This document shows, in pieces, positions 1-64,000 of a stretch of 64,000 nt of DNA. Source of the stretch: Oikopleura dioica (taxonomy: Eukaryota; Animalia; Chordata); contig CAJRAX010000009.1 in assembly GCA_907165135.1 (NCBI GenBank), positions 15,681-79,680 of the forward strand. Reading direction: 5' to 3'. Under the pieces are notes generated by a model. That model worked only from the letters and a program-made list of their open reading frames with translations. It was not told the origin of the DNA and made no database searches. The position numbers and the translations under genes were made by a program. Every line of letters begins with the position of its first letter. Position 1 is the stretch's first letter.

Positions 1-1662
1 CATATAGACCCTCATTTTACTCCTCCAAGGCATCCTTCTTCTAATGGGCAAGTGGAAAATTATAATCGAACCCTTAAAAGTAGATTACGTGCACGTTGTG
101 GGTTAGTAAATTGGGATCAGAACCTTCAAGAGGTTGTCCATGACCTTAATTCAAGCGAGCATTCAGTCACGAAAACATCCCCTTATTCCCTTCAAATGGG
201 CGTGAAAAACGCTCATGACATTTTTGATCCAAATTTTAGGGCTTCTTTCGAAAAAAGTGATATTGATTTTCAACAAATTAAAAAATTGATCGAAGATGAA
301 AAACAAAATAGGCTTGAGAAATTTTCAAACCCAAAATTTGTGCCTTATCAAATCGGCGACATGGTTCTTATCAAAAATTTCGACGCGAAAAAACCAGCTT
401 TTCTTGGGCCGTATAAAATAAAAAATAAATCGAAAGAGGGAACTTGGTATACAGTCGCGTCTGATGATAAAGAGTTTCGGCGACACGCTGATCATTTGAA
501 AAAATTTAACGCGCGAAAAGAGGATTCGGAAGATTTAGGTCTCTCAGTTGAACTTCCAGATATTCAAGACGATTTTTCGACCTTCCACAAAGACAATGTT
601 TTCGAGCGAGAAAGTTTTTCAAGTGGTTTTTATTCTTGTCCACCTATTTCAATGAAGGAAGATGAAATAGAAGAAAAAATAGACAACATAGTTAATTCAT
701 TAATTGATATTGTTTTTGAGAATATTTTTTCAGACTTGATTGTTGATACAATTGAATCTATGGAATCTTCCTCTGAGGAAAGTTCTTGTGTATCAATAAT
801 CGAGAATGAACAGAGTTTAAGAGAGCCCGATAGTTCGCAAAATATTGAAGCGATACCTAAACCTGACGATTTTCCGGTCTCTGGGTCCCTTATTTCATCT
901 GATTCGGAGTGGGAAATTGAGGAAAATTCTCATTGGGAAGTGACGGTAGACGAAGAATTATCTACGGTTGAAACAGAAACAGTCCATGAAAATATAATAA
1001 CGGAAGATCAAGAACCCCTTATTTCTTACGATAAATTAGATATTTCGGCAAATCGGAAACGCGAAAGAGAATCATCGAAAGACTCCATTCCTTGCTCTAA
1101 AATACCAAATTTAGACCCAAAAGATAGCTCTGATGAAGAGTCAAATGATATGTCGGAAATGATTTGTGAAAACTTCGATACTTCAATAACATTTAAATTA
1201 GAAAACGAGCATGAAAGTTTTTTCCAGAGAATAGAATCGAGAATTGAGGAGCTTGAAGAGAATATGGCAATTGAAAATGGGTGTATTTTGAAGTTGGGTG
1301 AATTAACAAAAGAAGCACTTAGATTTATCTTGCATAAGTTTGATGTTCAATATTTGACAACGGAAACGATATCAGATCTAAGAATAAAAATAAGAGAGTA
1401 TATTTGGAAAAATCACCCTAATTGGCGAAAAAATGCATGCGGAGAGTTACTTTTCTTTTCAATTTTAAATTTGAAAAAGGAAAAAACTCTTTATGATTTG
1501 AAAAAACCTGAATTGAAAGTTCTTATTGCTGAGTATAACCTGCCAAAATGTGTTTTGCAAAATAAGTCAGAAATGATTTTATTTATTAATTCTGCTTTTG
1601 AAAAATTATATCCGAATCATCCAAAAAAGAACAATGATCTCATATTCGGACCAAATATCTAA
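1..1662 (+). CDS. pol: Pol C-terminus: integrase core end, GPY/F module, acidic linker, two SAP/HeH-like domains
   Basis: Frame open from base 1 (HPSSNGQVENYNRTLKSRL with catalytic E; FLGPYKI); homologous to 18900-20550 and 50870-52560. Confidence 0.93.
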   Translation, partial: HIDPHFTPPRHPSSNGQVENYNRTLKSRLRARCGLVNWDQNLQEVVHDLNSSEHSVTKTSPYSLQMGVKNAHDIFDPNFRASFEKSDIDFQQIKKLIEDEKQNRLEKFSNPKFVPYQIGDMVLIKNFDAKKPAFLGPYKIKNKSKEGTWYTVASDDKEFRRHADHLKKFNARKEDSEDLGLSVELPDIQDDFSTFHKDNVFERESFSSGFYSCPPISMKEDEIEEKIDNIVNSLIDIVFENIFSDLIVDTIESMESSSEESSCVSIIENEQSLREPDSSQNIEAIPKPDDFPVSGSLISSDSEWEIEENSHWEVTVDEELSTVETETVHENIITEDQEPLISYDKLDISANRKRERESSKDSIPCSKIPNLDPKDSSDEESNDMSEMICENFDTSITFKLENEHESFFQRIESRIEELEENMAIENGCILKLGELTKEALRFILHKFDVQYLTTETISDLRIKIREYIWKNHPNWRKNACGELLFFSILNLKKEKTLYDLKKPELKVLIAEYNLPKCVLQNKSEMILFINSAFEKLYPNHPKKNNDLIFGPNI

Positions 1663-1900
1663 TATTCAATTTGTTTCTTCCTTAAAAGATGCTCCGAAAA
1701 AAGATACCCATGAGTGGTCATACTGATACGAATAAAGGAAAGAACACAAGAAAAAAAATGAAAAATTGAATATCCCAGTCACATAAATATTTTCGCCAAT
1801 TAGGTTGATTAGGCATGAATTTCACAGTTTTATGTTCCGACGATTTTCGGAGCCAAATCTCGGATGCTTGCATGAATTCATAAATCTCTATTTTTCCCTC

Positions 1901-2440
1901 ATAACGTACGCGTTATTTCACAAATCAAAGGCACATTAGCCACCCGTTTCGGCGGTTCTTTATTTAACTCTTTCTAGTGCTCACTACTTCTTTTATTTAA
2001 TTTTTGAACTGGTAATTATTATTGATGAATCAAGCTGACTCTTCTATGTCTTCAAAACGATGATGGCAATTCTTCTTGACGATAAAAAATCGATCGGCAT
2101 TTTCTACTACTACAACAGAGCTGTTGCATGGATTTCATCCTCTAGCTGAGTTCCGCTTTAAGCGGCTTGACAGTGTGACCCCGTGCTCCTCGGGATGGCG
2201 CTGTCTGTAAGTACTCCTAGGTAGGCAAAATTGATTGAACACTTTTCTGGCTCGCTTAAGGAAAGCTGACCACTCTCCTCAAAACCGACAGAATTGCAGC
2301 TTCAACAATGGCGGCGACTTCTCTGGCAACAACGACGACTACGCAATGGACTGACAACGATTATTGGAACTGGCTTTGGAAAAGTATTAGTAAAAATTTA
2401 TTAAATTCTATCAAAAAGGGATATGGCCACATAGTGGGAA
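1901..2440 (+). ncRNA. Putative conserved structured RNA domain in LTR U3 (core about 2144-2260)
   Basis: Hairpins and a multi-stem core with compensatory changes across divergent LTR subfamilies; function unknown. Confidence 0.65.
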
Positions 2441-2529
2441 GTTGAACTTTTTGATAAAATTTATTTCTTGGGATTAATTTCGAAGCGAACGTGGCTGTTT
2501 CGGCGAATTTCGATTGACAGAAAAACAAT

Positions 2530-2660
2530 TGCGCGAAAAGCGCTCACCATATTTGGAAAGAAAAACATGGCGCGAAATGCGCCGCGCCTTATTTGGAAAG
2601 AAACGCACCTGCGCGAAATGCGAATTGAAAATTTGAAAATTTGAAAAATCACTCTCTCCA
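2530..2660 (+). promoter_or_regulatory. Putative LTR promoter: E2F-like (GCGCGAAA), CArG-like (CCTTATTTGG), tandem CHR-like (TTTGAA) and Inr-like (TCACTC) motifs
   Basis: Motif cluster recurs about 100 bp before the end of A-type LTRs; consensus matches only. Confidence 0.45.
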
Positions 2661-2753
2661 TACTCAAAATAATACAGCCACGTTTTGAAATTTTGGCGTC
2701 ATTCTTTGCAAGAATTCTAGCTAAGAGAGCATTTGAGCAGCAAATCGGTATCA

Positions 2754-4061
2754 GTCATCGTTATCATGAATCGCCCAAAAACGAGATCAAAGTTTTGAAA
2801 TTTCGTTTTTTGCCCTTATTTTATTTGCAGCGTTTTTGCCGTCTTCCGAGCGTCATTTTGGGTGATTCTGAGCCTCTCAAACCCAACAGAAAAAAAATTC
2901 AAAAAAAAAAAAATTTTTTTTCGATGGTCATCGTTATCATGAATCGCCCAAAAACGAGGTCAAAATTTTTAAAATTCGTTTTTTGCCCTTATTTTATTTG
3001 CAGCGTTTCTGCCCACTTCCGAGCGTCATTTTGGTTGATTCTGAGCCTCTCAAACCCAACAGAAAAAAAATTCAAAAAAAAAAAATTTTTTTTTCGATGG
3101 TCATCGTAATCATGAATCGCCCAAAAACGAGGTCAAAATTTTGAAATTTCGTTTTTGCCCTTATTTTATTTGCAGCGTTTCTGCCGTCTTCCGAGCGTCA
3201 TTTTGGTTGATTCTAAGCCTCTCAAACCCAACAGAAAAAAAATTCAAAAAAAAAATTTTTTTTTCGATAGTCATCGTTATCATGAATCGCCCAAAAACGA
3301 GGTCAAAATTTTGAAAATTCGTTTTTTGCTCTTATTTTATTTGCAGCGTTTCTGCCGTCTTCCGAGCGTCATTTTGGTTGATTCTAAGCCTCTCAAATCC
3401 AACAGAAAAAAAATTCAAAAAAAAAAAATTTTTTTTCGATGGTCATCGTTATCATGAATCGCCCAAAAACGAGGTCAAAATTTTGAAAATTCGTTTTTTG
3501 CCCTTATTTTATTTGCAGCGTTTCTGCCGTCTTCCGAGCGTCATTTTGGTTGATTCTGAGCCTCTCAAACTCAACAGAAAAAAAATTCAAAAAAAAAAAT
3601 TTTTTTTCGATGGTCATCGTTATCATGAATCGCCCAAAAACGAGGTCAAAATTTTGAAAGTTCGTTTTTTGCCCTTATTTTATTTGCAGCGTTTTCCGTC
3701 TTCCGAGCGTCATTTTGGTTGATTCTGAGCCTCTCAAACCCAACAGAAAAAACCCAAAAAAATATTTTTCGATGGTCATCGTTATCATGAATCGCCCAAA
3801 AATGAGGTCAAAATTTTGAAATTTCGTTTTTGCCCTTATTTTATTTGCAGCGTTTCTGCCGTCTTCCGAGCGTCATTTTGATTGATTCTTAGCCTCTCAA
3901 ACCCAACAGAAAAAATTCAAAAAAATTTTTTTCGATGGTCATCGTTATCATGAATCGCCCAAAAACGAGGTCAAAATTTTGAAAGTTCGTTTTTTGCCCT
4001 TATTTTATTTGCAGCGTTTCTGCCGTCTTCCGAGCGTCATTTTGGTTGATTCTGAGCTTCT
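2754..4061 (+). repeat. Satellite Sat-A array (~161-173 bp monomer)
   Basis: Tandem GATGGTCATCGTTATCATGAATCGCCC... units at 2923, 3096, 3266, 3438, 3609. Confidence 0.97.
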
Positions 4062-5354
4062 TGATACGGAAGCGGCTGTCCTGCAGGAATTTTGCTCGAT
4101 CTCTAACTCTAGAATGCCAAGCGAAAATAACGAGAATCAAATTTAAAATTTGCGTGGTTTTATTTGTGATTTGAATGCCGGAAAAAGGCGCGACGCGGGG
4201 TTAAATAGCAGCGAGATTCAATCAGTGTTTTTGAACAAGCGGTTGTTTTTGAAAAACAATTTTTCTTTTGAAAACAAGGAAAAGAGCCCGTGGCTTTCTT
4301 TAGCGGTTTTCTTGCGGGAAATCCTTTCGGATCGATTTCTTTTCGGATGATGAGCTGGTCGAACTTGCCAAGCAAGTTATTTTCAAAGGATTTTGAAGCC
4401 GGCGCCGCGCGTGACGAGATAAAACGCAAATTAATTTTTTTTGATAATAAAAAGCAGAAAATAATAACAGCCACTAAAACTTCTCACTATGTGACCGTAG
4501 AAGTGACTGTTAATTAGGATTGAAAAATATAAAAGGATGAGAAAAGAAAAAGAATATGTACAAAATTTTAACAAATAAATTGAATAAAATTTGGTCAGGA
4601 TTTTATAAAATAAATTTATCAAAATTGAAATCATAGAAGAAGCAAATTCCAAGGAACATACCCGGGGGAAGTTACTGTCGCGGTTCGCACCGTATCTTCT
4701 CTTACGGATGAGCTAGTTTGCGACAAGCGGACGCACTGACAGAGAGTTTGTCCGACCCCACGGCACCGAGATGATACGACGGTTTATCGGCTCGTTGGAG
4801 TAGTTGTTGTTGAAGAAGGTGTTGACGGCTATCTTGTTGTAGAAGTTGAATCGTATGAACTGTCAATAATCGAACTTTTAAAATCGCAAAGCAATGATAA
4901 GAAATATCAATAAATAGATTAAACATGCGGTTTTGCGAATTGCATATTTTTGATGAATGGACGTCAGATCGCACTAGAATAGTCAGAAACAAATTAAGAT
5001 TTTTTCCAAAGTATGCGTACATACACATTAATCCTAGACTGAATAAACCCTTAATTAATTTCCGACCCGTTGACTATGATGAGAGCATATGAGCATTCCA
5101 ATGATAAAAGTAGAAATCGTAAAGAGATGACATGATGATAACACAATTTTGGGTCAATCTGGCTCGTAAAAACTGACCATCTTTTCATTTTGAGAAGAAT
5201 ATCGTGAAATGATTTTTGGAAAAATGTCTGATCAATTTGGTGATACCAAGCTGACAAGACAAATTTAAACTAACGTAGAACCGAATTGACGTAAATATTT
5301 GGCCGTGAAATAAATTTTTTGTGTTGCTTGAGGCGTTGTTCCCGAAGGATATCA
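4062..5354 (-). mobile_element. Solo LTR, subfamily C
   Basis: TGATA...TATCA ends; TSD CTTCT at 4057-4061 and 5355-5359; shared LTR hairpins on minus strand. Confidence 0.93.
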
Positions 5355-7701
5355 CTTCTCAAACCCAACAGAAAAAAAATTCAAAAAAAAAATTTTTTTT
5401 TCGATGTTCATCGTTATCATGAATCGCCCAAAAATGAGGTCAAAATTTTGAAAGTTTGTTTTTTGCCCTTATTTTATTTGCAGCGTTTCTGCCGTCTTCC
5501 GAGCGTCATTTTGGTTGATTCTGAGTCTCTCAAACCCAACAGAAAAAAAATTCAAAAAAAAAATTTTTTTTCGATGGTCATTGTTATCATGAATCGCCCA
5601 AAAACGAGGTCAAAATTTTGAAAGTTCGTTTTTTGCCCTTATTTTATTTGCAGCGTTTTTGCCGTCTTCCGAGCGTCATTTTGGTTGATTCTGAGCCTCT
5701 CAAACCCAACAGAAAAAATTCAAAAAATTTTTCGATGGTCATTGTTATCATGAATCGCCCAAAAACGAGGTCAAAATTTTGAAAGTTCGTTTTTGCCCTT
5801 ATTTTATTTGCAGCGTTTTTGCCGTCTTCCGAGCGTCATTTTGGTTGATTCTGAGCCTCTCAAACCCAACAGAAAAAATTCAAAAAAATTTTTCGATGGT
5901 CATTGTTATCATGAATCGCCCAAAAACGAGGTCAAAATTTTGAAAGTTTGTTTTTTGCCCTTATTTTATTTGCAGCGTTTTTGCCGTCTTCCGAGCGTCA
6001 TTTTGATTGATTCTTAGCCTCTCAAACCCAACAGAAAAAAATTCAAAAAAATTTTTTTCGATGGTCATCGTTATCATGAATCGCCCAAAAACGAGGTCAA
6101 AATTTTGAAAGTTCGTTTTTGCCCTTATTTTATTTGCAGCGTTTCTGCCGTCTTCCGAGCGTCATTTTGGTTGATTCTGAGCTTCTCAAACCCAACAGAA
6201 AAAATTCAAAAAAATTTTTTCGATGTTCATCGTTATCATGAATCGCCCAAAAATGAGGTCAAAATTTTGAAAGTTTGTTTTTGCCCTTATTTTATTTGCA
6301 GCGTTTCTGCCGTCTTCCGAGCGTCATTTTGGTTGATTCTGAGCCTCTCAAACCCAACAGAAAAAAATTCAAAAAATTTTTTCGATGGTCATTGTTATCA
6401 TGAATCGCCCAAAAACGAGGTCAAAATTTTGAAAGTTCGTTTTTTGCCCTTATTTTATTTGCAGCGTTTTTGCCGTCTTCCGAGCGTCATTTTGGTTGAT
6501 TCTGAGCCTCTCAAACCCAACAGAAAAAAATTCAAAAAAAAAATTTTTTTTCGATGGTCATTGTTATCATGAATCGCCCAAAAACGAGGTCAAAATTTTG
6601 AAAGTTTGTTTTTGCCCTTATTTTATTTGCAGCGTTTTTGCCGTCTTCCGAGCGTCATTTTGGTTGATTCTGAGCCTCTCAAACCCAACAGAAAAAAATT
6701 CAAAAAATTTTTTCGATGGTCATTGTTATCATGAATCGCCCAAAAACGAGGTCAAAATTTTGAAAGTTTGTTTTTGCCCTTATTTTATTTGCAGCGTTTT
6801 TGCCGTCTTCCGAGCGTCATTTTGATTGATTCTTAGCCTCTCAAACCCAACAGAAAAAAAATTCAAAAAATTTTTTTTTCGATGGTCATCGTTATCATGA
6901 ATCGCCCAAAAACGAGGTCAAAATTTTGAAAGTTCGTTTTTGCCCTTATTTTATTTGCAGCGTTTCTGCCGTCTTCCGAGCGTCATTTTGGTTGATTCTG
7001 AGCTTCTCAAACCCAACAGAAAAAATTCAAAAAAATTTTTCGATGTTCATCGTTATCATGAATCGCCCAAAAATGAGGTCAAAATTTTGAAAGTTTGTTT
7101 TTGCCCTTATTTTATTTGCAGCGTTTCTGCCGTCTTCCGAGCGTCATTTTGGTTGATTCTGAGCCTCTCAAACCCAACAGAAAAAAAATTCAAAAAAAAA
7201 ATTTTTTTTCGATGGTCATTGTTATCATGAATCGCCCAAAAACGAGGTCAAAATTTTGAAAGTTCGTTTTTTGCCCTTATTTTATTTGCAGCGTTTTTGC
7301 CGTCTTCCGAGCGTCATTTTGGTTGATTCTGAGCCTCTCAAACCCAACAGAAAAAATTCAAAAAAATTTTTCGATGGTCATTGTTATCATGAATCGCCCA
7401 AAAACGAGGTCAAAATTTTGAAAGTTTGTTTTTGCCCTTATTTTATTTGCAGCGTTTTTGCCGTCTTCCGAGCGTCATTTTGGTTGATTCTGAGCCTCTC
7501 AAACCCAACAGAAAAAAATTCAAAAAAATTTTTCGATGGTCATTGTTATCATGAATTGCCCAAAAACGAGGTCAAAATTTTGAAAGTTTGTTTTTTGCCC
7601 TTATTTTATTTGCAGCGTTTCTGCCGTCTTCCGAGCGTCATTTTGGTTGATTCTGAGCCTCTCAAACCCAACAGAAAAAATCAAAAAAATTTTTCGATGG
7701 T
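5355..7701 (+). repeat. Sat-A array with ~820-bp 5-mer higher-order repeat
   Basis: Variant monomer GATGTTCAT...AATGAGG recurs at about 5403, 6222, 7042. Confidence 0.95.
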
Positions 7702-7961
7702 TGATACCGAAAGGGATGATTCTCTAAGCTAATCTGCAACTTGCAAAGGAAACAATTAAAAATTCAGGAATCGACGCTATTTTATTTGGTAAGATCGAGA
7801 ATGATTTTCGAATTTCAAATTTTCAAATTTCAATTCCGCGCAGATGGTAAAATTTCCAAATAAGGGCATTTCGCCAAGTATTTCGCGGATGTTTTGATTT
7901 TGCGCGGCGCATTTCGCGCTCTTGTTTTTCTCGTTGTTTTCTTCATTTTCGCCGCAGTGAT

Positions 7962-10900
7962 TGATACGATTCCTGCTTATTTTCTCAAAACGATTCTTGC
8001 TATAAAATACTAAAAATTTATTTGCTGTTGGTGATTTATTGAAAGATCAAGAATGAGGATCAATTTTTGAAAATGGAGAAGGTCAAGTTTTGCCAACCGG
8101 TTTGCGCTGGATTTCCATTGTTAAGAAGTCATGGCGCCATTTACGTCAATTGTCTTTCGCATTATGTAACTTTCTGATGAAATTTTTCATTTTCAATTTA
8201 TCCAAAGGCAAAATAGCCATTATATAATTTTCATAATCTTCGTTATGTAACCCCAATGATTGTGGTTACATAATTTTCGTCTTTTCAAATTTCATTTTTT
8301 TGTATTTTTCTTTGCCACAGCTGGCGCATTTTCTTGAAATCACTCTCAAAACCGGCTTTCTCACTATGTGACCCACCGATTGTGAAAGTATTTCTGGGTT
8401 TCCAAAGCCGTTAAGCAAATCGTAGTCGTTCCAAGCGTTTTTATCGTTGTCCAAAGTGTTGTAGAAGTAGAAGTCGTCGTTGTCTCTGCCATCGGCTCGT
8501 TGTGTAGTTGCCATCTTTGTTTTTTGGTCAGAAAATTTAAAAAAGCAGCCGTAACGGGCTCGACAGTTTTGATTACCATGTCGCGCTTATGTTCGCGGTT
8601 GGCCATATTGAGATATTCTGCTCCAGGCTACTTTGCGAACAGCCACTTTCGTGGAAGCGAAGCATGTAAGGATGATAGGTCCCAACGTCGTCGAAATCAA
8701 GGAAGAAAAGCAGCAGTCGTTCCCCAGCGGTTCGTTGATTTTTATGACAGAAACAAATATTTTTCAGATAAAATTTTCCTAAGAATTTCTTATACTTTTA
8801 TTTACAATCAACACTGTAAATAAAGGCATAGATATATGTGATTTTTAACGTTTTAACGATCATCCTTTTCATGCAATAATAAATTGATGTGATACACGCG
8901 TACGTGCAGAATATGCGAACTAAAATCCTAACCAGTAATTATTTTGTAAAAGCCCTTGAACCCTTAATTTTCCTTTGATTAAATTAGCAAAAAACTTTAC
9001 CCACTTAGTTAAGGGCCCAAGGGAAAATCAATATGGCTCTTATTGATTTTTCTTTGATTAACATGCACTATGGGCTTTTATATTTGAGCAACATTTTTAT
9101 TCATTTTTTTGTATTTTGATTTTTGTTATTTATTCGGAAGGTATCACCATGGCCACGCCAGGGTCTTAAATGAGCATCTTTTGCCTTCGAATATTTGAAG
9201 CCCTAGAACGAGCTCAAGTGTCCGGATAAAAAACAAGTTCACCGTTTTTTGTCGGATGATTTGGAAAGAAAGAGGAAAACTGAGCGATAATAAATTCACG
9301 AATGTTTGATTTTTTGTTAATAAATGAGTTTGGAATTTTTCAAGAGAATAAAAAGAGCAAAGACACTTGAGCTCGTATAAAGAAAACTGCGGAAGAGTTG
9401 TTTCTCTTTTTATTTGCAAAATAGCTAGAAAAAGCAACTCTCCCGAGCTTGATTTTTGCCAATTATTGTGATTCTTGATAATCCAAAATTTCACTTTATT
9501 ACCTAATTCGGATTTGTTATCTGAAGCAGAATGCGTTTCGCCAAAATCAGCGAGGATCGATATCAATGTTTCTTTCGGCAGTTCAGACATTTTCAGAATA
9601 AACCCATTACCGATTTTCTTATTCTTTTTAAAATCATGCAACCCCTGCCTAACTTCGTTAAAAAATTTTCATTTTTGTTTTCCAAAATTATTCCAATCTG
9701 GCAACCTTCAAAATCAAGCATTTCTGCTTCATTCATTAATTCGTTTGTTCTTGTTTTTGGTAATCGAACGGAGCTGTTCGTTATTTCCGAGTCCATTAAA
9801 ATTGTTCTATCGATTTGTTGTCGAGTTTGTACTGTTTTATCTGTTGTTTTTGGGTGAAAAAGGGCCTTTTAAAATCTTGAATGTCAGACAATTCTCCAGA
9901 GCTTCCCCTCGCGCGTTTTGCATTTCTATTAGCACTTATATCAAGTTTGTCATATGATGTTAAGTCGCCCGAAAATTCAATCTGACGAACCGTTTGATTT
10001 CTACAAGGTAATATTGCCGATGAACCCGCTACTATCTCCAGGTCCTCCGTTGAGGTCTCGTCGAAAATGTCATCTTTCCCGCTGATTTCCCTTACATTTT
10101 GAATATTGGCCTGATCAGTTTGTCGGATTCCCTTAACCTCGAGATAAGCCTCTTTAAAAATATCAATTATATTTAAATTAATTAAATTTTCGTAATCCCT
10201 TAAAACGAGAGAATTTTTGAATTCCTCAATGTCTAAACTATCGGAGCTCGATTCGGTTATTGATGATTCTAAATCCGAAAATGAATCTTTACGCAATTCT
10301 AACTTCGATTGCTCTTCAGCTGTGACGGAGAAAAACTCAACATATCTAAACCCCTCAATTGAATTTTTATCCTCGTGCCCATCCCTTACTATTTCATTAT
10401 TATCATGCTCTATTTTTGGAGAGATTTTATCTTGGCGCTCATGAAATTTTCTTAAGTCGTTCGCGTGGCGAATTAGAATTTTCCTGTCTCTAAATTTTTA
10501 CAAGAATACACCGTAGGGGTTTTATTAATAATTATGTAGGGGCCAATAAATGGGGGTCGTTTGATCGAAAATTTCTTAGCAAGACTTTTTCATTGAGGGC
10601 GTATTCTTGAAATTTTTCATTTTTGAGCCTTGCGCATCTCCGAGATTTTTCTTCATCAATATTGTGTTTAATTGCTTTAAAATCAATATTTATTTTATCC
10701 CTATACTGTCTCCAATTGGGGTCATTCAAAAAGTGTGGAACCTCGATTCCTGTTTCAATTGAAAACGGAGAAAATTTTGTGACTGAATGCTTAGAACTAT
10801 TTATTTCGTGAAGAGTTTCCGAAAGATAACGGTCCCAATTATTAAACTGACATCGGGCTTTAAGCCGGCTCTTAAGAGTTCGATTAAAATTTTCGACACT

Positions 10901-13216
10901 ACCATTAGTTGCTGGATGTCTTGGTGGACTGTTTTTAAGTTCAATATTATTTTCCGCACAAAATTCACGAATTTTTGAAAATTCAGGGGCGTTATCGAAA
11001 ATTAACAACTTGGGAAAGAAAGGGTTTGAAAAAGAATAGACTTAAATTTATCGAGGAGATATTCTGATTTTTAGAATTAAGTGGTACCCCATAAGCTTTT
11101 TGCTGAAAAAATCAATAGCAGTAAAAATATAAATATTCCCACTGTCCGTTGGCCGAAGAGGACCGATCATATCAAAGCCCATTTGTTGATACGGCCCTGT
11201 TGGAGATGGAAATGTCTTTGGGGCGGCTTTATTCGGATTACAGTTTGGTTTATTTAATTGACAGTATTTGCATGATCTAATAAACTCGACTACATCTTGG
11301 CGCATTTTCCCAAAAATACTTTTGATTTAATTTTGAAAATGTAATTTCTATTCCAGAGTGACCCCCTTCATGATATTCACGCATAAGGTCAGAACGCAAA
11401 ACTTCTGGAACGCAGAATTTGTCTAGATTCCCTTCCCTTAGGATAAGCTCCCCTGATTCGAGAAAACATAAATTTTTCCGGTGCAATAAATAATATGAAA
11501 TTTTTTCCGTCGGATTATTCGGCCATCTGTCAATTCCGACGTATTGTCTTATAAGCCGTAAGATCGGGTCAAGTTTTGAAGCTCAATAAAATTTTGGTAT
11601 CAATTTTGATAAGAGAAATTGCCGCTTTTTCGGTTTTCCCGGGTATCTTGAGAGATAATCTGAAATTTTAAGCGCACTTGATGGTTTCTGGAGAATTTTA
11701 TAATTAAAGGTCATAAGCTCAGCTATCCATCTTTGAATACGGGAATTATTTGTTTTTAGCGAATTGAGATATTTCATATTTCCATTGTCTGTTATAAGAT
11801 CAAAATTTGTATATTTCAGATAGACGCTCCACTTATTTATGCAAATTCTAGAAGCCAAAATTTCTTTTTCAAAAATCGTATACTTGATCTGTGTGTCAGA
11901 AAAATTACCACTGTGATATGCGCATGGCCGTAGACAGCCGGAATTATGAACATGGTTTTCAGATGGAATCTTTTCCGCGCATAAATATAGAACTCCTCCG
12001 AAACTCCGATCGCTTGCATCACACTCGACCACAAATTTACCCCCAGAAATCGGTGGAATAAATAATTCTAGAGCTTTTTCCGAGATTTTTATTTGCTGTT
12101 GGTGATTTATTGAAAGATCAAGAATGAGGATCAATTTTTGAAAATGGAGAAGGTCAAGTTTTTGCCAACCGGTTTGCGCTGGATTTCCATTGTTAAGAAG
12201 TCATGGCGCCATTTACGTCAATTGTCTTTCGCATTATGTAACTTTCTGATGAAATTTTTCATTTTCAATTTATCCAAAGGCAAAATAGCCATTATATAAT
12301 TTTCATAATCTTCGTTATGTAACCCCAATGATTGTGGTTACATAATTTTCGTCTTTTCAAATTTCATTTTTTTGTATTTTCTTTGCCACAGCTGGCGCAT
12401 TTTCTTGAAATCACTCTCAAAACCGGCTTTCTCACTATGTGACCCACCGATTGTGAAAGTATTTCTGGGTTTCCAAAGCCGTTAAGCAAATCGTAGTCGT
12501 TCCAAGCGTTTTTATCGTTGTCCAAAGTGTTGTAGAAGTAGAAGTCGTCGTTGTCTCTGCCATCGGCTCGTTGTGTAGTTGCCATCTTTGTTTTTGGTCA
12601 GAAAATTTAAAAAGCAGCCGTAACGGGCTCGACAGTTTTGATTACCATGTCGCGCTTATGTTCGCGGTTGGCCATATTGAGATATTCTGCTCCAGGCTAC
12701 TTTGCGAACAGCCACTTTCGTGGAAGCGAAGCATGTAAGGATGATAGGTCCCAACGTCGTCGAAATCAAGGAAGAAAAGCAGCAGTCGTTCCCCAGCGGT
12801 TCGTTGATTTTTATGACAGAAACAAATATTTTCAGATAAAATTTTCCTAAGAATTTCTTATACTTTTATTTACAATCAACACTGTAAATAAAGGCATAGA
12901 TATATGTGATTTTTAACGTTTTAACGATCATCCTTTTCATGCAATAATAAATTGATGTGATACACGCGTACGTGCAGAATATGCGAACTAAAATCCTAAC
13001 CAGTAATTATTTTGTAAAAGCCCTTGAACCCTTAATTTTCCTTTGATTAAATTAGCAAAAACTTTACCCACTTAGTTAAGGGCCCAAGGGAAAATCAATA
13101 TGGCTCTTATTGATTTTTTCTTTGATTAACATGCACTATGGGCTTTTATATTTGAGCAACATTTTTTATTCATTTTTTGTATTTTTTGATTTTTGTTATT
13201 TATTCGGAAGGTATCA
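7962..13216 (-). mobile_element. Internally deleted Ty3/gypsy element, subfamily B (3' LTR 7962-9146; 5' LTR about 12087-13216; gag-PR-RT missing)
   Basis: TSD GTGAT at 7957-7961 and 13217-13221; near-identical LTRs; 5' LTR joined directly to RNase H. Confidence 0.92.
9200..12086 (-). pseudogene. pol: Frameshifted pol remnant: RNase H, integrase, acidic linker, HeH/SAP-like tail
   Basis: ECDASD, YHEGGH, CKYC, FDMIGP, DNAPEF, ENFNRTLK in successive ORFs. Confidence 0.9.
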
Positions 13217-14005
13217 GTGATTGTTACGCAAGAAGCAGCCGATTCCCATATCATCATTTTGACTTATCAAGAGATCAACTTCCAACTATGTTGCCGTATC
13301 ACTTTTGATAAGAAGCCGTTATCAGTCCATGTCCAAAATCGTTGTCAGTCCGTTCGTTGTCGTTTTCGTTGATGGAGCAGTTGTCGTCGTTGTAGAACGT
13401 GCAGTTTTGTCGTTTTTAAAGATGATAGCCATTCGTCCTTAATCGAGCCAAAAAGGGTTCAAACAAAAACGCCTACCAGGAGCAGTTACTGACAGCGCCA
13501 TCCCGCGGAGCACGGGGTCACACTGTCAAGCCGCAAAAGCGGAACTCAGCTGGGGATGAATATTCATACAAATGGTCCAGGGTGAAATCAAGGAAGAATC
13601 CGTCGTTTTTTAGCTTTTCCAGGTTGAAGCTTGAGAATCGTTTTAAACAGCAAAATAAGAAGGGATTAATTTGAACTAGAAAGAGAATTTAGAACTAAAA
13701 TGAATTGAGAGTTGTTTCCAATAGAAAAGGGTTGAATATTCATGCGTTCCTAAAAGAGTGAGATTTTAACGCCCGAAGACGGTTGGCTAATGTGCCTAAA
13801 ATGAAGTGAAATAGCGCGTACGCTACAGAGAATAAGAGGGATTATGATGAACTCATGCTGGCGATTCATGAAATCGGCTCAAGATTTCAAGTTTTACATT
13901 CGATTTGTGAAAGATTCAAAAATCTATCCGAGTTAGCGTAATTTGGCCGTGATTGAAGGATAATTCAATTTTTATTTTTTATGTTCTTCTGCCGTATCGA
14001 TATTA

Positions 14006-14340
14006 ATGGTCATCGTTATCATGAATCGCCCAAAAATGAGGTCAAAATTTTGAAAATTCGTTTTTTGCTCTTATTTTATTTGCAGCGTTTCTGTCGTCTT
14101 CCGAGCGTCATTTTGGTTGATTCTTAGCCTCTCAAACCCAACAGAAAAAAAATTCAAAAAAATTTTTCGATGGTCATCGTTATCATGAATCGCCCAAAAA
14201 CGAGGTCAAAATTTTGAAATTTCGTTTTTGCCCTTATTTTATTTGCAGCGTTTCTGCCGTCTTCCGAGCGTCATTTTGGTTGATTCTGAGCCTCTCAAAC
14301 CCAACAGAGAAAAATTCAAAAAAATTTTTTCGATGGTCAT
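14006..14340 (+). repeat. Sat-A, two monomers
   Basis: Same monomer as 2754-7701. Confidence 0.95.
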
Positions 14341-14878
14341 TGATAAGAATAGCGAAAAAGAACATAAAAGATAAAAATTGAATCCTTCCACTCACGGCGC
14401 CACCCGTTTCGGCGGTTCTTTATTTAACTCTTTCTAGTGTTCAATTTATTCTTTCTGACTGGTAATTATTTTTGATGAAACAAATTCAAAACGTCTGAAT
14501 TTGATTCCAAGAAAAAAATCAATTGGCTTTTTCTAATTACGGAGCTGTTGCATGAATTTCATCCTCTAGCTGAGTTCCGCTTTAAGCGGCTTGACAGTGT
14601 GACCCCGTGCTCCTCGGGATGGCGCTGTCTGTAAGTGCTCCTAGGTAGGCAAAATTGATTGAACACCTTTCTGGCTCGCTTTAGGCGCGAAAGCGCTGCG
14701 CCTTATTCGAAATGCCTTATTTGGAAACATCTGCCATCTGCGCGAATTTGAAATTTGAAAATTTGAAAACTGAAAAATCACTTCCTTTCTTACCAAATAC
14801 AATACGCGCCGATTTCCGAATTTTTAGTGTTTCCTTTGCAGATCGCAATTAGCTTAGAGATTTGATTAAAACGGTATC

Positions 14879-15972
14879 ATGGTGATCGACGAGCCGAGCC
14901 TTCAAACAAAGGTACATAAAATGCCAGAAGAACTTTTATTTTCTCATTTTCCAACCTTGAATCCCAGACAATTTTTCCGCCCAAATATGCTCCCTTTCGA
15001 ATTTACTAATTCTAAAAAAGTCTTGAGGATAAAATTCAATCAATGAGAATGATTTTTGAGAAATCAATTAAAGATCACGGGCGAGACTCGGACAAGGATA
15101 AATTGCTCGCGCAATTTGAGCGTGCATCTGTTGATTGCGTTCGCAATAATTGTTCTCTTGATTTTATGAGTAATTATGCCCGAGAAATGTCGGATTTGGA
15201 AACTGTTGACGGAGCGTTTGAGTTTCTGGAGAGTATTTTTGGTCGAGAAACAGAGGAGGAAAAAGGGAACGGGCGTCAATTGAACTGGAAAATCTCTCGC
15301 GGCGAACTGATTTGAATGAAAAATTTTCTGCGTTCTTGCAACGAATAAACACAGTTGCCAAATTGATTTCCGACAAGCCTGACGCGGTAAATTTTATTGT
15401 TGACGCGCATTTTTTGAAAAGTTTAGAGCCATCTAACCGAGCATTTTTGCGAGACCACGGTTACAGCAAAAATCGACTGCGGAAATAGTCTCGTTTTTGG
15501 ATTCTCGCGAACGGTACGCAAGTGCCAATATTTCAGCTGTTCACGGGAATGATTTCGCATCATTCGTTGATAAAACGAGCGAAATCTTAGAGTCGAAATT
15601 AAACCAAATGGAACTTAATTATGAAAAAGAGCCGCGGAATTTACTGAAAGCATCAATAAACTTACAGCAACAGTTGCAAAGCTAGAGCTTGAAAAGAGTA
15701 AAGCTGAGAGCAGACCAGAATTTCAGCCAAGAAATCCCCAGATGTCGGTTCCTAGATTTTCTCCTCCGTTTTGGGGTCCCCAACAAGGTCAACAAGGTCA
15801 GATGCCCGGTTACATGCCCCGCCCCACCGCTTTTTGCTTCAATTGCCAGCAATACGGTCATTTTAAACCTAGATGCCCGAAAATAAAATGCTTCGATTGC
15901 CAGGGTTTTGGGCATATTAGTCGTTTTTGCCTTGAAAATAAACCAAAATGAGACCAATCAGTCAAAAACTAG
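14879..15972 (+). pseudogene. gag: gag (frameshifted), two CCHC zinc knuckles
   Basis: CFNCQQYGHFKPRC and CFDCQGFGHISRFC; homologous to other gag copies. Confidence 0.88.
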
Positions 15973-18900
15973 ATTTTCGAGCCCAGTTCTAGCCAAATTT
16001 GGGTTCCACAGATTTCAATTAATAAAATAGGAGAACAATTTTACGTAAATGTAAATATTTTTGATTCACCTGTTCGTTTTTTTGTAGATACAGGCTCACA
16101 ATTAAATCTTATTTCACAAAAAATGTTCCAAAAACAAAAAATTGAAAAAACAAAAATTGACGTTGTCAATTATTCCGGCGGAAAGATTGACATTATTGGA
16201 AAAATTGAAGAGGACGTTTTTATTGACAACGTTATACCTATAAAATCAGTATTTTATGTTGTAAAAAATAATTTGAGCCCTATTTTGGGCGTACCAGCAA
16301 TCGAGGATAATGAAATTTTGATAAACCTTCAACGAAAGAAATCATTCAAGCGGGGCCAATTGAGCGATTTGCGAAATTAAATGAAATCAAATATGATCCC
16401 TCGATTGTCCCAAATGAGCCTCATGGAACAACCTTGCAATCAGAAGAATATGAGGCTTCCTCAACAGAAACATTTTCATTCAAGGGAAAATCAGAATTAT
16501 TATTGATCTAAAAGTTAAAGGGTTTGAAGTCGGCAAAAGTCTTTTTTTGAAGAATCAAATCTAGGAAATTCTAAATTACAACTTATTCCAAGTTTTCAGA
16601 CGGTCGATAAAAATCCCCAATTTTTCGATGCCTTGTAATAAATCCAACAGATACATGTATACGTATTCCAGCGGGAACAGTTTTTGTTAAATTACACGAA
16701 ATTGTTGAAATTGCGAGAATGAAAAAGATAAGAAAAAAAATCTCGAGAATATTTCTGTCGGCGTGATTAACTCTCCAAATGTAAAAATTGATTTTAACGA
16801 ACTTTTAGACGATTTTACGTTTCTATTTTTGGATGAAGATGACCCCTTGCCACCGTGTACAATTGAAAAATTCACAATTGAAACAGATACAAAATTGCCT
16901 ATTTCAGTGCCGCCGTATAGGACGCCCTTTAGTTTAAGGTCTGCGATGAGGGATCTTTTTGATAAATTTAGAAGGAAATAATATAATTGAGCGATGCACG
17001 AGCCCATGGAATAGCCCGTGCTTGCTTGTTCGAAAAAGATGGAAGTTTTCGGCTAGTTATTGATTTTAGAAAGCTTAATGATGTGACATTACAACAGCAT
17101 CACCCCTTGCCAAATTTAGAGGATAGTTTATCATATTTCGAGAAAAGTAAGATTTTTAGCTCTCTTGATCTGATAAAGGGATTTTATCAAATTGAGCTTG
17201 ACGAGGAATCGAAGGATAAAACCGCTTTCAGCAATGAATTTGGGCAGTTTAGATTTAAGAGAATGCCAATGGGCGCCAGAAATAGCCCTTCACATTTTAT
17301 GCGAATCATGGACAAGATTTTGAGAGACACAGAGAAGACAGAGATTCTCGCGTACATGGATGATGTTCTTTGTCATAGTAAAACAGAAGAGGAGCATTTT
17401 TATGTTTAAAAAATTTTTCTGCATTCTTAGTGCAAATAACTTGAGAATAAATTGTCGCAAAGCGATTTTTTCACAGAGATCAGTAAATTTTTGTGGCTAT
17501 TTTATCAATAACGGGAATATTTATCCTTCGAAAGAGAAAATTTTGGCAATTGAAAAATCTACAAATTCCAAATTCTAAGGAAAGTGCACAGAGTCTTTTG
17601 GACTCTTAAATTTTCATCGTAGATTTATTAAAAATTTTGCGTCTATCGCCTTACCTATCACAAAAACATACAGAAATATATTTTCATGGACAGATGAGGC
17701 GACAGAGGCATTTGATCACCTTAAAAAGTATCATATGCGACAATGCGATGAAATTAAAAATACCGCCCTCGGATAATGTTCTTTTTGTAATGGAGACAGA
17801 TGCAAGTAATAATGGGTATGGCGGCGTGCTGTATATGTGTGAAAAATGATCGTAGAGATTCTCATCATCATTCGCCGGATTGTTTTCTTCCCGTTGGTTA
17901 TTTTAGTGGTAATTTTAATGAAACTCAATCAAATTACACTATAATTGAAAAAGAATTTCTATCAGCTAAATTGTGCATGGAAAAATGGTCAGTCTATCTT
18001 TCTTTTAGAGAGTTTGATTGGATAACGGATAACAGTAACATAAAGTACATAAAAACGCTGCGAACATATAATCAAAAAATGGCAAGATGGATAACTGAAA
18101 TTCAATCATTTTCTTTTCGAATTATTCAAAAACCGTCATCAAAAATGAAAATAAGCGATTGTTTCAGTAGAAATCCGTTGAATAAGAAAATTGCAATAAA
18201 CGCTATAAAAATCGATCAAACAAATATTCTTGAAATTCAAAAATTAGACCCAGTTCTTTCTGAAATTCGAAAATATCTGAAAATTGATCGATGGCCCCTT
18301 AATCCAAAGGGCGATGAAGCGTTTTATTTGATTTTCAGAGATAATTTATTTTTTGAAAGTGGAGAAATGATTATTTTAAGAATGAATGCGGAAGCTCGTA
18401 GAATTTGTGTTCCTAAAGATTGTGAAAATGAAATAATCGAAAATTATCATGATTATTGCCATGCGGGAATCGATCAAACCTTCGCGAAAATTTCAAGTAA
18501 ATATATATGGCCAAGAATGAAAATTGCGATAAAAGAATTTATCAGAAGCTGCGCGTATTGTCAAAAAGATAAACCTAATTTTCATCCCAATAAAGCACCC
18601 ACATTGACATTCAAAACACCAACTGGACCTTTTGAAGTTTTTGGATTCGACCTAATAACGCTTCCTCCAACTGATTTTGGCAATAGATACGTCATGGTTA
18701 TGATTGACTTTTTCTCTAAGTTTGGATATTGTGAGCCTCTTAAATCAAGAAATTCAAAGTATCTTCTTGAAAAATTTCAAAATGTTATTTTCAAAAATCC
18801 GTACTTTCCAAAATTTGTTGTGCTCGATAATGCGCGCGAACACTCAGAGCTTGAAAAATTTATGAGAGAAAATAAAATTGAACCACATTTTACACCGCCG

Positions 18901-20550
18901 AGACATCCTCCTCAAATGGCCAGTGCGAAAATTTTAATCGAACCCTGAAAAGTAGACTACGGGCAAAGTGCAATTATGATAATTGGGATCTAGTTCTACA
19001 GGAAGTTGTTCATGATATTAATACTTCCAGACATTCGGTAACCGGTCTTTCTCCTTTTTCGCTTCAATCAGGTTTTAAAAATCCACATGATATTTTCGAT
19101 CCAAATTTTAGTGATTACAATAATAGAATAGACATTGATTTCAATTCAATCAAAAACTTATTGATGAAGAAAAACAATTTAGGCTAGATAAATTTTCAAA
19201 TCCAAAATTTATGCCGTATAAAATCGGGGATAAGTTCTTATTAAAAATTTCGGTGCAAAAACCAGCATTTGTAGGCCCTTTTGATATTATTTCTGTCTCT
19301 AAAGAGGGAACATGGTACGAGGTCAAATCTGGACGCAAAGAATTCAGGAGACACGCGGATCACCTTAAAAAAATGTTAATGTATCGAAAGGAACGATTCA
19401 AAAGAATCTTCTAATGTGAAAAATGGTCAAGATCCCCGACTTTTTAGGTTTAGTAGAGGAACCAATCAGAAAAGCCTCGTTTTTCACCCCTTTTTCTTCG
19501 TCTAGCTCCTTTACATCATTAGAAATGTCTCCTAATAAAATTGAAACAAGAATTGAGGCGGCAAGAGATAAAATTTCAAAATTTATGGTCGAGAATTTAA
19601 TTGATAAAATTTTTAATAATTTAATTACGAAAACACTCGAAAAAGCAGAGGAGGAGGATATATCTTCTTGCGAAGCGAGCTCTATAATATCGGTAATAGA
19701 AAATGAGGAAGGAAAAAATGGGGTAATAAATGAATCGTTAGGAATGATATCTAATTCGAATATCGCTAAGAAACTTGATTTTTCGACAGACTCGGAATCA
19801 GAGTTCGAAGAAAATCCTGAACTTTGGGAGGTAACGATGGACTCTGAAGCCGGAACTGCCGAAAACGTTGACCCACATTTAACATCATATGATAATCTAG
19901 ACCTCTCTGAAAACTCTAATAGATGCGTAGTCTCCAGAAGCTCTTACCATGGTCTAAGAAATTCCAATCCACATATCGAAGGCCTTAATAAAAGAACGAG
20001 AGAATCTTCCAAAGATTCTATTCCTGATTCTAAAAAGCAAAATCGAGATAAATTGTATTATGAAACGACAGTAGAAATAAAATTCGAAAATGAGCATAGT
20101 GATTTTTTCGCAAAATTAGAAAGGGAATACGAGGAAATAAATGCGGATATGGCAATCGAAAAAGGCTGTATCTTGAAGCTAGGCGAGCTTACAAGGGAAA
20201 CACTTTTGTTTATTCTCTATAAATTCGGAATCGATTTTAGTAGTCAAGAAAATGTAGGAGAACTTAGGATTAAAATAAGGGAGTACATAAAATCAAATCA
20301 TCCGAGTTGGCGAAAAGGTACTTCGGGAGAGTTTTTATTCTTCTCAGTTCTTAACTTAAAGGAGCAAAAACTCTCTACGAATTATCAAGACCCGAATTAA
20401 AAGTTCTTATTGCTGAGTTATTTAAACTGCCAAAATTTCTTCCGTACAAAACAAAAACCGAAATGATCGAATTTATCAATGAAAGATTTTCTTCCTTGTA
20501 TCCGAATCATCTCGCAAAAACAACGAGCTCATTTTTGGACCAATTGAATT
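15964..20550 (+). pseudogene. pol: pol (frameshifted): protease, RT, RNase H, integrase, extended tail
   Basis: DTGS, IDFRKLN, LDLIKGFYQI, YMDD, ETDAS, YHDYCH..CAYC, FDLI, DNA motifs. Confidence 0.92.
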
Positions 20551-21630
20551 CAATAGTTCTTTCTTAAAAGATGCTCCAGACAAAAGATACCCTGGACGGG
20601 TCATACTGATAACGAGAATACATGGAAAGATAACAAAAAATAAAAAATAAAAATTGAATTCTTATAGTTTCACGGCCACTTTCGCCAATTAGGTTGATTT
20701 TCATGAAAATCACAAAATAAACTGTTCTGAAGAACCTGGAGCCAAATCTGTGGATGCTTGCATGAGTTCATCATAATCTATTTTTCCTTCATAACGTACG
20801 CGTTATTTCACATCATCAAAGGCACATTAGCCACCCGTTTCGGCGTTAACTTTCACGATTTAACCAATTCTAGTGCATCAAATTTTCAATTATTTCTCAG
20901 CAAAAACATTCATTTTAGTGCTCTTATTATTCTAGTTCTAATACAAGCTGACTTTATTATTCTGCAAACGACGACGATTCTCTGGACAACCTGGAATTGC
21001 CTCAAACGATGGACTCTTCTATGATTTCAGACGGAGCTGTTGCATGAACTTTCATCCTCTAGCTGAGTTCCGCTTTTGCGGCTTGACAGTGTGACCCCGT
21101 GCTCCGCGGGATGGCGCTGTCTGTAAGTGCTCCTAGGTAGGCGTAATTGATTGAACCCTTTTTGGCTCGCTTTAGGATGACTGACCACCCTCTGGAAAAC
21201 CGACAAAAATGCAGCTTCAACAATGGCGGCAACTTCTTCAACAACGACAACGACAACGCAATGGACTGACAACGATTTGGAAACGGCTTTGCTATAGTAC
21301 TCTTATCAAAAGTGATATGGCCACATAGTGGGAAGTTGACCTTTGATAAGAAAATGGAAATTATGGAAATCGGCTGCGGGTTGCGTGGCTGCACGCGTGA
21401 GATTGAATGACGAAAAACAAAGCGCGAAAAACAATTTGGAAAGAAAACATAAGCGCGAAATGCCTTATTTGGAAACATCTAGCACCTGCGCGAATTTGAA
21501 ATTTGAAAATTTGAAAATTTGAAAAATCACTCTCTTCTTACCCAAAATAATACAGCCACGATTTCCGAATTTTTAGTGTCATCCTTTGCAGATCGCAATT
21601 AGCTTAGAGATTTGCATTAAAACGGTATCA

Positions 21631-21937
21631 TATCAACATCATCTAAAAGTTCAAAAACGCATCAGAAAAAATATTCTGATGAAATTTTTGGCGTTTTTAG
21701 ATGATGTTGAGTTCATTTTCATCGAGAAAATATTCTGATGCGTTTTTGGCGTTTTAAGATGATGTTGAGTTCATTTTCATCGAAAAATATTCTGATGCGT
21801 TTTTGGCGTTTTTAGATGATGTTGAGTTCATTTTCATCGAAAAAATATTCTGATGCGTTTTTGGCGTTTTTAGATGATGTTGAGTTCATTTTCATCGAAA
21901 AATTATTCTGATGCGTTTTTTGGCGTTTTTAGATGAT
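21631..21937 (+). repeat. Satellite Sat-B (~59-60 bp)
   Basis: GATGATGTTGAGTTCATTTTCATCGAAAAAATATTCTGATGCGTTTTTGGCGTTTTTA units. Confidence 0.93.
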
Positions 21938-22986
21938 TGATACATTTTCATAGAGGAAAGAACACAAGAAAAAATGAAAAATTGAATATCCCAGTTTTCA
22001 GATGATGTTGAATCATTTTCATCAAAAAAGGTTGATTAGGCATGAATTTCACAGATATAATTTCCGATGATTTTGGATTTACATCAAATCTCGGATGCTT
22101 GCATGAATTCATAAATCTCTATTTTAGATGATGTTGTACGCGTCATTTTCACAATCCAAAGGCACATTAGCCACAGAATATTTTTCGGCGGTTCTTTATT
22201 TAACTCTTTCTAGTGCTCACTACTTCTTTTGTTTAATTTATTCACTGGTAACTATTTTTGATGAATCAAGCTGACTCTTCTATGTCGAAAAACGATGATG
22301 GCAATTCTTTTTGACGATAAAAATCAATTGGCTCATTTTCTAAAACTACGACGGAGCTGTTGCATGAATTTCATCCTCTAGCTGAGTTCCGCTTTAAGCG
22401 GCTTGACAGTGTGACCCCGTGCTCCTCGGGATGGCGCTGTCTGTAAGTGCTCCTAGGTAGGCAATATTGATTGAACACCTTTCTGGCTCGCTTTAGGAAA
22501 GCTGACCACTCTCCTCAAACCGACAGAATTGCAGCTTCAACAATGGCGGCGACTTCTCTGACAACAACGACGACTACGCAATGGACTGACAACGATTATT
22601 GGAACTGGCTTTGGAAAAGTATAAGTAAAAATTCATTAAATTCTATCAAAAAGGGATATGGCCACATAGTGGGAAGTTGAACTTTTTGATAAAATTTATT
22701 TCTTGTGATTAATTTCGAAGCGAACGTGGCTGTTTCGGCGAATTTCGATTGATAGAAAAACAATTGCGCGAAAAGCGCTCACCATATTTGGAAAGAAAAA
22801 CATGGCGCGAAATGCGCCGCGCCTTATTTGGAAAGAAACGCACCTGCGCGAAATGCGAATTGAAAATTTGAAAATTTGAAAAATCACTCTCTCCATACTC
22901 AAAATAATACAGCCACGTTTTGAAATTTAGGCGTCATTCTTTGCAAGATTCTAGCTTAGAGAGCATTTGCGCAGCAAAACGGTATC

Positions 22987-24056
22987 ATGGTGAACACGCA
23001 AGACTTCAACTTCAAGGTAAATAAAATGCCCGAAGAATTACTTTTGCCACTTTTCCTTCCCTCAATTCTCGTCAATTTTTTCGAAAAAATATGCTGTCTT
23101 GGCGAATTTACAATTTCTAAGAATAATTTGAGCGACAAAATATCCGCGATGCGAAAAATTTTTGACAAAAGTATTAAGGATCACAATCGAGAGTCCGACC
23201 GTAATAATTTAGAAAAAGCTTTTGACAGGCAAGTCGTGGACTGCATTCGCAATAATTGCTCACACGAATTTATGAATAATTATGGGCGGGAAATGGCAAA
23301 TTTCGAAAATATGGATGAAGTTTTTGATTTCCTGGAATCTGTTTAAGATGGAAGTGAGTCTGAGGAAGAAAAGCGAGAGCGGGCGGGAGTCGAACTAGAA
23401 AATCTTTGTCGAAGATCGGAAATGAACGAGAAGTTTTCGTCATTTTTGACAAGAATTAAAATGTCGCGGAGCTTATTTCTGATAAACAAGATGCTAGAGA
23501 CTTTATTATTAACGCTCAATTTATGAAAAGCCTCGAGCCAGCGAACAAGTCGTTTTTACGTGATCATGGAATCAGTAAAAAGAGTGCTCAGGAAATTGCC
23601 ACATTTTTGGACTCACGGGAGCGGTATTTGAGTGTGAATGTTGCCTCGATCGAGTCGGCAAATCTTGCGTCATTTGTTGATCGAACAAGCGAACTTTTGG
23701 ATTCAAAATTGACTTAGATGGAGTCGAATTATGAGCGAAAAAATTCTGAGCTTCTTGAGCAGATAAAACAATTAACAGCGACTGTAGAAAAGATAGAGCT
23801 CGAAAAGAAGGTCAAAAATGAGGAAATTACTAGGCCTGCTAACCCGCCGGCCTCAGCAAATTTTATTCCGCCGTTTCCGTTCAGATTCCAGCAGCCTCCT
23901 CAAGCGGCCCCTTTTTGCCGAAATTGCCAACAATGGGGTCATGTTAAGCCGAGATGCCCCAAAATAAAATGCTACGAGTGTCAGGGTTTTGGTCATATCG
24001 GGCGAAATTGCTTGAAACGACGGGAAAATACCACCCAAGATCAGTCAAAAAACTAG
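22987..24056 (+). CDS. gag: gag (few disruptions), two CCHC knuckles
   Basis: ORFs 22987-23346, 23523-23717, 23718-24056; CRNCQQWGHVKPRC, CYECQGFGHIGRNC. Confidence 0.88.
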
Positions 24057-24098
24057 ATTTTGGAACGAATTCTGGTCAAATATCCGTTCCGAAAATCT
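24047..24098 (+). promoter_or_regulatory. -1 ribosomal frameshift signal (A AAA AAC plus stem-loop)
   Basis: In-phase heptamer immediately before the gag stop; pol in -1 frame; TTTTGGAACG/CGTTCCGAAA stem. Confidence 0.85.
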
Positions 24099-25495
24099 CT
24101 ATTAATAAAATCGGCGAACAATTTTATATAACTGTAAATATTTTTAATTCACCTGTTCGATTTTTATTAGATACTGGTTCACAATTAAATTGCATTTGTA
24201 AGAAAAATATACCAAAAAACATAAAAATACAAAAAACAAAAACTGAAGCGGTAAATTATTCCGGCGGACAAATTGATATTTTGGGGAAGGTCGAAGCAGA
24301 TATCATTATTGAAAATGTTAATTGGGGAAAATCAGAATTTTACGTTGTTCCTGATAATTTGAGCCCTATTTTGGGAGTACCGGCTATTCAAGATAATGAG
24401 ATAATGATAAACCTTCACCGTCGTAAAATAATTCAGTCCGGACCAATTGAACGGTTTGCAAAACTTAATCAAATTAAAACAAACGAAAATTTTGAAAACA
24501 ACGAGGACATAAGTAAAGATCGTGAATATGATGCTTTTTCTACCGATAATCTTTCTTTTAGGCCTAAATCAGAATGCATAATTGATTTGAAAATCAAAGA
24601 CCTTGAACAAACGAAAAGTCTTTCATTTGATCAATCTAATCTAGGAAATTCTAAATTGCAGCTTATTCCAAGCTTTCAAGCTATCGATAAAACATGCCCG
24701 AAATTTCGTCTCCTTATTATAAATCCAACAGATACAGTCATTAGAATTCCCGCGGGTACAGTTTTTGTTAAATTACATGAAATCGTTGAAATAGCGAGAA
24801 TAAAAAACATTAAGCATAAAAACCTCAAAAATATTTCCGTCGGAAATATTAGCTCTTCAAAAATAAAAGTTGATTTTGACGCTCTTTTAGATGATTTCGC
24901 ACATCTCATGTTGGACGAGGATGACTCGCTCCCAGAATGTACGATTGAAAAATTTTCAATAGATACAGATACAGACTTTCCCATTTCTTCGGCCCCGTTT
25001 CGAACTCCTTTTAGCTTGCGGAATGTTTTAAGAGATCTTTTGGATAAATTTATGAGTAATAAATTTATAGAGCGATGTTCGAGCCCCTGGAATAGTCCAA
25101 GTATTCTTGTTAGAAAAAAAGATGGACGATTTCGTCTCGTCATTGATTTCAGAAAATTAAATGATGTTACTATTCAGATGCACTATCCCCTGCCAAATTT
25201 AGAGGATTCGTTGTCGTATTTAGATAAAAGTACTATTTTTTCCTCGATAGACCTTATTAAGGGGTTCCATCAGATCGCTTTAACAGAAGAGTCAAAAGAC
25301 AAAACGGCATTTTCAAACGAGTTTGGTCAATTCAGATTTTTACGCATGCCAATGGGCTGTAGAAATGCGCCAAGTTTTTTCATGAGAGTAATCGATCAGG
25401 CACTCAAAGGTGTAGATAAAACCGAAATTTTACCGTACATGGACGATATTCTTATTCATAGTAAAACAGAACAAGAGCATTCTATTGACAATTAA
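24050..25495 (+). CDS. pol: pol N-terminal part: aspartic protease and reverse transcriptase
   Basis: FLLDTGS, ILG, SPWNSP, IDFRKLN, YMDD in the 513-aa ORF. Confidence 0.93.
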   Translation, partial: KLDFGTNSGQISVPKISINKIGEQFYITVNIFNSPVRFLLDTGSQLNCICKKNIPKNIKIQKTKTEAVNYSGGQIDILGKVEADIIIENVNWGKSEFYVVPDNLSPILGVPAIQDNEIMINLHRRKIIQSGPIERFAKLNQIKTNENFENNEDISKDREYDAFSTDNLSFRPKSECIIDLKIKDLEQTKSLSFDQSNLGNSKLQLIPSFQAIDKTCPKFRLLIINPTDTVIRIPAGTVFVKLHEIVEIARIKNIKHKNLKNISVGNISSSKIKVDFDALLDDFAHLMLDEDDSLPECTIEKFSIDTDTDFPISSAPFRTPFSLRNVLRDLLDKFMSNKFIERCSSPWNSPSILVRKKDGRFRLVIDFRKLNDVTIQMHYPLPNLEDSLSYLDKSTIFSSIDLIKGFHQIALTEESKDKTAFSNEFGQFRFLRMPMGCRNAPSFFMRVIDQALKGVDKTEILPYMDDILIHSKTEQEHSIDN

Positions 25496-28199
25496 AAGTT
25501 TTTTTATATTGTTGATGCGAATAATCTTAAAAAAAACTCTCTGAAGCTTCATTTTTACAAGGCGGTGACATTTTGATGGCTATTTCATTTTCATCGGAAA
25601 TATTTCTCCTGATGCGATAAAATTCAGGCTATTAGAATCTTGAGTTCATCGTTCTAAGGAAAAATATTCTGATGTCTTTTGGGCGTTTTTAAATGATGTT
25701 GAGTAGATTTTATTAAAAATATTCTGATGCGTTTTACCAATTACAAAATGATGTTGAACGGATTTTCATCGACAAATGATTCTGATGCGCATTTTGGGCT
25801 TTTAATATGATGTGCGAGTTCGCAATGAATCGAAAAATATTCTGATGCGTTTTTGGCTTTTCGTTTTAGAGACATGTTGAGTCAAATTTTCATACGAAAA
25901 AATATTCTGATATTTGTGGCGAAAAGATTGTAGAGTTCATTTTCATCACCAATCTAGTGATGTGTTTGGCGTTTGTAGATTATAACAGAGGTCATTTTAA
26001 TCGAAAAATAATCTGACATTTTTACACGTTTATAGATGATGTTGAGTTATTTTCATCGGAAACATATGCTGATGCGAAATGGTCGTTTTATCTTGATGTA
26101 CAGTTCATTTTCATTGGAAAAATAATTCAAACATGCGTATTTTTGAACACTTCGAACCTATAACCAAAAAATCATTTTCATGGATAAAAATATTCTGATT
26201 AATTTTAGAACGTTTTTAAATGATGTCGAGTTCATTTGCAGAAAAGTGATTGTTTGATGACAAACTTCGTTTTTAGAAAATCAGTTCTTTTTAATCGAAA
26301 AATATTCAGAAACAATTTGGCGTTTTCAGATGATCTTGAGTCCATTTTCACCGAGATATAGATGCGTTTTTTGACGTAGATAGATGGCCTAACAATTCAT
26401 CAGGTGATATTCTGATTTTATTGGCGTTTTGAGATGATGTTGAGTTATTTTCATCGAAAAAATCAAATGATTTATTTTTGGCGTTTGAATAGAAGGATTT
26501 TAGAAATTTTCATTAGAAAATGAGCTGATTTAAAATTACCGTGAATAGATGCCATTGTGGAATTGATCAAGTCATTTCGAAAATATTCTGATGTATTTTT
26601 GGCCTAGTTTGCGATGCAATAAGAGAATTCATAAGAATCGTTCCTATTGTCAAAAAGATAAACCTAATTTTCATCCCAATAAAGCGCCGGTTTTGAGATT
26701 TAAAACACCAGATGGACCCTTCGAAATTTTTGGATTTGATCTGATCACGACCTCCAACTGATCATGGAAATAAATATGTAATGGTTATGATTGATTTTTT
26801 CTCAAAATTTGGATGCGTTTGTGAACCTCTAAAATCTCGTAATTTCATTTTTCTACTTGAAAAATTTAAAACATTTTTAAAAATCCAATTTATCCGAAAA
26901 TTGTTTGCTTCGACAATGCTAGATTCATTCTGAAATTGAGCATTTATGAAAGAAAACCATATAGACCAACATTTTACTCCGCCAAGACATCCTTCTTTCT
27001 CCTTCAGGTGGAAAATTATAATCGAACCCTAAAAAGTAGATTACGTGCACGTTGTAAGGTTAGTGACATTGGGATCAGTATCTTCAGGAAATTGTTCATG
27101 ACGTTTAATTCAAGCGAACATTCAGTCACTAAAAACCCCTTATTCCCTTCAGATGGGTGTTAAAAATGCTCACCTTATTTTCGATCCAAATTTTAGGGCT
27201 GCTTTCGAAAAAGTGATCAGAGTATGATTTTCAACAAATTAAAAAATTGATCGAAGATGAAAAACAAAATAGGCTTGAGTTTGGTAAAAACCCAAAATTT
27301 TTGCCTTATCAAATCGGTGACATGGTTCTTATCAAAAATTTTGACGCAAAGAAACCATTATTTCTGGGTCCTTTTAAGATTGCGTTAAATCTAAAGAGGG
27401 AACTTGGTATACAGTCGTTTCTGATGATAAAGAAGATAGGCGAAACGCTGATCATTTGAAAAGATTTAATGCGCGAAAGGAGCATTCAGAAGATCTAGAG
27501 CTTTCGGTCAAACTCCCATTGCGTACAAGGCGAAATTCGAAATTTCAAAAAGATAATGTTTTTGAGCGAGAAAGTTTTTCAAGTGGTGTTTTTTCTTGTC
27601 CTCCTATTTCTAGGCTTCAAATTTAGTAGAGGAAAAAATGGGCAATATAGTAAACTCTTTAGTTCATATGCAAATTAGAGAAAATTTGAGTAGAGACTTG
27701 ATTGCTTTACAGATGATGTTGATGGAATGCTATTCAAATTCATGAGGAAAGTTATTTTGTATCAATTATCGAGAAGTTGAGCAGAGTTTTATAGAGTTCA
27801 TGATTCATACGCAAAAATATTCGATGCCTAAACCTGGCGATTTGGCGGATCCATGTTGAGTTCATTTTATCGGAAAAATATTGGGAAATGAAGAGAATTT
27901 TGGCGAAAGTTAGATAGATGTTGGTTTATTTTTAATCGAAACGGAAATATTCTGATGCGTTCTTGAATGTCAAGAGCCCCTTAGATGATGTTGAGTTCAT
28001 AAATTAAAAATTTCGGCAAATTGCCACGCGAGATGATCATCGAAAGACTCCATTCCTTGCAAAAATCTCTACCGTTATTTAGACCCAGAAGAATGCTGAG
28101 ACGAAGAGTCAAAAAATATTCTGTGCGTTTTTGTGAAATTTTCGATACTTTGAGTGCATTTTCATTTGAAAACGAGCATGCGTTTTTTCCAGAGGATGA

Positions 28200-30672
28200 T
28201 GTTGAGTTCATGAGGAATCGAAAAAATATTCTGATGCGTTTTTTGGCGTTTTAAGATGAAGTTGAGTTCATTTTCATCGAAAAAATATTCTCTAAGTTTT
28301 TTGGCGTTTTAAGATGATGTTGAGTTCATTTGACATCGGAAAAAATATTCTGAAGAATTAAAATAAGTTTTTAGATTTGGAAAAATCACCATAATCATCG
28401 AAAAATATTCTGATGCGTTTTTTGGCGTTTTTAGATGATGTTGAAAAAGGAAAAATTTTCATCGAAAAAAATATTCTGATGCGTTTTTGGCGTTTTGAGA
28501 TGACCTGTTCAAATTTTCATTTAAAAAATATTCTGATGCGTTTTTGGCGTTTTAAGATGATGCTGAGAAAATTTTCATCGAAAAATATTCAAAATGCGAA
28601 CAATGAACTTAATATGATGTTGAGTTCATTTTCATCTAAAAATATTTGATGCGTTTTTGGCGTTTAAAATGATGTTCCGTTCATTTTCACCCATGAAATA
28701 TTCTGATGCAAATTTTAGAGGAAAGAACAGATGATGTTGATGAAATTTTCATCGAAAAAATATTCTGATGCGTTTTTGGCGTTTTTAGGATGATGTTGGT
28801 TCATTTTCATCGAAAAAATATTCTGATGATTTTGGCGCCAAATGATGTTGAGTTCATTTTCATCGAAAAATATTCTGATTTTTGGCGTTTTTAGATGATG
28901 TTGAGTTCATTTTCATCGAAAAAATATTCTGATGCGTTTTTGGCGTTTTTAGATGATGTTGAGTTCATTTTAATTGAAAAAATATTCTGATGCTATTTTT
29001 GGCGTTTTTGATGATGTTGAGTTCATTTTCATTGCAATTCTTATTCTGATAAAAATTTTGGCGTTTTTAGATGATGTTGAGTTCATTTTCATCGAAAAAA
29101 TATTCTGATGCGTTTTTGGCCGCTTTAAGATGATGTTGAGTTCATTTTCATCGGAAAAATATTCTGATGCGTTTTTGGCAATTTTAGATGATGTTGAGTT
29201 CATTTTCATCGAAAAAATATTCTGATGCGACAGAATTTTTGGCGTTTTTAGATGATGTTGTAAAGTTCATTAAATTCATCAAAAAAATATTCTGATGCGT
29301 TTTTGGCTTTTTTAAGATGATGTTGAGTTCATTTTAATCGAAAAAATATTCTGATGCGTTTTTGGCGTTTTTCGATGATGTTGAGTTCATTTTCATCGAA
29401 AAAATATTCTGATGAATTTTTTGGCGTTTTTAGATGATGTTGAGTTCATTTTCATCGAAAAATATTCTGATGCGTTTTTTGAAAATTTGAAGATGATGTT
29501 GAGTTCATTTTCATCGAAAAATAATTCTGCCAATTTTTGGCGTTTTAAGATGATGTTGAGTTCATTTTCATCTTAAAATAAATTGATGCGTTTTTGGCGT
29601 TATCAGATGATGTTGAGTTCATTTTCATCGAAAAAATATTCTGATGCATTTTTTGGCGTTTTAAGATGATGTTGAGTTCATTTTCATCGAAAAAATATTC
29701 TGATGCGTTTTTTTGGCATTTTTAAAATGATGTTGAGTTCATTTTAATCGAAAAAATATTCTGATGCGTTTTTTGGCGTTTTTAGATGATGTTGAGTTCA
29801 TTTTCATCGAAAAAATATTCTGATGCGTTTTTCGGCGTTTTCTGATGATGTTGAGTTCATTTTCATCGCAAAAATATTCTGATGCGTTTTTTGGCGTTTT
29901 TAGATGATGTTGTGTTCATTTTCATCGCAAAAATATTCTGATGCGTTTTTGGCGTTTTTAGATGATGTTGTGTTCATTTTAATCGAAAAATATTCTGATG
30001 CGTTTTTTGGCGTTTTTAGATGATGTTGAGTTCATTTTCATCGAAAAAATATTCTGATGCGTTTTTTGGCGTTTTAAGATGATGTTGAGTTCATTTTCAT
30101 CGAAAAAATATTCTGATGCGTTTTTTGGCGTGCCAAGATGATGTTGAGTTCATTTTCATCGAAAAAATATTCTGATGCTTTTTTGGCGTTTTTAGATGAT
30201 GTTGAGTTCATTTTCATTCGAAAAATATTCTGATGCGTTTTTGGCGTTTTTAGATGATGTTGAGTTCATTTTCATCGATTGAAAAATATTCTGATGCGTT
30301 TTTTGGCGTTTTTAGATGATGTTGAGTTCATTATCATTCGAAAAAATATTCTGATGCGTTTTTGGCGTTTTTAGATGATGTTGAGTTCATTTTCATCTAA
30401 AAATATTCTGATGCGTTTTTGGCGTTTTTAGATGATGTTGAGTTCATTTTCATCGAAAAAATATTCTGATGCGTTTTTTGGCGTTTTTAGATGATGTTGT
30501 GTTCATTTTCATCGAAAAAATATTCTGATGCATTTTTTGGCGTTTTTAGATGATGTTGAGTTCATTTTCATCGAAAAAATATTCTGATGCGTTTTTCGAA
30601 GTTTTTAGATGATGTTGAGTTCATTTTCATCGAAAAAATATTCTGATGCGTTTTTCGGCCTTTTAAGATGAT
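28200..30672 (+). repeat. Sat-B array
   Basis: Tandem 59-60 bp units, cleaner toward the 3' end. Confidence 0.93.
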
Positions 30673-31510
30673 TGATACGAATACGGGAAAGAACCAAGAG
30701 AAAAAAAAATAAAAATTGAATTTACTTCTCACAAATAATTTTGCGCCAATTAGGTTGATTAAGCATGAAATTCACGGTTAAATTGTTCTGATGATTTTGG
30801 AGCCAAATCTCGGATATTGCATGAGTTCATAAAATCTCTATTTTTCCTTCAATTGGTATTCTTCTTCAACTACAACGAAGCTGTTGCATGATAAATTCAT
30901 CCTCTAGCTGAGTTCCGCTTTAAGCGGCTTGACAGTGTGACCCCGTGCTCCTCGGGATGGCGCTGTCTGTAAGTGCTCCTGGTAGGCAAAATTGATTGAA
31001 CACCTTTTTGGCTCGCTTTAGGATTAACTGACCATTCTCCTTAAAACCGACAAAACTGCAGCTTCAACAATGGCGGCGACTTCTTCTTCAACGACAACGA
31101 CAACGCAATGGACTGACAACGAACATGGAACTGGCTTTGGTAAAAATATGAACGAATAGAATTTTTATTGATAAGGGATATGGCAACATAGTTGGAAATT
31201 GAACTTATTGATTAAATTCGATTCTTGCGATAAAATTCGAAGCGAACGTGGCTGTTGGAGCGAAATTGAAATCAACGAAGGAAACAAATGCGCGAAAGCG
31301 CTGCGCCTTATTTGGAAAGAAAAACATCGGCGCGAAATGCGCTGCGCCTTATTTGGAAGTAATAGCACCTGCGCGAAATGCGAAATTGAAATTTTGAAAA
31401 TTTAAAAATCACTCTCTTCAAACCCAAAATAATACAGCCACGTTTCGAATTTTAGCCTCATTCTTCGCAGGATTCTAGCTTAGAGATTAATTTGCAGCTA
31501 ATTGGCATCA
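30673..31510 (+). mobile_element. 5' LTR, subfamily A (internal deletion), followed by only traces of gag/pol
   Basis: TGATA...CATCA; left flank ATGAT; structured core at 30905-31020. Confidence 0.88.
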
Positions 31511-31549
31511 TGACATCAATCATCAACTTCAAGGCCGTAAAATGCCCGA

Positions 31550-34500
31550 AGAATATTTTTTGATGAAAATGAACTCAATTCTCATCAATATTTTCGGCCA
31601 AAAACGATGTCAGACGAATTTTTCGATGAAAATGAATTCAAGCGATAAAAAAACGCAATGAAAAAAACGCATCATAATATTTTTAGATGAAAATAATCGA
31701 CATCATCTAAAAATTTGGAAAAAGCATTTGACATATTTTTTCGTTTGCGTTCGCAATAATTAAAAACGCCCAAAAACGCATCATAATTACGGGCGATTAA
31801 AATGAACTCAACAGCATCTGATTTCGCCAAATGCATCAGAATTGAGTTCCTTGATGAAAATTTGGAACAGTCTTGAAACGGAAAAACGAGAGCAGGGCTT
31901 TTTTCGATGAAAATGAACTCAACATCATCTAAAAACGAAATGAATGAGCATCATTCTCTTTTTTTTGACAAGAACTCAACATCATCTAAAAACTTATCTC
32001 AGCATCCTGATGCAGTGATGAAAATGTCTCAACATCATCTAAAAACGCCGAAAAACCATCAAATATTTTTTCGATGAAAATGAACTCAACATCATCTAAA
32101 AACGCCAAAAGACGCATCAGAACGTTTTTTCAATCGAAAATGAACTCAAAATGTTCATCTTCTAACGCCAAAAAACGCATCTCGAATATTTTGTCGATCG
32201 AAATGAACTCAACTTTTGGATCTGAAAAACTGCCAAAAACGCATCAGAACTATTTTTAAGATGAAAATGAACTCAACATCATCTAAAAACGCGAAAAACG
32301 CATCAGAATATGGCTCGATGAAAATGAACTCAGCAGATCAAAAAACGCCAAAAAACGCATCAGCATATTTTTTTCGAAAAATTTCTCAACATCATCCAGC
32401 AAACGCCAAAAGCGGCTCAGAATATTTTTTGCCGAAATTGAACTCAACATCATCTAAAAACGCCAAAAACGCATCAGAATATTTTTGCGATGAAAATGAA
32501 CTCAACATCAATAAAAACGCCAAAACGCATCAGAATATTTTTGCGATGAAAATAGAACGGGAAAATAACACCACTGATCAGCATGGACTAGATTTTAGAC
32601 GAATTCTGGTCAAATTTATCGTGTTAAAAACTTTAAAAACGCATCAGAATAATTTTCGATGAAAATGAACTCAACATCATCTAAAATTCAAAAACGCATC
32701 AGAATTTTTTCGAGAAAATGAACTCAACATCATTAAAAACGCCACTTAAAAACGCATCAGAATATTTTACCGATGAAAATGAACTCAACATCATCAAAAA
32801 CGCCAAAAACGCATCAGAATATTTTTCGATGAAAATGAACTCAACATCATCTATTCTCGCCAAAAACGCATCAGAATATTTTTCGATGAAAATGAACTCA
32901 ACATCATCTAAAAACGCCAAAAAACGCATCAGAATATTTTTTCGATGAAAATGAACTCAACATTATGAAAAACGCCAAAAACGCATCAGAATATTTTTTC
33001 GATGAAAATGAACTCAACATGATCGTAAAACGCCAAAAACGCAAATCAATATTTTTTCGATGAAAATGAACTCAACATCATTGAAAAACGCCAAAAAACG
33101 CATCAGAATATTTTTCGATTAAAATGAACTCAACATCATCTAAAAACGCCAAAAACGCATCAGAATATTTTTTCGATGAAAATGAACTCAACATCATCTG
33201 AAAATTCAAAAACGCATCAGAATATTTTTTCGATGAAAATGAACTCAACATCATCTTAAAAACGCCAAAAACGCATCAGAATATTTTTCGATAAAAATGA
33301 ACTCAACATCATTTAAAAACGCCAAAAACGCATCAGAATACCCGCGGGTCGATGAAAATGAACTCAACATCATCTAAAAACGCCAAAAACGCATCAGAAT
33401 ATTTTTCGATGAAAATGAACTCAACATCATTAAAATGAACAAAAACGCATCAGAATATTTGGCGATGAAAATGCAACATCAAAATTCATTAAAAACGCCA
33501 AAAACGCATCAGAATATTTTTTCGATGAAAATGAACTCATGCCATCATCTAAAAACGGTAAAATTTTATCAGAATCGTTTTTCGATGATTCATGAACTCA
33601 ACATCATCTAAAAATATCAAAAAACGCTCAGAATCTTTTCATCGAATGAAAATGAACTCGAAAATCATCTAAAAACGAAAAACGATCAGAACATTTTTCG
33701 ATGAAAATGAACTCAACGTCATTTTAAAAACGCCAAAAAGCATCAGAATATTTTTTCGATGAAAATGAACTCAACATCATTTAAAAACGATAAAAAACGC
33801 ATCAGAATATTTTCCCGATGAAAATGAACTCAACATCATCTAGAAACGCCGAAAAACGCATCAGAATCGACCTTTTTCGAATAGAAAATGAACTCAACAT
33901 CATCTTACAACGCCAAAAACGCATCAGAATGATTTTTCGATGAAAATGAACTCATTGTTTTCATCTAAAATGCGCCAAAAACGCATCGAATCTTTTTCGA
34001 TGAAAATGAACTCACCATCATCTAAATACGCCAAAAACGCATCAAGAATCTTTTTCGACCGTAACATGAACTCAACATCATCGAAAAACGAGAAAAACGC
34101 GATCAGAAGGCATTTTTCGAATGAAAATGAACTTTTCATCATCTTAAAACGGCAAAAACGCATCAGAATATTTTTCGATGAAAATGTTTCAAATCATCAA
34201 AAATTGCATTTTCGCATCGGTATATTTAATTCGAAAAATGAATTTCAACATCATCTTGAAAAACGCCAAAAATGCATCAGAATATTTTTTCGATTGAAAA
34301 TGAACTCAACATCATCTAAAACTCCAAAAACGCATAGGCGTTTTTTCAAAAATGAACCTTTTCATCATCTAAAAACGCCAAAAAGCTTTCAGAATATTTT
34401 TATTATGAAAATGAACAACATCATCAAAACGCCAAAAACATCAGAATATTTTTTGATGAAAATGAACTCAACATCATAAAACCGCCAAAATCAACGCGCG

Positions 34501-35900
34501 TTTTTTCGATGAAAATGATTTCGAATCAATTCGCAAATTAAAACGCATCAGAAAATTTTTCGCAAAAAATGATGTCTCTTCCATCATCTACCGAGTGCAC
34601 AAGTTCGCGTCAGATATACGTTATTTCGATTTTTGAACTCAACATCATCAAAAAACATCACTTTTGCAAAAGAATTATTTTTCGATCAGTGCCCATACTC
34701 AACAAAATTTAAAACGCCAAAAATTTCATCCAATATTTTTCGATGAAAATGAACTCAACACGAGAATATTCCTCACGCCAAAAACGCATCAGAACCCTTT
34801 TTCAAATGAAAATGAACTCGACATCACAGAAAAACGCCATTAAGGCAATCAGAAATTTTTCGAAGAAAATGGTTCAACTGGATCTAAACCGCCAAAAAAC
34901 GCATCAGAATAAGTCGATGAAAATGAATTCAACATCATTTTTTTCGCCAAAAACGCATCAAAGAATATTTTTTCGATGAAAATAACTCAACATCAATAAA
35001 AACGCCAAAATCGCATGGCGAAATTTTTTGTTTTCTTAAAATGGTTTCAACATCATATAAAAAGCCAAAATCGCATTAGAATATTTATTCGATGAAAATG
35101 ACCTGTGTTCATGTGAAAAACGCAAAAATGCATTAAATATTATCCTCGATTACAAATGAATCAAATAGATCAAAACTTTTCAAAAAGCCCTAGAAATATA
35201 TTTCTGAATGAAAATGAATCAAAGAATTCAAAAAACGTCCAAAAAAAAAGATGCTAATATTTCATCGATGTTTTGGGCTCATTCATCATTTAAAAACGCC
35301 AAATTTTGCGACCATTTCAAATTTTTTTTTCGACTAAAGCAACTCAACTCGCTAGGAATACGCCAAAAAAGCATCAGAATATTTTTCGATGAAAATGAAC
35401 TCAACATAGCCTTTTGACGTCAAAAAACTCAATAATATTTTTTCGATGAAAATGAACTCAACATCAATTTTTAAAAACTCCAAAAACGCATCAGAATTTT
35501 TGTTCTTGAAAATGAACTCAACCACATTCGAGATCAAAAACGCATCAGAATATCGCTTCGATGAAAATGAACTCCATCAGAAAAACGCTTCAAAATGCAT
35601 TCGTTCATTTTATCGATACTAAAGATTTTTGTCAACATCATTTGTAAGAAGACTCGCATCACGCTCAATTTTCATGATGAAAATAACTGAACATCATCTA
35701 AAAATTAATTAGCAGCTCATGTTTTTCGATGAAAATGAAGCCAAGATCATGGATAAAAATTGCCAACAACGTATCAGAATATTTCCCCAGCAAAATGAAC
35801 TCAAAATCTTGATCGATGAAAAACGCCAAAAATATTCAGAACCTTTTCTCGATGAAAATGAATTCAACGGAGACTCAAAAATTTCAAAAACGCATCAGAA
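31550..35900 (-). repeat. Sat-B array in inverted orientation, mixed with retroelement fragments
   Basis: GATGAAAATGAACTCAACATCATC units. Confidence 0.85.
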
Positions 35901-38340
35901 TATTTGGATCGTACAAATCATAGAACCGGTGTCAAGAAGAAAATTAACAGGATTTGAAAAAATATTGGCCTGAACAAAAAACTGACCGCCACTTTTCGAT
36001 AGAGAATTTTTGAAAATTTTTAAAGTAGGAAACTCTTTCTGACCATAAAGAGTTTCACTTCTTAGTTTTTTTGCTCCTCGTTCTTTTCCTTGCAATCCCA
36101 TTGCCAGTGACCTTTTTTGCCACATACGTGACACACTATTTCTGGGCAAAAACGACGAGAATGGTCGTTTGTCTTGCACGAGCGGCATCTGAATTCTTGC
36201 CCTGAATTCGGACGTCGCTCGGAAGGCCTCGGATTTTTGGCCTTCTCAGCGGCCCCACCAAATTTCAGCGCAGAGATCTGAGCTGTCAATGCACTCATTT
36301 TTTCAGTCAAAGCAATTGTATTTCGGTCGTTTTCTTGCCGAATTGACTCTAGAGAACGTTCAAAGTTTTCACTCTGCTTCGCGAGAGCCGAGCTCTGAGA
36401 CTCCATGAAATCTCTCAAGCTCGATTCTAGCTCGATTTTTGAAACGCTGACTGATGCCGGTGGAGCAATGTGTCTATCTCGTGAGTCAAGAAATTCACAT
36501 ATCTCATCCGGCTTCGAGTTCCACTTCATATTATCCTTCAAAAACGACACGTTTCGTGGCGCAAGACTGTTCTTAAAATGACTAGAGAAAATATATTCCT
36601 GAGCACCGCTATCATCCGAAATTAATTTTGCGCACGACTTGATGCGACCAAGAAAAGCTTCAAATTTTTCATCGATTTCGACGCGTCGAGCAAGAGAAGA
36701 AAGCTTCTCTCTAGCACGCTGAGCAACTTGCTCTTTGGTTTCTTTCGCAAAAAGATTAGCGATAAAATCGAGCCTTTTTTCCCAACCCTCGATAGAAGAT
36801 AATTCCTCTGCATATTCAACGTAAAATGACTCGGCAAGTGAGTCGATGACAAAAGAAGCGGCCTGACGCTCAAACTGTTTCAAAAGCGCACTTTTATTAT
36901 CTCTAGAGTGCTCCTCTAAAGACCGATTGAAAAGCCAAGCCGCCCGCTGAATTTTATCATTAACTCGCTCGTGCCAATTTTTGTATTGAAAATATTTCAC
37001 GCCAACGGCGAGAGAATGATGCGAAGGGGTTGAAAAAAGCGTACCTAAGTGAAGAATTTCTTCCGGTGTTTTGGACCGCGTAGTTGTGGGTTCTGTCTCT
37101 GAGGGCGCCATGATACCTTTTCTGAGTCTCTTTTACTGCTGATTGCAATTAACTATCAATTTTTAATCAAATTTTCTGCAAGAAAATACAAGAAAATATA
37201 TTTTGCGGCGTTCAGAGGGAGATTTATTGTGAGACTGATTCAAAATAAAATTTGGCGGTGAGCGAAAATTTTAGCAGGTGCGCGAAAATGCATAACAAAG
37301 GCGAAAACAAAGACATAAACAAATGAAATTTCCTTTTTTGGAAATAAGGCGCTTCAAGTTCATCCGGTGTATTTTTTGAATCCATTTCGGATTTTGTATC
37401 TTCTTGCGGTTCGAGCCGGGTTCCCGAGCCGGAAGGGTTGAGTTTTCCAAAGTGAAGCGTTTTCTGAGTTTTTTCCGCCCAAAGAAGCCATTTTTTGTAA
37501 AAGAAGTAATTAGAATAAAGAATGTGAACATTTTAAAATAAAATAATTTATAATCAAAATTGGTCAGTTATTTTAATCATAAATTAAGCGCAAAAGGTGA
37601 TAACATAAATTAACAAGCATAAATAAAATTACAGTAAGAATTAAATCACATAAAAATTACAGGTTAATAAAATCATATTAAAATTACAGTTAAAATAAAA
37701 ATAACTTCGGCTCACCTTTCGGCAGTTACTGACGCAGTTCCCTTTGCCTTGGTAATTCGCGTCAAGCCTTATCGTTAATAAGGAACCGAAAAGGTCTCCC
37801 GTATCTGCTCAATCGCCCAAGGAGTGCTTTGTGAAGTTGATGAGTATGAAAGGAATGAAGAAGGAAAGATGACGGGAAGGTAGGACCCGTTTTCGTCGTC
37901 CGCGTCGATAGAGCATAGTCGTTGTTGATTTCAAATTAAACAGAACAGAGTGAGTTCAAATCTATAGAATTAATGAAACAGGAGCAATGATGTTGAATTT
38001 TTAACAATTATGCCAAAGTTTGAGGCAACATGCGAATTTGAGTTCATTTTCGAAAAAATAATTTGCAAGCGGTTAGGGTTTTACATTGCTACATTTAGGA
38101 AGCTTTGCGATTTTTTGAAAAATGATTCTGAAATCAATAAATGAACAGTAAGTATGAAAGCACGCTTTATGATTTTCCCTATTTTCAAAGATTTTAAAGG
38201 ATGCTAAAGAAGATTTGATGAGAGCATTGTTCAGCGGAATAATCGACGCGTTTTTGAGTGAATTGACAAATGTTGATTTCGATTAAAATGAATTTTATTC
38301 GTGAATCAGTTTTACGACGGGTTGGAAGATTGATCTTCCA
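35700..38340 (-). mobile_element. Ty3/gypsy element, subfamily E: 5' LTR (37111 to about 38340), gag, start of protease
   Basis: LTR end GGTATCA abuts gag ATG; FLLDTGS near 35930; outer boundaries approximate. Confidence 0.85.
36062..37111 (-). CDS. gag: Intact gag, 349 aa, two CCHC knuckles
   Basis: CRSCKTNDHSRRFC and CHVCGKKGHWQWDC; ends A AAA AAC TAA. Confidence 0.93.
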   Translation of the reverse strand: MAPSETEPTTTRSKTPEEILHLGTLFSTPSHHSLAVGVKYFQYKNWHERVNDKIQRAAWLFNRSLEEHSRDNKSALLKQFERQAASFVIDSLAESFYVEYAEELSSIEGWEKRLDFIANLFAKETKEQVAQRAREKLSSLARRVEIDEKFEAFLGRIKSCAKLISDDSGAQEYIFSSHFKNSLAPRNVSFLKDNMKWNSKPDEICEFLDSRDRHIAPPASVSVSKIELESSLRDFMESQSSALAKQSENFERSLESIRQENDRNTIALTEKMSALTAQISALKFGGAAEKAKNPRPSERRPNSGQEFRCRSCKTNDHSRRFCPEIVCHVCGKKGHWQWDCKEKNEEQKN

Positions 38341-38384
38341 TTCATTTTCATCGATAAAAATAGTTGAAGATGCTGTTTTTTAGC

Positions 38385-39240
38385 GGTATTAGATGATGTT
38401 GAGTTCATTTTCATCGAAAAAATATTCTGATGCGTTTTTTGGCGCTTTTAGATGATGTTGAGTTCATTTTAATCGAAAAAATATTATGATGCGTTTTTTG
38501 GCGTTTTTAGATGATGTTGAGTTCATTTTCATTGAAAAAATATTCTGATGCGTTTTTTGGCGTTTTAAGATGATGTTGAGTTCATTTTCATTGAAAAAAT
38601 ATTCTGATGCGTTTTTTGGCGTTTTTAGATGATGTTGAGTTCATTTACATCGGAAAAATATTCTGATGCATTTTTGGCGTTTTTAGATGATGTTGAGTTC
38701 ATTTTCATCGAAAAATATTCTGATGCGTTTTTTGGCGTTTTTAAAATAATGTTGAGTTCATTTTCATCGAAAATATATTCTGATGCGTTTTATGGCCTTT
38801 TAAGATGATGTTGAGTTCATTTTCATCGAAAAAATATTCTGATGCGTTTTTTGGCGTTTTTAGATAATGTTGAGTTCATTTTCATTAAAAAATATTCTGA
38901 TGCGTTTTTTGGCGTTTTTAGATGATGTTGAGTTCATTTTCATCGAAAAAATATTCTGATGCGTTTTTTGGCGTTTTTAGATGATGTTGAGTTCATTTTA
39001 ATCGAAAAAATATTCTGATGCGTTTTTTGGCGTTTTTAGATGATGTTGAGTTCATTTTCATCGAAAAAATATTCTGATGCGTTTTTTGGCGTTTTTAGAT
39101 GATGTTGAGTTCATTTTCATCGAAAAAATATTCTGATGCGTTTTTCGGCGTTTTTAGATGATGTTGAGTTCATTTTCATCGAAAAAATATTCTGATGCGT
39201 TTTTCGGCCTTTTAAGATGATGTTGAGTTCATACCTCATC
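38385..39240 (+). repeat. Sat-B array
   Basis: Tandem 60-bp units. Confidence 0.95.
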
Positions 39241-40110
39241 GAAAAATATAATGATGCTGAATCGCGTTTTCAGATGATGTTGAGTTCATTTTGATTTCAA
39301 AAGCTTACATCTGATGCTAATTTGGTTGATTAGGCCTCGATGTTGAGTTCAAGAAAAATATGGCAAACCAAAAAATGCGTTTTAAAGGTTTGATGATGAG
39401 ACTGAGGGTAATTTCTAGCATGAGAAAATATTAGAAAAATTGTTAACAGTTTTGCACGTACGATGTGTGTTCACATATTTCTAGGCACATTAGCCAGCCC
39501 TTTTGATATCTTACGATTCAAAAGGTTTTATTATTAATCCCTTTTAGGTTTAAAATTATTTACGCATGAATTTATCTCACGATCTTCAAAATCAACTATC
39601 CTTACAATATTCTTGTTTTTTCTTTATTTATTTGCTTTCAAAATAAGTTGACTGTACTTGGACGACAAATCTTTTTGGACGCCGTTGGAAGACTCCTTCT
39701 TACTGTTGAGCTTCCCGTAAGGGCTGAACGCTAAGTAGCCGCGGGCAGAATATCCCAAACCGGCAAAAAGCGTTTATAAGCGCTCACAGGTAATCGAACT
39801 CGCCGAGGACCGGTTACTGCTTTTCTAGGAAACTGACCATTTTCGACATTGCAGTTACACGTGCGCGTGACGCCGACCCGACAAGAACGACAACGACGAC
39901 ATCTACTGACTACGACAACGACGACGGAAACCCTGCCTGGACCGACAATGGAATTCTGACAACAACAACGACTAATGCCCTGGAATTTGTCGAGACTTGT
40001 AATAAAACAGTGGGTCACATAGTGAGAAAGCTGTTTTATTACAAGTTTTTGAAAAAAGCGCCACCTATGGCGAATTGATAAAAATAGGAATTTTTCAAAA
40101 ATATCGTAAC

Positions 40111-41482
40111 ATAACGTACCCCCTAGCTCGCTCACATTTTGTGAACATTTTTCCCTTTTTCGCTTAGTTAAACTCCAACAAGACCCCCTTGGTCGCTCGC
40201 TTTTGTTACTAAGATCCGTTGGTCGCTTTCCTTCTTTTGCATTCTACGACCCCTTGTTCGCCCTCCTTGGTTTCGACGGCGCACCTTTGCTCGCCCGCCT
40301 TTCTCCGTCATTTATCCCTTGTTCGCTCCTGAAGCCCCGCGAGAACGCTTTATAACGCGTAGCTCATTTTCTTTTTCACTTTTAAAAGGCTTTTTAACTC
40401 GTAGAATGGTCTCAAAATTCGATTTTCATGATTTTTTCCAAGCAAACTTATCTTTTTATGCTCTTTCACGTCCATTTTGTCAAATTTTCATATCTTCTTA
40501 ATAAGAAGAAATTTGGACACTCCATTTTAGTAAACATAAGTACTCGAAATACATGGATTGAAACTTTGAGACTGTTTTTATAAAAAAATCGAATGCCATT
40601 TTCCTCGAGAGTTGCAAATTTTGATTACTTTTTCCGAGCTGAGCTGAGCTGAGCTGACCTGCGAAAAAATTTCTCTGAGCTGAGCTGAGCTGAGCTGGCC
40701 TTTTTCAGAGGTCATTGAGCTGAGCTGAGCTGAGCAAACCTTTTGTTTAAGAGAGTTGAGCTGAGCTGAGCTGAGCGGACCCTAATTAGAGCTGAGCTGA
40801 GCTGTTTTTTACTGTTTTTTGGTAGTAAAATTGTATTCAAATCATTGAGCTGAGCTGAGCTTAGCTAAGTGATAATCGTCTGAGCTGAGCTGAGCTGAGC
40901 AGAACAGATCATGCTCGAAAATAATGGAGCTGAGCTGAGCTGAGCTGGGCAGATCATTTTCCAAAATCACTGAGCTGAGCAACTGCTCAGCTCACTCAGC
41001 TCAGCAAATTTGCAACTCTGGAACCAGTGTCAACATGAAGATTCGACTATTTTGAGTATAAATGTACATATAAAGTCAAACTATCAAGTTTACGGCATAA
41101 TACAGCGTTGCTAAAAGATATAAAAATTTAACTGGACGCTTTAAAAAGAGGAAATGAAGTTAAGTTACTGCCAAAATATTCATGAAAATGAAAATATACC
41201 TTAATATTGATAAGGTAGTTCCCTATGAAAAGCTTGAGTCGAAAGTACAGTAAGAGCTGTAAGAGCGACCCAAGCCAAGCTAGGCTTTGGCGGTCTCGCG
41301 GCGAACAAGGGATAAATGGGTGAGGAGGAGCGAACAAGGGCGCGCGAGGTAAAAAGAAGGATGGCGACTAATGGAGCGCGCTGAAACAAGAATGAGAGCG
41401 AGCAAGGGGACTTTGATAAAATTTAACTAAGCGAGCAAGGGAAAAATGCTCACAAAATGTGAGCGAGCTATTCCAATCGTTA
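40111..41482. mobile_element. Non-autonomous TIR element (MITE-like)
   Basis: About 50-bp TIR TAGCTCGCTCACATTTTGTG.. starting at 40124 with reverse complement ending 41470; subterminal GYTCGC repeats; TSD unclear. Confidence 0.8.
40607..41020. mobile_element. Nested MITE with (GAGCT)n arrays, hAT-like TIR
   Basis: AGAGTTGCAAATTT...AAATTTGCAACTCT; many GAGCT runs; no TSD seen. Confidence 0.7.
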
Positions 41483-41742
41483 TTATATAATTATCTGAAA
41501 TTGATGTTACGAACACAGATGATGAAAGTTTGCCGATAACGCCTTACGTAAGAAGCCACAATGGCCGAAATGGCCCCATTTACGAAAACAATAGAAAAAT
41601 CCGGAACCAACCGGTTTCCGAAATGGAACTTTTCAAAATTTGAAATTTCAAAAATCATTCTCGATTATCAATAAAACCACCACCAGCTTATTTTATTTTT
41701 CGTGTTCTTTGCAAGGATTTTAGCAAGCCGCAATTTGTATCA

Positions 41743-43000
41743 GTGATGACCACAGAGACCGAATCCACAGAGGCGAAGCCGATTATAATGGCAGAAAGTA
41801 AGTCAAATCCATTTCCCGAGGAAATTTTGATGGCCAGTCTGTCCCCTTTATCTGGATCTCAGTTGATTTCACCGTCCAGTCAGTTGTATCAGTTCCAATT
41901 GAATATGAGTATTTTAGAGGATAGGTTGTGCTCAATAAAGCGATCTTTTTGAAAGAAGTCTGAAGGACTTTTCTCGAACGGATTTCTCAGATTTAAAGGC
42001 TCAATTTGAGCGAAAGCTTTTAAATTGTATTCGTAGTTCTTGCTCTGAAGAATTTCTAGTGCAATATGGCCGGGACTTAGCCAATGAAACTTGTTACAAA
42101 AAGGCTCTTGAGCTTTTGAGGGAGATTTTGGGGAGGAAAGCGAATCTTTCAGAAAAGCGCGAGCGACGGATGAATTCGAAAATTTGGTCCGAAGGACCGA
42201 TTTGAATGAAATATTCGTTTCATTCTTGAAGAAGAATTAAATCGCTTGCGCGACAGATTGATAACCGTAAAGACGCGCTTTGATTTTCCGTCGCTTTTAA
42301 GTTTAAAAAATTTCTTGAGCCCGCAAATTTGAGTTTTTACGCGATCATAAAATGCAAAACTCGAGCGCAGAAAAAATCGCTTAATTTTTAGACGAACGGG
42401 AAAGACATCATCTGGCCCAAGTTTCGAGCGGTTAACACTGATCGAATGAATTCATTTATTGATCAAACTTCGGAAATGTTATCTAAGCAACTGGAAGCAT
42501 TTAATGAGAGTAATAAAAAGAGTCAAGAGGCTCATAAAAAGAAAAATGAGGAACTTTCGAAGGCCCTCAAAGATTTGACAGCGACTGTGAACGAATTGAA
42601 GTTAGAAAAACAGAAAAATTCTGATAACAATTCTAGTTCACGAAGCAACTATTTTTTCGCAAGAGCAAAATTATCGTCAGGGCGATTTTAATAAGTTCCG
42701 AAATCCTCAGAATTTTCGTCAAGCAGTCCCGTTTAGTCCTCCTCCAGGTTACCCTCAAAATTTTCAAAATTTTCAAAATCTAGGAGCGCCCCGCAACTTT
42801 CAGATGCAACAGAGTCGCCCTGTTTTGTTTTGTTCTGAATGTGATAAATTCGGGCACATGAAACGTAATTGCCGATTTATCGATTGCCATGGCTGTGGAC
42901 AAAAGGACACATTCAACGCTTTTGTTCAGAGAAACAATAATTATGGTCAAAATAATGAATCGAGATAATAGGAATTTCCCTCCCTTTTCGCGTGGTTCTG
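41743..43000 (+). pseudogene. gag: gag (frameshifted)
   Basis: FPEEIL, SFIDQTSEML, CSECDKFGHMKRNC motifs. Confidence 0.8.
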
Positions 43001-44399
43001 AAACGGGTACTCGGGTTGAGCTCTGGTCAAGCTTTCAATCCGAAAACTTTTGTTAGTTCTTTTAAAAGTTTAGGTCGCCAACATTTTATTGATGCTCACA
43101 TTTTTAACAAAAACGTAAAATTGATGATTGATACAGGCTCACAGATAAATCTTATTGGACGTGAGTATGTGCCTGATTCAGGCGCGATGGGTTAAAATGA
43201 TTTGAAAAATTTTCGCGTAAATAATATATTGTTCCTGTTTTTGGATTTATAGATGACAGATTTAATTTTGATGGACAAAACTGGGGTCGCGCGCGATTCT
43301 ATGTTGTTAATGATCGATTGAACTTCATTTCATCGGGAACTTCTTCAATCGAGTTTTTTGAACTTTTTATTGATCTTCATCGCATTTTCATCGATTAAAG
43401 GCTGGTGCGATTGAACGATTTGCAGATATTTCTGAGTTAACAGTAGATCAGACAAATATTCTGATGAACAGTTAGAGGGTTTTAAAATGGATACTGATTA
43501 CTTTAAATCCAAGAACAGAACAATTAGTAGATTTACATTTCGAAACATGAAACTGTCGTCATTATTTTTTGAAAACTCGTGTCTAAAAACGTAAATTAGA
43601 ATTTTTCCTCCTTGTTGAAGTTCGCCTGATTCACCAATATTCTAATGCATATTGATTTTTAAGATGACGGATTCTTCAATTTCATTGATAAAGGGACAAA
43701 ACTAGAAGAGATTTTTGAAGTTTGTAATGTCGTTGAGATTCAGAGGAAGCAGTTGAAAAAATTCTTCTGATGCGTTTTTTGGCGATTTTGATGAAAATGA
43801 GCCATTTTCATTTGAAAATCTTATGAATGCGTTTTGCTATCGTTTATTAAATGATGGAGTTTATTTTATCGGAATGTTCTGATGCCGAATTGGCAATTTT
43901 AGATGATTGATTGAGTTCATTTTCATCGCAGCCATATTCTGAACAGTTTTTGGCGTTTTAAGATGATGTGAGTTCATTTGAATAAAAAGATTCTGAATGC
44001 GTTTTTGAGCGTTTTAAGATGATGTTGATTTCATTTTCATAGAAAAAATAAAAGATGCGATTTTGGCGCCTTTTAGTTGATGTTGAGAAAATTTAATCGA
44101 AATAATCATTAGATTCATTTTTGGCGTTTTTCGATTGAAGAGTTCATTTCTTATATGCAAAAATTAAGCGCATGCGATCTTTATAAGGTTTTTAGATGAG
44201 GTTGAATTAGCCCATCTGCTGATAAAACGGCATTCTGATGCGTTTTTGGCGTATTTAGATGATGTTGAGAATGCCGATGGGAAAAAATATTCTGATGCGT
44301 TTTTGGCGCTTTTAGATGATGTTGAGTTGAAAACATCCCAAAAATATTCTGATGCGTTTTTGGCTTTTTAGATGATGTTTGAGTTCATTTTCAGAGAAA

Positions 44400-47300
44400 A
44401 AATATTCTGAGTTTTTTCGGATTTTTAGATGAGGGTTGAGTTCATTTTCATCGCTAAAAATATTCTGAACAGTATTTGCCTTTTACGATGATGTTGAGTT
44501 CATTTTCATAGGAACAATATTCTGATGCCTTTTTCGGCGTTTTCAGATGATGTTGATTTTAATTTCATCGAAAAAATTATTTGATGAATTTTAGGCGATT
44601 TTAGATGATGTTGAGTTCATTACAATCGAAAAAATATTTGATGCTTTATTTTTGGCTTTCAAATGAAGTTGACTTCATTTTCATCGACAAATCTTTCTGG
44701 ACGCCGTTGGAAGACTCCTTCTTACTGTTGAGCTTCATTTTCATCGCGGGCAGAATATCCCAAACCGGCAAAAAGCGATGATGTATAAGTTCATTTTCAT
44801 CGTAATCGAATTCGCCGATGACTTTTTTGGCGTTTTTAGATGATGTTGAGTTCATTTTCATTGAAAAAACGTGCGCTGATGCCGTTTTTGGCAAGAACGA
44901 TGATGTTGACATCTCATTTTCAACGACGAAAAATATTCTGATGCGTTTTTTGGAATTCTGACAACAACAACGACTAATTTTCATCGAAAATTTATTCTGA
45001 TGCGTTTTTGGCGTTTTTAGATGAGTGAGAAAGTTCATTTTCATCGAAAAAATATTCTGATGCGTTTTTGGCGTTTTGATAATGATGTTGAGTTCATTTT
45101 CATCAAAAATATTCTGATGCGTTTTATATAATTTTGAGATGATGTTGAGTTCATTTTCATCGAAAAATATTCTGATGCGTTTTTGGCGTAAGAAGACAAT
45201 GTTGAGTTCATTTTCATCGAAAAAATAGAAAAATGCGTTTTTGGCGTTTTAAGATGATGTTGAGTTCATTTTCATTTCAAAAATATTCTGATGCTTTTTT
45301 GGCACCACCAGATGATGTTGAGTTCATTTTCATTGCAAAAATATTCTGATGCGTTTTTGGCAATTTTTGATGTTGTTGAGTTCATTTTCATCGGAAAAAT
45401 ATTCTGATGCGTTTTTGGCGTTTTTAGATGATGTTGAGTTCATTTTCATCGAAAAAATATTCTGATGCGTTTTTGGCGTTTTTAGATGATGTTGAGTTCA
45501 TTTTCATCGAGAAAATATTCTGATGCGTTTTTGGCGTTTTAAGATGATGTTGAGTTCATTTTGATCGAAAAAATATTCTGATGCGTTTTTGGCGTTTTTA
45601 GATGATGTTGAGTTCATTTTCATCGAAAAATATTCTGATGCGTTTTTGGCGTTTTTAGATGATGTTGAGTTCATTTCCATCGAAAAAATATTCTGATGCG
45701 TTTTTGGCGTTTTTAGATGATGTTGAGTTCATTTACATCGATAAAATATTCTGATGCGTTTTTGGCGTTTTTAGATGATGTTGAGTTCATTTTCATCGAA
45801 AAAATATTCTGATGCGTTTTTGGCGTTTTTAAGATGATGTTGAGTTCATTTTCATCGAAAAAATATTCTGATGCGTTTTTGGCGTTTTTAGATGATGTTG
45901 AGTTCATTTTCATCGAAAAAATATTCTGATGCGTTTTTGGCGTTTTAAGATGATGTTGAGTTCATTTTCATCAAAAAATATTCTGATGCTTTTTTGGCGT
46001 TTTAGATGATGTTGAGTTCATTTTCAAAAAAAAATATTCTGATGCGTTTCACGGCGTTTAAAAGATGATGTTGAGTTCATTTTCATCGAAAAATATTCTG
46101 ATGCGTTTTTGGCCTTCAAAGATGATGTTGAGTTCATGGCAATCGAAAAAATATTCTGATGCGTTTTTGGCGTTTTTAGATGATGTTGAGTTCATTTTCA
46201 TCGCTAAAAATATTCTGATGCGTTTTTGGCGTTTTTAGATGATGTTGAGTTCATTTTAATCGAAAAAATATTCTGATGCGTTTTTGGCGTTTTACGATGA
46301 TGTTGAGTTCATTTTTATTAAAAAATATTCTGATGCGTTTTTTGGCGTTTTTACGATGATGTTGAGTTCACGATCATCAAAAAAATATTCTGATGCGTTT
46401 TTCTTTTTAAATGATGTTGAGTTCATTTTCATTTAAAAATATTCTGATGCGTTTTTGGCGACAAATGATGTTGAGTTCACGCCATCGGAAAAATATTCTG
46501 ATGCTTTTTGGCTTTTTAGATGATGTTGAGTTCATTTTCGCGGAAAAAATATTCTGATGCGTTTTTGGCGTTTTTAGATGATGTTGAGTTCATTTTCATC
46601 GAAAAAATATTCCGATGCGTTTTACGGCGTTTTTAGATGATGTTGAGTTCATTTTCATCGAAAAATATTCTGATGCGTTTTTGGCCCGACAAGATGATGT
46701 TGACGACATTTTCATACGAAAAATATTCTGATGCGTTTTTGGCCTTTTTAGATGATGTTGAGTTCATTTTCATCAAAAACGATTCTGATGCGTTTTTGGC
46801 GTTTTAAGATGATGTTGAGTTCATTTTCATGGAAAAAATATTCTGATGCTGTTTTTTGGCGCTTTTAGATGATGTTGAGTTCATTTTCATTGATAAAAAT
46901 ATTCTGATGCGTTTTTCGGCATTTTAGATGATGTTGAGTTCATTTTCATCGAAAAAATATTCTGATGCGTTTTTGGCGTTTTAAGACAATGTTGAGTTCA
47001 TTTTTATCGAAAAAATATTCTGATGCGTTTTTGGCGTTTTTCCGATGATGTTGAGTTCATTTTCATTTCAAAAATATTCTGATAATTTTTAAAACCACCA
47101 CCAGATGATGTTGAGTTCATTTTAATCGCAAAAATATTTGATGCGTTTTTGGCGTTTTTAGATGATGTTGAGTTCATTTTCATCGGAAAAATATTCTGAT
47201 GCGTTTTTTGGCGTTTTTAGATGATGTTGAGTTCATTTTCATCGAAAAAATATTCTGATGCGTTTTTGGCGTTTTTAGATGATGTTGAGTTCATTTTAAT

Positions 47301-49751
47301 CGAAAAAATATTCTGATGCGTTTTTGGCGTTTTTAGATGATGTTGAGTTCATTTTAATCGGAAAAATATTCTGATGCGTTTTTGGCGTTTTAAGATGATG
47401 TTGAGTTCATTTTCATCGAAAAAATATTCTGATGCGTTTTTTGGCGTTTTTAGATGATGTTGAGTTCATTTTCATCGAAAAAATATTCTGATGCGTTTTT
47501 TGGCGTTTTTAGATGATGTTGAGTTCATTTTCATCGCAAAAATATTCTGATGCGTTTTTTGGCGTTTTTAGATGATGTTGAGTTCATTTTCATCGAAAAA
47601 ATATTCTGATGCGTTTTTGGCCTTTTAGATGATGTTGAGTTCATTTTCATCGAAAAAATATTCTGATGCGTTTTTGGCGTTTTTAGATGATGTTGAGTTC
47701 ATTTTCATCGAGAAAATATTCTGATGCTTTTTTGGCGTTTTTAGATGATGTTGAGTTCATTTTCATCGGAAAAATATTCTGATGCGTTTTTGGCGTTTTT
47801 AGATGATGTTGAGTTCATTTTCATCGAAAAATATTCTGATGCGTTTTTTGGCGTTTTTAGATGATGTTGAGTTCATTTTCATCGAAAAAATATTCTGATG
47901 CGTTTTTGGCGTTTTTTGATGATGTTGAGTTCATTTTCATCGGAAAAATATTCTGATGCGTTTTTGGCGTTTTTTGATGATGTTGAGTTCATTTTCATCG
48001 CAAAAATATTCTGATGCGTTTTTGGCGTTTTTAGATGATGTTGAGTTCATTTTCATCGAAAAAATATTCTGATGCGTTTTTGGCGTTTTTTGATGATGTT
48101 GAGTTCATTTTCATCGAAAAAATATTCTGATGCGTTTTTGGCGTTTTTAGATGATGTTGAGTTCATTTTCATCGAAAAATATTCTGATGCGTTTTTTGGC
48201 GTTTTTAGATGATGTTGAGTTCATTTTCATCGAAAAAATATTCTGATGCGTTTTTGGCCTTTTATGATGATGTTGAGTTCATTTTCATCGAAAAAATATT
48301 CTGATGCGTTTTTGGCGTTTTTAGATGATGTTGAGTTCATTTTCATCGAAAAAATATTCTGATGCGTTTTTGGCGTTTAAAGATGATGTTGAGTTCATTT
48401 TCATCGAAAAATATTCTGATGCTTTTTTGGCGTTTTTAGATGATGTTGAGTTCATTTTCATCGAAAAAATATTCTGATGCGTTTTTTGGCGTTTTTAGAT
48501 GATGTTGAGTTCATTTTCATCGGAAAAATATTCTGATGCGTTTTTGGCGTTTTTAGATGATGTTGAGTTCATTTTCATCGAAAAAATATTCTGATGCGTT
48601 TTTGGCAATTTTAGATGATGTTGAGTTCATTTTCATCGAAAAATATTCTGATGCGTTTTTGGCGTTTTTAGATGATGTTGAGTTCATTTTCATCGAAAAA
48701 ATATTCTGATGCGTTTTTGGCGTTTTTTGATGATGTTGAGTTCATTTTCATCGCAAAAATATTCTGATGCGTTTTTGGCGTTTTTAGATGATGTTGAGTT
48801 CATTTCCATCGAAAAAATATTCTGATGCGTTTTTGGCGTTTTTAGATGATGTTGAGTTCATTTTCATCGAAAAAATATTCTGATGCGTTTTTGGCGTTTT
48901 TAGATGATGTTGAGTTCATTTTCATCGAAAAAATATTCTGATGCGTTTTTGGCGTTTTTAAATGATGTTGAGTTCATTTTCATCGTAAAAATATTCTGAT
49001 GCGTTTTTGGCGTTTTTAGATGATGTTGAGTTCATTTACATCGAAAAAATATTCTGATGCGTTTTTTGGCGTTTTTAGATGATGTTGAGTTCATTTTCAT
49101 TGAAAAAAATATTCTGATGCGTTTTTTGGCGTTTTTAGATGATGTTGAGTTCATTTTCATCGAAAAAATATTCTGATGCGTTTTTCGGCGTTTTTAGATG
49201 ATGTTGAGTTCATTTTCATCGAAAAAATATTCTGATGCGTTTTTTGGCCTTTGTAGATGATGTTGAGTTTATTTTCATCGGAAAAATATTCTGATGCGTT
49301 TTTTGGCGTTTTTAGATGATGTTGAGTTCATTTTCATCGAAAAAAGATTCTGATGCGTTTTTTGGCGTTTTAAGATGATGTTGAGTTTATTTTCATCGAA
49401 AAAATATTCTGATGCGTTTTTTGGCGCTTTTAGATGATGTTGAGTTCATTTTCATCGAAAAAATATTCTGATGCGTTTTTGGCGTTTTTAGATGATGTTG
49501 AGTTCATTTTCATTGGAAAAATATTCTGATGCGTTTTTTGGCGTTTTTAGATGATGTTGAGTTCATTTTCATCTATGAAAAATATTCTAATGCGTTTTTG
49601 ATGCATTTTTGGCGTTTTTAGATGATGTTGAAGTTCATTTTCATCGAAAAAATATTCAGAATGCATTTTTCGCGGTGTTTTTCCAGATGATGTTGAGTTC
49701 ATTTTCATCGAAAAAATATTCTGATGCGATTTTTCGGCCTTTTAAGATGAT
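44400..49751 (+). repeat. Long Sat-B array
   Basis: Tandem 59-60 bp units; homogeneous from about 47150. Confidence 0.96.
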
Positions 49752-52700
49752 TGATGCCAATTAAAGATAAATTAATCTCTAAGCTAGAATCCTGCGAACC
49801 AAAGGCCTAAAATTCGAAACGTGGCTGTATTATTTTGGGTTTGAAGAGAGTGATTTTTAAATTTTCAGAATTCCAATTTCGCATTTCGCGCAGGTGCTAT
49901 TACTTCCAAATAAGGCATTTCGCGCATTTCGCGCCGATGTTTTTCTTTCAATAATGACGCGGCGCTTTCGCGCATTTGTTTCCTTCGTTGATTTCAAATT
50001 TCGCTCCAATCGCCACGCTCGTAATTATCATTTTTTTATCGCAAGAATTAAATTAAATCATATCAAGATCAACTTCCCACTATGTGGCCATATCACCCTT
50101 GATCACTTTTAAATTCTATTTTTTCATATTTGTCCAAGTCCAGTTTCCAAAATCGTTGTCAGTCCATTGCGTTGTCGTTGTCGTTGTAGTTGCTGGAGAA
50201 GTCGCCGCCATCGTTGAAGCTGCAGTTTTGTCGGTTTTGAGGAGAATGGTCAGTAATCCTAAAGCGAGCCAAAAAAGTGTTCAATCAATTTTGCCTACCA
50301 GGAGCACTTACAGACAGCGCCATCCCGAGGATCACGGGGTCACACTGTCAAGCCGCTTAAAGCGGAACTCAGCTAGAGGATGAATTTCATGCAACAGCTC
50401 CGTTGAAGTTGTAGAAGATAGCCAATTGAAGTTTTTCCAATTGGCGAAAAGCATTTCCAAGCAGTTGTCGTTGTTGATATCAAGAAGAGACGAATTGTTT
50501 CATCAAAAATAATTACCAGTCAGAATATTGAAGAATAAAGTGTGAACACTAGAAAGTTAAATAAAACCGCCGAAACGGGTGGCTAAGGTGCCTTTGAAGA
50601 ATGTGAAATAACGCGTACGTTATGAATGAGAAATATAGATTTTTATGAACTCATGCTATCCAAAGATTTGGCTCCATAAATCTTCAGTTCGTTTAACTAG
50701 TGAATTTCATGCAAAATCAACCTAATTGGCGAAATTCGGGCCGTGAGAAGAAGATTCAATTTTTATTTTTTATGTTCTTTTTCGCTATTCTTATCAGTAT
50801 GACCCGTTGTGGGTATCTTTTTAATTTTTTTCTTTTGGAGCTTCTTTTTCGAAAAAAAACTATTGAATCTTAAGATTTTGGTCCAAAAATAAGTTCATTG
50901 TTTTTTCTTGGATGATTTGGATAAAGTTGTTCAAAGGAAATTTTCACAAATTCGATCATTTCAGTTTTGTTTTGGATAACAGTTTTTGGAAGTTTGTATT
51001 CAGAAATCAGGACCTTTAATTCGGGTTTGGTCAAATCGTAAAGAGTCTTCTCCTTTTTCAAGTTTAAAACTGAAAAAAATAAAAACTCTCCAGATTCGCT
51101 TTTTCGCCAATTAGGGTGATTCTTACGTATATACTCTCTGATTTTAATTCTTAATTCACCTACGGATTCCGTCGTATTATAAAAGACCTCAAACTTATAC
51201 AAAATAAACCTAAGGGCTTCTTTCGTTAGCTCTCCCAATTTCAAAATACACCCTTTCTCAATGTCCTCATCCTCCCTAATCCGTTCTTCAATATTTTTGA
51301 AAAATTCAATGTCAACATTTTCAAATTTAAAAGCAATAGAAATATTAAAATTTTGCTCACATATCATTTCCGAACAATCACTGGCCTGAGAAAAAGAATT
51401 TTCCGTTTCTAAAATATCTTAATTTGGAATTTTTGCAGAGGGATTTGAATCTTTGGATGATTCTCTTTCTCGTTTTCGATCGTTTTGTAAACATTCACCC
51501 TCGTTTAAATTTTCATATTCAAGTTTGCCTTCCCGATTAGCTGTAATATCCAATTTGTCATATGAAACTAAATGTTCCGAATTATTATCAGTTTGATTAT
51601 GGACCGTTTCTGTCTCAATTTCAGAATCAAGTGTGACTTCCCAATGAGAATGCTCTTCTATTTCCCATTCAGAGTCACAAACCGAGTTTGAATCTCGAGG
51701 CGAAAAATCATGTGGTTTTGGAATCTCATCCATCATTGACGAATTTACAGTTTCATTTACGGTTATATTTTGGTTTTCTATAATTGAAACAACAGAGTCT
51801 TCTTCGTCGGACGAGTCAATTGATTCTAGTGTTTCAATAATAAAATCTGTAAATATATTCTCAAAAATTCCATCGACAGAAGATGAGACAATTTTTTCGT
51901 ACGCATTTTCCAGCAAATTTGCCTCAGAAGATAAACTCACTGGGAAATACGAACAACTTGAAAAATTTTCATGGAATCCAGAAGAATAATTTTCGGGGTT
52001 TTCTGAATCATTTTGAGCGCCAGGGGAAAAATTCGGAATTCCCGAGCTTACTGTTATTTCATTTCTTTCATTATATTTTTTCAAATGATCAGCGTGTCTC
52101 CGATATTCTTTTTCCCCAGATCTGACCGTATACCACGTTCCCTCTGGTGAGCTGCATATAACTTCATATGGGCCTAAAAAAGCTGTTTTTTTAGCGTTAA
52201 AATTTTTAATGAGAACTTGATCGCCCACCTTATATTTTACAAATTTAGGATTAGAAAATTTTTCAAGCCTGATTTGCTTTTCTTCGTCCAATAATTTTTT
52301 GATCGATTCAAAATTAATTTGTTCTCGTTCGTTATAAACTCTGTAATTTGGGTCAAAAATATCATGAGGATTCTTAAATCCAAATTGAAGCGAGAATGGA
52401 GATGTTTTAGTGACCGAATGTTGTGAAGTATTTAAATCATGGACAATTTCTTGCAAAAATAAATCCCAGTTTTTATAATCACATATAGCTCGCAGTCTAC
52501 TTTTAAGTGTTCTATTAAAATTTACAACTTGACCATTAGTTGATGGATGTCTTGGTGGTGTAAAATGGGGCTCTATCGAATTTTCTTTCATAAATTTTTC
52601 TATTTCGGAATGCTCTCGAGCATTATCTAAGATAACTTTTTTTGGGAAATACGGATTTTTAAAAATAACGCTTTTAAATTTACCGAGAAGATATTTTGAA

Positions 52701-55046
52701 TCTCGAGATTTTAGCGGTTCACAATAACCGAATTTTGAGAAAAAATCAATCATCACTAAAACATATTTATTTCCAAAATCCGTTGGAGGAAGCGTGATAA
52801 GGTCAAATCCGAAAACTTCAAAGGGTCCGTCTGGAGTCTTGAATGATAAAATGGGAGCTTTATTGGGATGAAAATTAGGCTTATCTTTTTGGCAGAACGG
52901 GAAAGTTTTTATAAATTCTTTAATTCCATTACGCATACGCGGCCAGATATATTTCTTTGAAATTTTAGCAAAAACTTGGTCAATTCCTGCGTGACAATAA
53001 TCGTGATAATTCTTTATGATTTCATTTTCGATATTTTTCGGCACGAGAACGCGACGATTATTAAACTCATCAATGTAGGCTATTTCTCCACTTTCCAAAA
53101 AGGTCAATTTATCTCTCAAAAACGAATAAAAATTGATGTCTCCCTTTGGGTTATTAGGCCATCTATCGATTTGCACGTATCTTCGAATTTCACTAAGCGT
53201 TGGGTCTAATTTTTGGATTTCACAATATTGATCTTGGGAAATTTGAATTGAATTTAAATTGACTTTTTGAGGATTATTTCTACTCAAACAATCGCTTATT
53301 TTCATTTTTGACGAAGGTTTTTGAATAGTTCGAAAATTGAAACCTTGAATTTCTGTTATCCATCTAGCAATTTTTTGATTATTTGTTCTAAGCGATCTGA
53401 TATATTTTATATTCGAATTATCTGTTATCCAGTCGAATTCCGTATAAGAGAGATAAACAGCCCATTTTGTCATACAAGTTTTTGCAGAGTATAATTCCTT
53501 TTCGATAATTGTGTACTTTGACTGTGTTTCATTAAAATTACCGCTATTATAACCAACAGGGACCAAACAATCTGTAGAATGATGATGATTCTCGTCCCGA
53601 CATTTTTGATCACAAATATACAGTACTCCGCCGTAGCCAGAAGATGATGCATCTGTTTCTAAGACAAAAACGCCCTGATCGGCTGGGGGAATTCTTAATT
53701 TCATTGCATTATTGCAAATTATTTCTTTGAGTTTTAAAAATGCTTGAGTGGCCTCATTCGTCCAGCAGAACGAATTTCTTTATGTTTTTGTTATCGGTTA
53801 TGCTATTGCCGCAAAATTTTTAATAAATCTTCTATGATAATTTAAAAGTCCAAAAAGACTTTGTGCACTTTCTTTAGATGTCGGGATTTTAAGATTTTCA
53901 ATCGCCTTGATTTTGTCTTTTGTTGGGGAAATTTCGCCGTTAGAAATGAAATAGCCGCAAAAATTTACAGACCGCATAAAAAACGACGCTTTGCGCGAAT
54001 GAATGCGCAAATTGTTAGCATCAAGAATAGTAAAGAATTTTTTTAAATTTAATAAATGCTCCTCTTCCGTTTTGCTATGAATTAGTAAATCATCCATATA
54101 GGGTAAAATCGCTGTTTTTTCAACCCCTTTCAAGGCTTGGTCAATTATACGCATGAAAAACGCGGGCGCGTTGCGGCAGCCCATCGGCATTCGCAAAAAC
54201 CTAAATTGGCCATGTTCGGTCGTAAACGCCGTCTTATTTTTGACTCTTCCGTTAATTCTACCTGATGGAACCCCTTGATGAGGTCCACCGAACTAAAAAT
54301 TTTGCTTTTCTCTAAATACGAAAGTGAGTCTTCTAAGTTTGGCAGGGGATGATGAATTTGTATTGTTGCATCATTTAGCTTTCGAAAATCGATCACGAGG
54401 CGCCACCGCCCGTCCTTTTTTCTGACCAATATTGCGGGACTATTTCAGGGGCTTGAACATTTTTCTATTATTTTATTCCCAGAAAATTTATCTAAAAGAT
54501 ATTTCCATTCTTGTCGCAAACTAAATGGTTGTCTATACGGCTGTGAAGAAATGGGGCTTTCTGTATTTGTATCAATCGAAAATTTTTCAATAGAACACGC
54601 GGGAAGGGGATCATCATCATCAAGAAATAAATGTGTGATTATGTCTAAAAGGGCGTAAAATTCTTTTTTTACTTCTGGAGAGTTAATTTGACCGACTGAG
54701 ATATTTTTCATATTTTTTTTATTATTTGTATTTTTGATTTGCGCTATCTCGACTATTTCATGTAATTTGGCAAATACAGTTCCAGCTGGAATACGAATCG
54801 TTGTGTCTGTCGGATTAATAACTAGTAACCGAAAAATTGGTGAATCTTTCTCTACAATTTGTAAACTTGGAATAAGTTGCAGTTTTGAGTTACCAAGATT
54901 CGAATTTTCAAAAGAGAGACTCATAGTTTTATTGAAATTTTTAACCGATAAATCAATTAATCTTTCTGATTATCCCTTGAAGAAAAATGTTTCTGTTGAA
55001 AATGCTTCATATTCTTCAATCGACTCATTTTTTAAACAATCAGTAG

Positions 55047-56286
55047 TAGGGTCGGACATAAGTTCCCGATTTCGAGGAAAATAGGCTTGTACATTACTGT
55101 ATGGTAACTTAGGACCAAAATACTTGATTCCCGAAGTTTGGTCGAGATTCATCAAGAATCACGTGATTTACGACCAAAAATGTTGTTTTTTTGGAGAAGT
55201 TTTGAAAAATGAGTAATATCTCTTGATGAGTCATGCAGTCGTCATCATAAGTCATCTATAAATGTTCCTTAGCGTCTGTGCTTTCGATCCATTCTAGTAA
55301 CATAAGGATCACGTGACATTTTTGGCATCAAAAAGGCCTTCAAAGTTCGAAAACCTAGATTTTTACGAAAAAAATCTTCGGTTTTTCGAAAATTTTACGT
55401 TACGAAAATCAGGGCCGCTTTGAACGAAGCATATATTCTGATAGCTCAGAGTCTGCGCTATCCAAAAAAAGTTAAATGATTGAACCGGACCCGGGTGGAA
55501 AAATTTCTAGAGCTGTTTGAATGATATCTGGGGTTGCGCAAGTGGGAGAATCAATTTTTTTTGCACTGGACATGGAGGGATAAAATTTTGTGGACATATT
55601 TCTGAGGTCCTAATCAAGAATAAAATCGAAAAAAATTTTCGAAAAGATAAGGGTATGGGGGTCAAAAAATCGATTTTTTTTATTTTTGTAAAATTAAGCC
55701 TGTACAAACCTAGACGACCATTTTAACAGCTCAAAAATAATTTGAGCTAATAATCAAGGAACGGGGCTGAGACGGCCCGAAGGGCCGTCAAGCCCCTTAA
55801 ATTTAATAATCAAGGAACGGGGCTGAGACGGCCCGAACGGGGCTGAGAAGGATAGGGATTCGAACCCGCGACCTTCAGATTCGAAAATATTGACAAGATA
55901 TTTGTTTGAGACATATTTGTTTTTATATTTTTCATCAAAAAATTAATTTTTTCATGATTTTTATAGATTTTGGCTTCTTTTGATGGCTCTAGAATATTTT
56001 TGACTTGGGGAAATCAACTCACATGCCTCTCCAATCGTTGCGCAGAGGCTATTTATTATCTTCAGCAGCAAATAAGTTGATCACGTGACAGTTTTCTTAA
56101 CAAATTTTATGAAATTCCGAAAGTATTCGAAAAATCGAAATTTTGAATTTCCAAATTGCTCTAGAATTTTTTCCACCTATACCCCGGAACCCCAAATTTT
56201 TTTTGGGGAATACTGGGACCCAAAGGAACATATTCTGAAAATATTAGCCTGCGGCCCCCACTTTGGGAACTTTATGTCCGACCCTA
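55047..56286. mobile_element. Non-autonomous hAT-type DNA transposon
   Basis: TIR TAGGGTCGGACATAA; 8-bp TSD ATCAGTAG at 55039-55046 and 56287-56294. Confidence 0.92.
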
Positions 56287-56636
56287 ATCAGTAGCATTTT
56301 CATCAGAATTAATTAAATTAAGATTTGCAAATCGTTCAACCGGGCCTGCTTGAATCAATTTTTTACGATGAAGGTTAATCAAAATTTCATTATCCAGAAT
56401 CGCTGGCACTCCTAAAATGGGGCTTAGATTATCCGAGACCACATAAAACCAGGACTTTCCCCAGGAAACATTATCAATTATTAACTCGGTTTCGATTTTT
56501 CAATAAATTTCTATTTTTCCGCCGGTATAATTAACTGCCTCCATTTTTGTTTTTTCAATTTTTTTGTTTTTTGGAATATATTTTTTACAAATACAATTTA
56601 ATTGTGAACCTGTGTCAAGTAAAAAACGAACATGTG

Positions 56637-57780
56637 TGATATCGAAAGCAAATGTCCTAAGAATGTCTCTTAACTGCTAAAATGCAAATCACATGCGATA
56701 AAATTGAAACAAAATGTAAATTTTCAAAACGATGTGGCGGTGGATGTATTTGTGGAAAGAATGATTTTCGGATGCAGAAATTTTTGAAATTTCATATGCA
56801 GATGTTTCTAAATAACAAAAACATTTCCATAAAAGGAAATTTTCGCGGCTTCGTTGTTTTTTATTTGCTGCGCGCATATCGCGCGATTGTTTTTCTTTCC
56901 AAAAGGCTCCAAATAATCGCACCAAGCACCACTAAATCGCTTCTTTTTTATCACTGCAAATTCAAGATTCTCACTATGTGACCTCAAGAATTTACAGTAA
57001 TTTCCAGTTTTAGTCTAAATCCAATTTCGTCGTCTATTCCATAGCAAGTTCCGTTGTCCAAGTGGTAGTAGTTGTAGTTGTCGTCATCACCGTCGTCCCA
57101 AATGGCCGTTGTGTAGTTGTTGTCGTTTTGAAGTGGTCAGCTAGAAAAGAACAGCAACCGTAACAAGCTCAAAAGCTTCGATTACCTAGAGGCGCTTAAT
57201 TCCGCGGTTGACCGTTTTGGCATTTTCTGGCCCCGGCACTTTGCGGAAAGCCGGACATAAACCACCAATTTTATGCCCGGAAGCCTAGCTAGTAAGAACA
57301 GCAATTCCAGTGAACCCATAGAAGAGAACCAAGTTTTCGGCGTCGTAGAAGCAAAATCCGTCGATTATTAATTTACCTTTTTTTGTACTGTCAATAATTA
57401 TGAACATAAAATAGTGATTTTTAACTAGAAATTTGTCATCCTTTTTCATGCAATAAGAAGTTATGAAAAAAAACCGTCGAAACGGGCGGCTAATGTGCCT
57501 TTTTTAAGATGATGTGAAAGCACGCGTACGTACCGAAATTACAAAATAAACCAATGTTTATTTTCCCCCAATTAGTTTTGTTTTGTCTATAATACCTAAT
57601 TAACTAATCTTAATTAAAATTAAAGGATTTTACCCACTTAGTTAGGAATTATAGACGTGAAATGAATGATCTTTTCGATTTGGCTCTAATCGATTTTTGT
57701 GATTTTAAAGTTGGCGAAGACCGTGACTCTGAATTATTTAATTTTTCATTTTTTGTGTTCTCTTTTTCCTATCATTATCA
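56637..57780 (-). mobile_element. Solo LTR, subfamily F, nested in protease
   Basis: TGATA...TATCA; TSD ATGTG; removing it restores IFDSHVRFLLDTGS. Confidence 0.94.
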
Positions 57781-57878
57781 ATGTGAATCAAAAATTTTAG
57801 CATTAACAAAAAATTGCTCGCCAATTTTATTTACAGAAATTTTCGGGATTGAAATTTGACCAGAATTTGTCCCGTAAA

Positions 57879-58926
57879 TTAGTTTTTGCTCAGCAGATTC
57901 CTGTTTCTCCCGACGCTTCAAACAAAATCTAGAAATGTGACCAAAACCATCACATTCGAAACATTTGATTTTTGGACAACGCGGTTTAGTATGGCCCCAT
58001 TGATTACAATTACGACAGAAGGGGCTGCTTTGGGGCGTCCGAGAATATCCAAATGGATACGGGGAATCGCTGCGGGCGTTTGGGGCACGGGCTTATTTAT
58101 GTTCTCCCTCTTTTCAACTTCGAGCTTGGCTACAGTCGCAGTCAACTGTTTAATCATGTCTGAGAGCTCTGAATTTTTGCGTTCATAATTAGACTCCATT
58201 TGAGCGAGTCTTGAGTCCAATATTTCACTTGTCTTATCGACAAAAGACGCTAAATTCGTCTCAATCGAGGAAACACTGACACTCAATAAACGCTCTCTGG
58301 AATCCAAAAATCGGCAACATCCTGAGCACTCTTCCTGTTATACCCGTGATCTCGTAGAAATGACTTGTTGGCTGGTTCCAAACTTTTCATAAAATGTGCA
58401 TCTGTAATAAACGAAACAGCGTCTGGTTTATCAGAAATCATTTCTGCAACCGTCCGAATTCTCGTCAAATATGAACCGAATTTTTCATTCATTTCCGACC
58501 TACGAGCCATATTATCGAGTTCATTTTGGGCCCGCTCCCGCTTCTCGTCCTCAGTTTCCTTGCCGAAAACCGTTTCCAAAAATTCAAAAGCCTTTTCAAC
58601 AGTCTCCAAATTTGCCATTTCCCGCCCGTGATTGCAATTAAAATCATGAGAGCAATTGTTCCGAATACAATCAACTGCCTGTCTTTCAAACGCTTTTTCT
58701 AATTCAGTCCGATTAGACTGTCGGTTATGATCTTGAATTGATTTTAAAAACAATTTTTCATGGCCGAAATTTTGTCGCTTAAATTATTTTTAGAAATTTG
58801 AAATTCATAAGAAAGCATATTGGGCCGAAAATGTTGCCTTGAATTTAGGGAAGGAAATGGGGCAAAGAGAAAATCTTCGGGCCATTTTGTTACCCTGAAG
58901 TTGGAGTCGCCGCTAGTGGCCGCCAT
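57879..58926 (-). pseudogene. gag: gag (frameshifted)
   Basis: ORFs 58744-58926, 58283-58753, 57918-58307 homologous to other A-type gag. Confidence 0.88.
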
Positions 58927-59989
58927 GATGCCAATTACTGTGATATATGACTCTCTAATCTAACTGCGTCTTGCAAAGAATGAGGCCTCAAAATACGAAA
59001 CGTGGCTTTTATTATTTTGGTTATGAAGAGAGTGAACTTCACATTCAATTTTTTCAGAATTGCATTTTTCGCAGGTGCTATTTTTTCCAAATTAGGCATT
59101 TCGCGCATTTCGCGCAAGTGTTTTTTCTTTCAATAATGACGCGGCACATTTCGCGCCTTTTGTTTTCTTCGTTTCTTTCAAATTTTCGTTACATAATCGC
59201 CACGCTCGTAATTATTATTTTTTTTTATAATTATTTTTTAAATAAAATCATATCAAGGGATCAACTTCCCACTATGTGGCCATATCACCCTTGATAGACT
59301 TTTAAATTCATTTTTTTTCATTTTGTCCAAGTCCGGTTTCCAAAATCGTTGTCAGTCCATTGCGTTGTCGTTGTCGTCGTAGTAGTTGCTGGAGAAGTTG
59401 CCGCCATCGTTGACGCTGCAGTTCTGTCGGTTTGAAGAGAATGGTCAGTAATCCTAAAGCGAGCCAGAAAAGTGGTCAATCAATTTTGCCTACCTAGGAG
59501 CACTTACAGACAGCGCCATCCCGAGGATCACGGGGTCACACTGTCAAGCCGCATAAGCGAAACTCAGCTAGGAAATGAATTTCATGCAACAGCTCCGTTG
59601 AAGTGTAGATGATAGCCAATTGAAGTATTTCCTAGGCAAAAGCATTTCCAAGCAGTCCAAATCGTTGTTGATATCAAGAAGAGACGAATTGTTCCATCAA
59701 AAATAATTACCAGTCAGAAAAATAGGAGAATAAGTGAACACTAGAAAGATTAAATAAAACCGCCGAAACGGGTGGCTAAGGTGCCTTTGAAGAATGTGAA
59801 ATAACGCGTACGTTATGAATGAGAAATATAGATTTTTATGAACTCATGCTTTCCAAAGATTTGGCTCCATAAATCTTCAGTTCGTTTAACTAGTGAATTT
59901 CATGCAAAATCAACCTAATTGGCGAAATTCGGGCCGTGAGCAGAAGATCCAATTTTTATTTTTTATGTTCTTTTCCGCTATTCTTATCA

Positions 59990-60208
59990 ATGATGTTGAG
60001 TTCATTTTCATCGAAAAAATATTCTGATGCGTTTTTTGGCGTTTTTAGATGATATTGAGTTCATTTTCATCGAAAAAATATTCTGATGAATTTTTGGCGT
60101 TTTAAGATGATGTTGAGTTCATTTTCATCAAAAAAATATTCTGATGCATTTTTTGGCGTTTTTAGATGATGTTGAGTTCATTTTCATCGAAAAAAATATT
60201 CTGATGCA
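59990..60208 (+). repeat. Sat-B
   Basis: About 3.5 monomers. Confidence 0.93.
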
Positions 60209-60214
60209 TCATCG

Positions 60215-63200
60215 TCGATGACCATCGAAAAAAAAATTTTTTTTTTTTTGAATTTTTTTTCTGTTTGGTTTGAGAGGCTCAGAATCAACCAAAATGACGC
60301 TCGAAAGACGGCAGAAACGATGCAAATAAAATTAGGGCAAAAACGAACTTTCAAAATTTTGACCTCGTTTTTGGGCGATTCATGATAACGATGACCATCG
60401 AAAAAAATTTTTTTGAATTTTTCTCTGTTGGGTTTAAGAGGCTTAGAATCAACCAAAATGACGCTCGGGAGACGGCAAAAACGCTGCAAATAAAATTAGA
60501 ACAAAAACGAATTTTCAAAATTTTGACCTCGTTTTTGGCGATTCATGATAACGATGACCATCAAAAAATTTTTTTTTAATTTTTTTTCTGTTGGGTTTGA
60601 GAGGCTCAGAATCAACCAAAATGTCGCTCGGAAGACGGCAGAAACGCTGCAAATAAAATAAGAACAAAAAACGAATTTTCAAAATTTTGACCTCGTTTTT
60701 GGGCGATTCATGATAACGATGACCATCGAAAAAATTTTTTTGGATTTTTTTTGGTGGTTTTGAGAGGCTCAGAATCAATCAAAATGACGCTTTGAAGTTA
60801 GCAGAAACGCTGCAAATAGAATAAGGGCAAAAAACGAAGTTTCAAAATTTTGACCTCGTTTTTGGGCGATTCATGATAACGATGACCATCGAAAAAAAAT
60901 TTTTTTTTTTGAATTTTTTTTCTGTTAGGTTTGAGAGGCTCAGAATCAACCAAAATGTCGCTCGGAAGACGGCAGAAACGCTGCAAATAAAATAAGGGCA
61001 AAAACGAATTTTCAAAATTTTGACCTCGTTTTTGGGCGATTCATGATAACGATGACCATCGAAAAAAATTTTTTTGAATTTTTCTCTGTTGGGTTTAAGA
61101 GGCTTAGAATCAACCAAAATGACGCTCGGGAGACGGCAAAAACGCTGCAAATAAAATTAGAACAAAAAACGAATTTTCAAAATTTTGACCTCGTTTTTTG
61201 GCGATTCATGATAACGATGACCATCGAAAAAAAAATTTTTTTTTTTTGAATTTTTTTTCTGTTTGGTTTGAGAGGCTCAGAATCAACCAAAATGACGCGC
61301 GGAAAACGACAGAAACGATGCAAATAAAATTAGGGCAAAAAATGAACTTTCATAATTTTGACCTCGTTTTTGGGCGATTCATGATAACAATGACCATCGA
61401 AAAAAAAAAAATTTTTTGAATTTTTCTCTGTTGGGTTTAAGAGGCTCAGAATCAACCAAAATGACGCTCGGAAGACGGCAAAAACGCTGCAAATAAAATT
61501 AGAACAAAAACGAATTTTCAAAATTTTGACCTCGTTTTTGGGCGATTCATGATAACGATGACCATCGAAAAAAAATTTTTTTTTTTGAATTTTTTTTTCT
61601 GGTGGTTTTGAGAGGCTTAGAATCAACCAAAATGACGCTCGGAAGACGGCAGAAACGCTGCAAATAAAATTAATGCAAAAAACGAAGTTTTAAAATTTTG
61701 ACCTCGTTTCTGGGCGATTCATGATAACGATGACCATCGAAAAAAAAATTTTTTTTTTAATTTTTTTTCTGGTGGTTTTGAGAGGCACAGAATCAACCAA
61801 AATGACGCTCGGAAGACGGCAGAAACGCTGCAAATAGAATAAGGGCAAAAAACGAAGTTTCAAAATTTTGACCTCGTTTTTTGGCGATTCATGATAAGGA
61901 TGACCATCGAAAACAAAATTTTTTTTTTGAATTTTTTTTCTGGTGGTTTTGAGAGGCACAGAATCAACCAAAATGACGCTCGGAAGACGGCAGAAACGCT
62001 GCAAATAAAATAAGTGCAAAAAACGAAGTTTCAAAATTTTGACCTCGTTTTTGGGCGATTCATGATAACGATGACCATCGAAAACAAAATTTTTTTTTTG
62101 AATTTTTTTTCTGGTGGTTTTGAGAGGCACAGAATCAACCAAAATGACGCTCGGTAGACGGCAGAAACGCTGCAAATAAAATAAGTGCAAAAAACGAAGT
62201 TTCAAAATTTTGACCTCGTTTTTGGGCGATTCATGATAACGATGACAATCGAAAAAAAAATTTTTTTTTTGAATTTTTTTTTCTGGTGGTTTTGAGAGGC
62301 TCAGAATCAATCAGAATGACGCTTGGAAGACGGCAGAAACGCTGCAAATAAAATTAAGGCAAAAAACGAAGTTTCAAAATTTTGATCTAGTTTTTGGGCG
62401 ATTCATGATCGTTAAGACCATCGGAAAAAAAATTTTATTTTTGAATTTTTTTTTCTGGTGGTTTTGAGAGGCTTAGAATCAACCAAAATGACGGGTGAAA
62501 GACGGCGGAAACGCTGCAAATAAAATAAGGGCAAAAAACAAAATTTCAAAATTTTGACCTCGTTTTAGGGCGATTCTTGATTGCGAAGACCATCGAAAAA
62601 AATATTTTTTTCTGTTGGTTTTGAGAGGCTCAGAATCAACCAAAATGACGCTTGGAAGATGGCAGAAACGCTGCAAATAAGATGAGTGCAAAAACGAAGT
62701 TTAAAAATTTTGACTTCGTTTTTGGGCGATTCATGATCACGATGACCATCGAAAAAAAATTTTTTGAATTTTTTTTTTCTGGTGGTTTTGAGAGGCTCAG
62801 AATCAATCAAAATGACGCTTTGAAGTTGGCAGAAACGCTGCAAATAAAATTAGTGAAAAAAACGAAGTTTCAAAATTTTGACCTCGTTTTTGGGCGATTT
62901 GAGATAGCGAGGACCATCGAAAAAAAAAATTTTTTAATTTTTTTCTGTTGGTTTCGAGGGGCTCAGAATCGACCAAAATGACGCTTAGAAGACAGCGTAT
63001 ATGCTGCAAATAAAATAAGGGCAAAATACGAAGGTTCAAAATTTTGACCTCGTTTTTGGGCGATTTGAGATAGCGAAGACCATCGTAAAAAAAAATTTTT
63101 TTTTTGAATTTTTTTTCTGTTGGTTTTGAGAGGCTCAAAATCAACTTAAATGACGCTTTGAAGACGGCGAAAACGATTCAAATAAAATAAGGGCAAAATA

Positions 63201-63406
63201 CGAAGTTTCAAAATTTTGACCTCGTTCTTGGGCGATATGAGATAGCGTAGACCATCAAAAAAATTTTTTTTTTTTAATTTTTTTCTGTTGGTTTTGAGAG
63301 GCTCAAAATCAACCAAAATGACGCTCAGAAAAACGCTGCAAATAAAATAAGGGCAAAATACGAAATTTCAAAATTTTGACCTTGTTTTTTGACGATTCGA
63401 GATAGC
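60215..63406 (-). repeat. Sat-A array, inverted, diverging toward 63400
   Basis: Reverse complement of the 2754-7701 monomer. Confidence 0.96.
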
Positions 63407-64000
63407 TGATACCGTTTAATTGAATCTCTTTTTTTTTTCAAATAATTCTAGCTCTAACTCTGCAAAATCTGCAAGAAATTTAACACAAAAATCGGCGGTG
63501 TTACGGTTATATTGAGTATGAAGAGAATGAAGCAGAAATGCAAATTTTTCAAAACTTTGCAGCGCGCGCAGCTGCAGCAAATTTCCAAGCGTGTTTTTCT
63601 TTCCAAATAAGGAGACGCGCGCATTGTTTTCTTCGTTGTTTTCAATTTTCGTTCCACTATCTTTACGTAACCGCCACCGCCAAGAAAGTTTATTTTAGAA
63701 AATCAAATTTCTCACTATGTGACCCAGATCATTTCTAAAATAAACCCTCTTTATTTTCGTTTTCATCTGTCCAGAAGCAAGTCCAGTTAGCAAGTCCATA
63801 GTCGTTTCCGTTGCGTTTGTCGTCGTCGTTGTAGTTGAAGTCGTAGTTGTAATGACCGTCGTCGCTGCCAAAGTCGTCAGCACAGTGCATTCCGTCGTTA
63901 TTGTAGAAGATGGCCAGTCGTTCTAAATCGAGCCAGAAAGGAGTTTTGACAACTTTGCCTACCTAGAAGCAGTTACTGATACCGCCATCCCGCGGTGCAC
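63407..64000 (-). mobile_element. LTR, A-related (truncated by window end)
   Basis: Begins TGATACCG; CACATAGTG hairpin near 63709 and structured core at 63928-64000; left flank ATAGC. Confidence 0.88.

What the first reader, a model, noticed from the sequence alone, without database searches (positions are those of the whole stretch)
37706..37790. Covarying multi-stem RNA core shared by all six divergent LTR subfamilies: candidate new ribozyme or cis-acting RNA class
Seen: on the element sense strand the LTRs read UUCC-[P2 hairpin]-GGC-[P3 stem...P3']-UAA(C/G)YGC-short loop-GGU(A/G), with C slightly deviant, although surrounding LTR sequence aligns poorly. P2 varies in sequence but keeps pairing: CCGC uuuu GCGG (A), CCAC gaaa GUGG (B, 8545-8665), CCC guaa GGG (D, 39706-39818), CCUUAUU aac GAUAAGG (E, here), CCGGGCAUAAA..UUUAUGUCCGG (F, 57157-57290), CGGAC..GUCCG (C, 4655-4790). 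P3 covaries: GACAGUG/CGCUGUC, GUUCGC/GCGAAC, GAACGC/GCGUUU, UUCCGC/GCGGAA, UGACGC/GCGUCA, UGUCGC/GCGACA. In B-F, P3 holds an AA(G/C/U)UA / (G/C)AAC loop-E-like internal loop. In E, UUCGGUU/AGCCGAA closes a four-way junction with a GCC-GAAA-GGU hairpin. A copies: 2144, 13440, 14565, 21060, 22380, 30905, 50260, 59455, 63928. Inference: conserved junction nucleotides on variable helices are typical of catalytic or ligand/protein-binding RNAs. By eye it does not fit hammerhead, HDV, twister or pistol. It could process the genome, make a primer, or direct export or packaging.
Basis: partly seen in the sequence, partly recalled or inferred. Interest (0 to 1): 0.92.

Follow-up and report, generated by a model that had tools for sequence, protein, structure and literature searches.

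The report
Conserved folded RNA inside retrotransposon LTRs
A stretch of about 90-115 bases in the middle of the long terminal repeats of a Ty3/gypsy-like retrotransposon lineage keeps the same three-armed fold in six otherwise diverged repeat families, so it is very probably a working RNA signal of the element, but nothing shows that it is a ribozyme.

Summary
The window is satellite DNA invaded by degenerate Ty3/gypsy-type elements of an unidentified eukaryote. It holds 14 complete copies of the motif, one copy cut by the window end and one eroded remnant.

All complete copies fold into the same three-way junction. 92.8% of pair cells are paired, against 32-52% in slid controls, and 16 of 22 pairs show changes on both sides. 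G.U outnumbers A.C 13 to 3, which points to the sense strand.

A model built from three families finds the other three. No Rfam family matches, even at E<=5. A second covarying hairpin lies about 200 nt downstream.

Promoter-like and poly(A)-like motifs sit 102-128 nt before the LTR end. The motif is therefore probably in U3, the 3' UTR of the element's RNA; this placement is inferred.

Best reading: a non-catalytic, protein- or tRNA-binding cis-acting RNA domain. The ribozyme idea is unsupported, and E's four-way junction is not shared.

The parts
37710..37797 (-). M1 copy E (the finding): P0/P1 stem closing a three-way junction with hairpin P2 and long arm P3
   Evidence: Covariance-model hits of 23.2 bits (model from B, D, F only) and 59.2 bits. 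Fold.
2139..2226 (+). M1 copy A1
13470..13556 (-). M1 copy A2. In P0 it reads CCAG/CTGG where other A copies have CTAG/CTAG, a change on both sides.
14563..14650 (+). M1 copy A3, in an LTR copy that lacks the stretch holding HP2
21056..21142 (+). M1 copy A4
22375..22462 (+). M1 copy A5
30901..30988 (+). M1 copy A6
50292..50379 (-). M1 copy A7
59488..59574 (-). M1 copy A8
63960..64000 (-). M1 copy A9, 3' half only; the rest lies beyond the window end
8571..8669 (-). M1 copy B1
12640..12738 (-).
4657..4765 (-). M1 copy C. It is deviant: no TTCC, and P2 follows P1 after one base.
39700..39795 (+). M1 copy D
57180..57295 (-). M1 copy F, with an 11-bp P2
44710..44798 (+). Eroded M1 remnant in a mosaic of D-type LTR pieces and 59-bp satellite pieces; P2 and the 5' strand of P3 are gone
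   Evidence: 19.8 bits with model R1, not found by model R2
2425..2440 (+). HP2 apex, copy A1. HP2 is the second conserved hairpin; its stem extends about 15 nt to each side.
21319..21334 (+). HP2 apex, copy A4
22660..22675 (+). HP2 apex, copy A5
31182..31197 (+). HP2 apex, copy A6. The apical mini-stem is CAAC/GTTG instead of CCAC/GTGG.
13280..13295 (-). HP2 apex, copy A2 (CAAC/GTTG variant)
50074..50089 (-). HP2 apex, copy A7
59266..59281 (-). HP2 apex, copy A8
63709..63724 (-). HP2 apex, copy A9
8358..8373 (-). HP2 apex, copy B1
12429..12444 (-). HP2 apex, copy B2
4481..4496 (-). HP2 apex, copy C
40013..40028 (+). HP2 apex, copy D, flanked by a perfect 15-bp stem
56968..56983 (-). HP2 apex, copy F
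21937..22987 (+). Complete A-type LTR (1051 bp; starts TGATA, ends TATCA). It is the 5' LTR of a gag-pol copy. M1 lies at 439-526 of the LTR and the HP2 apex at 724-739.
1724..2753 (+). Complete A-type LTR that follows the end of a pol copy
49752..50796 (-). A-type LTR, 3' LTR of the element that spans 49752-59989
58926..59989 (-). A-type LTR, 5' LTR of the same element. It is 88% identical to its partner.
7702..9146 (-). B-type LTR (1445 bp)
4062..5353 (-). C-type solo LTR (1292 bp) with the 5-bp target duplication AGAAG, inserted in the ~170-bp satellite
56637..57780 (-). F-type solo LTR (1144 bp) with the 5-bp target duplication CACAT, nested inside the A-type element
37223..37238 (-). Initiator-like TCAGTC followed by AATAAA in LTR E, 128 nt before the LTR end at 37111. 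The same pair lies 102-128 nt before the end in 10 of 11 LTR copies (for example 22884-22908, 7781-7804 and 56745-56764).
36062..37111 (-). gag of element E, an open 349-aa frame with a weak zinc-knuckle match. Its ATG shares its A with the last base of the LTR.
50879..57978 (-). pol (protease, reverse transcriptase, RNase H, integrase, C-terminal extension) of the element between LTRs A8 and A7. It is broken and carries the nested F LTR.

Best explanation
M1 is a conserved, non-catalytic, cis-acting structured RNA domain of a Ty3/gypsy-type (Metaviridae-like) retroelement lineage.

Shown:
- On the element's sense strand, about 90-115 nt fold into a long closing stem (P0 plus P1). The stem opens into a three-way junction with a hairpin of free length (P2) and a long arm (P3a, internal loop, distal helices).
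- Helix sequences differ between families while pairing is kept. The junction letters and the P3 internal loop are kept.
- M1 is the best-conserved part of the LTR. It is one of at least two covarying modules; the other is the hairpin HP2, about 200 nt downstream.

Inferred:
- All families carry an initiator-like motif and an AATAAA-like motif 102-128 nt before the LTR end, preceded by repeated GCGCGAAA-type sites. [quoted passage not shown]
- M1 would then be transcribed only from the 3' LTR and sit in the roughly 1-kb 3' UTR of the full-length RNA.

Most likely mechanism (inferred): the junction and internal loop are a docking platform for a conserved partner. That partner would be an element protein such as Gag/nucleocapsid or reverse transcriptase, a host RNA-binding protein, or the primer tRNA as in Ty3. 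The docking would decide the fate of the full-length RNA: stability or export, selection for packaging, or assembly of the reverse-transcription complex. P2 and the tip of P3 would be spacers.
For: Element type:
- Pfam finds RVP, RVT_1, RNase H and rve in the order protease, reverse transcriptase, RNase H, integrase.
- The closest solved relatives are yeast Ty3 reverse transcriptase and Gag-Pol.
- The LTRs start TGATA and end TATCA and have 5-bp target duplications.

Structure:
- Each family alone folds into the same topology.
- 92.8% of pair cells are paired against 32-52% in slid controls. 16 of 22 pairs change on both sides, and 0 of 500 shuffles reach the score.
- RNAalifold recovers P0a, P1, P2 and P3a, with 11 of 16 pairs compensated.
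- A model from B, D and F alone finds A, C and E.

Strand: G.U 13 cells against A.C 3. The wobble pairs in HP2 are also on the sense strand, and no antisense hits appear.

Selection: within family A, M1 is 93% identical on average. The 60 nt upstream are 70% identical, the 200 nt downstream 76% and the next 200 nt 62%. The associated pol proteins are only 36-80% identical.

Second module: HP2 has 13 copies against 0 expected. On an ungapped alignment anchored by sequence only, 76.8% of cells are paired against 41-51%, with covariation 0.571 against <=0.21.

Placement: the initiator-like plus AATAAA-like pair lies 102-128 nt before the LTR end in 10 of 11 copies. M1 lies 525-869 nt before the end.

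Precedent: Ty3 keeps part of its primer-binding site in U3 (PMC5371799).

Not a known family: Rfam gives nothing.
Against: - No expression data exist. U3, R and U5 are assigned from motifs alone, and PMC3601003 stresses that such borders need RNA mapping.
- Only six independent families, all from one window, carry the covariation. The main alignment is fitted to the structure.
- Folding energies are only modestly better than shuffles (z -0.8 to -2.3), and the antisense strand folds about as well.
- No partner is identified.
- U3 is normally the least conserved part of an LTR (PMC3601003). A conserved RNA there is unusual, and this could mean the placement is wrong.
Confidence: 0.5

Rival explanations
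1. M1 is a 5' leader element. Transcription would start upstream of M1, so that M1 and HP2 lie in a long R or U5. They would act as packaging, dimerisation or reverse-transcription signals at the 5' end of the genomic RNA, as the structured R/U5 regions of retroviruses do.
For: - Conserved stem-loops are typical of long R regions (PMC3601003).
- In families A and B a TCATCC/TCATTT string, loosely initiator-like, sits directly 5' of P0.
- Shared blocks that look like transcription-factor sites also lie upstream of M1.
Against: - R would have to be 500-900 nt, far longer than the R lengths cited in PMC3601003 (11-150 nt).
- The conserved pair of initiator-like and AATAAA-like motifs, preceded by GCGCGAAA repeats, lies 400-750 nt downstream of M1 at a fixed distance from the LTR end.
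- The string 5' of P0 is absent in D, E and F.
Confidence: 0.15
2. M1, or the strand just 3' of it, is the U3 half of a two-part primer-binding site as in Ty3. The primer tRNA would pair with a short site next to the 5' LTR and with U3 of the 3' LTR, bridging the RNA ends.
For: - Ty3, the closest characterised relative, does exactly this (PMC5371799).
- The TGG-led strings after the 5' LTRs are short and differ between copies. Only TGG(C/T)G is shared, and the longest tRNA-end-like string is TGGCGCCC in E.
- In D the 8 letters AATCGAAC that follow GGT are complementary to the common tRNA T-loop motif; F has 7 of them.
Against: - The T-loop complement is absent at that place in A, B, C and E.
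- It overlaps P0, so it would compete with the fold.
- No host tRNA is available: none lies in the window.
- A duplex search between M1 or HP2 and the leader gave nothing above shuffles.
Confidence: 0.1
3. M1 is a self-cleaving ribozyme of a new class, embedded in the LTR as hammerheads are in retrozymes.
For: - The architecture is a three-way junction with conserved junction letters on variable helices.
- LTR-borne hammerheads exist in retrozymes and Penelope-like elements (PMC4918200, PMC4209133).
- No known family explains M1.
Against: - No model of a ribozyme class scores even at E<=5.
- The junction lacks the hammerhead core.
- Few unpaired letters are invariant.
- Cleavage in U3 would sever R and the poly(A) tail from the genomic RNA. 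An integrase-bearing element has no known use for that.
- No truncated copy in the window ends inside M1.
Confidence: 0.06
4. M1 is a separate small RNA gene nested in the LTR. It would be transcribed on its own, for instance by RNA polymerase III. P0 would be the terminal stem formed by the two RNA ends, and a T-run would be the terminator.
For: - P0 pairs the two flanks of the domain.
- A run of four or more T lies within about 40 nt downstream in nearly all copies.
- Some retroviruses carry polymerase III small-RNA genes in U3 (own knowledge).
Against: - No conserved box A or box B.
- ARAGORN and Rfam (Y, vault, SRP, tRNA-like and other families) find nothing.
- T-runs are common in DNA with 35% G+C.
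- Conservation continues well beyond the T-run, to CTGACCA and HP2.
Confidence: 0.07
5. The conserved G|GTR is a 5' splice site, and M1 regulates its use by hiding it in P0. CTGACCA would be a branch site and a downstream CAG the acceptor.
For: - G|GT(A/G) is invariant. The flanks read AG|GTAATC, AG|GTAGGC, AG|GTGAGC and GG|GTATGT.
- CTGAC fits the general branch-site pattern. A, B and D have an AG 15-35 nt further on.
Against: - Positions +4 to +6 vary.
- F has no nearby AG, and in E and C the spacing is very different.
- The covariation of P0 with the upstream TTAC or CCTC explains the conservation of GGTA by pairing alone.
- An intron in a 3' UTR has no evident use.
Confidence: 0.06
6. The fold acts in DNA. 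It would be a hairpin or cruciform in the LTR or in single-stranded plus-strand DNA during reverse transcription, or the palindromes would be protein-binding sites in the promoter.
For: - M1 lies among likely transcription-factor sites.
- Plus-strand strong-stop DNA has the sense polarity.
Against: - The excess of G.T over A.C (13 to 3) argues against a two-strand cruciform.
- Helix sequences and lengths are free (P2 has 3-11 bp), unlike protein-binding palindromes.
Confidence: 0.05

Closest known systems
U3 segment of the two-part primer-binding site of yeast Ty3 (PMC5371799)
   Same: It is a functional RNA element in U3 (the 3' UTR) of a Ty3/gypsy element, and Ty3 is the closest solved relative of this element's reverse transcriptase and integrase. 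The site next to the 5' LTR is short in both.
   Different: The Ty3 element is a pair of linear stretches complementary to tRNA arms, not a covarying three-way junction. Complementarity to a tRNA could not be shown here.
Structured export or response elements in the 3' UTR or U3-R of retroviruses: constitutive transport elements and Rex/Rec-type response elements (established knowledge; no sequences compared)
   Same: They are large, conserved, protein-binding RNA folds near the 3' end of the full-length RNA that control its fate. Some lie within U3-R of the 3' LTR.
   Different: No sequence or fold likeness was tested, because comparators from animal viruses were not fetched. This element shows no env or accessory gene and no proven splicing, so the need for such an element is unclear.
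Hammerhead ribozymes in the LTRs of plant retrozymes and in Penelope-like elements (PMC4918200, PMC4209133)
   Same: They are small three-way-junction RNAs embedded in terminal repeats of retroelements.
   Different: The hammerhead core letters are absent and no Rfam hit appears even at E<=5. The host elements of those ribozymes lack integrase or are non-autonomous and use circular RNA, whereas this lineage is a standard integrase-bearing LTR element.
Stem-loops of retroviral R/U5 leaders (packaging, dimerisation and primer-activation signals; PMC3601003 links residual conservation of long R regions to stem-loops)
   Same: They are covarying helices with conserved unpaired letters in LTR-derived RNA.
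   Different: Those lie downstream of the transcription start. M1 lies 400-750 nt upstream of the likely start.

Membership tests
Hammerhead ribozyme | Three-way junction whose strands carry the conserved core (CUGANGA, GAAA and the cleavage-site triplet) | tested here: not met
   The junction strands are 1-2 nt (U or UU), 2 nt (CU) and 5-7 nt (xUAAGy type). Rfam hammerhead models give no hit at gathering score or at E<=5.
Other small self-cleaving ribozymes (twister, twister-sister, pistol, hatchet, HDV-like, hairpin) | Match to the class's covariance model, meaning its fold and invariant core | tested here: not met
   No hit in the whole window at gathering score, nor in LTR B or LTR A at E<=5.
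Any self-cleaving ribozyme | Site-specific self-scission | not testable with these tools
   No RNA data are available. Indirectly, no LTR copy in the window is truncated inside M1.
Ty3-type two-part primer-binding site (U3 half) | Location in U3 of the 3' LTR | tested here: inconclusive
   U3 placement is inferred from initiator-like and AATAAA-like motifs 102-128 nt before the LTR end. No transcript mapping exists.
Ty3-type two-part primer-binding site (U3 half) | Complementarity to the T and D arms of the primer tRNA | tested here: inconclusive
   An 8-nt complement of the common T-loop motif follows GGT in D, with 7 nt in F, but it is absent at that place in A, B, C and E. No tRNA gene lies in the window.
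Retroviral 5' leader signal (packaging or dimerisation) | Lies between the transcription start and gag | tested here: inconclusive
   M1 lies 525-869 nt before the LTR end, upstream of the likely start site. The start site itself is inferred only.
Spliceosomal 5' splice site | G|GURAGU-like donor with a branch site and acceptor at a consistent distance | tested here: inconclusive
   G|GUR is invariant, but +4 to +6 vary and the letters are paired in P0. No consistent acceptor exists, since F has no nearby AG.
RNA polymerase III small RNA gene (tRNA-like, Y, vault, SRP-derived) | Internal box A and box B or a known fold; a T-run terminator | tested here: not met
   The boxes are not conserved across families. 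ARAGORN finds 0 genes and Rfam gives 0 hits. Only the T-run is present.
Ty3/gypsy (Metaviridae-type) LTR retroelement, as carrier of M1 | pol order protease, reverse transcriptase, RNase H, integrase | tested here: met
   Pfam RVP, RVT_1, RT_RNaseH, Integrase_H2C2 and rve occur in that order. The best solved relatives are Ty3.
Ty3/gypsy (Metaviridae-type) LTR retroelement, as carrier of M1 | Direct LTRs with TG...CA ends and short target duplications | tested here: met
   The ends are TGATA and TATCA. The 5-bp duplications are CACAT (F) and AGAAG (C).
Ty3/gypsy (Metaviridae-type) LTR retroelement, as carrier of M1 | tRNA primer-binding site after the 5' LTR and a polypurine tract before the 3' LTR | tested here: inconclusive
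   TGG-led strings follow the LTR but differ between copies and overlap the gag start. No clear purine run abuts the 3' LTRs.

The most novel reading that the evidence does not exclude
M1 is the catalytic core of a new class of self-cleaving RNA carried in the LTRs of an integrase-bearing retroelement lineage. Short of that, M1 with HP2 would be the first structured RNA-fate module (export, stability or packaging) described in U3 of Metaviridae-type elements.
Probability: 0.06. Interest if true: 0.9.

Novelty: new variant of a known kind. Interest (0 to 1): 0.5.

Why it matters
U3 is generally the least conserved and least understood part of an LTR (PMC3601003). Cis-acting RNA signals of LTR retrotransposons are known for only a few model elements.

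Here a roughly 100-nt three-way junction and a second hairpin are held by compensatory changes across LTR families whose pol proteins are only 36-80% identical. M1 is much better conserved than its surroundings.

That gives a well-defined candidate for a new RNA family, with model, alignment and strand. It also gives a concrete question: what binds it, and at which step of the element's RNA life? Its placement could be settled by transcript mapping in the source organism.

If the U3 placement holds, some Ty3/gypsy-like lineages rely on a structured 3' UTR. This would extend the one precedent, Ty3's U3 primer-binding segment.

Tried and rejected
1. Rfam at gathering score on the whole window, and at E<=5 on a B-type and an A-type LTR. 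Only chance-level hits appeared outside M1.
2. tRNA and tmRNA scan: none found.
3. Plain MAFFT of the copies misaligned the 5' halves. I replaced it with a model-based alignment.
4. Strand choice by folding energy: both strands fold about equally well. Wobble counts were used instead.
5. Self-priming or 5'-3' cyclisation:
   - The longest exact complement between the post-LTR string and the LTR is 9 nt, in HP2 of one copy. It is not kept in register in the others.
   - Duplex energies of M1 or HP2 with the leader are no better than shuffles, with z from -2.0 to +0.5.
6. A conserved reading frame between M1 and HP2:
   - The frame through the HP2 apex is open in B, D and C, but it has stops in A and F.
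   - The shared CTGACCA is read in different frames in B and D.
   - The T-poor (AAC/GAC)n tract cannot hold stops in any sense frame.
   - I rejected it as a conserved gene.
7. Polymerase III boxes were judged by eye on the aligned copies and are not conserved.
8. Host identification:
   - The best pol relatives (38-56% identity) are unnamed proteins on metagenome contigs of at most 8 kb.
   - The closest named proteins reach only 23-27% identity and come from fungi, a sponge and a carp.
   - The host stays unknown. Nothing suggests human DNA.
9. A whole-LTR alignment for a conservation profile was unreliable in the 3' half because of length differences. Only the position table is used.


Full report
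SETTING

The window has 30-40% G+C and carries no tRNA gene and no Rfam family. About a third of it is satellite DNA:
- arrays of a 58-59-bp unit at 21660-21951, 28195-30672, 32017-35574 (inverted), 38341-39292, 43755-49751 and 59990-60206;
- arrays of a 162-172-bp unit at 2754-4061, 5357-7701, 14006-14340 and 60216-63398.

Between the arrays lie copies of LTR retroelements.
- The longer reading frames carry retroviral-type protease, reverse transcriptase, RNase H and integrase domains in the Ty3/gypsy order, plus a gag with a weak zinc-knuckle match.
- The closest solved relatives of the reverse transcriptase and integrase regions are those of yeast Ty3 (4OL8, 7Q5B).
- The closest proteins in the large collection (38-56% identity) are unnamed and sit on metagenome contigs of at most 8 kb. 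The closest named proteins reach only 23-27% identity.
- The host is therefore an unidentified eukaryote. Nothing suggests human DNA.

STATE OF THE ELEMENTS

These are approximate counts from tblastn pieces; no places are given. No copy in the window has an intact gag-pol.
- The pol copy at the window start is cut by the window edge. The part present is open.
- In the copy between LTRs A3 and A4, pol shows about 10 frame changes and about 20 stops. Its gag is partial with 1 frame change.
- In the copy after LTR A5, the protease and reverse-transcriptase part is an open 513-aa frame. The rest has 2 frame changes and many stops, and satellite DNA interrupts it. Its gag has 1 frame change and 3 stops.
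- The B-type copy lacks gag, protease and the start of reverse transcriptase. What remains has 2 frame changes and 3 stops.
- In the copy between LTRs A8 and A7, pol has about 2 frame changes and about 10 stops and carries one nested solo LTR. Its gag is partial with 1 frame change.
- Element E has an open 349-aa gag, but satellite DNA cuts the element off in the protease.
- The gag after LTR D has 4 stops.

THE OBSERVATION

- On the sense strand each copy reads TTCC, a hairpin, GGCT, a stem, a variable insert, the return strand, xTAAGy, a few bases and GGT(A/G).
- The degenerate core pattern has 12 matches in the window against 0.02 expected.

EXTENDED STRUCTURE

Folding each family on its own gives one shared topology.
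- The four to six bases just 5' of TTCC pair with the bases just 3' of xTAAGy. This is P1: TCGC/GCGA in B, GAGC/GCTC in D, AGGC/GCCT in F, GAGT/GCTC in A, TTTCGG/CCGAAA in E and GGGG/CCCC in C. P2 and P3 therefore hang on a three-way junction.
- Outside P1 a further stem (P0) pairs the conserved GGTAA with upstream TTAC in B, D and F. In A it pairs GGTAGG with CCTC. Next to it sits an inner CATG/CATG, CTAG/CTAG or CCAG/CTGG step.
- The conserved GGTA is therefore part of a helix.
- In B, D and F the P3 arm continues through an internal loop, three or four pairs, three more covarying pairs and a shared 8-nt loop.

STATISTICS

Plain MAFFT misaligned the 5' halves, so I worked through covariance models.
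- I aligned only B1, D and F, wrote the structure, and built model R1.
- With filters off, R1 found every A copy, E and C full-length at the homologous LTR position on the sense strand (19-24 bits, E 0.001-0.02). It found nothing comparable on the antisense strand.
- Model R2, built from 11 copies, separates 14 copies (59-76 bits) from the next hit (13.6 bits).
- On the 14-copy alignment, 92.8% of pair cells are standard pairs against 32-52% with slid partners. 16 of 22 pairs carry changes on both sides against 4-7. The covariation score is 0.573 against at most 0.11, and no shuffle of 500 reaches any measure.
- RNAalifold on the same alignment recovers P0a, P1, P2 and P3a, with 11 of 16 pairs compensated.

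Caveats:
- The alignment is fitted to the model.
- There are only six independent families, all from one window.
- Single-sequence energies are only modestly better than shuffles (z -0.8 to -2.3).

STRAND

The antisense strand folds about as well, so energy does not decide. Wobble pairs do:
- 13 G.U cells against 3 A.C cells in the modelled pairs;
- more sense-strand wobbles in the inner part of P2 (E, F), in P3 of A, and in HP2 of B, C and F.

SELECTION

Within family A the motif is on average 93% identical between copies. The 60 nt upstream are 70% identical, the next 200 nt downstream 76% and the 200 nt after that 62%. The pol proteins attached to the different LTR families are only 36-80% identical.

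THE LTR AROUND THE MOTIF

Complete LTRs are 1030-1445 bp. They start TGATA and end TATCA, and two solo LTRs (C and F) have 5-bp target duplications.

The families are not unalignable outside the motif. The shared blocks are:
- a small hairpin after GGCACATTAGCC;
- ACGTACGCGT-type and TGCATGAA-type strings;
- the motif itself;
- CTGACCA;
- a T-poor (AAC/GAC)n tract ending in TGGACTGACAACGA-like letters;
- a long hairpin, HP2;
- repeated GCGCGAAA-type strings;
- the 3' end.

HP2 has a 16-nt apex present 13 times against 0 expected.
- Its stems share no sequence between families but pair throughout.
- On an ungapped alignment anchored by sequence only, 76.8% of cells are paired against 41-51% slid, with covariation 0.571 against at most 0.21.
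- The apical mini-stem covaries as CCAC/GTGG, TCAC/GTGA and CAAC/GTTG.
- LTR E and the 5' LTR copy A3 lack HP2 but keep the motif.

WHERE IN THE TRANSCRIPT

In 10 of 11 LTR copies an initiator-like string (TCAGTC, TCATTC or TCACTC) lies 102-128 nt before the LTR end and is followed within 25 nt by an AATAAA-like string. C has a TATTTAA box in the same region.
- These are the conserved landmarks of LTRs of animal Metaviridae and retroviruses (PMC3601003).
- They imply a short R and a U5 of about 70-90 nt.
- The gag ATG shares its A with the last base of the LTR.
- The motif lies 416-589 nt from the LTR start and 525-869 nt before its end. It is therefore probably in U3, which is transcribed only from the 3' LTR as part of a roughly 1-kb 3' UTR.
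- This is inference. The same paper stresses that these borders need RNA mapping.

WHAT IT IS AND HOW IT LIKELY WORKS

Conserved junction and internal-loop letters sit on helices of free sequence and length, with strong purifying selection, in the sense RNA of a retroelement. This describes a cis-acting, partner-binding RNA domain.
- The closest characterised relative, Ty3, has a functional U3 element, the distal half of its two-part primer-binding site (PMC5371799).
- Retroviruses place structured export or response elements in the same part of the RNA (established knowledge; no comparator was fetched).
- My best reading is a docking platform that controls the fate of the full-length RNA: stability or export, packaging, or assembly of the priming complex.
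- I give 0.5 to the general statement (a cis-acting, non-catalytic sense RNA domain) and much less to any single role.

RIVALS

- A 5' leader element, if transcription starts upstream (0.15).
- A Ty3-like tRNA docking site (0.10). An 8-nt complement of the tRNA T-loop motif follows GGT in D and 7 nt in F, but it is not shared.
- A nested small RNA gene (0.07).
- A hidden splice donor (0.06).
- A new ribozyme (0.06).
- A DNA-level structure (0.05).
- For the ribozyme there is no positive evidence. No class model scores even at E<=5, the junction lacks the hammerhead core, and cleavage in U3 would remove R from the genomic RNA.

STEPS LEFT OUT, AND A POSSIBLE SLIP

- I did not fetch related loci from the public collections by pattern or by protein. 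The element is virus-like, and its host is unknown and may be an animal: the promoter-like motifs are of the kind described for animal elements. The test on a larger alignment therefore remains open.
The two covariance models are profiles of the roughly 100-nt non-coding motif only.
- The scripts held about a dozen 8-16-nt anchor strings copied unchanged from different copies in the window in order to locate them. This may exceed "a few short motifs".

VERDICT

This is a real, well-supported structured element and a good candidate for a new RNA family of retroelement cis-signals. I score interest 0.5.

Noticed in passing
window 44685-45030 (+), compared with 39655-40010: A D-type LTR stretch, including the 5' part of the motif, is collinear with LTR D. 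At intervals, blocks of it are replaced by pieces of the 58-59-bp satellite unit. This is a mosaic at the edge of the largest satellite array. The unit and the LTR share TGTTGAG(T/C)TTC-like letters at the P1 5' strand, so the satellite may have arisen from, or be converting, LTR sequence.
   Followed up: partly
window 2425-2440, 8358-8373, 40013-40028 and ten more: A second covarying hairpin (HP2) lies about 200 nt downstream of the motif. It has a 16-nt conserved apex and family-specific stems of 10-15 bp. It is missing from LTR E and from LTR copy A3.
   Followed up: yes
window 1930-1989, 39484-39543, 57440-57499(-), 59726-59785(-) and others: A third small hairpin lies upstream of the motif, just after GGCACATTAGCC. 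It is CCGT-TTCG-RCGG in A and F and an unrelated 8-bp hairpin at the same place in D.
   Followed up: partly
window 22700-22880, 7840-7930(-), 56850-56900(-), 37280-37340(-): Repeated GCGCGAAA(A/T)GCGC-type strings lie between HP2 and the initiator-like motif. They resemble cell-cycle (E2F- or SCB-type) sites and each can also form a short GC hairpin. This looks like the enhancer part of the LTR.
   Followed up: no
window 22985-23030(+), 58890-58928(-), 14878-14915(+), 37095-37113(-): The gag start codon overlaps the last base of the LTR (..ATCA|TGG..), so the primer-binding site would lie inside the first gag codons. The strings after TGG differ between copies. About 75 nt after the motif, A-type LTRs carry ATGGCGGCGACT, which resembles the post-LTR start ATGGCGGCCACT of one copy.
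   Followed up: partly
window 8290-8535(-) and the equivalent stretch in other LTRs: A T-poor (AAC/GAC)n tract lies between the motif and HP2. Sense frames are open across it, up to an 82-codon ATG frame in B. The frames are not kept across families, so this is probably composition and not a gene.
   Followed up: yes
window 40620-41000 (+): A patch of interspersed (GAGCT)n pentamer runs lies downstream of LTR D, between HP2 and the next gag.
   Followed up: no
window 28195-30672(+), 30849-31514(+), 32017-35574 (inverted): LTR copy A6 sits between two arrays of the 58-59-bp satellite in opposite orientation. The elements appear to have inserted into, or been overrun by, satellite arrays, as in centromere-like regions.
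   Followed up: no
window 8017-9146 and 12088-13216: Two 1130-bp direct repeats, 99% identical, flank a pol remnant. The upstream repeat is an incomplete LTR copy that abuts pol directly, so this element is a deletion derivative and not a normal LTR pair.
   Followed up: partly
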